NCBI GenBank assembly: GCA_963575745.1 | Contig: CAUYUJ010000273.1 | Location: 1 to 64,000, forward strand | Direction of reading: 5' to 3' | Length of the DNA: 64,000 nt | DNA from: Prorocentrum cordatum | Taxonomy: Eukaryota | Part shown: piece after piece, positions 1 through 64,000 of the stretch | Layout: each line of letters starts with the position of its first letter | Position numbering within the stretch: position 1 is the stretch's first letter | Notes under the pieces: generated by a model | Databases searched by the model: none | Told to the model about the DNA's origin: nothing | The model's input: only the letters and a program-made list of their open reading frames with translations | Made by a program: the position numbers and the translations under genes

Positions 1-448
1 GGCGTCTCAGGAGCCCACGAAAGTGCCGGCAGTTGCGCAGTTGGCAGCTCCCCCCGCAGGGAGCCGCGAGGTCTCGACGCGATCCGCGTGTCACCCCACT
101 CCGCTGGGCCTCCCAGGAGCCCACACAAATGCCGACGGTTGCGCCCCGCAGGGATCCGCGAGGTCTCGACACGATCCGCGTGTCACCCCACTCAGCTGGG
201 CCTCCCAGGAGCCCACGAACGTGCCGACAGTTGCGCAGTTGGCAGCTCCCCCCGCAGGGAGCCGCGAGGTCTCGACGCGATCCGCGTGTCACCCCACTCC
301 GCTGGGCCTCCCAGGAGCCCACGAAAGTGCCGACAGTTGCGCAGTTGGCAGCTCCCCCCACAGGGAGCCGCGAGGTCTCGACGCGATCCGCGTGTCACCC
401 CACTCCGCTGGGCCTCCCAGGAGCCCACGAAAGTGCCGACAGTTGCGC
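1..448. repeat. Tandem minisatellite, ~106-bp unit, ~4.4 copies (runs off the left edge)
   Basis: GGCCTCCCAGGAGCCCA recurs at 107, 199, 305 and 411 (spacings 92, 106, 106); whole units are near-identical, with no unique spacers. Confidence 0.9.
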
Positions 449-607
449 AAGACCGCAGGAGGCGACAGATGCGCATATCGCAGCCCCCCAGAGGGTGCCG
501 CGAGGAGGAGGTAGGAGGCAGGAGGCAGAAGGGAAGTGGGCGGGAGGTCGGGGCGACCAGAGTGCTCTATTCAAAGCGAGTAGGGAGGGTTGGGAAGAAT
601 AATTTTT

Positions 608-1172
608 CTTAGTAGTAATACTAATAATACTAATATTAATAATGATAATAATGATAATAATAATAATAGTAATGATAATACTAATAATCATAATAATAAT
701 ACTAATAATAATATTAATAACGATGAGCATCATCATAGTAATATTAACTATAATACGAATAATAACAATAACACTAATAATACGAGTAATAATGAAAACA
801 CAAATAACAATAATCATAATCGTACTACTAGCACTACTAATAATACTACTAACCATAACAGTAGCAATATCCATATAATCATATTTACAATACTAATAAT
901 AATGATGATAATAATAATACTAATAAGGATGATAATAATGATGATATTGTATAATATTAATAATAACGATAATAATAACAATAGCAACAATACTAATAGT
1001 AATACGAATAATACCCAGAATACTAATAATGATAAGAATACAAAGAATACGAATACTCACAACAACAACAACAGCAACAGCAACAACAACAACAACAACA
1101 ACCACAACAACAACAACGATGACAATACTAACAATCATAACAATAGTATGGCATAATAATAATAATAATGAT
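608..1172. repeat. Degenerate (AAT)n/(AAC)n microsatellite
   Basis: Direct reading; explains the poly-N/I/T ORFs. Confidence 0.95.
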
Positions 1173-1177
1173 AAGGT

Positions 1178-1460
1178 TCCGCCTCCGCCTCCGCCTCCGC
1201 CTCCTCCTCCTCCTCATCCGCCTCGTCCGCCTCCTCCTCCGCCTCCGCCTCCGCCCCCGCCTCCCCCTCTGCTTCCTCCTCCTCCTCCTCCTCCTCCTGC
1301 TCCTCCGCCTCTCCCGCCTCCTACTCCTCCTCCTCCTCCTCCTCCTCCTCCTCCTCCTCCTCCTCCTTTTCCTCCTCCTCCTCCTCCTCTCCTCCCCGCC
1401 TCCTCCTCCTCCTCGTCCTCCTCCTCCTCCTCCTCCTCCTCCTCCTCCTCCTCCTCCTTC
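1178..1460. repeat. (CCT)n/(CCG)n microsatellite
   Basis: Direct reading. Confidence 0.95.
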
Positions 1461-1684
1461 TCATGTTGGGATCCCCCAACCTTGGCCTTGGCCCGCCACT
1501 CGCTGGCCAAAGGCAGGGCAAGAAGTGGTCCAGTGCTGTGCCAGGAATCGGCCACCCTCCCCCTCCCCGGGGGTGCTTTCCCCCTGCCCCTCCACTCGCC
1601 TCCTCCTCCCGCACGCCCGGTTCCCTCTGTCCCTCGTCCTCCTGCACGCTCTCCTCCAACACCACCTTGTTGCCTTTTCTGTTC

Positions 1685-1714
1685 TCTCTCTCTCTCTCTC
1701 TCTCGTTCTCTCTT

Positions 1715-1747
<33 letters not shown>

Positions 1748-2690
1748 GTCTCTCTCTCTCTCTCTCTATATATCCTGGTTATCGATGTATATATCTTTAT
1801 CTCTCTCTCTCTCTCTCTCTCCTGTTCCGAACATGTGCGTACAATAGGTGTATGCATGTATACATGTCTGTGTATTTGTATGTATGGATGAACGCATAAA
1901 TGTGTATGCGTATGTCCGCGTGTGCGTATGTACGTGTGTGTATACATGTGTGCATGTGTGCATGTGTGGTATGCGTGTGTGGTATGTATGTGGGTATGTG
2001 TGTGCGTACTTGAGTATGTGCATGTATGTATGCGTGTATGTATATATGTATGTATGCGTATGGACTTGCATGTGGGGGTGTATGATTGTGTGTATGTACG
2101 TATGTGTGCATGTGCGTATGTATGTATGGTTGTGTGTTTGCACGTACGTACGTATGTATGTATGTATGAATGTGTATATGCGTGTTTGTGTGTGCATGTG
2201 TGAATGCATGTGCGTGGGTATGATTATATGTATGTACGTGGTTATGCATGCATGCATGCATGTACGTATGCATATATAGTCAGAGATGTGTATGTATGTG
2301 TGTATGTGTGTATGTATGTATGCACGTGCATGTGTACATATAAGTACGCAGGCATGTAGGTACGTCCGTGCTTACGTACGTGTGCGTTTGTATGTTTGCG
2401 TATGTATGTATGTACGTGTGGCTGTGTGTATGTATGTTTGTGTGTAGGCATTTGCGTACGCCTGTAAAAATGTATGTATGTGTGTATGTATGTACGCGTG
2501 TATGTGTGAATGTATGTGTACGCGTGGTTATGTGAATGTACGTGGTTATGTATGCATGCACGCACGCATGCAATTATTGATATCGGTGTGCGTATGTGCG
2601 TATGTACATGTAAGTATTTGTTTGTATGTATGCATGCATGCATGTATATATGTATGTATGGTTGCATGTATGTATGTATGTATGTATGTG
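1685..2690. repeat. (CT)n tract followed by degenerate (TATG)n/(TG)n tract
   Basis: Direct reading; explains the MYVC/HTYI ORFs. Confidence 0.95.
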
Positions 2691-3029
2691 CGAGGGAACG
2701 CGATCCACCGCCTATTTGTACAATTCCCACCCCTCTTCCCCCAGAACCGGGGGGGGCCCCCCTCCCCTTCGAACCCCCCCCCGTCTGCTGGACCCCCCCA
2801 TTGCTCCCCGGCAACCGCCCCCCCCCCCCCAAACCTCTCCCCCCACCCCCGCCCTTTCGGAAAACCGGAGGGGGGGCCACTACCAGTTCGAACCCCCCCC
2901 CCCGTTCCCTCAACAACACCTGGGGGGCCACTTCAGGTTCGAACCCCCCGCCCCCCCTCCAGAAAACCGGGGGGCCACTACGGGTTCGAACCCCCCTCCC
3001 CCTCCTCCACTCACCGCCGGCAATCGACT

Positions 3030-3963
3030 CCCGGGCCCCCACCACCGTCCGCACCACATCCCCCACCGCTGTCCCGAGCACAACTGTCCCCACCACCACT
3101 GTCCGCACTGTTCCCACCACCGCCCCCAATGTCCCCACCAATGCCCCCACTGTCGCACTGTCCCCACGGTCCCCACCACTGGTCCCACCACGGTCCCGCT
3201 CTCCCCACTTTCGCCACGGCCCCCGCAACTGTCCCACTGTCCCCACTGTCCCCGCCACTGTCCCACGGTCCCACTGTCCCCGCCGCTGTCCCACTGAGCT
3301 GCCCCACTGTTCCCGCCAATGTCCCAACTGTCCCCGCCACTGTACCTCTGCGTCATTGTCTCACCACCGTCCTCGCCACCGCCCTAACCACGGTCCCCAC
3401 AACCACTGTCCCCACCACGGTCCCACTGCCCCCACCATTGTCCCACAGTCCCCACACCACTGTCCCCACCACCACCATCCCCAGCACTGTCCCAGTCCCC
3501 ACCACTGTCCCATTTTCCCCACTGTTCCCGCCATTGTCCCCGCTGTCCCCACCAGTGCCCCCACCAGTGTCTCGCTGTCCCCGCTGTTCCCACCACTGTC
3601 CCGCTGTCCCCACTGTCCCCGCCGCTGTCCCACTGTACTGCCCCACTGCCCCCACTGCCCCCAACGCTGTCCCACTGTCCCCACGATCCCCATTGCCCCC
3701 ACCACTCTCCCCATTGCACTACTGTCCCACCACCGTCCTCACCACCGCCTTCACCGCTGTCCCCACACCATTGTCCCCACACCACTGTCCCACTGTCCCC
3801 ACTGTCCCAACCACTGCCGCGCTGCCCCCTCGCCACTGTCCCCACCACTACCGTCCCAACCGCTGTCCCATTGTCCGCGCCACTGCCCCACTGTCCCCAC
3901 ACCGCCGCGCCCACCACCACCGTCCCACCACTGTCCCGGCACCCCCGCCACTATCCCACTGTC
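3030..3963. repeat. Degenerate minisatellite built on CCACTGTCCC
   Basis: Many CCACTGTCCC-like words in tandem. Confidence 0.9.
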
Positions 3964-4109
3964 CCGAAGAGCTGGAATCGTTTGCCGGCGGCGGGGATGG
4001 GGCGAACCGAAAACGACCCCGCACGGTTTTCGACGGGGGGGGGGATGGGTTGGGACCCCCCAGTGACACCCGAATGTATTCCGCCAGCAGCGATCGAACA
4101 CGCTCCTTC

Positions 4110-4490
4110 GTATGTATGTACGCGCGCGTGTATGCATGTACGTACGGATGTATGCATGCACGCACGCACGCACGCACGCATGGATGTATGTATGTATGTA
4201 TGTGTGGTTGCGTGTATGTATACACGTATGCATGTATGTGTGCACCTAGCTATGTACGATCGGACAATGTGTGTATGCGCATCTACGCACGTTCGTGCCA
4301 GTCTGTATGTATGCACGCGGGTATGTATGCATGCATGTACGTATGCGTGTATGGATGGATGCGCGCATACCGGTGCGTGGATGTATGTATGTATGTATGT
4401 ACGTCTGTACGCACGGATAGACGTGTGTACGCATGTATCTACGAAGGGCACGCACGCGTGGATGCGCGCATGTGTGTTTATACCCATACG
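4110..4490. repeat. Degenerate (TATG)n microsatellite
   Basis: Direct reading. Confidence 0.9.
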
Positions 4491-4519
4491 GGAAGCACGG
4501 GCCCAACGGGGGGCGTCGT

Positions 4520-5110
4520 TTCCCTGGTCTGTTTTTCTTACGCACCACGGCAGAGACAATCCAATGTCACGAACCCGTGAACCTCTACTTGCGATTCTCC
4601 GCGATCCACATGGAGTCGCACCGCGGATCAAAGTGCCCGTCACCTTCAAGTTCGCCTTCTTCGCGGCCGCTTCCGCGGCCCGCCACTTACCCGCCACGAC
4701 GGCGCCCCCCTTCGCCGCGCACTCCCGCAACGCTGGCGCCAGCGACCTCGCCCCCCGAGGCTCGCCGCCAGGTGCACCTGCATCCCTCGGGAGCAAGCAC
4801 GCGGAGATACGGTTGTTCCCCAAGTTGCGCGACTTCTTCCACGTCGACTTCGACCCGCACCCCATCGCCGTCCAAAACCACCGAAACGTGCGCTCGCCGT
4901 CCTGGGCGCCCGCTTTCTGCTTCCAGTACCGAGTGCGCGTCTTCTGCCCTGTCTTCTTCGCGCCGTCGGCCACGAGACCAGCAGCGAGCCCGGCAACCCC
5001 TCGTCAAGCTTAGGTGTCTGCAAAAGGCGCCGCGCGCCATTCCCCGCGAGCGAACGCGGCGCCGCGGGGCGGTTCCTTGCGCGGGGCGCGATTCGACGAA
5101 CCGATACAGC
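4520..5110 (-). pseudogene. Decayed DNA-transposase fragment, probably ISXO2-like (IS1595/Merlin)
   Basis: Minus frames read AFCRHLSLTRG...RWFWTAM...PRGARSLAPALRECAAKGGAVVAGKWRAAE...ASRGSRVRDIG. This follows the order of ISXO2-like blocks (DE.F..RK..RG / W.WGA / L...I...GS.VV.D.W.AY / G...N.IE), with the acidic residues lost and frameshifts. Recognised by eye only. Confidence 0.45.
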
Positions 5111-6659
5111 ATGGTGAGAAGGGGCGCGTTGCTGAGCTGTTCGCTCCGTGGCCTCGCGCAGCTCGGTGTCCTCCTTGCGTTTCGCTGCTTCGGCCTTCCG
5201 CAGGGAGACGTTCAGGGACTTGAGGCCCTTGTTCTTATCAGCCCAATCCCGTGCCTGTGGGGGCACAGTGAATATGTGTATCAATCGTGGTTTCCGTGTG
5301 TTTGAGCGTGGGGGGGCGGGGCGCACCGCTGTCGGCGGGACCATTATTCCCCGTCGTCGCCTTCTGGCGCCACGGGGCCTTGACCTTGAGCTCCGTCTCG
5401 GACGCGGAGCATTTGCGGGTTCCGCTTTTGAGGGCGCCTTTTTTTGTTTGCGGGGCACGCCCCCGCCCCCGCACGTAGGCTCGAGAGCCTTGCCGTTCCG
5501 TGGCATCTTGGGCCAAACCGCTTTCGACATCAATTATCAGCTGGGGCTGAGCAGCGGAGACAACGAGGGGAACGAGCGGGGGGGGCAGGAGACACTAGGC
5601 AAGCAGAACAAGAGAGACTAGGAAGAAGAGTCGGCTAAATAGTAAGAGGGGAACGAGGCAGAAGAGTAGGAGGAACGACGCAGAATAGCTGAAAGGCCAA
5701 ACGTATGCACAAGAGCTGGAGGAACGATAACGAATAGAGGAAACAAGAGTAATGATTACGAGTGGGGGGAAAGATGACGAGTAGAAAGAACAATGATGAA
5801 GATAAAAACCTTGCGAAGGGACGGATGCCGACCAGGGCCTGCTACGGAGAAGGGCGGGAGGAAGGAGGAGGGACGAGGGGTGAGGGAGAAGAGAGAAGGT
5901 AGGGAGGAAACGGTCGGTCGCTCTGCCCTGAAAGCGTTGTCACACAAGCAACCCCGTCGAGCAGGAAAATGGTCTAATCCATCACAGATCGATCCGCCAA
6001 CCTTCCCAGCAAATGAAATCTGAAGTCCCTGCACCGGGCTTGGACACCAAAGAAAGGTCCTCCCTCCTCCTTCCTCCGCCTCCTCCTCGTCCGCCTCCTC
6101 CTCCTCCTCGTTGTCCTTGCTCCTCCTCCTCCCCCTCCCTCCCTTTCTGAAGGAATGCAAGAACCTTGGGAAAATCATTGGAAAAAACAAACAAAAACAA
6201 AGAAACAGAAGTGCTTGAAGCGAAACCTTTAGGAACACCATTGGAAAAAACAAAACAAAACCAACAAGTTCCACCGAGACTGCGGGGTTTCCCTTCGGGC
6301 TTAATCTTTCGGACGGTGTTCCCTGGAATCTGTGTTTTTTGTTGTGTGGGTTTTTGTTCGAATGGTTTCCCGAAAGTGTTCGCTTCCAGCACTTCGGTGT
6401 CTGTGCTGTGCTTGCTGGTTGTTCCAATGGTGTTCCCAAAATTTGTGGTGTTTTCCACCGCCAACATAAGGAATGTATGTGTCGCTCGCCCACACGACGA
6501 CGAGGACGACGAGGACGAGGACGACGAGGACGAGGATGACGAGGAAGAAGAGCACAAGGGAACGCTCAAACAGCAAAGCACAACAGCAAAGCACAACGGC
6601 AAAGCACAACATAACATCATACAACTCGCACTTCCGACACGCCCCCCGTTGGGCCCGTA

Positions 6660-6939
6660 TACCCATGTGTGTCATGTTTGGATGCATGTCTGTACGCATA
6701 TATATATATATATATGTATGTGTATGTATGTGTATAAATGTGTATGTGCATATATGGTTATAGATGTGTGTATGTACGCATGCATGTATGTATTTATGTG
6801 TGTATGCATGCATGTGTGTATGCATGTATGTGTGTACGATGTATGTGTTAATGTGTTTATGGGTCGATGTGTATATGTGCGTTGTATGTATGAATGCATG
6901 CATGCATGTATAGTTGCATGTGTGCGTGAATGTATATAA

Positions 6940-6970
<31 letters not shown>

Positions 6971-7220
6971 TGTATGTATGTCTGTATGTGTGTGTGTATG
7001 TATGTATGTGTATTTGTAGGTGTTTGTTAGTTTGCGTGTATGTATGAATGAATGTATGAATGTATGTATGTATGTATGTATGTATGTATGTATGCATGCA
7101 TGTGTGTACGTATGTATGTGACTGCGTATGTGTGTATATGAATGTATGCATGTATGCATGACTGGATGCATGTATGGATGGATGGATGTATGCATGTGTA
7201 TGTGTATGTATGTGTGTGTG
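6660..7220. repeat. Degenerate (TATG)n microsatellite
   Basis: Direct reading. Confidence 0.95.
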
Positions 7221-7732
7221 CCGCTGCTGCTGCTGCTGCCGCTGCTGCTGCAACCGATTCGCCCTCGTCCTCCTTCGCCTCCGCCGTCTCTTCTCGCGCC
7301 CCTGCCACGGGTGCAACCCTGGCGGTCTCGGCGGGTCCTTCTCGTCAATCGAGGACACGACCGCCTCCGAGCAGGCTGGTTTGGCCGAGAGAGCCCGGGC
7401 ACAAATAGATGGTAGAGATCGCGGACGGCATTCAGCCTCCGTGTCCACTGCCATACCAGCATGAGTATGAGTCAACGCAGCACACACTTGATCGTTGTTT
7501 CCATCGTCGACCTCCTCCTCCTCCTCACCGTCCACGCTTACCAAAGCCATGTGCGGAATGCGCAGGGCTGTACACTGCAGGCCCGTCGAATCGACAAGCA
7601 TCCGCACACCCGTTTGCCAAGCTGCTAACAACCGAGCAGTGCGAGAGCACTAAGCCCTCGCAGGAAGTTCTGGAAGCGCACGAAGGTACCTTCTCTCCCA
7701 GAGGCCCGACGACTCGCTTGTGTTTTCAAGTA

Positions 7733-7893
7733 TCAGGAGGGAAAGAAACACACAGACACAATTAATAATCGACTCCCCAGAAAATATAGGAAAATATGGG
7801 AAGTGGGGGGGAAGACAAAAACCAAGAAAATATGAGAAAATATGGGGAACCCTGCGATTTGTGCATCTATCTGTGTGTCCCAGGGCCCCTTCA
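7733..7893 (-). mobile_element. Family A ~160-bp non-autonomous element (TGAAGGGG...CTCCTGA), 5-bp TSD
   Basis: Reverse complement of the copies at 10268, 40443 and 51301; flanks AAGTA/AAGCA. Confidence 0.8.
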
Positions 7894-8494
7894 AAGCAGC
7901 CAAACCCCGGGGCTGTAAACCCCCTCCCCGGGGCGAGTCTTCCCGCCCCTCACGACGGCCCATGGGGACCGGCAGCGGCCTCCCGAGGGCCCCGAAAACA
8001 GCACGAAACAAGGTCCTCCGCCGCGACTCCCGCCCGAGCACCCCCGAGGCCTGGGCTCCTCCGACCCCCTCCGTGGCCGCTCGCCCCGTGCGCTCCCCGG
8101 CCTCCGAGAGCGGGACCCCCGGGAGCCCCGCGACGTCGCGCTCCTGCCCGCACCGTTGGACCCCCCGGGAGGTCTGGACCCCTCCCCTGGGGACCGGCTT
8201 CTCCTCCCGAGCCCATTTCGCGGGCGGCCCCGGGGCTTCGGTGAGGAAGGGGAGCGATCGGTTCTGTTGTCAGCGACCCCAGGGAGGGCCTGAACGGGGC
8301 CCGCAGCCAGGCCAACGATGGAGGCCGCGCACTGCGAGCGACCTCCCGGAACCAAACCAGTGCCCAACGGTGTTCGTCGGACCTCGCGGCGGGCAACCGG
8401 CTCCGCCCAGACCGCGAGCGCCCAGAAGGCGCAGGATGCAGAGGCCAAAGGGCGAGCCCGCCCAGCCTGCGTCATTGTAAGAAGAAAGCACGGC

Positions 8495-8653
8495 ATAAAC
8501 ATAAACTTTTGGCGCTCCGCGCGGATTTCTCGGATCTGCGATGGACCCCCATCCCTGGCGCGCGGAGCGCGCCAGGGGCGGCGCTGGAGGCGCCGCCAGG
8601 GGGCCCAGCGCAGATCCAAGAAATCCGTGCGGAGGGCCAACAAATGTATGTTA
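8495..8653. mobile_element. Family C palindromic MITE (TIR ...GGCGCTCCGCGCGGATTTCTCGGATC)
   Basis: Arms are inverted; related copies at ~20295, ~36430, ~37795, ~38235 and ~42668. Confidence 0.75.
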
Positions 8654-8714
8654 ATGGCATTGCTCATCTTCGAAAACAGAAGCCCAGCCTGCGTCCTGCC
8701 CTCCTCACCACAAG

Positions 8715-8975
8715 CGTCAGGTTGGGCATGTCCTACAGGAAGATTGTGAAAAACAGCGGTCCAAAATCTTCAAAAACTGCTAAAAAATGGTCGGGGAAAT
8801 AGTCCCCGTACTTCCTTCTGACTATGTCTCAGTAGAGGGACATGCCCTCCTCGCCACAAGCGTCAGGTCGGGCATGTCCTCCTACAGGTGGAGTGTGAAA
8901 GAAAAAAATTGTCCCAAATCCTCAAAAACTGTTATACTGTTTTTTGGACAATGTCTCAAATTTCTCCTGTAGAGT
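8715..8975. mobile_element. Two adjacent family D MITE copies (TIR GGTCGGGCATGTCC..CTACAGG)
   Basis: Same termini as the copies at 15053, 21328, 39320 and 47117. Confidence 0.65.
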
Positions 8976-9819
8976 CGGGTCGGGCGAAAGGGGGGATAGC
9001 AAAGGGGGGCTTTGAGAATCAGCTCACGTACCTGATTTTCACAGGGCCTCCCGGCGCCGGGAGGCGCCCATGCATCGAGGAATGGGCCTCGCACGCAGCA
9101 GATTTCGCACCCCCCCTTTCCCGATCCCCCCCTGTCGTCAGGCCCGAGAATCGAAACGAGCCCTGCCTCCTCCTCCACCTCCTCCTCCTCCGCTTCCTCC
9201 TCCCCCTCTTTCTACTCCTCCTCCTCCTCCTCCTCCTCCTCCTCCTCCTCCTCCTCCTCCTCCTCCTCCTCCTCCTCCTCCTCCTCCTCCTCCTACTCGC
9301 CGCAGGCGTGCCCCAGACAGCGCGACCCCAGCGCGACGAGCTGAGGGGGGGCCGCAAGCGGAAGCGCAGGCGGCGTCCGAAGTCAGCCCGGGCTACGAGC
9401 CAAACCTGATTACCTAAGCGCTGGTGGGGATCTTTTTTCCGTCGCAGCCGCAAACGAATGCGCATGCGGCGTCAGAGTTCAACCCGGGTTACGGGCGAAA
9501 CCTAATTGCCCAACGGACGCACTCACAGCTGCCGAGGCTACCGCCGAGGGAGGCTGAGGGACACCAGGGGCTGAAAGCAGGCTGCGAAAGCTGCCAGGAA
9601 CACCAGGCGGCCAGCGTGCGGACATCCCAAAGGCGAGACCACGGGAAGAGGATTAATTGAACCTTGTCACACCAGGCGCCAGACGTAGACGCGCCACCAA
9701 GCGTGGCGAAGCGCGGGTCTGCAAAAGCAGTAAAACGTGTAAGGCTGCGGGCCAACAGAAACCGAAACTGGTGGGGATACGTTTTTTGATCGCGAGCAAC
9801 GCAGGCAGCTGCTCGCCGT

Positions 9820-10130
9820 CAAAGAGGTCGCGAAGCGGAAGAACTGGAGGGGATACGTCAAGAATTTCGAAACAGTGTCGAACGAGCATCGCCTCCCAGG
9901 ACTCGACACGTGAAAACCCTCCAATTTCGGTACGCTCCTGGTGCTCGAGAATCGGTCTGGTGATCAAGGCTAAAATAATATGGGGAAAACAAACATACCT
10001 CGCTTTTAACCACCCTCGCTTCCAAGAGATACCAAACGAGGCCAAACACCTCGCGTGGTATGACTTGGTTTTGCCTGGAAGCGAAAGCGGGGTAGGTAAT
10101 TCACGCTCTGAAGTAGGTTGGAACATCATG
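9820..10130 (+). mobile_element. Family H element with a nested family I element (9978-10110)
   Basis: The H terminal word GGCTAAAGTAGGTTGGAACATCAT (contiguous at ~57620-57643) is split here by a 133-bp insert that recurs at 33549-33715. Confidence 0.75.
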
Positions 10131-10267
10131 ACCACAGAGCCCTCCCAGGGTCCACCCGGTCCGGTCTTCTCAAGCCGCGCTCGGCCGTGGCGACGAGCAC
10201 CCCTCGAGACTCCCCAGAACATCCCAGGCTGAGAGTCGGGCACACAGGGCCATGGGATTGCGGATCC

Positions 10268-10430
10268 TGAAGGGGCCCTGGGACACACAAATGAATACAC
10301 ACAAATAAAAATATTCCCTATATTTTCAAATACTTTCTTGGTTTCTCTCTTCCCCACCACTTCCCATATTTTCCCATATTTTCTGGGAAGTCGACGATTA
10401 ATTGTGTCGGTGTGTTTTTCCCCCTCCTGA
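10268..10430 (+). mobile_element. Family A element, perfect 5-bp TSD GATCC
   Basis: GATCC at 10263-10267 and 10431-10435; four homologous copies in the window. Confidence 0.85.
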
Positions 10431-10914
10431 GATCCGAGGATCCGGCGCGCGGGGGCCTGGGGCCCAGATCCGCGGATTCAGGAGCGTGGCCCCCGAAGCA
10501 TGGCGCCGGTGCCGCCCGAATGGGCGTCGGGGCGCGTCGAACTCGCACAGAACGACGCCCGCCGCCATAGCCTACGAGCCCCACGCCACGTTCGCGCTTC
10601 CTCGACACAACCTCCGAAACCGAGAGCCTCGAGCCTCGAGCCCAGACATCCGGTGTCTTGGCTGCTTCCATGCGGGATTCCCAGAGAGAGAGAGAGAGAG
10701 AGGGGCCACCCTTCCCCCCAGGGCCAGCCTTTCGCCCTGGGGGGGAGTTTTGACGGCGCCCGGGGCCCAGCGAGGGCCCCTGGAGGCCGAAAGTGCCCAA
10801 AAATCCTCCGTCGCAATTTTTGTTCACGACGCGAGTTGGATGCTCATTCTGGGGACCTTCCTGGAGACACTCGCTCCGCTCGTGCGTCGAAGCTGCGTCG
10901 AACGTCCGTCGATG

Positions 10915-11010
10915 TGAGCCGACCTTGAGTCGAACCTGAGTCGAACCTGAGTCGAACTTGAGTCCAACTTGAGTCGGACTCGAGTCGAACTGGGGCCGAA
11001 CTGGAGTCGA
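10915..11010. repeat. Short tandem array of GAGTCGAACCT-like words
   Basis: Direct reading. Confidence 0.8.
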
Positions 11011-11141
11011 ACAGATCCGTCGGGTGGCCCCGAGGAAGGCCCCCGAACCGAGCATCTAGCGCGAGCAAGTCTGGGAGCCTCGATCCTCGGCACCGGAGTG
11101 GTGCTGTGGGCAGCGGGCGCCACAATCACCGCTCTCGGCTG

Positions 11142-11204
11142 CTAATTCGCCCGCCGCCGCTGGCGCGCGCAGACAATGGCTTGACCTCCGCCACCCAGAG
11201 GTGC
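11142..11204 (-). CDS. Candidate terminal exon of the minus-strand gene (APLGGGGQAIVCARQRRRAN*)
   Basis: cag|G acceptor directly after the (ATG)n tract; in phase with exon 11943-12109; ends in TAG. Weak. Confidence 0.3.
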   Translation of the reverse strand, partial: APLGGGGQAIVCARQRRRAN

Positions 11205-11207
11205 CTG

Positions 11208-11284
<77 letters not shown>

Positions 11285-11541
11285 GCATCAGCATCATCAT
11301 CATCATCATCAGCATCAGCATCAGCATCAGCATCAGCATCATCATCATCATCAGCAGCAGCAGCATCATCATCATCATCATCATCAGCATCATCACCATC
11401 ATCACCATCATCACTATCACCATCACCATCACCATCACCATCACCATCACCATCACCATCACCATCACCAACATCACCATCAGTATGATCAGCATCATCA
11501 TCATCAGCATCATCATCCTCATCATCAGCATCAGCATCATC

Positions 11542-11573
<32 letters not shown>

Positions 11574-11917
11574 CACCATTATCATCATCATCATCGTCAT
11601 CATCAGCATCGTCTTCATCATCATCAGCATCATCATCGTCGTCCTCCTCATCGTCATCATCATCATCAGCGGGAGCATCATCAGCATCATCATAGCAGCA
11701 GCATCGTCAGCAGCATCATCATCATCATCATCATCATCATCAGAATCATCATCGTCCTCATCAGCATCATCATAATCGTCCTCATCATCATCAGCATCAT
11801 CATCAGCAGCATCATCATCACCACCACCATCATCAACATCAGCATCATCATCAACATCAGCACCATCATCATCAGCATCATCATCATCATCATCAGCATC
11901 ATCATCATCATCATCAT
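11208..11917. repeat. (CAT)n/(CAG)n microsatellite
   Basis: Direct reading. Confidence 0.95.
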
Positions 11918-11942
11918 CGACCCCCCCCCCCAGCGGAGCAGC

Positions 11943-12109
11943 CTGGTCGGTGATGCGGCTGCTCGTGGCCTGGAACGCCCAGGGCTCCCCGTCACGGTCG
12001 GCGTCCCGCTGGGCCCGGCTCGGGGAATGCGGCTTGACCTTGTTGGAGGACCTGGCCGACTTCGTGCTGTGCGTCCTCGCGGCGTGCCGGTTGCCGGACA
12101 GCGACATGC
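11943..12109 (-). CDS. Exon of minus-strand multi-exon gene, unknown protein (MSLSGNRHAARTHSTKSARSSNKVKPHSPSRAQRDADRDGEPWAFQATSSRITDQ)
   Basis: Unique island between two microsatellites; ccccccag|G acceptor and CAG|gc donor; 53 of 55 codons end in G/C. Confidence 0.75.
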
Positions 12110-12212
12110 CTGGGGGGGAGGAGGAGGGGGAGGGGGAGGAGGAGGGGGAGGAGGAGGAAGAGGAGGAGGAGGAGGTGGTGGTGGAGGAGACGGAGGAGAC
12201 GGAGGAGGAGGA

Positions 12213-13075
12213 GGACCAGTGCAAACCCAAGAGTCATCAACGATGATGGAATAAACCCTCCCTTCAAGCTCCCTCTTCATAGGCCCCTACAACGGTTCAT
12301 TGCCACTGAGGAAACTGCCTCGTTGGAAGACAACCGTTTGAAGACTCTGAAGCATGCCAAAACATTGTTCTCGAGATTCCAACGCCACGGATCAACCTGG
12401 CTGTTGCGTCTTGACGATCCTGCATCGTGCCAGAACGCCATTCCTGGGACTTCAACACCTCGAATCAACGTAACTGTTGCACCCTCACACAACACACTCT
12501 CTGGTACGTTGACCATGGGCATCCGCGAAACTCTGGCAGATGTTAGAAACGAATATGCGCGGCGCCGAAGCGGGACTTACATTTCGAAAAACCAGCCGCC
12601 CTCAATCCGTGAAACTCTTGCACATGTTTACAACAAATGCACGCGGCGCTGAGGCGAGAGCCACATTTTGAAAAATCAATTGCGAAGTGTTCAAACGAAC
12701 AAATTCACGCGGAGCTAAGGCGAGAACCACATTTTGAAACGACCCACCCTCAATCCGTGAAACTCTTGCAAATGTTTAAAACGAAAGCGAGAATCACATG
12801 TTGAAAACGACCAGCCCTCAATCCGCGAAACTCTTACAATTCGTTTCAATGTGCGCAGCGCGAAAACGAGAGTCACATTTTGCAAACGACCCGCCCTCAA
12901 TCCGCGAAGCTGTTGCACATTTGTGTCAACGAATGTGCGCGGCGCTAAGGCGAGAGCCACATTCTGAAACGACACGCCCTTCAACTGTGAAACTGCTGCT
13001 CCCTCTTCAGCAGTGAGGAAGTCTCAGGCGGAACGCCCGGCCCGACCTGAAAACTGGCCTCGGGGGCGATTGGAA
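12213..13075 (-). mobile_element. Family G ~0.7-0.85-kb element with internal tandem array
   Basis: Reverse complement of the copies at 18935, 25095, 28868 and 34169: shared head, repeated TGAGGGCGGGTCGTTT..AAAATGTGGCTCTCGCC units, tail GGGTTTGCACTGGTCC running into (CCT)n. Confidence 0.8.
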
Positions 13076-13239
13076 GAAGTGATGTATGAGGAAAAGGGAT
13101 GGAGGAGGAGGAAGAGGGGAAGGGAAGGAGGAGGACGGGTAGGCGGGGTACGCTGACGGGGAGCCCAAGGTGCACTCCTCCTCGTCATCCGCCGTATCCT
13201 GGTACGTGTATCTGCTTTCTCCTCATAGTACTGCTCGTC

Positions 13240-14020
13240 ATTATTATCCTCAACAAGATCACCACCACCCGCACTACCATCATCATCAGCATCATCAGCA
13301 TCATCATCTTCCACCTCATCAGCATCATCCTCATCCTCGTTATGATCCTCATCCACATCCTCGGTATCATCCTCATCCTCATCCTCATCCTCATCCGCAT
13401 CATCAGCATCATCATCGTCGGCATCATCATAACCCTCGTCGTCGTCATCACCAGCAGCAGCATCATCATAATCATCAGCATCATCATCAGCAGCAGCAGC
13501 ATCAACATCGTCGGCATCATAATCATCATCATCATGATCCTCACAGTGATTAACACTATCACCATCATCGACTCCAGCACCAGCACCAGCACCATCACCA
13601 CCAGCCTCATCAGCATCATCATAATCACAGTCATCATGATCTGGTCATCATCATCAGCAGCAGCATCATCAACCTCAACATCTTCATCATCGTCAGCATC
13701 AGCATCCTCATCATCAGCATCATCATCAACATCATGACGATCCTCACTATCACCATCATCAGCATCATCATAATCAGCATTACCATCATCACCATCATCA
13801 TGAACATCAACATCACCGGCATCACCACCTACACCGTGACCATCATCATTACCATCACAAACACCATCATCATCACCCTCAGCATAAACATCAACATCAG
13901 CATCATCATCAGCACCTTCATCTTCATCATCAGCATCATCAGCATCATCATCACCATCGCCATCGTGGCCACTACCAGTCAAACTCAAACATCCTCATCA
14001 CCACCATCATCGCCATCATC
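13240..14020. repeat. Degenerate (CAT)n microsatellite
   Basis: Direct reading. Confidence 0.95.
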
Positions 14021-14161
14021 CTACGACTCCCAAACCGAAGGAAGGGGGAAGGTGATCAGAACAGGAAGGGCCGGCGGAAGCAGGATGGGGCACCAGCAGA
14101 GCAGGCTGCTCTGGCAGAATCCGCCCAGTCCAGCCCGCCTCCCCACCCGTTACCGTACAGA

Positions 14162-14420
14162 CCACTCCCCCCCGTCGCACACCCAGACGTGTCGTGTCGG
14201 CAGGGCGGGCCAGGCAGCACGCCTGACACCGCCTCGCCACTCACGACCCTGAAGCCTGGAGGTTGCGGCAGCTGCACGGGGGCTCGTCTTTGAAGTGGGG
14301 CGTTCGCCCTGGCGCCGCGCACGTGTGTTGAAACATGTCGCAACGGCCGCAACGGAAGGGGGTGGGTTCCAAAATGGTGCAGTCGCAAGGGCGCCGCGCA
14401 CCTTCGTTCAATTGCACAAC
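14162..14420 (+). mobile_element. Truncated family G copy (head plus array units)
   Basis: GTCGCACACCCAG...ACCCTGAAGC head followed by array units. Confidence 0.6.
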
Positions 14421-15052
14421 AAACGCCTGGGTGTGAAGTCAGAGTGGAGCTCTCGGCTCAGCTCCGCGCACTCTCGCCTCACACGCTGGCAACAAATGAG
14501 AGAAGGAAACAGCCGGGTCGTTCTCACCGCGGGGCCCTCGCCGGGTCGCCGCGCACATCCTGCTCAAAACGTCCAGGAAGTGATGAGATAGAAGGAGGCG
14601 TGTATTACATGGTGTTCTCTTCTTTGCGCCGCACGCATTCCCCTTTTACCAATGTGCAGCGCTTACAACGATGGATTACAACTCTTGTTCAGAAAAAGGG
14701 TTGTTGCTGTAGCGCCGTGCAAATTAGCCTCAATAGATTTGAACAGGTGCAAGGACTGAATGCGGATCCTTTCTCCAAATGGGTTTCTCGTTTCAGCGAC
14801 ACGCGAATTCGTGCGAACAGCTTGTAACAATTAGAAATATGGGGTCGCCTCCTTGTCAAAGTGGTGCTCGCGCTAGCGCCGCGCACATTCGCCCTGAACG
14901 CCTGCAATAGCTGCGAGGACAGAGGGGCAAGTCCTGCTCAAGATGTAGGTCTCGCTCAAGACGCCTCTGCTCAATGTCGCTGCCAAGAGGCTTGTCGTGA
15001 GTAGCAACTGCACAGATGGAGGGCACCTCCTGTTGAAAGCTGGGGCTCCACT

Positions 15053-15208
15053 TGAGTCTGGCCTGTCCTCCTAAACGGGGATGTTGGACTACAAAACAAA
15101 TACTACGAGCATGCCGCAAAATAATCGACAAATGCTCAAAACATCTTCCCCTGAATATGATTAACTATGTTTGAATATCCCTCCTGTATAGGGTCAGGCC
15201 CGACTTAA
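15053..15208. mobile_element. Family D MITE
   Basis: TTGAGTCTGGCCTGTCCTCCTA...TATAGGGTCAGGCCCGACTTAA inverted termini. Confidence 0.65.
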
Positions 15209-15517
15209 GACTACATTCCGAGGCGATCGGAATAGAAAAACAGGCCCCAGCTCGTGCAAAGTGGTACAAGCATGTACCACAGAATTAGAGCAACGGCTGG
15301 GAACTATCGGTTAAGATGTCCTCCAATCTCACAGCCAGAAATGCCAACACGTACATCAACTGCGCGGACGGAAGGCGGCGGTTCTTCAAGACGGTATCAT
15401 CGCTGGATGCACGAATAAACGTGGTACTCCTATCTCGTCGCATTCCGCAAGAGGAGGAGGAGGAGGCCGAGGAGGGGGAAAGCAAGACACCTCCTTATTC
15501 AAAACGGGGCTCCCGGC

Positions 15518-15585
15518 TGAACGGCACGCGCTCGGGGTGCTCGTCTATCAAGGGGGCGCGCTGCTTGTGGTGAGGCAGAAGGCCC
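15518..15585 (-). CDS. Candidate exon (GLLPHHKQRAPLIDEHPERVPF)
   Basis: ccccgcag|G acceptor and high GC3; weak GC donor; in phase with neighbouring candidates. Confidence 0.35.
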
Positions 15586-15981
15586 CTGCGGGGAGTCGTG
15601 CAGAGGGACCCTGGGACGGGTGAATTGCAGCATCGTTGGTGTTCACTAGGTCCCTTCCGGGCATGGATCCTCCTCCTCCTCCTCCTCCTCCTCCGCATCC
15701 TCGTCTGATGAAAAAAACTACACGCGCCAAAACTTTACGGAATGAACGGGGAAGGGCAAGGAGATGAAGGCCCTATGAGTACGGGTGCGGGTTGTCGGAC
15801 CCCCAAAGGGGGCTCCTGTTCGAGCAGGGGCCCCCATCTCACAACACACGCCCACAGACCCCACGCAACTCCAGCCCGAGAAATCGAGAAGTTGCATTGG
15901 TATTGGTGCTAGATGTCAGCTCATGGTGTTTTTCCTTCTCATCACCCTCCTGCGCATCAACCTCCTCATCCACCTCACCCA

Positions 15982-16022
<41 letters not shown>

Positions 16023-16716
16023 CTGGTTGCGTGATAATCGACCACTTAAAAAATGCTACCCATGTGGGATGTAAAATGGGCACGCTCTGTCGCGAGATTG
16101 CTTATGATAAACGACGTACTCATCGCGGAGCGGAGGGGGTGGCTGGGAAGGGGCATACCACTCCTGGACCACATGCTGCCCCGATGCGTGACCGCGCGAT
16201 CGCCACGGCCACCTCCAAAACCGCCCTGGAGGTCTGGTTCAGGGTCGGATGAGGACCGCTTTTACTGCCTCAGAAGAGCACCCGCTGCCGGCCCGGGCCC
16301 CCCTCGCCCCTTCCCCCCCCTCCCGGGCAACGCCCCCACTCGTCCTCCTGGCCAGCCTCCGGGGTGCCCTGTGGGCTATCCCTATAGCCGCTCCCGGACG
16401 GCGCCAGCCCGAAGCGTGGCGCTGCCGGCTCCGCCCTCCCCCCTGCCCTCCCCCCCCCCCTTGGCGACGCCCGCTGCTGCCCGGAGAGGAGAAGACGCTC
16501 TCGTGCCACGTAAAGATCTCTCGTAACGCCCGATCTTGCCCGGAACATGTTTCGGGAGCGGCCAAGAGGGGGGTGTCCAAGAGGGGGGTGTGCAAATCAT
16601 GAGCGGCGGCATGTGCGCGGCCCAGCCGGGGGGGGCCTGGGACGCGATGAAATAAGAAGAGGCGCCATCAGATCTGGGGAAATATCGTGACCCCCGCCAT
16701 GATATCCACCACCCCC

Positions 16717-16908
16717 TACGGCAGGTTCGTGTCGTGCCGACCCCAGCGTTGGTTTTTGACACCGCAAGAATCGTTCAACCTTGAACGATCGGCCGCTGCC
16801 GCAATGTCCGATCGTTCAACATCGATCGATTCTGGGTCGCCGGCGGCGTTCAACCTTGAACGTCCGCGCTGGGGTCGCCGCTGGTCGACACGACGCAAAC
16901 CTACCGTA
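16717..16908. mobile_element. TA-flanked MITE (TACGGCAGGTT...AAACCTACCGTA)
   Basis: Inverted termini; diverged sibling at ~20086-20279. Confidence 0.7.
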
Positions 16909-17104
16909 GTCATCACCCCCCTCTTCTCCGCCCCCGAATGTTTTTGTTTCCTCCCTCCCTCCCTTGCCGGGAACGCCCTCCGTCGCGGCCGCGGGCAGCC
17001 GGGCCCCCCACCTCGCCCCGTGCGCGCGCCCCGGCCGTGCGGGTGGTCACTCCCCCCGAGGCAGCGCGACCGCTGTCCGCGGGGGGCGCGGGGCCCCATG
17101 TGGG

Positions 17105-17985
17105 CTCCTCCTCCTCCTCCTCCTCCTCCTCCTCCTCCTCCTCCTCCACATCCTCCTCATCCTCCTCCTCCGCAGTATCCTCCTCTTCGTCCTCCTGTCC
17201 TTGCTCCTCCTCCTCCTCCTCCTCCTCCTCCTCCTCCTCCTCCTCCTCCTCCTCCTCCTCCTCCTCCTCCTCCTCTCCTCCTCCTCCTCTCCTCCTCCTC
17301 CTCCTCCTCCTCCTCCTCCTCCTCCTCCTCCTCCTCCTCCTCCTCCTCCTCCTCCTCCTCCTCCTCCTCCTCCTCCTCCTCCTCCTCCTCCTCCTCCTCT
17401 CCTCCTTCTCTTCGGGCGCTGATCTCTCAAACGCTGTTGCAGCCCAGCTCATGCGCATCGCCCCGTCCCTCCCATCAACACAGGGGGGGCGGAGGAAGGG
17501 GCAGCAGCACAAGGGCACAGTTCTGCAGCAGGGGTCGCCCCCCAGGCGTGCGCCGAGCGCGCTGGGCCGCCGACCTGGTGAGCAGCGCGGACCCCCAGCT
17601 CTGCGCACGGCGATACCGCCCCCCTCCCCCCCCCGCCCTCCTCTCCCCCTCCGCATCCTTCTCATCTTCTCTCAACGTCCTCCCCCTCCCTCCTTCTTCC
17701 CCCCCTTCCCTCCTCCTGCCTATCCCTCCTCCTCCTCCTCCTCCTCCTCCTCCTCCTCCTCCTCCTCCTCCTCCTCCTCCTCCTCCTCCTCCTCCTCCTC
17801 CTCCTCCTCCTCCTCCTCCTCCTCCTCCTCTTCCTCCTCCTCCTCTCCTCCTCCTCCTCCTCCGCCTCCTCCTCCTCCTCCTCCTCCGCCCTCCTCCTCC
17901 TCCTCCTCCTCCTCCTCCTCCTCCTCCTCCTCCTCCTCCTCCTCCTCCTCCTCCTCCTCCTCCTCCTCCTCCTCCTCCTCCTCCG
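17105..17985. repeat. Two long (CCT)n tracts with a unique spacer at ~17410-17620
   Basis: Direct reading. Confidence 0.95.
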
Positions 17986-18061
17986 TCCGTAGCCTTTGGC
18001 TCAAGACCTCCGGGCTCAAGCGCAAGCGGCCCCACGGCGCGTTGAACCATCTTGGCTCAAA
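17986..18061 (+). other. Dinoflagellate spliced-leader (DinoSL) relics, stacked
   Basis: 17986-18005 TCCGTAGCCTTTGGCTCAAG versus canonical DCCGTAGCCATTTTGGCTCAAG (2-nt deletion only); GGCTCAAG again at 18013-18020; CCATCTTGGCTCAAA at 18047-18061 (13/15 match to CCATTTTGGCTCAAG). Confidence 0.85.
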
Positions 18062-18860
18062 CTTGTCATGGAATCGCGCACCGCACTTCCACGGAGCGCT
18101 TGAGGGGCACCTTGGGAATCAAGGTTGGCTAGGCGGTGCAAATATGTTTCATCGTATTCATCTCATGGCTATGGGCATGCAGTTCTTCCATCTACTGCAC
18201 GTTACAGGGCCTGGGCTGGGACAGAACAAGCTGGAAGGTACTTCAAATTGGGCTGCTTGGGGTTTGGTCATTGTTCAAGGAGGTTCTGTGCAAGTTCCGT
18301 CCCAGGCCGAGGGGCTTCGAGCCCGTCTAAGCCCTTCACCACTCGGCCTGGGTGTTCCTGCTCTGGTACGGCTTCGAAAAGTTCCGTCCCAGGCCGAGGG
18401 ATGGGTTGGAGGCACGGGGGCTGCGAGCCCATCTACGCCCTTCACCCCTCGGCATGGGCGTATCATCTCTTTTCGCAGTGTGTGGAGCTCATGCTGTCAG
18501 AATCGCTGCTATATTTCTTGTCGGCCAGTGGCGAGGCTGTTTGTGGTTGAGACGATATCTTTCAAGATTGCCCAGTGATCCTTGGCTAGGTCCTTATAGA
18601 GTCGATGCCAGTTCAGCTTAGGCGCTGGTTACGTCAGAGTGGCTGTTGAGTTTGATGGCTTGGCTTCAGATCTTAATACGTCTATATCATCAGCTCTGCG
18701 ATTCGATGTGTTTGCTGGAAGCCTGTCTTGAAAGCTCCGATGAAAGGGAAGCTGCTCATCCTCCTCTACACCTTCCACCAGTACCAGTTGCACCCGTCTC
18801 CTTCGTCATCTGAGTGGTGTGACAAGTATAAATAATCATGACTGACTTCGTCATTTTACC
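17986..18860 (+). pseudogene. Retroposed SL-headed transcript (processed pseudogene or retroelement 5' region) inserted in a (CCT)n tract
   Basis: SL at the 5' edge, then ~850 bp of lower-GC unique sequence with no convincing ORF; CCT repeats on both sides; 3' boundary approximate. Confidence 0.5.
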
Positions 18861-18934
18861 ATCCCATCCCGTCCCATCCCTCCTCCTCCACCGCCTCCTC
18901 CTCTTCCTCATCATCCTCCGCAACTTTTCCTATA

Positions 18935-19612
18935 AGTAACTCCTCCTTGCCGCACCCCGAGGCCAATCGAAAGAGACGGCTGGGCGTGTCGCCCTCACTT
19001 TCTCACCACATGTGACCCTGAAGCTTAGAATTTTGCATCCGTTCCACTGATCGAGGGCGGGCCATATTTAACGTGGTTCTCGCCGTAGCGCCGCGCACAT
19101 TCGTTGAAAAATACCAGAGATTTAAGGATTGAGGGCGCGTCGTTTGCACAATGTGGCTCTCGCCTTAACGCCCTGCACATCCGCTGCAAAACATGTCACC
19201 GAATGAGGGCGGGTGGCTTCCAACATATCACTCTCGCCTTAGCGCCGCGCACATTCGTTTAAACAAGTGCAAGAGTTTCACGGATTCCCATGGTCAAACG
19301 TACCAGAAATGATGTTTTGGAAGAACTGAGGATTGTGAGGGCGCAACAGTTACGTTGATTCGCTGTGTTGAAGGCCCAGGAACGGTGTTCTGGCACGATT
19401 CTGGATCGTACAGACGCAACAGGCAAATATTCGAGTCGTGGCGTTCGAACCCTGCGAATAGTGTGTTGGCACGCTGCAGGGCCTTCCAACAGATCTTCCA
19501 ACCAGGCAGTTCCCTCACTGAAAAATGCATCTTTGCAGGGACCTCTGGAGAGGGAGCTTGGAGAGAATATTCTGCCCAACATCGTTGATGAGTCTTGAAC
19601 TTACACTGGCCC
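18935..19612 (+). mobile_element. Family G element
   Basis: Head, array and tail present; (CCT)n on both flanks. Confidence 0.8.
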
Positions 19613-19848
19613 CCCTCCTCACTCTCCTCCTCCTTCTCCTCCTCCTCCTCCTCCTCCTCCTCCTCCTCCTCCTCCTCCTCCTCCTCCTCCTCCTCCGCCT
19701 CCTCCTCCGCCTTCTCCTTCTCCTCCTCCTCCTCCAACTCCTCCTCCTCCTCCTCCTCCTCCTCCTCCTCCTCCTCCTCCTTTGGCTCCTCTTCGCGTCC
19801 TCTCCGGGAGATCGGAGGCTCGCGCGCGGCCCCGCCGGCGGCGGGGGC

Positions 19849-19874
19849 CTCCCGACGCGAGCAGCTTGCCCATC
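19849..19874 (-). CDS. Candidate micro-exon (DGQAARVG)
   Basis: gag|G acceptor and AG|gc donor; bridges the phase between 22246 and 15585; only 26 nt. Confidence 0.3.
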
Positions 19875-19921
19875 CTCGGCGGCGCTGGACGTCGGGGAGC
19901 AGACAACGACACACGATTGAC

Positions 19922-20084
19922 TTAACCAGCCTCGAACGTATCCCTATCCCTAAGATTGACACGCCAAAAGGCGATGACAATCTTAGGGATTCGCCCTCAA
20001 AACATAAGGGAATCCCTATGATTGGCATCGTGATGAGGAGGTGCCCAGCATAATCAGGGATAGGGATATGTTCCAGGCTGGTAA
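19922..20084. mobile_element. MITE with TIR ACCAGCCTCGAACGTATCCCTATCCCT
   Basis: Inverted arm AGGGATAGGGATATGTTCCAGGCTGGT; diverged sibling at ~32536-32697. Confidence 0.7.
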
Positions 20085-21143
20085 ACACGGTCGACTCGAG
20101 CCGCGATGTCGCGGGCGTAGTTTCTGACGCCGCGTGGGTCGTTCCACCCTGAACGATCGCGGCTTTCTCCGACGGCGCAGATCGAAGGACGTCGGCCGCT
20201 TCTAGGCCCCTGGCGGCATTCCGCCTCGAACGTCAGCGCCTGGGTCGCCGCCGCGTCAACGCGGCGCAAACCTGCCGTAAACAGAACGTTTGGAGGTCCG
20301 CTGGGATTTCTCGGATCGGCGCTGGGCCCCCCTGACGGGGCCTCCGGCGCCGCCCCTGGCGCGCTCCGCGCGTCAGGCAGGGGGGGGTACGGAGCCGATC
20401 CAAGAAATCCACGCGGAGCTCCGAAAGGTTACGTGTACGTATGCAGTTTTCCCGTTGTTCGAAGAACTCGCCGTCGCTCGGACGCTCATACCCCGTGTAT
20501 GTTTCTGGCTTCGCGCGCGCATTTTTTCGCAAGACGACCCGAAAGGCTCCTCGATGATCCTCGCCGAGAGAAAATGCACAGGTCCTGGCGATGCCAAAAG
20601 AATGGCAGAGCTGTCCGTCTCCTCTCTGACCCATCACAACGATGTCTCTGGTCAAACGATGCCCCCACAAGAGACCCAAACACTGACACCCACGGAGCTC
20701 GATTTGGCTTAGGGTGTGGGGATTATCTGGAATCTCATCGTGGGCCTCTGTCCCCAAGAAACCCAGGAGTCCTTGACAAAGGCAAGCGGTATAGTGGTAC
20801 ATGTCCACACAGTCTGTCACTCCTTCCTTTTGACACCACGCCTCTTTGACCAACCACCGACTTCTGATCTATTCGTGGCACTCCCTGTGGTTGGGTCTTG
20901 CTTCGAGTAGAGCACTTACTGCTCACGTCTTCCTCCATCCCCCACCTCATCCCATTTTTCTCCTCTCCTGACTCTCCGCGTCACCCGATTCCCTCGTCGT
21001 CTCCTCTCTCCGCTCGCTCCCCCTGCCCTGACTATCGCTGCCGCGCAGCTGCCTTTCGCCTTCTTGCGCCCCAGACGAGCCCAGCGAGGTAGTGGGCCAC
21101 GCGGATCAAAGACATCGCCTCAGATCAAAGGCCTTGCCTCTCC

Positions 21144-21483
21144 TTGTGATGTTGCTATCTACCTCAGCCTTGACCACCAGAAAGAATTTCGGGTGGTCAA
21201 GGCTGAGTGTCTTCACGTGTCGGGCCCTGGGAGGCGAGACTCGCTCGACACCGTTTCGATACGTTCCTGGGTGCTCGAACATATCTCTGGGATGCGATCC
21301 TCCAGTACGATGGGAGCAACGTAAGCCTTAGGTCCGGCATGTCCTCCTACTGACGGATTTTGGAGAAACAATGAAAAATGGTCCAGAAATGCTCCCAACA
21401 TAATGAAAAATAGCCGAGAACTTCGTCTCCAGACTATTGCTTGACTATTTTTGGACACTCCTCCTGTAGAGGCACCCGACTTG
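21144..21483. mobile_element. Family H element (reverse) followed by a family D MITE
   Basis: Homology to 47907-48098 (reverse complement) and to the family D termini. Confidence 0.65.
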
Positions 21484-21677
21484 ACGCGCAAGCCTCTTCC
21501 TGGGGTGCCGCCGGGCGCGACGCCGGGCCGCCGCCCTCCCCCCCGCCGCGCGGGCCGCACCGCAGCCTCGCGCCTCGAGGAGGAGGAGGAGGAGGAGGAA
21601 GAGGAGGAGGAGGAGGGAGGAGGAGGAGGAGGAAGAAGAGGGAGGAGGAGGAGGAGGAGGAGGAAGAAGGAAGGCGT

Positions 21678-21931
21678 TTCTGTATGTTCGGCGATGACGG
21701 GCGTCATGGGGGGGGGGAGGGGGGGGGGGGTATGACGTGACGCCCCCCCCCCGTTGATGTACACAGGCGTTGTGGTGCATATCGCCACCTACATGTTCGT
21801 GCTATCCGTTCTCCGTCATTCCTAACCATTCCCAGACGCCGCCGGCGCGAAACGTGACGTCATCGACCCCCTCCCCCCCCAGATGATTGCCGTCATCGGC
21901 CCAGGCGACGAACCACGAGCGACGACGACTA

Positions 21932-21962
<31 letters not shown>

Positions 21963-22165
21963 CGACGACGACGACGACGAAGACGACGACGACGACGACA
22001 ACGACGCCTGCGGACCCGACACCTATGCGGATTCCTACGCGGATCCCAATGTGCACGGCGGCAGTGCCCGGAGCGCACTCGGGGGGGGAGCGTTACGTCA
22101 AAGGGGGGGGGAGGGGGGGGGAGCGGGGGCCATGACGGCCGTCATGCCCCAAGCAGTAAAGAAAT
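21678..22165. mobile_element. TIR-bounded element with internal (GAC)n tract
   Basis: GGCGATGACGGGCGTCATGG ... CCATGACGGCCGTCATGCC and TGACGTGACGC...GCGTTACGTCA inverted pairs. Confidence 0.5.
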
Positions 22166-22245
22166 GGCCTCAAGAGGGAGGACGAAGAGGAGGAGGAGGA
22201 GGAGGAGGAGGAGGAGGAAGAACTGCCGGGCGCACGGCTTCTCAC

Positions 22246-22341
22246 CTCGCGGCCGCCCCCGCCGTCCTGCGCCCCCTCTCTGCGGCGGGCCCGGGCGCTC
22301 GAGGCCTCCTCGCCTCCCTGCGCCCCGGAGAGGCCCGGCGC
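22246..22341 (-). CDS. Exon (APGLSGAQGGEEASSARARRREGAQDGGGGRE)
   Basis: ag|G acceptor within the TSD, canonical GAG|gtgag donor, very high GC3, 96 nt. Confidence 0.65.
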
Positions 22342-22344
22342 CTC

Positions 22345-22571
22345 TGAGGGGGCTCCACCACAAGTTGGACGGCGGGGGAAGGAGGAGGACGAAGAGGAGG
22401 AGGAGGAGGAGGAGAAGGAGGAGGAGGAGGAGGAGACGAAGGAGTGGAGGAGGAGGAGGAGGAGGAGGAGGAGGATGAGGAGGAGGAGGAGGAGGAGGAG
22501 GAGGAGGAGGACCCCCTCCCCCTCCAACATATGTATGGTGGTGGTGGTGGTGGTGGAAACCAGGCCCATCA
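22345..22571. mobile_element. Family B MITE with (GGA)n core; Introner-like, forms candidate intron 22342-22573
   Basis: TGA...CCCATCA termini; 5-bp TSD GCCTC at 22340-22344 and 22572-22576 (GAGGC on minus = AG|GC). Confidence 0.8.
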
Positions 22572-22573
22572 GC

Positions 22574-22726
22574 CTCAGCATTCCCGGGTGCTGCCCGGCG
22601 TGCCGCCAGCATCACTACGGCGATCGGGGGTCGACGCGTTGCCCCGGCGACGTTCGGGTCGTGCCTCGGGCCTCCCGCGGCCGCTCGGCGCGGTCCGTGG
22701 CGAATCGAGCCCAGAGTACTGTCGAG
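22574..22726 (-). CDS. Exon (LDSTLGSIRHGPRRAAAGGPRHDPNVAGATRRPPIAVVMLAARRAAPGNAE); 5' boundary and frame less certain
   Basis: ccccccag acceptor after a pyrimidine tract; GAG|gc donor in the TSD; 153 nt in frame with 22246-22341. Confidence 0.5.
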
Positions 22727-22777
22727 CTGGGGGGGGGGGAGGAGGAGGAGGAGGACGGAGGAGGAGGAGGAGGAGGG

Positions 22778-22877
22778 NNNNNNNNNNNNNNNNNNNNNNN
22801 NNNNNNNNNNNNNNNNNNNNNNNNNNNNNNNNNNNNNNNNNNNNNNNNNNNNNNNNNNNNNNNNNNNNNNNNNNNNN
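22778..22877. other. Assembly gap (100 N)
   Basis: Run of n. Confidence 1.
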
Positions 22878-22969
22878 AGAAATATCAGCAGGAGGTTAAA
22901 AGGACAGGGAGGGATAGTGGCAGGGGAGCACGGCGTGTGAAGCCATGACGAGATCACCCGGGAGCTTCG

Positions 22970-23207
22970 CGGGCCCTGGAAACAACGGGGCCGTTGCTTT
23001 ATCGCCTCAGTCTTGCAACTTTCTTGCCAGCTCCGACAACGTTTGTCTGCTGGTTTCGTCGCCGACTTCTCTCGGGCTCCGGCTCCGGCTCCAGTCCCAG
23101 AGCCGTTTGTTTGCCGTTTCCGGTCGCCGTTGTGTTGCCGCTTCCAGTCTCAAAAGACACTTTTCCAGAAACGATGGAAAAAACGGCCCTGCCGCCTCCG
23201 GAGCCCA
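22970..23207. mobile_element. Family M MITE (TIR GGGCCCYGGAAACRRCAGGGCCGTT)
   Basis: Reverse-complement homolog of 51768-52005. Confidence 0.7.
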
Positions 23208-23237
23208 CGAAGCCCTGGAGCCCATGCCAATGCCGAC
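23196..23237 (-). CDS. Candidate exon (VGIGMGSRASWAPE)
   Basis: ttgag|G acceptor and GAG|gc donor, 42 nt, phase 0-0; its 3' end overlaps the family M TIR. Confidence 0.35.
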
Positions 23238-23509
23238 CTCAAAGTGCCAGCACCCACGATACACACGCGCGACTGCGCGCACCCTGGAAGAGTTAGGGTC
23301 TGGATAGTTTCAATGCGAACTGTGACGCCAGCCTGCAGGCGGGGCGCGTCTGGAGGAGGAGGGGGGTGAAGGCTTGGAGAGTTCTTTGCTGAACCAGAAG
23401 GGGCAACAAAGACAGCCGGCGAGGGCTCCTGCCTGAGACGGAGCCAAGGACAGCTCGGCACAGGCACAGTTGCAGCAGCTGCCCCCGCTGCCCGAGACAG
23501 AGGAACAGA

Positions 23510-23660
23510 TGGTGGGCGTGTTTTCCACCACCACTACCATAAGTGGGAGGGGGAGGGGGTCCTCCTCCTCCTCCTCCTCCTCCTCCTCGTCCTCCTCCTC
23601 CTTATCCTCTACCTCCTTCCTCCCTCCAACTTGTGGTGGTGGTGGAAAACAGGCCCATGA
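23510..23660. mobile_element. Family B MITE with (CCT)n core, perfect 5-bp TSD ACAGA
   Basis: ~40-bp TIRs; ACAGA at 23505-23509 and 23661-23665. Confidence 0.85.
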
Positions 23661-23807
23661 ACAGAAAGCTGCATCAACAGAGACTGCAGAGTTCCCACGG
23701 CGATTTCTGTTGGGCCGGCGCTGGGCCTCCCCGCCCCCTGCGCACGGAGCGCGGGGGGGGGGGGCGGCGACCCAGTGACATCCAATCCGCTCGGGCCTCA
23801 GAGAGTG

Positions 23808-23976
23808 TACACCCTGCGAAATGCTTAAGAAATCATGGGTTAAGAAATTCATCGTCTCAGAATTTGAATCAAAGCCCAGAATGTCTATTCAAATCTTGGG
23901 ATTTACATTGAAACATTAAGAATAATCGAGACTCTGGCCGAAAATGTAAATTTTCTTAAGCATCGCCTGAGGTGTA
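23808..23976 (+). mobile_element. Family E AT-rich TA-flanked MITE (Tc1/mariner-type ends)
   Basis: TA-CACCCTGCGAAATGCTTAAGAAA...TTTCTTAAGCATCGCCTGAGGTG-TA; copies at 37426 and 43802. Confidence 0.85.
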
Positions 23977-24440
23977 TGTTGCATACCGTGCATGATTGTT
24001 CCATCCTCCATGCCAAAGAGGGACACGGGTGCTGCACGATACACAGCGCTGCCATCGCGGTGAGACGCGCGCGGCTGGCCGCCGAAGGAGCCAGACCGGC
24101 AACCCTTGTCTGACACGGCGTTTGCTTGAGGGCAGGAAGCTCTGGGGCATAAAAAAATACAAGCGATTTACGAACGCAACGCTGCGATCAGTTGGGCCCG
24201 GGGGGAACAGCGGAGGGCGACGGCCCCATGAAGACGCAGCGTACCCGAAGCCCCAGGCGAAGACTGAGTGCGCCAGCCTCCCGACCGAGGCTGTGACGGC
24301 AGGCTCGGTAAGGAGGGGCCTCACGAACTTGGAAAAGGAGGCGGAAGATGGAAGGATTGGACTATGCGCTGCGGAGACGCCGCGTGATTGACGCACAAAC
24401 GCACACATCAAGATGACGCATGGCGGGCGAAGAAAGGTAG

Positions 24441-24576
24441 AAAATAAACTTGTCCGTCACCGGGGGCGCCTGTCCCAGGGCGGCTGGAAAGTGTATACCT
24501 TGACGTGCCACCATAAGTGTATGATCTTTCCAGCCGCCCTGGGACAGGCGCCCCTGGTGACGGAAAAGACTATTTT
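24441..24576. repeat. Near-perfect fold-back (39-bp core stem, one mismatch)
   Basis: TCCGTCACCGGGGGCGCCTGTCCCAGGGCGGCTGGAAAG / CTTTCCAGCCGCCCTGGGACAGGCGCCCCTGGTGACGGA. Confidence 0.9.
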
Positions 24577-24676
24577 ATAGCGCGTTTCGCCCGTTAAGAC
24601 GCGGGCCGACATGTACCCCCTCGCACGCAACATGGCGCTGTCGAAGCCCCCCTGCCCGTCCGCAAGGCGCAAGGGC

Positions 24677-24736
24677 CTGGGAGTTCATACTGCCGGTGGA
24701 GGCCGCAACGAGGCCAGGCAGCGGTCGGGGGACAGC
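24677..24736 (-). CDS. Candidate exon (AVPRPLPGLVAASTGSMNSQ)
   Basis: ccgag|G acceptor and CAG|gc donor, 60 nt, phase 0-0. Confidence 0.5.
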
Positions 24737-25094
24737 CTCGGGAACGCTGCTGGGGGGTCCCTCCTCCTCCTCGTCCTGATGTTCCTCCTCCTTCCCTCCT
24801 CCTTCCCTCCTCCTCCTCCTTCTCCTCCTCCTCCTCCTCCCCCTCCTCCTCCTCCTCCTCGTCCTCGCCTTCCTCGTCCTCGTCCTCGTCCTCCTCCTCC
24901 TCATTTATCCTCTCTCCTCTCTCCTCTCTTGCTCTCTTCTCTGTCCTGTCTGCTCTCTCCTTTCTCCTCCTCCTCCTCGTCCTCCTCCTCCTCCTCCTCC
25001 TCCTCTGCCTCCTCCTTATCCTCTTCCTCCTCCTCCTCCTCCTCCTCTGCCTCATCCTTATCCTCTTCCTCCTCATCCTCCTCTTCCTTGGGAA

Positions 25095-25947
25095 TAACTC
25101 CCCCCTGCCGCACCCCGAGGCCAGTCGGAAGAGCAGGCTGGGCGTCTCGCCTGAGACTTCCTTGCAAGTAATCGCCCTGGAGCTGAAAGACTGACAACAG
25201 TTTAACGCATGGAGAGCGATCGCTTCGCCGTCGTCGCCGGTCATGACCACCATTGCGCGCTTGCGGCAGCAAAAGCAGCAACGGAAGCGTCCTGGATCGG
25301 CGGTACTGGCCGGAGGCCACTACAATAATCACCCTGGAGCTGAAAGACTGACAACAGCTTCACGCATGGAGAGCGATCGGTTCCAGCACGTGGCTCTCAC
25401 CTCAGCGCCGCGAATACTAGCTCTCAAGACTTGCACGAGCTTCACGGAGAGTGGTCGGTTCGCTTCCCACATGCAGCTCTCGCCGTAGCGCCGCGCACAT
25501 CTGTTTAAACAAATTGCAGGAGCTTCACGGGTTGAGGGCGGTTCGTCTTCAAAATATGGCTCTCGCCTGCGCGTCGCGCACATTCGTTTTTTATGAAAAA
25601 TGCCATTCACAAATTGAGGGCGGTTCGTTTTCAAAATGCGGCTCTCGCCTCAAAGCCTGATGGCTGTGCCAGAAAATGTGCTTCGGAGCGATTCAGGACT
25701 GTCTAGGCGCAACAGTGTCGTTGATTCGCGGTGTTGAAGTCCCAGGAATGGTGTTCTGACACGACTCAGGGTCGTCAAGGCGCAACAGTCAGGTTGACTC
25801 ATGGCGTTGAAGTCCAGAGAATGGTGTTTTGGCACGCGTCAGGGTTTTGACACGCTTGTCCCCCAACGGGGAACTTCCCGAAGAGGAAGCTTGGAGGGAG
25901 GGTGTTTTCCAACACCGGTGATAAGTCTTGGGTTTGCACTTGTCATC
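25095..25947 (+). mobile_element. Family G element, interrupted at 25223-25325
   Basis: Head, array and tail; (CCT)n on both flanks; 54-bp internal duplication around a unique insert. Confidence 0.75.
25224..25291 (-). CDS. Candidate exon with Cys cluster (RFRCCFCCRKRAMVVMTGDDGE)
   Basis: ccag|G acceptor, GC donor and high GC3; in phase with 26066-26101 and 24677-24736. Confidence 0.5.
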
Positions 25948-26065
25948 CTCCTCCTCCTCCTCCTCCTCCTCTCCTCCTCCCTCTCTCCTCCAAGGCTCGA
26001 GGAAGATCGAGGTTCGAGGGCTTGGGGGGGGAAACAATTCGAACGCTTTGCGGGCCTCTCTGGGC

Positions 26066-26101
26066 CTCCCAGGGGCTCGTCGTCGCTACGGCCGGAGTCA
26101 C
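26066..26101 (-). CDS. Candidate exon ([11 protein letters not shown])
   Basis: cgag|G acceptor and GAG|gc donor, 36 nt, phase 1-1, high GC3. Confidence 0.45.
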
Positions 26102-26339
26102 CTCGAAACTCTGGCCGGAACGCGTCCAAAATGCGTGCACGCATGGTTTGTCCCCCCCCCCGAACTCGGGGTCCTCGCGTTGCCTGCTGCCTCCGGCTGG
26201 CCCTTGCGAAGCGTCGGAGGCGTCAACAGAAAGCTCTGCACGAAAAGGCAGTCGCGGGGAAGTGGTCGAGACCTCGAGGGGCAGGCGCTATGGAAGAACA
26301 TGGAGAATCCGTGAAGATCCCCGGAGAACCATTCAAAAT

Positions 26340-26437
26340 CGCACGCGCATACGCGCACACGCACACACGCGCACACAGACACACACACACACAAACTCTC
26401 ACACACACACACACACGCAGACACACACGCACACAGA

Positions 26438-26473
<36 letters not shown>

Positions 26474-26497
26474 GACACAGACAGAGACAGAGACACA

Positions 26498-26552
<55 letters not shown>
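26340..26552. repeat. (CA)n microsatellite
   Basis: Direct reading. Confidence 0.95.
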
Positions 26553-26553
<1 letters not shown>

Positions 26554-26638
26554 TACTTACTTTTGGCGGCAGAGGCCTCGCGCGTAGCGACGAGGCGGAG
26601 AAAGCAGTGTGCACAGGCAGTGCGCGCAGCGGCCGGGC

Positions 26639-26669
26639 CCTCAGCACGACTTAGGATGAGGACGCGGTC
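26639..26669 (-). CDS. Candidate micro-exon (DRVLILSRAE)
   Basis: ggcag|G acceptor and GC donor; supplies the phase 0 to 1 step needed by the chain. Confidence 0.3.
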
Positions 26670-27299
26670 CTGCCAACATTAGCCATCTGCGCGTGGACAG
26701 CACAGAGGGTACACTCAACACCGTGGGGGAACCCCGACACGGCGGCATGAGGCGTGGAGAACGGAATCAACCATTCGGGCGTGGATAGCGGGGAAGGTAC
26801 AGACACGAAACAAAACAATAATGCGACGTAGGGGCATGGGAGGGAGAAGCGGATGGAAGAGGGGGACGTCATGACACTACCATGCGCTGCACAAGGGCCC
26901 CATTCGCGAAGGGAGCCCGCGAAGGGGATGTATACATACATGTACATATATACACATATATACACACCAGGCCAATGCTGGCTGCGTACAAAGCAGGTGA
27001 TGCATACCGCGCGCGGGACCCCCCCCAAAATGAGGATGGTGTCGAATAACGACCTCTGCGGACAACCGGGCCGTCCTAACCTTGCATCCAAGGGGGTGAT
27101 ACCATTGCCTCAATGATCTTGCACGTATGACAAATCTACACACGCCACGACCCGAATACGAATTATGACGACGGGGAGGTGGTGGTGGAGGAGAAGGAAG
27201 TACTGTTTGTCCATGTTGACGTACGTCGGAAGTGCCGACATCCAGTGTCAACGCATTGGTGTGCGAGCGTTGCCCCGGTGAGGCTGACTTGGGCCATGC

Positions 27300-28510
27300 G
27301 AGCCCGAGCAGGGACGTTTGGTCGGCCCTGCGCAGTGGTGGGCGTGGGCGCCAGGCGCGGGTCGGGTCAGAAGGCACGTCGCCACGTCATCATCCCAGAG
27401 CTTGCATGTGCCGCCCTGCTGTCGCTGGCCACGACGGTGTGGAGTGACTCCTGGCTGCCACCACACAACCCTCGATGCTCACAAGCGTGTGCTCGTGGTT
27501 GGCCATCCTAGAAGCCATGCGCCACCACTTCCGTGTGTGCGTCGTCGTCCAGCCGTCGAGATGGTGATGCATCATGAGATGTTCTGCGCGCCGGAAAACG
27601 AGTTGAATGTAGTTCGCAGACCATGTAGGGCTCTACGTATATACCTGATGTGCGGTGTCGCCGTCACACTCGCTGTGCTGGTTTGCCGCTGCGGCCGCGT
27701 CGTGCTGAGGCAGGTTGCTGTCCGACTCGTCCCTGGTACTCTTGGCGCAGGGTCGATGTCCAACGCTTCTTCAGTCGTGCGGCGTGCCGTCGGCACAATG
27801 GCTGTCTTGGTTGTTGCGGGGGGCTGCTTTGTGCACGGTGCGTCGTCGAGGCACCCTGATTATCATACGAAGCATGAGTCGATGTGTCCGCCCCCAGAGG
27901 GCTTCCGTGAGCATCCATGTCGCTGCTCCGTATAGTGGTGACGGTGTGACTGTGCTGTTGGAGAGTCGGAGTCGGAATGTCAGTGCGAAGCGTCTGCTGG
28001 TTAGTTGTTGGTTGCGCGAAATGAATGACGCCCAAGTAGCTCTGGTGCATTGCTCGATATCCATCTCAATCGTGCCGTGGAAACTAATGAGCCGGCCGAG
28101 GCGTCAGATACTGCCCCAATGAAGAGAGATGTCGAGCGAGCTCGCCTTTCCAGTCCATTTCGTCTGGATGCTCATCCTATTGGTCGTGCCAGGTGCAGCT
28201 CTTGTCCGTCGGGCCTTGCTGCGCGCACGATGTCGTCGAGCATCGATGTCAGACGACAGAGGGTGTGGCTGGTCAGGAGCACGTCGTCGGCAATACGCAA
28301 GTTGGTGAACGTGATCGCGGTGGTGAATCGCAATTGGACTCCCTTGTCCTTGTTCCGCCAGTCAGCGATCAATGGTGTAAGGATGTGCTGAAAAAGGGCG
28401 TCAGGCAGAGTCGGGGACTGATCAAGTCGCGTTGTCTCGTGCTCCGTCGAAAACTGAAAAGTATGCTGGTTGCATCAGTCTTGACTGCAGCCGTCTAACC
28501 CTCGTGCAAA
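27300..28510 (-). mobile_element. Decayed, 5'-truncated non-LTR (RTE-like LINE) retrotransposon; C-terminal half of reverse transcriptase
   Basis: Ordered motifs across frameshifts: TAAVKTDATSILFSFRRSTRQRDLISP (RG..QGD..SP), TNLRIADDVLL (NLRFADD), SYLG, RATWASF..LRLSNSTVTPSPLYGAATWMLT, RKWWRMASR, WQP...GGTCKLWDDD. Confidence 0.85.
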
Positions 28511-28867
28511 TGCTGGAGTTACTGGGATCGATTGCGAGGGAAAGTGGCGAAAGGAGCAGGGAGGAGGAGAACGAGAGAAGACGAAAAGGGAGCAGATGGA
28601 AAAAAGGAAGAGAAGAAGGAAGATAAGATAGGGAGAGGGAGGAAAGTGAGGAGGAGGTAGAGACGAAGGAGCAAGGGTCTAGCGAAGAAGGGGGCCAACG
28701 GATGCGTTGAGGGAAGGAGAGGGCGCTATCAGATCTGGAGAAACATCTTGGTCCTGGCCATGCTATCCGCACGTCCCTTGTCACCCCCCCCCCCTTGGCC
28801 AAGCCCGATCTTCCTCCTCCTGCTCCTCTGCCTCCCCCTCATCTCCCCCCATACCTTTTCCTTACAA

Positions 28868-29592
28868 CTAACTCCTCCCTGTCGCAACTCCAAAGGTGTC
28901 GGTAGGAAGCGTTTCGCCAGAGACGTCCCAACCATGCATGACCCTGAAGCTTGGCATCTGCAATCTGTTTTAAGATGGAGGGCGGGTGGCTTTCAAAAAG
29001 TGACTCTCGCGTTAAGCCGCGCATATTCGTCAAGGAAGGAGGGCGGGTCGTTGTCAAAACGAGGCCTAGCCTCAGGGCCGGGCACATCCGTCTTAAAAGT
29101 ACGAAACAGCTTCGAGGATGGGGGGCGGGCCGTTGTCTAAAAGTGGCTCTCACAGTGGCGCCGCGCACATTCGTCTTAAAAGCTCGCAATAGTTCAAGGA
29201 AGTAGGGTTGTTCGTTGTCACGTTGTCGCGTTCGCCTTAGCGCCACGCACTTTCGCCTTGAAAGTTCACCGAAGTTCCAAGGATTCGAGCGGTTGGGCTC
29301 CCAGGAATGGTGTTTGGCCAGATGCCGGATTGTCAGAAGGCAACAGTCACGCAGTCACCTTGATGTGCGGTGCTCAAGCTTCAGGAACCTGTTCTGGCCC
29401 AACTTAGCGCTGCCAGGACGCAGCAATCATATTGATATTGCGCGTTGGCCCGATTGAGATGTCTTGGACGGTTGTTTTCCAATGGGGGTCTTCCCGCAAT
29501 GGCAACAGATTGCTGCGGGAACCTGTGAGGAGGGAATGGAGGGAGGGTGGGTTGCAACATCGTTGGTGCGTCTTGGGTTCACACTGGTCCTC
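28868..29592 (+). mobile_element. Family G element
   Basis: Head TAACTCCTCCCTGTCGCA, array units, tail GGGTTCACACTGGTCC before (CCT)n. Confidence 0.8.
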
Positions 29593-30194
29593 CCCTTCCG
29601 CCCAGATCCTCTCCTCCTGCTCCTCATCCATCCTCCTCCTCCTCCTCCTCCTTTTCCTCCTCCTCCTCCTCCTCCTCCGCCTCCATCCTCCTCCTCCATC
29701 CTCCTCCATCCTCCGTCCTCCCTCCTCGGGCGCGGCTGAACCGACCCCTGGCAAAAGAGCATGTTCTCCTGGACGGGCGGAGGTTCGCAAGCGCGGGAAG
29801 CACGGGGAACTCCCGTTGACAACGCTGCCCTCGCCGGGGCGGATCGTGCGCCCACGAGCGCGCGGGCGGGCGCAGAGCACCGTGAGTCGCGCAATTGCTG
29901 ACGCTTCGCGTGCACTCGACCGGCATGCTTGAATCACTCGGTTTCTGCCTCTGGTCGTCGTTGTTCCGGACTACCTGGTGCTTCCGACGCCATGCATACC
30001 TGCACGCTGGCAGTACGGCTCAGCTTCAGCTGCCCCCTCCACTCGCCGGTCCGCCGCTGAGGTGCTGCGTGAGGCCCCGCTTCGCCGCTTCAGGTGAGGC
30101 CGCCCTCCATTGCTTTAGGTGGCTTTGTCGTTGCGTGCCCCGCTTTGACTGGACTCGCCGCCGGCGCGCTCGCCCGCGGCCGCTGACTAAAAAG

Positions 30195-30371
30195 TACACT
30201 CGACCGGGATAGTAAGGGTGCGCGGTAAGGGTGCAAGGGCCTTGGAACGCCACGTTGACGTAACCCGTGCGGAGCGCAGCAAAATGCCGAAGGATGCCGA
30301 ATACCGAAGGGGCAAGGATGCAAGGGCAGCCTTGGAAAGTTGCCCCATCCTTATTATCATGTTTGACTGTA
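30195..30371 (+). mobile_element. Family J MITE, diverged copy
   Basis: Homologous to 53741-53922 and 55781-55958; TA at both ends. Confidence 0.7.
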
Positions 30372-30454
30372 TCCTCACCAGCCCATTCAGCGACGACCGC
30401 AGGTGAGCTGCACTGATCAGGCAACTGTTGCAGCCTCACGCGCACACTTCGGCG

Positions 30455-30680
30455 ATCTTCTGACCCGGGTCAATCCAGACCCGGGTCAGCAGGAAACTAA
30501 AAACTGCAGTGCAGGAAAAAACAAAAAACTGCAACGCAGGTCTTCGCAAACCCGGGTCAGCCAATAGGCGCGGCCGCCTCGCGGCCACGAGGGGCTCGCT
30601 AAACCGGGTCAGCCAGAAGGGGTCTTCGCAGGATCCTGCAGGATCCGGCGCTCTGGCGAACCCCCGTCTGCATTGACCCC
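30455..30680 (+). repeat. Dispersed repeat family K (ACCCGGGTC / GCAGGATCCTGC words)
   Basis: Homolog at ~55010-55212. Confidence 0.65.
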
Positions 30681-31741
30681 CGTCTCAAGGCTCCCGAACA
30701 CTCCCACGGTCGTCTTCTCCGGTAAGCTGACAGGCATCCCGCAGGGGCGCCACGAAGTCCTGTGGTTCACGTCTGGGCTGTTCGTGGCAGCAGAGGTGCG
30801 AAGAACCCAGACGACGACAATAATAACACCCCCTCCTGCCCGTCTGTCTCCTCTTCATCATCCGCCCTTCTCCTTCTTCTTCTTCCCCCTCCTTCGACAA
30901 AACCACAAGGGCGTGTTCGGTCCATTGGATACCACTTCCGAGACGCTTGTGGCGGTGAATACCGGGTGTTCACAGAAGCGCGTCGCGGGTTTTTTTTTCC
31001 CGAGGATGAAGGGAAGAAGGATGACGATGAGGAAGCAAAAAAAGGTGGAGTAGAGGGGGGATAGGAGGCAGGGAGGAATCGGGAGGAGTCGGGACAACGA
31101 AAGGCGGAGGAGGAGGACGAAAATAACCAGACGAGTTCACACATGTTCAAAACCGCAGTCAGCCATAAAGGAATTCGCGGACCTCTCGGACGACGAGGCC
31201 AAGGAGGAGGAGAAGTGGAAGAGGGAGGAGGAGGAGGAGGAGGAGGAGGAGGAGGAAGAGGAGAAGGAGGAGAGGAGGAGGAGGAGAAGGAGAAGGAGGA
31301 GAAGGAGGAGAGGGAGTACTCGTGCAAATACAAAACGCAGCAACGATTTAGGAGGAGGAGAAGGAGGAGGAGAAGGAGGGATATGAAGAGGGGGAGCAAG
31401 GAGGGATGCGAAAGACAAGGAGGATGAAGCAGGAAGAGGAGTGCGAGCAGAGGGATCATGACCAAATGGGAACAGGAAGATGTAGAAAGAGGAGGAGGAG
31501 GAGCAGGAAGAGGACGGGGGGGGGAAAGAGGCGACGAAGACGACAACGTTGACGACAAAAATCAACCATAATGGCATTCGGACGTCTTTCGCGCAGGAAG
31601 CGTACTGGAAGCCTCTTCGGGCCATTTCGAGGACCTCGTGGGGCTATTTTCGCAACTTCGAAGGTTTCAATGGATGCGTCTAGGGGCCCGTGAGGGCCCT
31701 CCTGGTTTGTTCGCCCTGCAGGAGGCTTAAATTTGCGGGGC

Positions 31742-31843
31742 CCTATTGAGACGCTCGGCGATGCACATCCAGCGACGATGCATGGGCGAACTGCGTAGAT
31801 CAGGGCAGTATACTATGAGCTCATCCCTCCTGAAATACTGCTC
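31742..31843 (-). CDS. Candidate exon (EQYFRRDELIVYCPDLRSSPMHRRWMCIAERLNR)
   Basis: gttgtag|G acceptor, GC donor, 102 nt, phase 0-0; protein-like but only moderate GC3. Further candidates at 31587-31634 (VLEMARRGFQYASCAK) and starting at 30759 (DFVAPLRDACQ). Confidence 0.35.
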
Positions 31844-31845
31844 CT

Positions 31846-31926
<81 letters not shown>

Positions 31927-32425
31927 ACAAAACTACCCTCGGATACACATCACAGTATACAATGGTTAGGACCCGCCCTAACCGGCCCCTGCCGTGACGC
32001 CTCCTCCTAAGAACTCTACAAATGTGGCTCTTTTCCTACTGTGGTCCTTTTCCGGTCCCATCCGTGACGTCCCCTGGGCGCCCCGGGCGTTACCTTAACC
32101 GGGCCTTTCCGTGACACGATCCTGGGTCCCTAACTGGCCCCTTCCGTGACGTGCCCCCCCCAGAGGCTTTCAGGGGGTGCCGAAGTTCTGGCGTCTGCAT
32201 CGGGGCAAGGCCGGCGACGTTCTGCCACCAGCACCAGGAATCGCAAACGTTGTGCTTCTCAATGGTGGCTGGGGTTGTTACAGCGTCCTCCCCCTCCTCC
32301 TCCTCCTCCTCCTCCTCCTCCTCCTCCTCCTCCTCCTCCTCCTCCTCCTCCTCCTCCTCCCCGTTCTCCTCCCCCTCCTCCTGCTCCTCCTCCTCCTCCT
32401 CCTCGGGGGCAGCGGCCGAGCCAGC

Positions 32426-32476
32426 CTCGGAGTTCACGATGCCCGGCAGCTGCTCCGCAAGCGCCTCCCGGGAGGC
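32426..32476 (-). CDS. Exon (ASREALAEQLPGIVNSE)
   Basis: gcgcag|G acceptor and GAG|gc donor, 51 nt, 16 of 17 codons GC3. Confidence 0.65.
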
Positions 32477-33548
32477 CTGCGCGCGGAACGCCGGGGCCCG
32501 CCGCGGCGGCCCCGGGCGGGGGGGGGGGGCGAGGGCTAACCAGCCTCGAGCTTGTCCCAATCATAAACAGATGGACAGGCCCACATGCGGTGACAATCCT
32601 AAGGATGCGCCCCCAAAGAGCGAGGAATCCTCGAGGGCGGCACCGAGATGGGGCGATGCCAAGTCATAGGGATGGGGATACGTTCAGGGCTAGCAACGGG
32701 CCTGGTCCAGGAGAGAGCCCACGGATCCTCGCCTCGTCCAAAAAAAGCTGGAAGTTGTTGGTAACTGTCTGCCTCCACGGGGCCCTCGCTGGGCCCCAGG
32801 ACTGTCAAGAGATCTCTCAAGACCAGAAACCAGCCACGGGAAGAAAGGGTCGGGACTTCCGAAGACCACGCGTTGAAAAAAACCAGACATCGAATCTCTC
32901 TGGGACTGTTTTTATTATTTTCGCGTGGCGGCCATTACCCGTTGCCCAAGGGGGGCGGTCGGGTAACGGGAACGCTTGGTGAGGGGGACACGTCGGGGCA
33001 GGGGTGCGCTGCGATCGCCATGTTATGCGCGCGTCTGGGAGGAGGCCAGGCCCCCCAAAACGTACGATCGGCATCATGAACCCGGAAGTGAGGGCTTATC
33101 CCCGGTAGCCACCGTGGCGCGCCAGAAGATAAACAGAGACAGTCTCTGGGGCAGCAAGGACAGCCGGCGGCGCGTAGACGGGGGCAGGGGGAGACGGGGG
33201 AAAGGCTTCTTAGAAGGCGCTGGCGCTACATCAGTCGATGAGGCCCGCGCCTTCGAAGAAGCAGCCTCCTTCTGAGACCCCCCCCCTCCCCTTACCCTGA
33301 GGTCGGTCATGCCTCCATACATGCTGATTTTGGACGAAGACATAGAAATGGGCATAAAAATACACCAAAATATCGAACATGTGTTGAATACGACGAGAAG
33401 AATATATCGACACCGTGTGTTATTGATACGTTCCGGGGATTCCGATATCTCCAACAGCAGCCGCGCGGGGTGCACTTCGCGCCGAAGATTGTCTACTCTG
33501 CCTGGCGCCGCTGGTCGGTCGCCCATTCGCAATCGAGCAGTCGCCCAC

Positions 33549-33715
33549 ATATAGGGGGAAAACAAACCTACCTCGCTTTTGACCACCCTCGCTTCCAAGA
33601 GATACCAAACGATGCCAAATTGCGGCCTGTACTGGCCAGGCCGCTTGACGAGGAGGCGCGTGGTATCGCTTGGTTTTGCCTGGAAGCGAAAGCGGGGTAG
33701 GTAATCCACGCTCTG
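33549..33715 (+). mobile_element. Family I element with a 36-bp internal insert
   Basis: Near-identical to 9978-10110 except for 33620-33655. Confidence 0.75.
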
Positions 33716-34168
33716 AGTATAGGGGGGGCTTTTTGGCACTCGCTAATCCCCCTCTGCGTTGCCGGGCGCGGGGGGCGGCGGTGGCGCACCGCCCCGTCGC
33801 CCGCCGCCGCGCCCTGCGCGCCTCGGCGGATGTCCAAACACCCGGTCAGGCAAATCGCGCGCGACCCTGGAAAATTCTCCGAGGGCAGATTCGGAAAGCT
33901 TAAGGACGTCGTTGAACATGTCAGGCCTACTCTGCGGGGGAAAAGAACATGGAATCAAGTTTGAAACATCCCGGAATCCATTTCGGAAATTCTCGAAATT
34001 CCAGATGGTTCAGATGTCCTACCTCCTCCCTCCCTCCCTCCCTCCCTCCCTCCCTCCCTCCTCCCTCATCCCTCTCTTCTCTCTCTCTCTCTCTCTCCTC
34101 TCGCTCGTCCTCCTCCTCCCCCTCCTCCCTCCTCCCTTCCTCCTCCACCTCCTCCTCCGTCTTAACCA

Positions 34169-34855
34169 ATAACTCGTCCTGGTCGCACACCCAGGCATGT
34201 CGGTAGGGCGGGCGGGGCGTTTCGCATGAGTCTTCCCCACCATGTACAATCCTGAAGCTTGACGCTTGTAACAGCTTCAAAGATTGAGGGCGGGTGGCTT
34301 TCAAAGTGTGGCTCTCGCCTGAGCGCCGTGCACATTCGTCTTGACAGTTTACCGCAGCTTCAAAGATGGAGGGCGGCTCATGTTCAAAATGTGGCTCTCG
34401 CCTTGGTGCCGCGTATAGTCGTCGTAAAAAATTGCAACAGCTTCAAAGATGGAGGGAGGCTCCTGTTCAAAATTTGGCTCTCGCCCTGGCGAAGCGCACA
34501 TTCGTCTTAAAAGTGTGCAACAATTCCAAGGATTCGTGCGGTTATTGTCCCAAGAAGGACGTTCTGAAGTATTGAGGACTGCCAGGGCGCAACGGTCACG
34601 TTGAGTTACGGTGATAAGGTCCCAGAAATGGTGTTCTGGCAAACCGCTGGATTGAAAGAACGCAGCAATCACGATGATACGCGGTGAAAAAATCCAAGGA
34701 AATGTGATTTGCCAAGAGTGAGGATTCCCAAATGGTAATCTTCCAACGGGGCACTTCCCATGATGAAAACAATAGTGTAGGGATCTATAAGAAGGAATCT
34801 CGAGGGAATGGTTGTTGCAACATCGTGGATTCGATTCGTGCTTGCACGAGTCCCC
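34169..34855 (+). mobile_element. Family G element
   Basis: Head, array and diverged tail; microsatellites on both flanks. Confidence 0.75.
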
Positions 34856-34859
34856 CTCC

Positions 34860-36275
<1,416 letters not shown>

Positions 36276-36429
36276 CGGATACCATGAGCAAAAAGACCGA
36301 CTTACCGCAGTGGTGCAAGCAAATGGGGCGCAGGCCCGTGGGGGTCAGGAAGCTCCTCCAAAACGTCCTCCCTCCTCCCTCCTCTTTGCCTAGATAGAAA
36401 AAGAAAAAACACCAGAAACACAATTGATT

Positions 36430-36577
36430 GTTTGGCGCTCCGCGCGGATTTCTTGAATCCACACTAAGCCCCCCTCCCTGGCGCGCGTAGCGCGCCAGCG
36501 GCGGCGCCAGATGCGCCGCCAAAAGGGGCCCTGGCGCTGATCCAAGAAATCCGCGCGGGGCGACAAAGTTTATGTTG
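36430..36577. mobile_element. Family C palindromic MITE
   Basis: GGCGCTCCGCGCGGATTTCTTGAATC...GATCCAAGAAATCCGCGCGGGGCG. Confidence 0.75.
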
Positions 36578-36599
36578 ATGGCGATTTTTTCTACTTGGA

Positions 36600-37210
36600 T
36601 TCCCTCCTCCCTCCTCCCTCTCCTCTCTCTCTCTCTCTCTCTCTCCTCTCGCTCTTCCTCCTACCTACTCCCCTCTCCCCCCTCCCTCCTCCTCCTCCTC
36701 CTCTCCTCCTCCTCCCCTCCCCTCCTCTCTCCCTCCCTCCCTCCCTCCCTCCCTCCCTCCCTCCTCCTCCCCTCCCTTCCTCCCCCTCCCCCTCCCCCTC
36801 CCCCTCCTCCTCCTCATCCTCCTCCTCCTCTCCTCCTCCCCCCTCCTCCTTCCTCTCCTCCTCCTCCTCCTCCTCCTCTCCTCCTCCTCCTCTCTCCTCC
36901 TCCTCCCCCCTCCCCCCTCCTCCTCTCTCCCTCCTCCTCATCCTCCTCCCCCTCCCCTCCTCCCTCCTCCTCCTCCTCCTCCTCCTCCTCCTCCTCCTCC
37001 TCCTCCTCCCTTCCTCCTCCTCCTCCTCCCTCCCCTCTCTCCTCTCCCTCCTCCTCCTCCTCCTCTCCTCCTCCTCCTCCTCCTCCTCCCTCCTCCTCCT
37101 CCTCCTCCTCCTCCTCCTCCTCCTCCTCCTCCTCCTCCTCCTCCTCTCCTCCCCCTCCTCCTCCTCCTCCTCCTCCTCCTCCCCCTCCTCCTCCTCCTCC
37201 TCCTCCTGCC
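36600..37210. repeat. Degenerate (CCT)n tract
   Basis: Direct reading. Confidence 0.95.
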
Positions 37211-37323
37211 CCTCCTTTGCCTCCCTGCCCTTCCCCCTCCGACCCCGCGGGCCTCCTCCCCCCCGGCGGCGGGCGGCGCGGCAGAGCGGCCCGGAGAGAG
37301 CTCCGCGCGGGGGGGGGGGAGGC

Positions 37324-37364
37324 CTTGGACGCGAGCCTGCGGTCGGCCTGCGCCGCCAGCGGGC
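37324..37364 (-). CDS. Exon (PLAAQADRRLASK)
   Basis: ggcag|G acceptor and AAG|gc donor; all 13 codons GC3; phase-0 join to 32476. Confidence 0.55.
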
Positions 37365-37425
37365 CTGCCGGGCTCCGCCAGCGCGCGGCCGCAGTGGCAG
37401 TGAGGCCCAGGGACGCACGAAGAAA

Positions 37426-37593
37426 TACACCTTGGGCGATGCTTAAGAAAACCTAAGTTTTCGTCCAGAGTCTCGATGATTCTTAATTTTTCAATGTAAA
37501 TCCGATGATTTTGATAGAAGTTCTGGGTTTTATTCAATTTCTGAGACTATGAGTTTCTTAATCCATGATTTCTTAAGCATTTCGCAGGGTGTA
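37426..37593 (-). mobile_element. Family E MITE
   Basis: Reverse complement of 23808-23976; TA at both ends. Confidence 0.85.
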
Positions 37594-38399
37594 CACACAA
37601 CTCCCAGGAGTCACCGGATGTGTCCCGTATTTTCCGGGTGTTCGTCCGTCCCCCCCCCCCGCTTCCCATACTGTCCTACGTTTTCCTGGCAGTCGGCGAC
37701 TGACTGTGTCTGTGTGTGCCTCTTTCCCTCCTCCAGCAGGGCCCTCCTCCGCACTCCCAAGCAGAAAAACAGCACAAAAAACATAAGTCCTTTTTTGTGG
37801 CGCTCCGCGGATCCGCGCTGGGCGCGCCCAGTAGCTAATTAGGCATGTTTCCGCGCCCCGGACAGCTTCTGACTCCGCATGCGCCTTCGCTTGCGGACGC
37901 GACCGAAAAAAAGGATCCGCGCTGGGCGCCCCCCCTCGCTGGCGCGCGGAGGCGCCGCCGGGGGGGCCCAGCATCGAACCGAGAAGTCGGATCGGCGATC
38001 GACATGAATCGTATCGGCGGAAATCGGCAGCAGAGTCGGGAAAGACCGGATCGGCGGAAATCGGCAGGCTCGTATGCGTCCAGTGAGAGATCGGAACCCA
38101 AATCGGAATCTCAAGTCGAGTCGGACCGGAATCGGAATCCATCGAAATCGAATCGAATCGAATCGGAGGAATCGGAATGAGCCCTGGCAGGACCCTCCTC
38201 CGCACTCCCTACAAGACTAATCCAAAACTACCTTTTAGCGCTCCGCGCGGACTTCTTGGATATCCGCGCGGAGTAGCAAAAGTTTATGTTTATAACGTTG
38301 TTCCTTCTTCGACTCCCTCATAGCGTCAAGCGTTTCGCGGCGCCGATCTTTCTCGTGGCGTTTAGCGACCTCCTCTTCCTATGCTTATGTTCTCTGCCT

Positions 38400-38680
38400 A
38401 TGGCGCTGGTGTTGAGCGGACGGCAGTGCCCCCCACCGGCAAGGCGTCCGACCCTACCTTCAGAGTGGACAAAGCCCCGTCCGAGCTGCAGCACTGGAAG
38501 CTCCACCAAGCCGTCGAGGAAATATACGTGCGGGGCTGCGACCCGCAGGACCTCCTTGGCGTCCCCATCCCCGTCCTTACGTACATCCTGGGGTTCAGGA
38601 GAGCCGAGGTCGCAGACAAGCAGACCGCCGACAAGGTGCAGCTCGGCCACGACAGCGACACACAACTCTCCGCCGCCGCG
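38400..38680 (+). pseudogene. Coding-like fragment on the plus strand (PTGKASDPTFRVDKAPSELQHWKLHQAVEEIYVRGCDPQDLLGVPIPVLTYILGFRRAEVADKQTADKVQLGHDSD), unidentified
   Basis: About 80 open codons with strong GC3 bias and normal composition; antisense to the inferred host gene. Confidence 0.4.
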
Positions 38681-38844
38681 CAGCGCCCACCCTCGGCACG
38701 GCCATCCACGACCCCGACACCTCCGACACCGCCCACCCCAACACCGAAGGGTACACTGCCATCAGCACGGACGATCTCGACGAGAGCGTCGGACCCGTCT
38801 TTCAGCGCGCCAGGTCCGTCCCGAGCCTCCTGCCAGGGTTGGGC

Positions 38845-39068
38845 GCCCGAGTTATCCGGGGTAACTCGGGTCCGGGGTAACTCGGGTTTGGATCCCCGAA
38901 GAAGGAACCCGAGTTATCCCTGACCCGAGTTACCCCTGATGATTCGGGGGCTCTGGACGCCCGAATTATCCGGGGTAACTCGGGTCCGGGGTAAGTCGGG
39001 TTCGGCTTCCCGAAAAACGAACCCGAGTTAGCCCTGACCCGAGTTACCCCTGATGATTCGGGGCTCTG
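38845..39068. repeat. Two tandem ~115-bp units built from CCCGAGTTA / TAACTCGGG inverted words
   Basis: Direct reading. Confidence 0.8.
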
Positions 39069-39094
39069 ACAGGGGCTCACAAGCGGAGGGGGGC

Positions 39095-39188
39095 CTCTGC
39101 TGGAAGGAGCGCGGAGAGCACGCGCCCTCGCGGGCAGCGCCGGGCGGCCGGGAGAGAGGCGCGAGCGCTGCGAGGCCCAGGGCTCGAG
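39095..39188 (-). CDS. Candidate exon (LEPWASQRSRLSPGRPALPARARALRAPSSR)
   Basis: AG|gc donor in phase with 37364; weaker acceptor (ag|C). Confidence 0.3.
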
Positions 39189-39319
39189 CTCTCAAGGGTG
39201 CAGCTCGGCATCGTTTTGCGGTCGTCTTCCCTGGTGTTCTGCCTCCGTCCCGCCTCTCTGCTGCAGAACGAGAGCAAAACGAGAACGGTCCACGAGATCG
39301 CCCAGACTCCGACAAGCAT

Positions 39320-39470
39320 TAGGTCGGGCATGAACATCCTGCAGGCAGATGATGAAACATAGTAAACAAAAGTACTCACAAATAGTCAAAACATAATCGA
39401 ACAGTCGTCCCAAAACTATGTTTGGACTATTTTCGAATATCCCCCTGTAGAAGGACATACCCGGCTTAAG
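39320..39470. mobile_element. Family D MITE
   Basis: TTAGGTCGGGCATG...CCTGTAGAAGGACATACCCGGCTTAA. Confidence 0.7.
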
Positions 39471-39902
39471 GTTAGCTCGAACCCTGGCGATGTCAGCCGC
39501 GCTTCTCTTCGCTGCACCGACGTTGCAGACGTGCTGCAGCGGATTTCCGCATGTATCCTGCCAAAAGACGAAGCGAATTTCAGAGGATGTGTTGTAGTCT
39601 CCACTCCAGGCAAATAACAAAGTCCGCACGAAACTCAGCTCGAAATCTGGAGCGAAATTCCCTTCAGGACAAAATCCGCGCCTATCCCACTGTTGTCCGA
39701 GCGAACTCCGCTCTGCGATGTGGGCGCCACGACGTGTGTAGAGGGAGATACCCGACGTAGGTGTCGCTCCTCCTCCTCCCCCGCCGCCTCCTCCTCCCTC
39801 GCCCTCCCCCTCCAATCATGATAGAACGGTCGTCCCCAGGCTATTTTTGTCAATTAATGTTGTATTCCTCCTGCGGAAGCACATGCCCGACCCAACCGTG
39901 GC

Positions 39903-39970
39903 CTGCCTCGGATGCTCCTCGGAGGTCTCCGGGAGAGCCTTCTCAGAGGCTTCGGGTGGCCTGCGGCGGC
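39903..39970 (-). CDS. Candidate exon (RRRPPEASEKALPETSEEHPRQ)
   Basis: cccgcag|G acceptor and CAG|gc donor; phase 1-0, matching 41031. Confidence 0.5.
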
Positions 39971-40108
39971 CTGCGGGGGGGGCTCCGACGGTCTTCGGAG
40001 GCTCCCCGCGGTCTCTCCCGAGGCTCCGCGGAGGCCTCCCAAGCAGAGCTGCGGCCGTCAGGTGCTCGCAGTTCCGTGGAGCCCCTAGCGGGTTCTCTCC
40101 CCGCCCTT

Positions 40109-40136
40109 TCATCATCATCATCCTCCTCCTCATCAT

Positions 40137-40167
<31 letters not shown>

Positions 40168-40367
40168 AGCATCAGCATCGCCATCATCATCAGCATCAGC
40201 ATCATCATCTGCAGCATCAGCATCATCACCATAATCAGTATAATCATCCGCATCACCATCAGCATCATCATCAACATCATCATCACCATCAACAGCATCA
40301 TCACCATCATCATAATCACCATCAACAGCATCATCACCATCATCACCATCATCATCAACATCATCAA

Positions 40368-40399
<32 letters not shown>

Positions 40400-40412
40400 C
40401 CATCATCATTAT
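40109..40412. repeat. (CAT)n microsatellite
   Basis: Direct reading. Confidence 0.95.
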
Positions 40413-40442
40413 TATACGGAGCGAGAGGTCAGCACAATATGC

Positions 40443-40614
40443 TGAAGGGGCCCAGGGACACACAAATAAATAGACACAGATCCCAGGTGACCCTATAGTT
40501 TCCCATATCTTTCCTGGCTGTTCGTCCTTTCCCCCCCGCTTCCCATATTTTCCTATGTTGTCCTGGGAGTCGACGACGAATTCGAATTTTGTCTGTGTGA
40601 TTTTCCCCTTCTGA
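40443..40614 (+). mobile_element. Family A element
   Basis: Homologous to 10268-10430; TSD ambiguous. Confidence 0.75.
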
Positions 40615-41030
40615 AAATATGCTGGCACAGGCGCGGGCGCGCGCTTGCTTGAGCCACGATGTGGCAGCGGCGGGCGCGCACGGGCCCTCTTCGAAGGAGG
40701 AGGAGGGGACGAGGGATGAGGGGGCGAGGCAGGGAGGGGCAGGGAGGAGGGAGGGAGGGCGGGAGGAGGAAGGAGGGAGGAGGAAGAGAAGGAGGAAGAG
40801 GAAGAGGACGAGGAAGAGGAAGAGGAGGAGGAGGAGGAGGAGGAGGGGAGGAGGGGAGAGGGAGCAGCAGGGGCGAGGGAGGGAGGAGCAGAAGAGGGAG
40901 GGAGGGAGGGACGAGGGAGAGGAGGAGGGGATGAGGGAGCAGGGGCGAGGGAGGAGGGCACAGGAGGAGGGCTGGGGGAGGAGAGAGGAAAAACGGAGGG
41001 GGGAGGGGGCGCGGCACTGGCGGGGGGGGC

Positions 41031-41085
41031 CTAGCAGCTGCCCGGCGGGCGGCGCGGGAGCCGCGTCGGCGGCGGCGCTGGCCTC
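41031..41085 (-). CDS. Candidate exon (EASAAADAAPAPPAGQLL)
   Basis: ag|G acceptor, AG|gc donor, high GC3, phase 0-1. Confidence 0.5.
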
Positions 41086-41429
41086 CTCTGCGGTGGCGCG
41101 GCCCGCTGGTCAGTCGGTGCGTCGGTGCGTCGGTGCGTCGGTGCGTCGGTGAGTCGGCTGTGCTTTATTTGTTCTATGTTTGTTTGCTTTTTGTGTTTTT
41201 TTCGGTCGGTCGGCTGTCGCGTGCTGCCACCGCCCTCGCCGCCGCCCCCGCCGTCGTCCGTCCGTCGTTATCAGCGCACGTTGTCCGTCGGCCGTCGTCG
41301 TCGCCAGCCGCGCGCCCGCCCGTCGGTCCAGCCGTCGACGTCGGGGGGCGAAGGGGGGCGGAACGGGGCGCAGGGAGGGCACAGGAGGTTCGAGGCTCGA
41401 GAGTCGCGGTCTGAAGTAAGTTCCTCATG

Positions 41430-41636
41430 GGAAACACAGAGACATACTAGTACTATATGTCCTCCTTGGATGCGAGCGTCCGACCCGAACATATAGTATA
41501 CCCGTCTTGTAGTATATCGTTTCCCGAGCGGTGTGGCCAGAAAGCGCACGCCACGACGCATATACTATAAGATTTCTCGGTGCGCGCGCCGCCCCTGGGG
41601 GGGCGACGCGCATATAGTATAAGTATGTTGGGTGTG
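41430..41636 (+). mobile_element. Family F ~200-bp dispersed element
   Basis: Homolog at ~54158-54368; CATACT...AGTATG inverted sub-termini. Confidence 0.7.
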
Positions 41637-42524
41637 CGGAGGCCCCTGGAGGCCTCCAGGGGGCCTCCGGGACCCTCGGGACACCCGGAAAGACCTCGGG
41701 CGCGGAGGCGGAGGCGTGGCGGGTGCTGCGATGTTCCAACTTACGTGAGCCTCGAATGCCAGAAAGAATGTCGAGCACCTTGAAACTTGAAGCAGGAGGA
41801 GGAGGAGGAGGAGGAGGAGGAGGAGGAGGGGGAGGAGGAGGAGGAGGAGGAGGAGGAGAATGTCGAGCACCTAGCACCTAGAGCTAATGTCGAGAATGCC
41901 TTACGTGAGCCTTGACTGTCGAGCACCTAGAAACTACCGAAACTGCAGGGTCTTCCCGTGCCGGGCCCCGGGAGGCGATGCTCGTCCGACACTTCGCGCC
42001 TCCGCCTCCGCCTCCTCCGCCTCCTCCGCCTCCTCCGCCTCCTCCGCCTCCTCCGCCTCCTCCCCCGCCTCCTCCGCCTCCTCCTCCTCCTCCTCCTCCT
42101 CCTCTCGCCTCCTCCGCCTCCGCCGCCTCCTCCTCCGCCTCCGCCGCCTCCTCCCTCCTCCTCCTCCCACCTCCCTCCTCCCTCCTCCCTCCTCCTCTCC
42201 CTCCTGCCTCCTCCCTCCTCATTCCTCCCTCCTCATTCCTCCCTCCTCCCCTCCCTCCTCCCTCCCTCCCCTCCTCCCCCTCCTCCTCCTCCTCGCTCCT
42301 CCTCTCTCCCTCCCTCCTCCTCTCCTCCGCCCTCCTCCCTCCCTCCCTCCCTCTCTCCCTCCTCCCTCCTCCCTCCTCCCTCCTCCCTCCTCCCTCCTCC
42401 TCTCCTCCGACGCCGCAGCTTGTTCGTGCCGTCGGCCCCTAGGGATCCCAGCCCACATCCCATGGGGCCGGCCCTCCTTTCGCTGGGGAGGGCGGCGGTC
42501 GAGACGAGCTCTCGGGGTGAGAGC

Positions 42525-42568
42525 CTCCGGCAAGACGCCGCGCAGGCTGCTGCAACGCCGAGTCCGAC
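42525..42568 (-). CDS. Candidate exon (RTRRCSSLRGVLPE)
   Basis: aag|G acceptor and GAG|gc donor, phase 1-0. Confidence 0.4.
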
Positions 42569-42920
42569 CTTCCATGAGACCGGCGTTCTCTCCTGAGTCG
42601 TTCCAGACGGAGGGAGAGAAAGAGAGAAAGAGAGAAGAGCAGAGAGAGAGAGAGAGACAGACCAACGTCCGCGCGGATGTATTGGACTTGCGCTGGGCCC
42701 CCCTCCCTGGCGCGCGGAGCGCGCCAGGGGCGACGCCATATGCGCCGCTAAGTGGGCCCCAGCGCGGATCCGAGAAATCCGCGCGGAGCGCCGAAAGTTT
42801 ATGCTTACGTGTTTTTCCCTTCTTCGAGACGAAGAAGAAACGGCATCCAGACCGTAAACGACGAAAAGCTGGCGGTCGCGACGTTTGCTCGACGCCCGGG
42901 ACCGAGAGGGTCCCAACTAC

Positions 42921-43047
42921 GCGCGTGCGGCGGCGCGGCGGCGGCGGGCGGGCGGCTGTCCCGCAGCGCCGCCCCGGGCTCCAGCAGCGGCATCGGCGCC
43001 GGGGCCGAGGCGGGGGCCGGGACGGCGCCCTGGCCGAAGATGTCGCC
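42921..43047 (-). CDS. Exon (GDIFGQGAVPAPASAPAPMPLLEPGAALRDSRPPAAAAPPHA)
   Basis: cccgag|G acceptor; every codon ends in G/C; GT donor. Confidence 0.65.
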
Positions 43048-43131
43048 CTCGGGAGCGGTGGTGAGCGTTGTCTTATTCGACGTTCCGACATTGGGCGGAA
43101 GGTGGGGGGAGGGGGGGGTCTGGCTCTGGAC

Positions 43132-43185
43132 CTCTGCTTCGTGCGGCTGTTGGCAGTAGTGCGTCCTGTGGGGAAGGGGCTCCAC
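43132..43185 (-). CDS. Candidate exon (VEPLPHRTHYCQQPHEAE)
   Basis: ggcag|G acceptor and GAG|gt donor, 54 nt, in frame with 43047. Confidence 0.45.
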
Positions 43186-43424
43186 CTGCCTGCTGAGACA
43201 GGCGCCAGAAAAAGCCAAGATCTACCCCATGGGGGGCTGGAGGGGGGGGGCGAGGGCCCGCGCCGATCGGCAAAACAATGAATAAAGAACGACCACGTGG
43301 AGCGGCGGCGACAGCAACTGATTGACGATTAGAAACGGGTCTCGCGCGAGATTCGATGATCCTCACGGCGTGTGTCAGCGCCAACGTGTGCCTGTCCACC
43401 GAGGCCCTTCTATACGACGCAGGC

Positions 43425-43590
43425 TGATGGGCCTGTTTTCCACCATCGCCACCATAAGTTGGAGGGGGAGGGGGTCCTCCTCCTCCTCCTCCTCCTCCTC
43501 CTCCTCCTAATCCTCCTCCTCCTCCTCCTAATCCTCCTCCTCCTGCCCCCCTCCAACTTTTGGTGGTCGTGGTGGAAAGCAGGCCCGTCA
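43425..43590. mobile_element. Family B MITE with (CCT)n core, perfect 5-bp TSD CAGGC
   Basis: ~45-bp TIRs; CAGGC at 43420-43424 and 43591-43595. Confidence 0.85.
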
Positions 43591-43801
43591 CAGGCGATGC
43601 CATGATCTGCGGGCGTGGCTGAACGGGGTACAGTCGGGGCGTTGACCTAAGGAACCCTAAATAAGGAAGAAGGCCCCTGTTTTCCATAAGTTGAACTTCG
43701 ATTTCCGATCGAAAACATGAGGAAAACCAGAACTTTGAAACAATCAAGGAACACGGAGCCCCTCCCCAACCAAAAGGGTTCCTTCTTCAGGGCCCCGACT
43801 G

Positions 43802-43970
43802 TACACCCTGCGAAATGCTTTAGAAATCATAGGTTAAGAAATTCATAGTCTCAGAACTTGAATAAAAACCCAAAATGTCCATTCAAATCTTAAGATTTAC
43901 ATTGAAACGTTAAGAATAATCGAGACTCTGGCCGAAAACTTAGGTTTTCTTAAGCATCGCCTAAGGTGTA
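43802..43970 (+). mobile_element. Family E MITE
   Basis: Near-identical to 23808-23976; TA at both ends. Confidence 0.85.
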
Positions 43971-44426
43971 CACACACATTGGGCTAGCACACGTCCTGAG
44001 GATCATCGGGCGATGGCGTGGCGACCTTACGCCGTGGCTCACGCGGGCCGCCAGCGCCGGCACGCTGCATCGGAGACAAGGGCGCTTATGCGCGCCCTTT
44101 ACGCGGGCAGCTTACGCGCCAATGCCGGCGCAGACGGCCAAGTTGCTCGCGTCGCTCAACTGAACAGGGAAATTATCCGAACAACAAAAAAAACTCAAAA
44201 CATACCCCCCAAATAATCCAACAGATGTTCAGTAAAAAGTCCCCTGATTTTGTTCTGGACAATGTTTGAATACTCCTGCTGTAGAGGGGCACGCCGGACT
44301 TCATACTAGGGCAACTGTCATCGCGCTCCGCGTTCCGCGAAGCGCGACTACCCTCGCGCTCTCGCGCCGCCCTTCCCCGCCCCCCCCGGAGCCAGACGAG
44401 GGACTCGCGCGTCTCGCTCAAAAAAA

Positions 44427-44623
44427 CGCCCAGACCGCGAAGCGCGAAGCGCGACTAACTTCGCACCCTCGTGGTCGATCAATCAAGGCGCCGACTCGAT
44501 CCTTCCCTCTCCACGGCCAGTCGCTAAGACGCCCAGACCGCGAAGCGCGAAGCGCAACTAACTTCGCACCCTCGTGGTCGATCAATCAAGGCGCCGACTC
44601 GATCCTTCCCTCTCCACGGCCAG
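44427..44623. repeat. Tandem duplication, 103-bp period
   Basis: CGCCCAGACCGCGAAGCGCGAAGCGC...CTCCACGGCCAGT at 44427 and 44530. Confidence 0.9.
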
Positions 44624-44902
44624 TGGCTCACGCAGCGAAACTTCAAATAAGATGGAATGCTGTGGAAAACAGTGCCGGCCGGATCAAATATAAACCCAAC
44701 CAGCACCCTGCAGGATCGGCGTGCAGTGTTCCTGGAGGCCCTACCGTGCATATGCATGCAGCTGTCCAGGCACACCCTCATGATGGCCCCAGTTCTAGCC
44801 TGGCCGAGCTCCGCTGGCCGAGTGCGGCCGAGCAGAGTGAGTGGCCGAGCCTTTTTGCTTCCCTCGTCGCGGCGACCGCGGGGATATATCTATATATATG
44901 CA

Positions 44903-44948
<46 letters not shown>

Positions 44949-45549
44949 TTCATCTATATGTATATGTGCATATACTAGTATACTAGAACCACGCGCGCGC
45001 TACGCGCGCGCTTAGGTTCTAGTCACGGCTGCCCCACGCTTGGCGGATCTCGGGGGCTCGAGGAGGGAAAGGAGGAGGAGGAGGAGGAGGTGAGCAGGAG
45101 AGGGAAGAGGATAATGTGAAGAAGAAGAAGAAGAACAGACCCGAAGGGGAGTGCACAGGAAAAGGAGGAGGTGAGGAGGAGGAAAAGGAGGAAGAGGAGG
45201 AGGACGAGGAGGAGGAAAAGGAGGAGGAGGAAAGAGAGGAACAGGAGGAAAAGTAGGAGGAGGAGGTGAGCAGGAGGAGCAGGATCAGCAGGAGGAGCAT
45301 CAGCATCTGGAGGAGGAAGTGGAGACCAGAATAAACCTGGGAAGCACGGACGATGCTGTAGCACCCCCCCCGTCCCGTGCCCGCTCCTCACGAGTCCAGT
45401 CGAGCATTCCTTTCCAGAACCAGACGCTTCCCTTTGGAAGATGAGTGCCCCATGGGCCGTGGCGAACTTGAACAACGTGGACATGTGTGACTTCCCTGTT
45501 CTGCAAGTGTCCATCGGGCCTCCTCTTGGTTTGTGTTGAGACTCTTCGG

Positions 45550-47040
45550 CTCTTCGGAGCCCCTTGGGACCTCTTGGCGGTTTCTTGGGAGGCGTCTTGG
45601 GAGCCTCTTGGTTCCACCTGGGGGGCTCTTGGAGCGAAGATCTCGTGCTACCCTGTAGCGTTCCCCGTCTCGGGCCGCTGTCGGGGTGCGTCCGGGGCCC
45701 CTACTGGGGCCGTTCCAGGTGCTGGGGGCCATCCACAGGCCTCCGAAGCCCATCAGCATGGGGCAGGCGAGTCCGTCGATCGTTCACGGTCATTTTCCCG
45801 TCCCGCATTGGGAGCCTCTTGGGGCGTCTTAAAAGCATCTTGGGGCCACCTGGGGGGCTCTTGGAGCGAAGATCTCGTGCTCTCCTGTAGCCCTTCCCGG
45901 GCCGCCGTCGGGGCGCGTCTGGGGCCCCCAATGGGGCCGTTCCGGGTGTTGGGGGCCATCCACAGGCCTCCGAAGCCCGTCGGCATACGGCAGAGGGAAA
46001 CAATTACTGAACACTCCCCCTCCCCCAAAACTCAATGTTGGCACGCGCGGGGGACACTGCGGCCGAAGTGCATCTCATCAGACCCACCGCCAACTTTGAA
46101 CATTGGGGGGGGATGGGGAGGCGTTGACGGATGAGTGTGGCATGAGTCTTGGCTAATTTGTTTCGAGGCCTATAGGGAAGGCGAGTTCGTCAATCGTTTA
46201 CGGTGTCCCACAAATGTTGCTGACTAATTTAAGCTCTCGGTGCCATGTGGGAAACTTCTGGGGGCCTCTTCTGGACCTCTGGGAGTCGCTCGGGGGCGTC
46301 GTGGAAGCGTCTTGGGGACCCTTGGGCCCATCTTCGGGCCAGCTTGGACCACCTTGGCGGCCTCTTGCGCTGTCTGCAGGCCATCCCGGGTTGTTTTGGA
46401 GCCGCCTTGGGAAGCTCTGGAGCGCTCTTGAAGCTGTCCTGAAGGCGTCTGGGGCTCTCCATGGAAGTATCTGGACAGTTCGCTCGGATCTCGGGAGGTC
46501 TCCCCGGGGCCTCCTGGAAGCAGTTCTGGGGCCTCTCGGGGCCCGTTTCGGTGCCTGTCGGGGGCCGTTTTGGGGCCTCTCGGGCCAAGGAGGCTTCTCG
46601 GGGGCCTCTTGGGGGCATCTTGGGAGCCTCTTGGGGCCTCTTGGGGGCCTCTTGGGGGCCTCTGGGGGCCTCCTGGGGGCTTCTTGAGGCCGCGGGCCCG
46701 AAAAATCTGCTCGGATCCCCCGTCTGGGCCACTTCTTGGAGCCGTCTTGGGGCCCTCTTGGGACGGGCCGTCTTGGAAGAATCTTGGGCCGTCTTGTGGC
46801 GATCTTGGGGGCCCCTTGGGCCGTCTTGGAGCTTCGGGAAGCGGAAAGGCGAGAACCAAAAACCGTGTAAAAATCACTGGAAACACCAGCAACATTGGCG
46901 TTCTCTTGGGCCGTCTTGGGACCATCTTGGGTGTCTTGGAGCGATCTTTGGCCGTCTCGGGTCCCTCTTGGACCATCTTGGGGGCCTCCTGGGGTCGTCT
47001 CGCAGGCCTCTTGGGCCGTCTCGAGGCCCCTGGAAGTCCC
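45550..47040. repeat. GGGGCCTCTT-type degenerate minisatellite / dispersed repeat
   Basis: Many GGGGCCTCTTGG / GGGCCGTCTTGG words; includes an internal duplication (~45620-45750 versus ~45850-45980). Confidence 0.85.
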
Positions 47041-47116
47041 GGGGAAGGGGGTACGAAAAGGTGCCCACAAATGGTTGCGGAGTGGCCGCACACCGGGTAA
47101 GGGGGGGGCGTCTATT

Positions 47117-47437
47117 GTAAGGTCGAGCATGTCCCCTACAGGCGGATTTTGGACGAAACATGAAAAGTGGCAAAAACATTCCAATAACAATCAAAAGTAG
47201 TCCAGAAAATCCTCCCCAGGTTATTATTTATCATGTCTGAACCTTCCTCCTGTAGAGGGACATGTCCGACTTCAGTTAAAGTCTGGCCTGTCCCTCTACA
47301 GGGGGAATATTCAAAAGTAGCAAAAGAAATATACAGGGACGATGTCTTGACTATGTTCGACAATGTTTGGAATATGTTTCGGGTATTCTTTATTTGCCGT
47401 CCAAATTCGGCCTATAGGGGGAAAATGCCCGACCTAA
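47117..47437. mobile_element. Two tandem family D MITE copies
   Basis: GGTCGAGCATGTCCCCTACAGG...GGACATGTCCGAC, then AGTCTGGCCTGTCCCTCTACAGG...ATGCCCGACCTAA. Confidence 0.7.
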
Positions 47438-47451
47438 ACTTAAAACTATCT

Positions 47452-48098
47452 TTATGTTGCTCCCGTCGTTCTTAAGGACCACATCCCAGAAATGAGTTCG
47501 AGCGCCCGGAAGGTGTCGAAACAGTGTCGCAACCGTGTCGGACGAGTGTCTCCCAGGGCCCGACACGTGAAAACCACTGAGTTTCCGCACTTCTTTGGGG
47601 GGCTCGACATTCTTTCTCGTGATCAGGTCTAAAGTAGGCTGGAACATCATAAGTCTATCTATCCGTACACTGCATCGGGGGGGAGGGAGTCGAGCAGACG
47701 GGTCGCGCGGGGCGGCCGGCGGTCCCCGGTCGTCGGGGGTCGGGAAGCCAGGAGGGCGGTGGACGGAGCGAGGAGGGGGGAGGAGGATCGAGGAGGAAGG
47801 GGCGTCGATGAGGCGGATCGAGGAGGCGGAAGGAACGAACGCCTCCTCAAGACCGGGAGCAGGAGGAGGCGGAGGACGATCGAGGAGGAGGAAGAGGTGT
47901 CGAGGATGATGTTGCTCCCATCGTACTTAGGGAGAACATCCCAGAAACAATTTCGAGCACCCAGAAAGGTATCGAAACGGTGTCGAACGAGTATCGCCTC
48001 CCAGGGCCATACACGCGAAAACCCTCCAGTTTGGGTAATTCCTTGGTTCTCGAAATTATTTTGGGTGATCATGGCTAAAGTAGGTTGGGACATCGTAA
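47452..48098 (+). mobile_element. Two family H elements (47452-47652, 47907-48098)
   Basis: ATGTTGCTCCC...AAAGTAGG(C/T)TGG(A/G)ACATC shared with copies at 9820, 21144 and 57519. Confidence 0.75.
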
Positions 48099-48254
48099 AT
48101 CGAGGAGGAGGATCGAGGAGGAGGAAGGGAAGAAGGCCTCCTCAAGACCGAGAGCAGGAGGAGGCGGAGGACGATCGAGGAGGAGGATCGCTGATCGCTG
48201 ATCGATGCCTTCTCCTCCGCCTCGTCCCTCTCCTCCTCATCGTCCTCCTCCTCC

Positions 48255-48285
<31 letters not shown>

Positions 48286-49693
48286 CATCCTCTTCTCCCT
48301 CTCCCTCCTCCTCCTCCTCCTCCTCCTCCTCCTCCTCATCCTCCTCCTTCTCTTCTCCTCCTCCTCGTCCTCCTCCTCCTCCTCCTGCTCCTACGTCTTG
48401 TCCTCCTCTTCATCCTCCACTCTATACTCCTCCGCGTGTTCCTCCTCCTCTTCCTCGTCCTCCTCGTCCTCCTCCTCCTCACCTCCCCCTCCTCCTGCCT
48501 CTCCACATCCCTCTACGTAGATCTGTGTATACGATAGGTGAGTATACACATAGATGTAATATAGAAAAGCCACTCCCCAAGAGTTACCCAACGGCCTTTC
48601 ACAACGGCTCGAGGAGCACATGTTCCAATAGCTTGGCAAGACTTCGGCCCGACGCTTGGCCACAGATGCGTTCTCGAAAGGCGATGGGCGGTGGTGGTTC
48701 GCCATAGGCGTCTGCGATATGCTCCACTAGCCGAGAATCGTGTCTGAAAGGGCCTGTGGGATACGCGAAGCATCGGTCACTACCCTGATTCACTGGCACG
48801 TCCCTGAGACGTTCAGGCGAGAGCAACTTCAGCGGCACACGAGCTGCAATAACTGGAAAGGGATGGGCCATACGAAACAAGGATTCAAGGAGAGCTTTGA
48901 TGAAAGAAACGCATCCTTGCCTGAATTGGGTTGGCATTCTTTACTCGTGAAGCCGTCACCTTATACTCCCTTGCCCATTGCCCCTTGCCCCTTGAGGACT
49001 AGCACCTTCACCACTTGCGCTTCACCCCACCTGACTCCCAGCGTCCCTTCATCATTCCATCCTTCCTTCCTCCTCCCTCCTCCCCCGTTGCTCGTCTACT
49101 GTCCCACGCCCCTCCCTCCCTGCATAAACCCTCCCCCTGCATCCCCTCCTCCCTCGAAATTCCCATCTCTTCCTCCTCCTGGTCCTCCTTCTCCTCCTCC
49201 TCCTCCTCCTTCTCCTCCTCCTCCTCCTCCTCCTCCTCCTCCTCCTCCTCCTCGTCTCCCTCCTCCATCCGTCCTCCATCCGCCATCCTCTCTCATCCTC
49301 CCCGTGCGCATTGTCCTCCTCCTGATTCGTCCTCATCCCCCTCCCCCATCCTGCCCTCACCACTCCCCCGACGGCCTCACCCCCCTCCCATTCCCCGTCG
49401 CCCCCGGAGGAGGAGGAGGAGGCGGAGGAGGAGGAGGGGGAGGAGGAGGAGGAGGATGAGGAGGAGGAGGAGAAGGAGGAGGAGGAGGAGGAGGAGGAAG
49501 ACGAAGAGGAAGAAGAAGAGGAGGAGGAGGAGGAGGAGGAGGGAGGAGAGAGGAGGGAGGAGGGAGGCCCCCCCCTCCCCCCACCGCGGCACCGCCACGA
49601 CGGCGGCGGCGGCGGCGGCGGCGAGGGGACGCCACCGACAACGACAGGGGCGGCGACGGCGCCGACGACGACGCCCGCTGGCCGCTGGGCCGC

Positions 49694-49780
49694 CTCCAAC
49701 ACACGCCTGGCGTCGTCGAGGGCCCCCTCGGCGGGCCGGGCGGCAGGGCGGCCGAAGGCAGCGGGGAAGAGAGCGAAGGC
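49694..49780 (-). CDS. Candidate exon (AFALFPAAFGRPAARPAEGALDDARRVLE)
   Basis: cag|G acceptor and GAG|gc donor, 87 nt, high GC3. Confidence 0.4.
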
Positions 49781-49908
49781 CTGTCGGTCCGTCGCCTCGG
49801 CCGGCGTCCTCCTTCTCCTCCTCCTCCTCCCTCCTCCTCCCCCTCCTCCTCCTCCTCCTCCTCCTCCTCCTCCTCCTCCTCCTCCTGCTCCTGCTCCTCC
49901 TCCTCCTC

Positions 49909-50008
49909 NNNNNNNNNNNNNNNNNNNNNNNNNNNNNNNNNNNNNNNNNNNNNNNNNNNNNNNNNNNNNNNNNNNNNNNNNNNNNNNNNNNNNNNNNNNN
50001 NNNNNNNN
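49909..50008. other. Assembly gap (100 N)
   Basis: Run of n. Confidence 1.
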
Positions 50009-50404
50009 GGACGCGCCCGCGCTGCCGAACGGGGAGCGGCCAGGGGGTGAGGGGGGGGGGGGGCGGCGGCGGGCGCCTGCGCATCGCGGATCCGCCGCAA
50101 ACAGGCGGAGACCCGCTCCTGCGCGCCGCGGTCGGCGGGGGGGGGGGGCGGAGAACGGAGAGCGAGAGAGGAGGGATGGAGGGGGAGGGGGCAGGGAGCG
50201 ATGGAGGGAAAGAGGGAGGGATGAGAGGGAGGGGGGTAGGACGAGGGATCGGATCGGATCGGCTGTCCAGGAGGGAAGTGTCAAGCCCTTGCAGGCGAGC
50301 GCCCAGCCCATTTAGGCCGAGCGGCCGATGAGGATGATGGAGGGAGTAGAAAGCTGTCGGAGGGCCTTGGAGGCAGGAAGACGCTGGGTGGTGGCAGTCG
50401 GCGC

Positions 50405-50455
50405 CTTCAGGTAGGTCTGCAGGTCAGGGATGTGGCTTAGTTGTTTGGGGTGGGC
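50405..50455 (-). CDS. Candidate exon (AHPKQLSHIPDLQTYLK)
   Basis: cag|G acceptor and AAG|gc donor, 51 nt. Confidence 0.4.
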
Positions 50456-50549
50456 CTGCTCTCTGGATGCCGCCCTGGGGTTCTGGGCAACTTTTCGCTG
50501 GAACTCAAGGAAGAACAGCTGCCCACAGAAGTCCCGTACATCGAAATAT

Positions 50550-51030
50550 GTATCGGCTCCCTCCTGAAACTCGCGTGCAAGTCGGAACAAATACGGACTG
50601 CCTGTACAAATCAGAACAAGTACCGGCAGCACCATGACCTCGCGTGTGTAAGTCGGAAGATGTACCGGTTGCCCCAGGAGCCCGCGTGTGTAAATCGAAA
50701 AGAATACCCGCTCCCCACGGAGCTCGCATGTGTGAATCGGCATGATAACCGGCTCCCCCCGGAGCTCGCGCGTGTAAATCAGAACAGGTACTGGCTCCCC
50801 CCGGAATTCGCGTGTGTAACTCGGAATAAGCACCGGCTGCCCTCGGAGCTCGCGTGCTCCCCCCAAAGCTCATTTCGTTCGGAATAATAACCTGCTCCCC
50901 CCAGAACTCTCGTACATCAGATTAAGTACTGGCTCCCCCAAGAGCTCACGTGTGTAAATTGGAAGAAGTGCCGGCCCCCCCCCCAAAGCTCGCATGTGCA
51001 AATTGGAACCAGTAGCGGCTGCTCCCTGAA
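50550..51030. repeat. Tandem minisatellite, 42-bp unit, ~11 diverged copies
   Basis: GGCTCCCCCCGGAGCTCGCGTGTGTAAATCGGAACAAGTACC-like units at 50751, 50793, 50835 etc. Confidence 0.9.
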
Positions 51031-51300
51031 GGTGGCGAAAGAGCTGGGAACTCTTCCGCTGTAGGCGAGACGTTCCGATCTGCAAGCTCACTCTCCCGAC
51101 GGAGGGGGGAGGGTGCAGAATCGCAGCCTCGCGCAGGCCCCAGAAAACAAACAAATTGTGACGGTACTGTGGCACCCCTCCCTGCGGCTGGCTTCCCTGG
51201 CCGGGGGGGCCGTAGAGAGGGCATCGGCCCCCGCGTGTGCCTCTTGACGGCAAGGTGTATTTGTGCATTGGTGGGAGAGGGCGACCCAATCAGCCCCTAT

Positions 51301-51454
51301 TGAACGGGCCCAAGGACACACAAATAAATACACACAAATAAAAAGACTTTCCCATAGTTTCTGGGTTTCTATCTTCCCCCCCATTTCCCATATTTTCCCA
51401 TGTTTTCGGGGGAATCGAGGATGATTTGTGTCTGTGTGTGTTTTCCTCTCCTGA
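51301..51454 (+). mobile_element. Family A element, perfect 5-bp TSD CCTAT
   Basis: CCTAT at 51296-51300 and 51455-51459. Confidence 0.85.
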
Positions 51455-51767
51455 CCTATGATGGCAGCCGCGAGGGCTGTGAGGCCTATGATGGTCACCA
51501 CTGGCGAGGCCTGTGGTGGTCCCAACCGGGGAATGGGGGCAGAAGGCAGAGTGTCGTCGCCAGAGCGTCGACGCCGCGAGGGGATTGAGGAAGGAAGAGA
51601 GAAAGGAGGGAGGGAGGGAGGGAGGGAGGGAGGGAGGGAGGGAGGGAGGGAGGTGGGCGAGGACTGCGGAGCCGAAGAACCTCAGTGCGCAAGCACACCG
51701 AGGCCCTGCAGCCCAGCGGCCCAGCTCTCCTGGGCCGCACTGGTGCTTCTCATGGGCCAAATCTTTG

Positions 51768-52005
51768 TGGGCCCCGGAAACGGCAGGGCCGTTTTTTCAC
51801 CGCTTCCAGCAAAATGCCCCTTGGAAATGGAAACGGTCAAAAAAACGGCGACCGGAAACGGCAAAAAAACGGCTCCAGGATTGGAACCGGAGCGGGAACC
51901 GGTCACAAAACGGCGACGGAACCGGTAACAAAAAGGCGTCGGAACCTGCAAAAAAACGGCAGAACGGAACCGGTAAAAAAACGGCCCTGTCGTTTCCAGG
52001 GCCCA
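51768..52005. mobile_element. Family M MITE
   Basis: TGGGCCCCGGAAACGGCAGGGCCGTTTTTT...AAAAAACGGCCCTGTCGTTTCCAGGGCCCA. Confidence 0.8.
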
Positions 52006-52090
52006 CTAAGGGCCAGATCGTTGGTCCGCATACCTCGCCTCGGTCCTCCCTCCCAGCCAGACGGAGGCAGGACGAGGGCTTGGGACGACG

Positions 52091-52204
<114 letters not shown>

Positions 52205-52220
52205 CAGGGTGTCCCTCCCA

Positions 52221-52421
52221 TGATGAGCCTGTTTTCCACCACCACCACCATAAGTTGGAGGGGGGAAGGAGGAGGAGGGCGAGGAGGAAGAGGACAACGA
52301 GGAGGAGGGGGAGGAGGAGGGGGAGGAGGGGGGAGGAGGAGGAGGGGGAGGAGGAGGAGGAGGAGGAGGGAGGACCCCCCCCTCCAACTTATGGTGGTGG
52401 TGGTGGAACACGCGCCCATCA
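52221..52421. mobile_element. Family B MITE with (GGA)n core
   Basis: ~45-bp TIRs; flanks TCCCA/CCCCA (4/5 match). Confidence 0.85.
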
Positions 52422-53049
52422 CCCCAGGGTGTCCCCCCAGGCCCCAGGGGGACAGGTGCAGATGGTCAGGCTCTCTCCGAGCAGGAAGGCCTGGAGGATA
52501 TGCGTCGGGCGCCACGGCCGTGGCAGGGCGCCCCAGAACGCTCTGAGAGCAGTGTTCCTCATCCTCGGCCAGGAGGAGGAGGAGGAGAAGGAGGAGGAGG
52601 AGGAGGAGGAGGAGGAGGAGGACAGGCAAGAGTGAGCTCAGGTGCTCGGCTTCGGGGAAGCGCCAGAGGGGGGGGGGCAGGCAAAATCGGGCGCGCGAGC
52701 CGCTGCCATCGCGGCGCTGTGGTCGGGGGGGACCGCAGTGAGCCCGCACCCAAAGGGCACTCCGCACGCCAACGAAGGGCCATCCTTACGTGTGCACACC
52801 AGTCGTGAGGAGTGGATAGAGACATGAAGGAGGAAGGCGCTGAAAGCACCTTGGGCTTCCGCCCGCGATTTGAAGAGGATGGACTCAAGCCATTGATCCT
52901 GTTGAATTAGGACGGCGCCTAACGCAGATTGATTTCTGGGAATCCGTCTTGAGGGATCCAAAGACCCGGTGAGGAACTTGAGTCAAACTTATTTTTCTGA
53001 CGCGCGTGCAACATGTTCCCTTTGTGCCTGGCTGCAACCACTATCCCCT

Positions 53050-53660
53050 GCACGTCCTCGGTGCCGTGGGCACGTGAAAAGAATGCCCCGCACGCACGCG
53101 CCGAGCGCCTGTTGGGTCCCCCCCCCCACCGCGCACGCATCTTCACGCGCAAAGAAGCCGACGCTCCCAAAGTGGGTCCCCCCCTGGGGGCCGTGGACAT
53201 GGCCCGCGCGCAGGCGCCAGGCGCATGTTGGGTCCCCCCCTCCGCGCACGCATCTTCACGCGTAAAGAATCCAGCGCGCCCAAGCTGGCTTCCTCACTGG
53301 CGCCCGTGGACACGTGAAAACACGTGCCCCGCGCGCGCGCCAGGCGCATGTTGGGTCCCCCCCCTCCGCGCAAACAGTTTCATGCGTAAAGGATACGATG
53401 CGCCCAGGTTGGGACTTGCCCATAGAGCCTGTGGACGCGTGAAAATGCATGCCCTGCGCGCACGCGCCAGGCGCATGTTGGTTCGCCCTCTCCGCGCACG
53501 TATCTGCACGTGTCAAGGGTCTGGAGGGCCCGAACTGGGTCCCTCGCCTGCCGCGCCGTCGTAGCCAGAAGCATGTGAGAACACTGACCGAACGCACGCG
53601 TGCTGAGACCCATGTTGACCCCCCCCCTCCGCACACGTATGTTTTCACGTGTCCAATTCC
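53050..53660. repeat. Tandem array, ~120-bp unit, ~5 diverged copies
   Basis: CGCGCCAGGCGCATGTTGGGTCCCCCC-like word recurs near 53100, 53215, 53338 and 53463. Confidence 0.85.
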
Positions 53661-53740
53661 GGCGCCTGCTGCCCGACATCCTTCTGGTGGTGGGCCTTTG
53701 GCTAGCAAATTGAAATAGAACAACCCTGGGCCGGAGCCCT

Positions 53741-53922
53741 TACAGTCAACCCGTAGAACAAGGACGCACGATGAGTATGTCAGGGCCCTGGAAGGCCACG
53801 TCGACGCATTGCGAGCGGGGCGCGGCCAGCGAACGCGGCCAAGGATAGAGGGCTGGGCTGAAGGGGAAGGATACAGGGACATCTGAGAAAATTGCTCATC
53901 CTTACTACTCGGGTTGACTGTA
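53741..53922 (+). mobile_element. Family J MITE, Tc1/mariner-type ends
   Basis: TA-CAGTCAACCCG...CGGGTTGACTG-TA. Confidence 0.85.
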
Positions 53923-54138
53923 CCGGGGGCTGATTTTCCACCACCACCACCACTACAATGGGTGGGAGAGGGAGGAGGGGGAGGAGGAGGAGGAGGAGGA
54001 GGAGGAGGAGGAGGAGGAGGAGGAGGAGGAGGAGGAGGAGGAGCAGCAGGAGAAGGAGCAGGAGGAGGGGGACCTTGTGATCCTCCCTTCTCCCCCGTCC
54101 TACCTATGGTAGTGGTGGTGGAGAGAAGTGGCCCACCA
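53923..54138. mobile_element. Diverged family B MITE with (GGA)n core
   Basis: TTTTCCACCACCACC...GGTAGTGGTGGTGGAGAGAAGTGGCCCACCA; TSD not recognisable. Confidence 0.6.
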
Positions 54139-55780
54139 AAACGTACCTACTGTCAACTGGGACGCACAGAGGCATACTAATACTATGTCCTCCTTGGAGG
54201 CGCGCGTCTGGCCCGAACATATCGTCTACCCATCCTGTAGCACATCAGTTCCCGAGCGGTGTGGCCAGAAAGCGCCCGCCACGACGCATGTACTAGAAGA
54301 TTCCTCGGTGCGCGCGTCGCCCCTTGGGGGGGCGAGACGCACACATCGTAAAGTACATGTTGGGGTGACGCCGATCAACGACCGATGGGCACTTCCTGCC
54401 CGAGCGTGGCCACGAGAGCGCGCAGCGAGAGCGCCAGCAACGCACGGCCAACGGCCTCAGGCCCTGCGGAGAAGCGGCCCCCAGCGGAGAACACGCCAGG
54501 GGAGTCTCGAAGGCCAGGGCTGCTCATTAGCGGGCAAAGAATCCACCCCCACAATTTATCCTCCTGCGCCTTCTCCTCCACCTCCGCCTCCTCCTCATCA
54601 TCATCATTCTCCTCCTCCGCCCTCCTCCTCCTCCTCCCCCACCTCCTCCTCCACAAAAAATCCACCCCCACAAGAACCACCCCGACAAGCAAGGCCGTTC
54701 AGCAAACGAACCCAGAAAAGAAATCGAACAAGGTAGGGCTTTTCAGTAAACGCCCAGGGCCGTTTAGCAAACGCCAATTATCGGGTCTGGGTGGTTTTAT
54801 CCTCCCTTGACTCTTCACCCCCGCGCCAGATTTGGCGGCGCGCAGAAGGGGGGTCAGGGGGAGGGGGAAAGGCTTCTTAGAAGCACCCCTGCTTCTCGGA
54901 AGGCGCTCGCCCACATCCGTAGACGAGGCCCGCGCCTTCTAAGCAGCAGGGGCGCTTCCAAGAATCCTACCCCCTAACACCTGACCCCCCCCCTGCGAGT
55001 AGCCGATCGGGGATCTTCTGACCCAGGTCAATCCAAACCCTGGTCAGTCGCCCTGCGGAATCCTGCAAGATCCTGCGCCCAGACCCGGGTCCATGCGAAC
55101 GATCCTGCGGGGTCCTGCAGGATCCTGCACCCAGACCCGGGGCAGTGCGCCCCTGGCCCTGCAGGATGCTGCAAGATCCGGCGCTCTGGCTGACCCCCGT
55201 TTGCACTGACCACCGTCCTGGCCATCGCTCGGACGTCCATTTCCTGTGTGTGTTTTCGGTTTCGTGCGTAGTCTTTTCGCCAAGTGGTCGAGGATGCTCC
55301 TCGAAGGTCCTCGCCGAGGAAAAAATGCACACGTCCGAGCGATGCCAGGGTGCTGTCGATGCCCGGCCCAGGCTCGGACACCGAGGCCGAGGAGAGCACA
55401 GGTGTCGGGCGGAGGCCCCGGCAAGACTCCGCGGGCGGCCAGGCGGGCGGGCGGCTCCGCCGGCCGCGCCGAAGCGGGCGCGCGCAGTGCGCGCGCGCTG
55501 CTGCGGACGAGAAATAAAAGATACACACCAAATGCTCCAACTAAAATGCCCACTATCGTCCCCAGACGATTCCTTGACTATGTTTATTCCTTGACTATTC
55601 CTTTGACCATCGTCCCAGACAGATGAGTACCAAAAAACATCGTCCCCAGACTATCTCTTGACTATGTTTGATTATTCCCCCATGTAGGGGGGCAGGCCCG
55701 ACTGAAAGCTATATGAATCTGGAGCAGGGGTGCCCGACCCCGCCCACTCCCTCTCGGGCGCTGCTTCAGTGGGGGGGCGA

Positions 55781-55958
55781 TGCAGTCAACCCGTGCAGTG
55801 CTAAGGACGCGCGACAAGGGATGCCGAGGCCCTGGAAGGCCACGCTGACGCTTGCCGAACGGGGCCGGCCAGCGAAAGCGGCCCAGGATGGGCCTCAGGG
55901 GAGGGATGCAGGGGCAACCTGGGAAAGTCACTCGTCCTTCCTTTGCGGGTTGACTGCA
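55781..55958 (+). mobile_element. Family J MITE
   Basis: TGCAGTCAACCCG...CGGGTTGACTGCA; homologous to 53741. Confidence 0.8.
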
Positions 55959-56469
55959 GACAGGGGGAGGTCGGGGAGAGAGGTGCACCTTCCGTACACC
56001 TGCGGGGCCCAGGGGGGGGGGGAGCCCTTTCGGACCCGCTTCCCGCAGCCCTCGATCCCCGACCCCTGCAACCTTCCCCTGCAATCTCCCCCGCACCTGC
56101 GGTCGTCTCTCCCCCCCCCCCGATCCCCTCGCCCCGAATCCCCCCTCAGGACCAGCTTCTTTCTCGCCCCGAATCCCCGAATCCCCTCGCCCCGAATCCC
56201 CTCGCCCCGAATCCCCTAGCCCCGAATCCCCCCTTAGGACCCGCTTCCTGCAATTTTCGCATCGGGGGCCCTCCCATTACGACACGCACGGCCCCTCCCC
56301 CCCGGGGTAGCCGCGGCCTCCGGGCCGCCCTCCATCGCCGCTGGCGCGGCGGCGCCGCCTCGAGGGGCCGGGCGGGGCTGGCCCGCGCCAGGGGCAGAGA
56401 GGTTGAAGCGAGAGGGGGGGCTCCTCCCCTCCTCCCTTGTACGTTCGGCAAACATCAATGACGGGGATC

Positions 56470-57390
<921 letters not shown>

Positions 57391-57674
57391 CCTTCTCCTC
57401 CTCACTATCTCCGCCTCCTCCTCCTCCTCCTCCTCCTTCTCCTCCTCCTCCTCCTCCCCCTCCTGGTCGTCGTCGATGTCTTTCAGGGTCGGCGGCACCG
57501 GCCGTCAGGCCTTCACAATCGAAACAGTGTCGAACGAGCATCGCCTCCCAGGGCCCTGCACGCGAAAACCCTCCAGTTTCGGTACTTTCTTGGTGCTCGA
57601 ACTTGTTTTTGGTGATCGAGGCTATAAGTAGGTTGGAACATCATAAGCCTCCAGATCCCCCGCACACCACTCCT

Positions 57675-57826
57675 CGAGCAGGGGATCGGCTACAGAATCG
57701 GCGCACCCAAGACTTGTCTTTTCGCCGAATACCTACATAACACTCTGCGTATGCTTCGTGGCTGATCATCGCGAAAAATAGATTCCGGGGTAGATCGGTT
57801 CTGATGTCGACCCCCTGCTCGAAGTC
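57675..57826. mobile_element. TIR-bounded short element
   Basis: TCGAGCAGGGGATCGGCTACAGAATCG...CGGTTCTGATGTCGACCCCCTGCTCGA. Confidence 0.6.
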
Positions 57827-60753
57827 CAATCCCCGGACCCCGGCGCCAGGCCTCCGAGCGACCCCCACCCCATGACCTCCCGCAGAAAAAACCTCGGTCA
57901 AGCGAGCCGAGTCGGCTCTCGCCCGAGATCGGGGGCCCGCGCCGTGGGGCGCCCAAGCAGCCCAGGACCCGGCGGGAAGGAGATGGGCGCCGCGAAGCAG
58001 CTGCGGCGCGGGCTGCACCCCACCGCGCGGCCGACCTCTTCGAGCACCAGCCTTACGCACTCCTGGGCGGACTCCTCCCGCCCCCACCCTGGCCGTGATC
58101 GAGAGCCCGAAGTTCGCTGTCGCGAGGTTCGCTATCCGCCACGGGCTGGTGGGCGAAGCCCTCTCTCCGCTGGGGTCTATATCGCATAGGTCCTGATGGG
58201 CCCTGGGACCCACGCCTTGCGATGTCTGCACTCCTTCCCGGCCTGTCGTCGCGCCCTGGCCACCCCGCAGAGCACCGGGCCGCGCAGCACAGAGGCCGTG
58301 CGCCAGCCCTTGGCACGGCGCCTACGCAGTCGGGGTCAGCCAAGGGGGGGGCGTCGGAGAGGGGAGGGGGGCGCAGATCATGGCGAGCGTCACGTGCGCG
58401 GCCCAGCGGTGGGCCAGGGAACGCATCGAGATGAGAAGAGGCTCCATGAGATCTGGGGCGATACCACTCTCGAGCGCGAAAGATACCCGTACCCTTACCT
58501 AGACAGGGTGGCAAGGGGCCGGGGGGGCGGTTCGTCGCAGCTGACGGCGGCTGCACAAGTGTAGAAACGACAGCCGATCGAGCATTACAGACCGCTGTCT
58601 TCTCGGGGCACACGTTAGCACCGATCGCGCGTGCGTTCGAATCGGCGGAGTGCCCGACCCTGGGTTGGTTGTTGTCGATGTAGACCAGCTACTGCGGAGG
58701 CGCGCCCCCAGACACACATCCGGGCGTTGAGGAGTCAACGCGCACTCGGGGGCGCATGCGAACAACTCTGGCGCGAACGTCATTGCGCGACAACCGCCCT
58801 ATCGCGAATTGCTCGATGCAGAGACATCGCGAATCTGTGCCCTGGGCGAGGTCGCCAGAGGACGCCCCCCTTGGACGGCCGTCTGCGGATCGCCCCAGCT
58901 AGGTACGGTTGCCCCATGAAAACCCAAAAAACAAACCCGTACCTAGCCGGGGTGCCGCAGCTCACCCCAACTAGGTCCGGGTATGTTTCGGCGGTTTCAG
59001 GCAGGACCCCGTACCTAGCCGAGGTGGCGGCAAGCCCAAAACGCTCTCGAGCACATATCATGCCCTCCAGAGCCGTCCCCGATGTGGCCGCTGCGGCCCC
59101 CTGGGGGGCGCGACATTGCAACGTCGTTCCTCAGGGCAGGCCCAGACGCATTGGTTGCCAGGATAGCGAGGACATGCATCTCTTTATCGATTGCGGCAGG
59201 CGCCGCCACATATGGGCGGCTTGGAACCGCGCGCGCACCACGATGCCCCGAGACGTCCCTAACAAAAACCAGCGCGTGTCGCTGCAATCAGACACCCAAC
59301 CATCGAGCGCGCCGTTGCGTCTTGACGCGCGGATGCTGCAATGGCGCGCGCGGGGCAATCTGACCGGGCACAATAGCAAGCGCCCAGTCCCCCGGACGGC
59401 CCATCTCACCTTGGCTGGCCCCGGGTACGGGTATCTTTCGGACCAATGAACCATGGCCCCCGCCATGAGATCCACCCCCCCTGGCCATCGCCCCCTCTGC
59501 GCCGCCCCCGACGCAGGCACCGCTGCCGCCACCGAGCCGGGTTTGCGGCGAGGCGCGCGGGCAGAAGAGCGCGACGCGCTATCGGGCCACGACGGCCCGC
59601 AGCGCCAGGCGCGCGCGCGAGGGCGAGCGGCCCGCCCGCGCGCCGCGCAAGAGAGGCCACAACTTCGAGGCGCCCCGTCGACGACGCCACCGCTCCGAGG
59701 CGGCACGCCGCGCGCCGAGCCGCGCAGCGCGACCGGCCACGAAGTGCGCGCGCCCGTGGCGCCCCTGCGCCACCGACCTCCCGCGGAAGAGCAGCTGCCC
59801 ACATGCCATGGCGCCAAAAGCGCGGGATGATCCGCGGCCCCCCAGCGGTGCGGGGGCTGCACCGGGCGGTGCGCTGGCGGGGTTTCGGGGTGGCCACGAG
59901 GCTCGGGGAGGGGGGGCATCTGGGCCGACCTCCGAGCAGGCCTCGGTGTGGTCACGGGCTGTGCGGTGGCCTCGGGACCCCCACAGAGACGCCTCCCCGC
60001 ACGGTCCGGCACCGCGCGGCCGCTGAGGTCCTGAAGGCCCCCGGTCGCCCGATGAGCATCCTCGGAGGGCGACCCGCGCCCCGAAGCCGCGCGGCCCCCC
60101 CGCACCCCCACTGGCTTACCACACGGCGCGGCCGCCGCACCGCTTGGATGGGGCCCCCGAGCAGCTCAGCGTGCCCCTGCGCCGCCCCCCTCGGAGCATC
60201 GAAGAGCCCCCTGGCTGCGACGCGCTCCCCGGGGCGGCGCCGAGGAGCCCGCGCACTCACAGCTCGCGAGCCCTCTGGACCCTCTTGGGCGGCGGCGGCG
60301 GCGGACCTTTTAAGGGGCAGGGGGTTTTCATGATTACGAGGGGCTCGGGGACTGGGAGACACCGCTTGGGGCCCCCAGGTGCGCCATCGTGCCCTCGAAG
60401 GGGGCCGGGGGTTCTCACAAACATCAAGGGTTGGGGGGGCCGATGAGAGCCGACACCTCCGGAGGGCAGGAGGCCCCCCTGAGGCGCCCGAGGCCTCCCT
60501 GGACGCTCGCCCACCCGCAGCGCCACCCCCGACCAACAGGTCCGTGTGGGACCCGGCCTCCCAAAACCCCGACGTCATGATTTTTGTTCATGGCGTCGAC
60601 CCCCAGAGGTCTCGACCCCTTTCCGGGACCGTTTTCCCGTTTCTTGACGGCCCCGAGGCACGGTAAGGGGCCCCCCGAGGCCGCAGATAGCGAAAAACCT
60701 TCCGTCACGATTTGTTCGTGGCTCGAGGGGGTCTGGGCGCATCTCCAAGGGCG

Positions 60754-61049
60754 GCTGGGATGACCGTGGTGGTTTCTACGTGGATAGGGGGGCTACAAGT
60801 GGATGCCAAGGTGGGTTATATCTGGCCGAACCTGGTTTATAAGTGAGTTACAAGTTCTCCGACTGGCTTAAAGGGGTTTGATAACTCCGCTAAGTGGGCG
60901 GAGCCCACTTCGCCTGGATCGTGAACCCCCCTCAGCCACTCGGGGCACTTGTAACCCACTTATAAGCCAACTTCGGCCAGATATAACCCGCCTTGGCATC
61001 CACTTGCAACCCCCCTTATCCACTTAGAAACCCCCACGGTCATCCCAGC
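60754..61049. mobile_element. 296-bp fold-back (whole-length palindromic) element
   Basis: GCTGGGATGACCGTGG...CCACGGTCATCCCAGC; the arms pair, with mismatches, to a centre near 60901. Confidence 0.85.
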
Positions 61050-62669
61050 AGGCCTGCGAACGGCCTCCGGCCGTGGCCCCCCGAGGAGTGCCCCCCCGAG
61101 GAGTGCCCCCCGGGGGGCCCACGACGCCGGTCGCCCCGCCCGCCCCCGGCGCGCCCCCCGAGCTTCGCGCGGCTGCCCCCTCCCCCCAGGACGACTGCCA
61201 CCGGTGGAGGCCTCGGGAGGGAGGAGGAGGAAGGAGGAGGAGGAGGAGGAGGAGGAATATTTTTCATGTTTGACCTCCACGGGCCCACCGCATAGTGCAA
61301 GCAAGTGGCAGTGCGGGACCTGCCAGCTCTGAGAAGTAGGCGACCTCGCCTCGGCGAGAGCCGCTATGGGGAAGGGGCTTCGCCGTTTCGGACCGCTCAC
61401 TATGGCCCCCTCCCCGCACGGATCGACCCGCGGCTCGGACGCCAACAACAGGGCCACTGTTGAGAAAAGGGGCTCACTGTCTGGCCGACATGCCAGAGAC
61501 AATGCACGACGGGGCGGACTGGCATACCAGATCCGCCCCCGTGCCCAAGAGACCAACGTGGGCTGCCCCCGCGCAGCAGTCACCGTGGAGGCCCACAAGA
61601 GCACCACAGCCGTGCAACAGGGACAACCACAAACCTTAAAGAAAAAATAGAAGGGGAAAAAGGCGACTACGGGCAGACGGGACCTTCAAGCTCGGTTTCT
61701 ACTGCTGGCTGCGCAACCAGCACCGCCAACCAGATCGAACGCCCAGCCCCCCTGAGCGACCCCAGCGGAGGGCCAGGGCGGAACAAAGGCGGACTGGCTA
61801 CCCAGTCCACCCCCGAGCCCAAGCCCCAGGGGCAAGCCAAACAGCACACTGCAGTGAGAAGGATGGCCAGCTTTTCCAGGTTGGCGGAATCCCAAAGGTC
61901 GGGCACCAGGGCTGGCAGCGAGACGCCAGCACCGCCGACCTGCCAGAGACAAAACCCAGATCGAGCCTGCAAGGAGCGTGGGCGCAGCGAAGGCAGTTCC
62001 GAGATGTACGTGCAACGCACCTCCCCCACAAGAAAGGGCGCCAGACGCTCGCGCAAAGCGCGCGCGCACACGCGCGCACAACTATGCGATGCACCCTAGG
62101 CCCTAGGCGACGCCAGGGCGAACCAGCAAGCCCAATCCCCGGCGTAGAAAACGCCAGGACGATGGGCTAGCCTCACCCCAGCCAAAGAGCCCCGTGAGGG
62201 CACGTTAAAAAAAGGCCGTGCTGGGCGAGGCCTGCGCCTACACCCCGCGCCCCAAAGAAAGCGCGGCATCCGCTCAAAATACGAGGCTCCAGGACTACAA
62301 TCAGGGCAATGCCGCCGTGGCCACGCAATGTCCCGCACAAACTACAAGTGCCCAAGCCTGGACGCACCGCGCGATCGCTCATCAGCGAAAGGCCAAAGAC
62401 CAGACACGCCAACAACGAAGTGTCCTCCGAAACCCGAGGCGGCACCACGGGGATGGGCACCGACACGCGCAGCCAGGCCGCGCCCGCGAATGATGTTCCA
62501 GAAAAAAGAAAAGCCCACCGAAAGTGCCATGCACCGACGGGAACAGAAAATGAGACCCGCGCAGCAAGCACGACAAGCCTGGAAGACCCTGGAGGGCACG
62601 CAACCCCAAAACGGTGGAGCGCCGAGCCACGCCAGGCCTTAAAGTCCGGCGGGGCAAAGTTGGAGCCTC

Positions 62670-63959
62670 CTATGGGAGGGTTGGGGGGGGGGGGGAATGC
62701 ACGACCGTGCATGATCTGACGGCGCGTGAACCAGCGCTGCCACTTGGGCAGGTCTGCATCCGCGCATTCCTGGAGCCAACAAGATCTGCAGACGAAGCCC
62801 CTGCCCGCTTTGGGCGAGGAAAACCCCGACACTGGCCGTCCCACGCGCTCGTCTGGCACCTGAGGCAGGACGGCATCCATCCTTCGGGCGTGAAGTTGTG
62901 GCATAAGGGAGCGGCGCAATGGTACTTGCCTGATTTCGAATACAAGCCTGGCCAGGCTCTGCCCTTGCAGTTCATGCACACTGGGGGTGCACGTCATCAT
63001 AGTTGGGCCTCAACAGCCTCCTTGGGGCCTGCTTCGTGGCACGCGCCGAAGCAGGCATGCGTCTGGCAGCGGGAGCGGCCGCGCGTTGCGACGGAGCAGA
63101 GCCGCCAGCTGCTGAGCCCCTCTCCTGCGCCTGCACTAAAGCAGACACTTCATTGGGAGGCGTAGGCGGCGAGTAGCAGTCGCCGCAAACCGTGTGCTCA
63201 CACGCCCTACACCAGATAGTGATCGAGCCGCGCGGGAGGCGTTTGTTGCGCCACCCACAGACGAACCTCCAATTCGTCTCATGTAGAAGGATCAGCGAGT
63301 GGCCCACCGAACACGCGGCTTCCCCTGCGTGGAGCTTGGCCCGAGGAGCCCTGCTGCGCTCTTCGGCGCGGCGGGCCTCAACCAGGCGCGCCGGCGGCGG
63401 GCCAGCAGGAAGACGAGCCACTGATTCCTGCTTACCAGGCCAAGGCGACGGTGAAGCAGCGATTCGACAGCGCCTCGCCTCCTCGAAGGTTTCTTGAGTG
63501 CGCAGCCCTTCCTTGGCGAACTTCGCGAAACGGCTAGGCTCCTCCCTGGGCGACAGAGAACCGCCGACGCAGTGGGAGGCCGAGCCTCCGCTGGGAGGGG
63601 GCGAGCTACTCGGCGAAGAGACTGGCCTGGCGTTGCGAATGCGGGCGCGAGACATGCTGCGATCTCGAGCACCTATTCCCCTACTGGACACGGGCCGCGC
63701 CCCGAGCCAAGCAGGGGGAGGGGGAGGAGTAGCAGGTCCCGGCTTTAAAATTAGCGCCTGAAGTAGCAGCAATGCCAGCCGCGGTAGCACGCATAAAATC
63801 AATCACGCCTGGCCTCATGATCGGCTGCTCAGGGTAGCCGATCCACAGACAGAGACGCGAACCAGCTGGAACGACATCGCCATGGTCCAACCATAGCCTG
63901 TCGGGCGGGCCAAGAGCTTCGCCGAGGTCGCCAGACGGCGGTGGAAAGAATGGGAACAT
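62670..63959 (-). pseudogene. Decayed intronless ORF with Cys/His zinc-finger-like clusters; probably retroposed or retroelement-derived, likely continues past the right edge
   Basis: CSVGHSL...FVCGW...WCRACEHTVCGDCY (ZZ-like spacing) and CMNC...HCAAPLCH...CLRC...CRSC in successive shifted frames; no microsatellites or MITEs seen over ~2.7 kb. Confidence 0.4.
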
Positions 63960-64000
63960 TCCAACAGCCTTGTTGAACGAATCTGGGTATACATGGCGGC

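What the first reader, a model, noticed from the sequence alone, without database searches (positions are those of the whole stretch)
22340..22576. Introner caught in the act: a microsatellite-cored MITE whose 5-bp TSD supplies both splice sites
Seen: a 227-bp element (22345-22571) with TGA...TCA inverted ends and a (GGA)n core, flanked by an exact 5-bp duplication (GAGGC on the minus strand). Splicing GAG|gc ... ag|GC removes the element plus one TSD copy (232 nt) and restores the uninterrupted frame ...GNAE-APGLSG... between two exon-like islands. Established: dinoflagellates use GC donors and AG|G junctions, and TSD-derived splice sites are a known route by which DNA transposons create introns (Introners). 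Inference: this family makes scarless introns whenever it hits NAGGC in sense orientation. On this strand the (CCT)n core also provides a pyrimidine-rich body that can expand. I cannot tell whether this particular family has been described.
Basis: partly seen in the sequence, partly recalled or inferred. Interest (0 to 1): 0.82.

Follow-up and report, generated by a model that had tools for sequence, protein, structure and literature searches.

The report
Decayed MITE copy, possible introner intron
A small non-autonomous DNA transposon with a triplet-repeat core really sits here between two 5-base duplications that could serve as splice sites, but nothing shows it is spliced, and this way of making introns is already published for dinoflagellates.

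Summary
The sequence observation holds. A 227-bp element lies at 22345-22571, flanked by an exact 5-bp duplication (GAGGC on the minus strand). It belongs to a real MITE family with five copies in the window: arms of about 50 nt, a (TCC)n core and 5-bp target-site duplications.

- The open frame after in-silico splicing carries no information. About 90% of random 232-nt removals between equally GC-rich flanks also leave a frame open.
- The flanking peptide has no homologue, and 211 scanned ORFs gave no Pfam domain.
- No public run covered the locus, so splicing could not be tested.

Three things favour the intron reading.
- A pyrimidine-tract CAG lies 153 nt upstream and AG|GTGAGA lies 96 nt downstream on the same strand. 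Both together occur at 0.2-0.3% of random sites.
- The two islands are GC-rich and gave no other match within the window.
- A second copy (43425-43590) has a CAGGC duplication in the same core orientation.

"Caught in the act" is wrong: this is the most decayed copy, with one arm partly deleted. Splice sites supplied entirely by a 5-nt NAGGH duplication are already described in Polarella glacialis (Roy et al. 2020, class 12). At best this is a new family of a known kind. I put the odds that it is spliced at about 40%.

The parts
22345..22571 (-). E1, the focal MITE copy (227 bp). Read on the minus strand: a long 5' arm, a (CCT)n core, then a truncated 3' arm.
   Evidence: nhmmer termini at 22571-22512 (50.9 bits) and 22353-22379 (18.7 bits, model positions 23-49 only).
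22572..22576 (-). Upstream copy of the 5-bp target-site duplication (GAGGC on minus). Would give exon ...GAG | gc intron.
22340..22344 (-). Downstream copy of the 5-bp target-site duplication (GAGGC on minus). Would give intron ...ag | GC exon.
22380..22511 (.). Triplet microsatellite core: (AGG)n on plus, (CCT)n on minus.
   Evidence: TRF: period 3, 44.3 copies, 88% matches.
22342..22573 (-). Hypothetical 232-nt GC-AG intron (element plus one duplication copy). Not shown to be spliced.
   Evidence: Arithmetic. RNA fold -52.8 kcal/mol, z -2.78. No read cover.
22574..22726 (-). GC-rich island 1 (153 nt, 51 open codons); putative exon. No other match in the window.
   Evidence: No homologue.
22727..22745 (-). 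Pyrimidine tract ending in CAG, an acceptor-like site just upstream of island 1. The tract runs into the 100-N gap at 22778-22877.
   Evidence: one of 3 distinct such sites on the minus strand of the window.
22246..22341 (-). GC-rich island 2 (96 nt, 32 open codons); putative exon.
22241..22247 (-). AG|GTGAG donor-like site at the end of island 2.
   Evidence: one of 6 AGGTRAG sites on the minus strand of the window.
23510..23660 (+). E2, family copy (151 bp) with duplication ACAGA (23505-23509 and 23661-23665).
43425..43590 (+). E3, best-preserved family copy (166 bp) with duplication CAGGC (43420-43424 and 43591-43595), in the same core orientation as E1.
   Evidence: Near-perfect hairpin, -90.1 kcal/mol, z -12.5.
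52221..52421 (-). E4, family copy (201 bp). Flanking pentamers match in 4 of 5 positions (TCCCA/CCCCA on plus). It sits inside a short tandem repeat.
53926..54138 (-). E5, diverged family copy (about 213 bp). Duplication not determinable. It lies between other repeats.

Best explanation
The feature is an old, partly decayed copy of a non-autonomous terminal-inverted-repeat DNA transposon (a MITE).

Shown: intact family members are 150-200 bp hairpin-forming elements. Their arms are about 50 nt long and themselves contain a CCA repeat. The core is a (TCC)n microsatellite of variable length. Insertion duplicates 5 bp of target.

Inferred: a transposase encoded elsewhere makes a 5-bp staggered cut, and the core changes length by replication slippage.

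On this reading the focal copy is one of many insertions in repeat-rich, largely non-coding DNA of a large GC-rich marine eukaryote genome. The AGGC in its duplication reflects a target bias of the family or chance, and the copy is not itself a working intron. The splice-like layout makes it a candidate introner, nothing more.
For: - Family: 10 termini making 5 elements. Exact 5-bp duplications in 3 of 5, and a 4-of-5 match in one more.
- E3 folds into a near-perfect hairpin, z -12.5, with 0 of 200 shuffles as good.
- E1 is the most decayed copy.
- No coding signal around it. The island-1 peptide has no hit at E <= 1 among 1,443 word-sharing candidates. Its only 3 hits among 1.84 billion representatives are unrelated tandem-repeat proteins matching different parts of the query.
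- GC by codon position is 0.83/0.72/0.79, with no third-position excess.
- Of 211 ORFs scanned (out of 246 high-entropy ORFs), none passes a Pfam cut-off.
- The open frame is uninformative.
- E3, which has the same type of duplication, has no splice-like borders, and stops follow within 17 codons downstream in all frames.
- The element is surrounded by other repeats.
Against: - E1 on the minus strand is the only one of 10 element-strand combinations with both an acceptor-like pyrimidine tract plus AG 30-300 nt upstream and an AGGTRAG 30-300 nt downstream. Only 0.17-0.32% of 200,000 random position/strand draws have both (motifs were chosen after seeing the site).
- The two islands are 78% GC against 59% for the window, and they gave no other BLAST match in the window.
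- The duplication is splice-competent on that same strand. NAGGC makes up 0.49% of pentamers per strand.
- E3 shares NAGGC in the same core orientation. From the frequency, the chance of this for one of the other three copies is about 1.5%. A non-palindromic target held in a fixed orientation to the core is not what a symmetrical transposase alone predicts.
- Many dinoflagellate genes have no homologues, so the missing homology is weak evidence (my own knowledge).
Confidence: 0.55

Rival explanations
1. The MITE landed in a roughly 249-nt exon of a minus-strand transcript at GAGGC. The two duplication copies now give GAG|gc...ag|GC. The spliceosome removes the element plus one duplication copy (232 nt) without a scar, with the (CCU)n core as a pyrimidine-rich intron body. 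This would be an introner of the type in which both splice sites come from the duplication.
For: - The duplication and the arithmetic fit.
- Acceptor-like and donor-like sites on the same strand, 153 nt upstream and 96 nt downstream, are rare jointly (0.17-0.32% of random sites).
- The inferred host exon of 153 + 96 = 249 nt is a multiple of 3.
- A further GT...AG|GC interval of 77 nt with a (CCT)n body follows at 22245-22169 (read).
- E3 has CAGGC in the same core orientation.
- The mechanism is documented for a 5-nt NAGGH class in Polarella glacialis.
- Window GC of 59.2% resembles the 59.7% reported for Prorocentrum cordatum, whose introns are reported as enriched in introner elements (passages). 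This is a lead only.
Against: - No transcript evidence of any kind is available.
- No homologue and no codon periodicity.
- The frame argument is void.
- The upstream acceptor-like site is AG|C, not the AG|G that Roy et al. report as strongly conserved in dinoflagellates.
- A CAG made of the element's last two bases plus the first base of the duplication lies 2 nt before the proposed AG and could compete with it.
- GCTGAT is a poor donor for any spliceosome except the dinoflagellate type (my own knowledge), and that taxon is not shown: no spliced-leader relic and no Rfam hit.
- Two of the 4 readable duplications (ACAGA and TCCCA/CCCCA) are not splice-competent.
Confidence: 0.42
2. It is not a mobile element at all: a (GGA)n microsatellite that happens to be flanked by short inverted and direct repeats.
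For: (GGA)n/(TCC)n runs are very common here. There are 60 perfect runs of at least 24 nt, 2,421 bp in all, and most lie outside the five elements.
Against: Ten termini share an approximately 50-nt sequence at E values from 1e-17 to 6e-5. They occur in five inverted pairs with unrelated flanks, and three pairs have exact 5-bp flanking duplications.
Confidence: 0.01

Closest known systems
Polarella glacialis introner-like elements, class 12 (Roy et al. 2020 preprint, 10.1101/2020.10.14.339549; text parts 1-2 read)
   Same: 5-nt target-site duplication. With NAGGH, both the 5' and the 3' splice site come from the duplication. GC donors predominate. Introns form in a single strand orientation.
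   Different: Class 12 elements start with C, which lets NNAGG plus C give a GC donor. This family starts with T, so NNAGG would give a GT donor. Sequence relatedness could not be checked because the element sets are in a supplement I could not see. Introner status is unproven here.
P. glacialis classes 13 and 14 (same preprint)
   Same: [quoted passage not shown]
   Different: Their duplication is 4 nt, not 5, which implies different transposition machinery.
Symbiodinium introner-like elements (Roy et al. 2020; Gozashti et al. 2022, PMC9860276, passages)
   Same: MITE-like introns in dinoflagellates, with inverted repeats and a duplication that supplies a splice site.
   Different: Their duplication is 4 nt. 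[quoted passage not shown]
Amoebophrya introner elements, and the pattern-defined introner elements of Prorocentrum cordatum (Farhat et al. 2021, PMC7789003, passages; Dougan et al. 2023, PMC10666404, passages)
   Same: Direct repeats of 3-5 nt overlapping the intron ends, plus terminal inverted repeats that form a hairpin bringing the exon ends together. The P. cordatum genome is reported at 59.7% G+C; this window is 59.2%.
   Different: Those were defined by inverted repeats of 8-20 nt within annotated introns, not as a sequence family. The arms here are about 50 nt, with a microsatellite core. I have not shown that this window comes from either organism.
Microsatellite-associated MITEs of plants (e.g. 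pineapple, PMC8449440; search listing only)
   Same: A MITE family that carries a microsatellite inside.
   Different: Plant elements of other superfamilies, with no link to intron creation. The paper was not read.

Membership tests
MITE (non-autonomous TIR DNA transposon) | Terminal inverted repeats shared by all copies | tested here: met
   10 termini in 5 inverted pairs. Arm-to-arm identity is 38-45 of 54-57 columns in E2-E5 and 28 of 59 in E1.
MITE (non-autonomous TIR DNA transposon) | Target-site duplication of constant length, with a different sequence at each copy | tested here: met
   5 bp: GAGGC, ACAGA and CAGGC are exact, and TCCCA/CCCCA matches 4 of 5. E5 is undetermined. That is 3 exact of 5.
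MITE (non-autonomous TIR DNA transposon) | Several copies in unrelated flanking DNA; small size; no coding capacity | tested here: met
   Sizes are 151-227 bp. Flanks are unrelated except for separate neighbouring repeats.
MITE (non-autonomous TIR DNA transposon) | An autonomous partner with the same termini that encodes a transposase | not testable with these tools
   No whole genome is held. No transposase domain appears in the 211 ORFs scanned from the window.
Introner / introner-like element | Copies coincide end to end with spliced introns of expressed genes | not testable with these tools
   No annotation or genome is held. None of the four laid runs covers 22232-22603.
Introner / introner-like element | Splice sites present at or next to the element ends | tested here: inconclusive
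   GAG|GC...AG|GC is available at E1, and CAG|GC...CAG|GC at E3. Neither E2 nor E4 has such sites, so 2 of 4 readable duplications qualify.
Introner / introner-like element | Host sequence is a gene (exons on both sides) | tested here: inconclusive
   Splice-like borders on the right strand are rare, 0.17-0.32% of random sites. But there is no homologue, no codon periodicity and an uninformative frame.
Introner / introner-like element | An intron-less orthologue, allele or paralogue (empty site) | tested here: inconclusive
   No paralogue of the flanks exists in the window. Nothing was found in the metagenome, prokaryote-genome or viral collections.
P. glacialis class 12 ILE | 5-nt duplication of the form NAGGH or NNAGG | tested here: inconclusive
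   The length is 5 nt in all readable copies. The motif is present in 2 of 4.
P. glacialis class 12 ILE | Element begins with C, giving G|C donors with NNAGG | tested here: not met
   The termini begin with T: TGA or TGG in nine of ten, TCA in one.
   No match to the recalled 21-nt spliced-leader motif within 3 mismatches. No Rfam family and no Pfam domain. Only the composition (59.2% GC) and high-copy repeats shared with marine runs fit.

The most novel reading that the evidence does not exclude
This is an undescribed introner family in a large, GC-rich marine protist, most likely a dinoflagellate. It has a 5-bp duplication and 50-nt arms that themselves carry a CCA repeat. Its (TCC)n core grows by slippage and doubles as the intron's pyrimidine-rich body. 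The family makes scarless GC-AG introns only when its C/T-rich strand is the sense strand and it lands in SAGGC. The focal copy would be an old, fixed example whose transposon arms have decayed while the duplication-derived splice sites have been kept.
Probability: 0.35. Interest if true: 0.4.

Novelty: new member of a known kind. Interest (0 to 1): 0.28.

Why it matters
If the copy is spliced, it adds one more family, probably in one more species, to the documented list of dinoflagellate introners whose target-site duplication supplies both splice sites. There would be a small twist: an expandable microsatellite core that also gives the intron a pyrimidine-rich body.

It would not open a new question. 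The mechanism, the 5-nt NAGGH case and the link to intron phase are already published. If it is not spliced, it is an ordinary MITE in repeat-rich DNA.

The practical lesson for the scan is that an open frame across a removed segment means nothing in DNA that is 78% GC.

Tried and rejected
- **Whole-genome census:** no genome is held for this window.
- **Public runs:** 6 runs were listed and 4 hold part of 12778-22777, at shares of 0.13, 0.10, 0.05 and 0.05. One of them is an RNA metatranscriptome.
- **Laying the four runs on 20000-22777 at 90% likeness:**
  - Only short stretches were covered, most at very high depth (for example 20000-20092, 20279-20464, 21209-21394 and 21674-22231).
  - No run covered 22232-22603, and X1 reached depth 1.5 in 22604-22696.
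  - The RNA run laid two 31-nt contigs at 22102-22129.
  - No joint lay at the element.
  - This says nothing either way about transcription, splicing or empty sites.
- **Earlier findings of the scan:** nothing by place, sequence or words.
- **Scans for the arm in public collections:**
  - Metagenome contigs gave 0 matches, then 2.
  - Prokaryote genome contigs gave 2.
  - Viral contigs gave 0.
  - All four matches are single, unpaired chance matches in unrelated DNA.
- **Protein searches with the 51-aa island-1 peptide:** none at E <= 1 among longer proteins. There were 3 hits in the representative library, all tandem-repeat proteins hitting different parts of the query, so I rejected them as low-complexity matches.
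- **Pfam:**
  - I listed 559 stop-to-stop ORFs of at least 70 aa and dropped 313 for low entropy.
  - Of the remaining 246 I scanned 211.
  - Only sub-threshold matches appeared in 61 ORFs, and none in the other 150.
- **Taxon markers:** no match to the spliced-leader motif and no Rfam family.
- **A segmental duplication shared by E2 and E3:** rejected. Their flanks are unrelated; only the MITE and a separate repeat 143 and 207 nt downstream align.
- **Literature on this family:** searches found no description of a MITE with these features. bioRxiv supplements that list Polarella elements could not be seen, so an earlier description cannot be excluded.

Full report
**What is in the sequence**

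On the minus strand the region reads: GAGGC (22576-22572), a 227-bp element (22571-22345) that starts TGA and ends TCA, then GAGGC again (22344-22340). The middle of the element is a triplet array, (AGG)n on plus at 22380-22511.

The window is 59.2% GC and has two 100-N gaps, one of them only about 50 nt upstream of the region. No whole genome is held for it.

**It is a real transposon family**

I built a profile from the element ends. It finds exactly ten termini in the window (E from 1e-17 to 6e-5). They form five inverted pairs:
- E1: 22345-22571
- E2: 23510-23660
- E3: 43425-43590
- E4: 52221-52421
- E5: about 53926-54138

Intact arms are about 45-50 nt long, not 3 nt, and they contain a CCA repeat. 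The core is a (TCC)n array that differs in length between copies.

The flanking pentamers are:
- GAGGC/GAGGC at E1
- ACAGA/ACAGA at E2
- CAGGC/CAGGC at E3
- TCCCA/CCCCA at E4
- unreadable at E5

So 3 of 5 duplications are exact and one matches 4 of 5. Flanks are otherwise unrelated.

E3 folds as RNA into an almost perfect hairpin (-90.1 kcal/mol, z -12.5). This is a MITE with a 5-bp target-site duplication. It matches E3 and E4 termini with 1-3 mismatches but not E1.

**The focal copy is old, not caught in the act**

- One arm of E1 lacks about 16 nt and scores 18.7 bits, against 37-59 bits for the other nine termini.
- Its two arms are identical in 28 of 59 aligned columns, against 38-45 of 54-57 in the other copies.
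- Its hairpin is weak (-52.8 kcal/mol, z -2.8).

**The frame argument fails**

Removing 22573-22342 does join ...GNAE to APGLSG... in an open frame. But among 1,691 random 232-nt removals in this window with flanks of at least 70% GC, 89.7% leave some frame open and 54.5% leave a given frame open. The real flanks are 78% GC. A frame also stays open straight through the unspliced element. GC by codon position is 0.83/0.72/0.79, with no third-position excess.

The 51-aa island-1 peptide found nothing at E <= 1 among longer proteins. In 1.84 billion representatives it hit only three unrelated tandem-repeat proteins. Of 246 high-entropy ORFs in the window I scanned 211 against Pfam, and none passed a cut-off.

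**What does speak for an intron**

- On the minus strand, a pyrimidine tract ending in CAG lies at 22745-22727, directly before island 1 (153 nt).
- AG|GTGAG lies at 22247-22241, directly after island 2 (96 nt).
- The window's minus strand holds only 3 and 6 such sites respectively.
- In 200,000 random position/strand draws, both an acceptor-like site 30-300 nt upstream and a donor-like site 30-300 nt downstream occur in 0.17% (strict) to 0.32% (lenient) of cases.
- Of the ten element-strand combinations, only E1 on the minus strand has both.

I chose these motifs after seeing the site, so the figures flatter the case.

The two islands together are 249 nt, a multiple of three. A further GT...AG|GC interval of 77 nt with a (CCT)n body follows (read).

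E3 carries CAGGC in the same orientation relative to the core. NAGGC makes up 0.49% of pentamers per strand. Given E1, a second such case among the other three copies has a chance of about 1.5% (my arithmetic).

**What speaks against it**

- E3 has no splice-like borders, and stops follow in all frames within 17 codons downstream.
- E2 and E4 have duplications that are not splice-competent.
- The upstream acceptor-like site is AG|C rather than AG|G.
- A CAG formed by the element's end and the first duplication base lies 2 nt before the proposed AG.
- GCTGAT is a donor only for a dinoflagellate-type spliceosome (my own knowledge), and the taxon is not established. The recalled spliced-leader motif has no match within 3 mismatches, and there is no Rfam hit.

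**The decisive test could not be run**

One search for public runs returned only small shares (0.13, 0.10, 0.05 and 0.05; one RNA metatranscriptome). Laid on 20000-22777, these runs cover only short stretches, most at very high depth. None covers 22232-22603. Scans of metagenome, prokaryote-genome and viral contigs for the arm gave only four chance matches. The scan's own notes hold nothing on this genome.

**Comparison with what is known**

Roy et al. (2020 preprint, text parts 1-2 read) describe 15 introner-like classes in Polarella glacialis:
- Class 12 has a 5-nt duplication. With NAGGH it takes both splice sites from the duplication, mostly with GC donors.
- Classes 13 and 14 do the same with a 4-nt AGGH.

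Other published cases:
- Gozashti et al. 2022 describe families in which both sites come from the duplication or the insertion site (passages).
- Farhat et al. 2021 describe Amoebophrya elements with 3-5-nt direct repeats and hairpin-forming inverted repeats (passages).
- Dougan et al. 2023 report that the introns of the 59.7%-GC Prorocentrum cordatum genome are enriched in introner elements, which they identified by that inverted-repeat and direct-repeat pattern (passages). The composition match with this window is a lead only.

The present family is not class 12, because its ends begin with T, not C. Sequence relatedness to any published set could not be checked. My four literature searches found no description of this family.

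**Verdict**

A real MITE family with a 5-bp duplication is certain. The focal copy is a candidate introner of an already published type. I put the odds that it is spliced at about 0.4 and the odds that it is simply a decayed insertion in non-coding DNA at about 0.55. Novelty is at most a new member of a known kind.

Noticed in passing
window 53743-53921 and 55783-55956: A second MITE-like family of about 175-180 bp, with short inverted ends (CAGTCAACCCG...CGGGTTGACTG). The two copies are 74% identical. One copy directly abuts E5.
   Followed up: partly
window 23803-23976, 43797-43970 and 37442-37596 (minus): An AT-richer repeat of about 160-175 nt, 86-90% identical between copies. Two of its three copies lie 143 and 207 nt downstream of a MITE copy (E2, E3) in the same orientation, with unrelated DNA in between. 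This could be coincidence or a shared insertion preference.
   Followed up: partly
window 20000-20092, 20279-20464, 21209-21394, 21674-22231: Short stretches covered by contigs of three coded DNA runs, one of them a marine metagenome, at summed depths from tens up to about 1.7e5. These are interspersed high-copy repeats shared with other organisms.
   Followed up: no
window 54158-54364 and 41428-41632: Another repeat pair, 85% identical over 210 nt. One copy starts just right of E5.
   Followed up: no
window 52200-52440: E4 sits inside a short tandem repeat. A 13-nt unit, GGGACACCCTGGG on the minus strand, occurs on both sides, which blurs its duplication.
   Followed up: no
window 13278-13958, 17105-17984, 26300-26600 and throughout: Very long microsatellites: (CAT)n of 680 bp, (CTC)n of 880 bp and a CA/TG-type array. 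There are also 60 perfect (GGA)n/(TCC)n runs of at least 24 nt (2,421 bp), most of them outside the MITE copies.
   Followed up: partly
window 2448-4577 (+): The longest open frame of the window (710 codons) is proline/threonine/valine-rich low complexity flanked by dinucleotide-repeat translation. It has no Pfam match and is most likely not a gene.
   Followed up: partly
window 22245-22169 (minus): A 77-nt GT...AG|GC interval with a (CCT)n body lies right after island 2. In the island frame, a stop codon follows 8 codons later. If the islands are exons, this could be the last intron and the end of a coding sequence.
   Followed up: no
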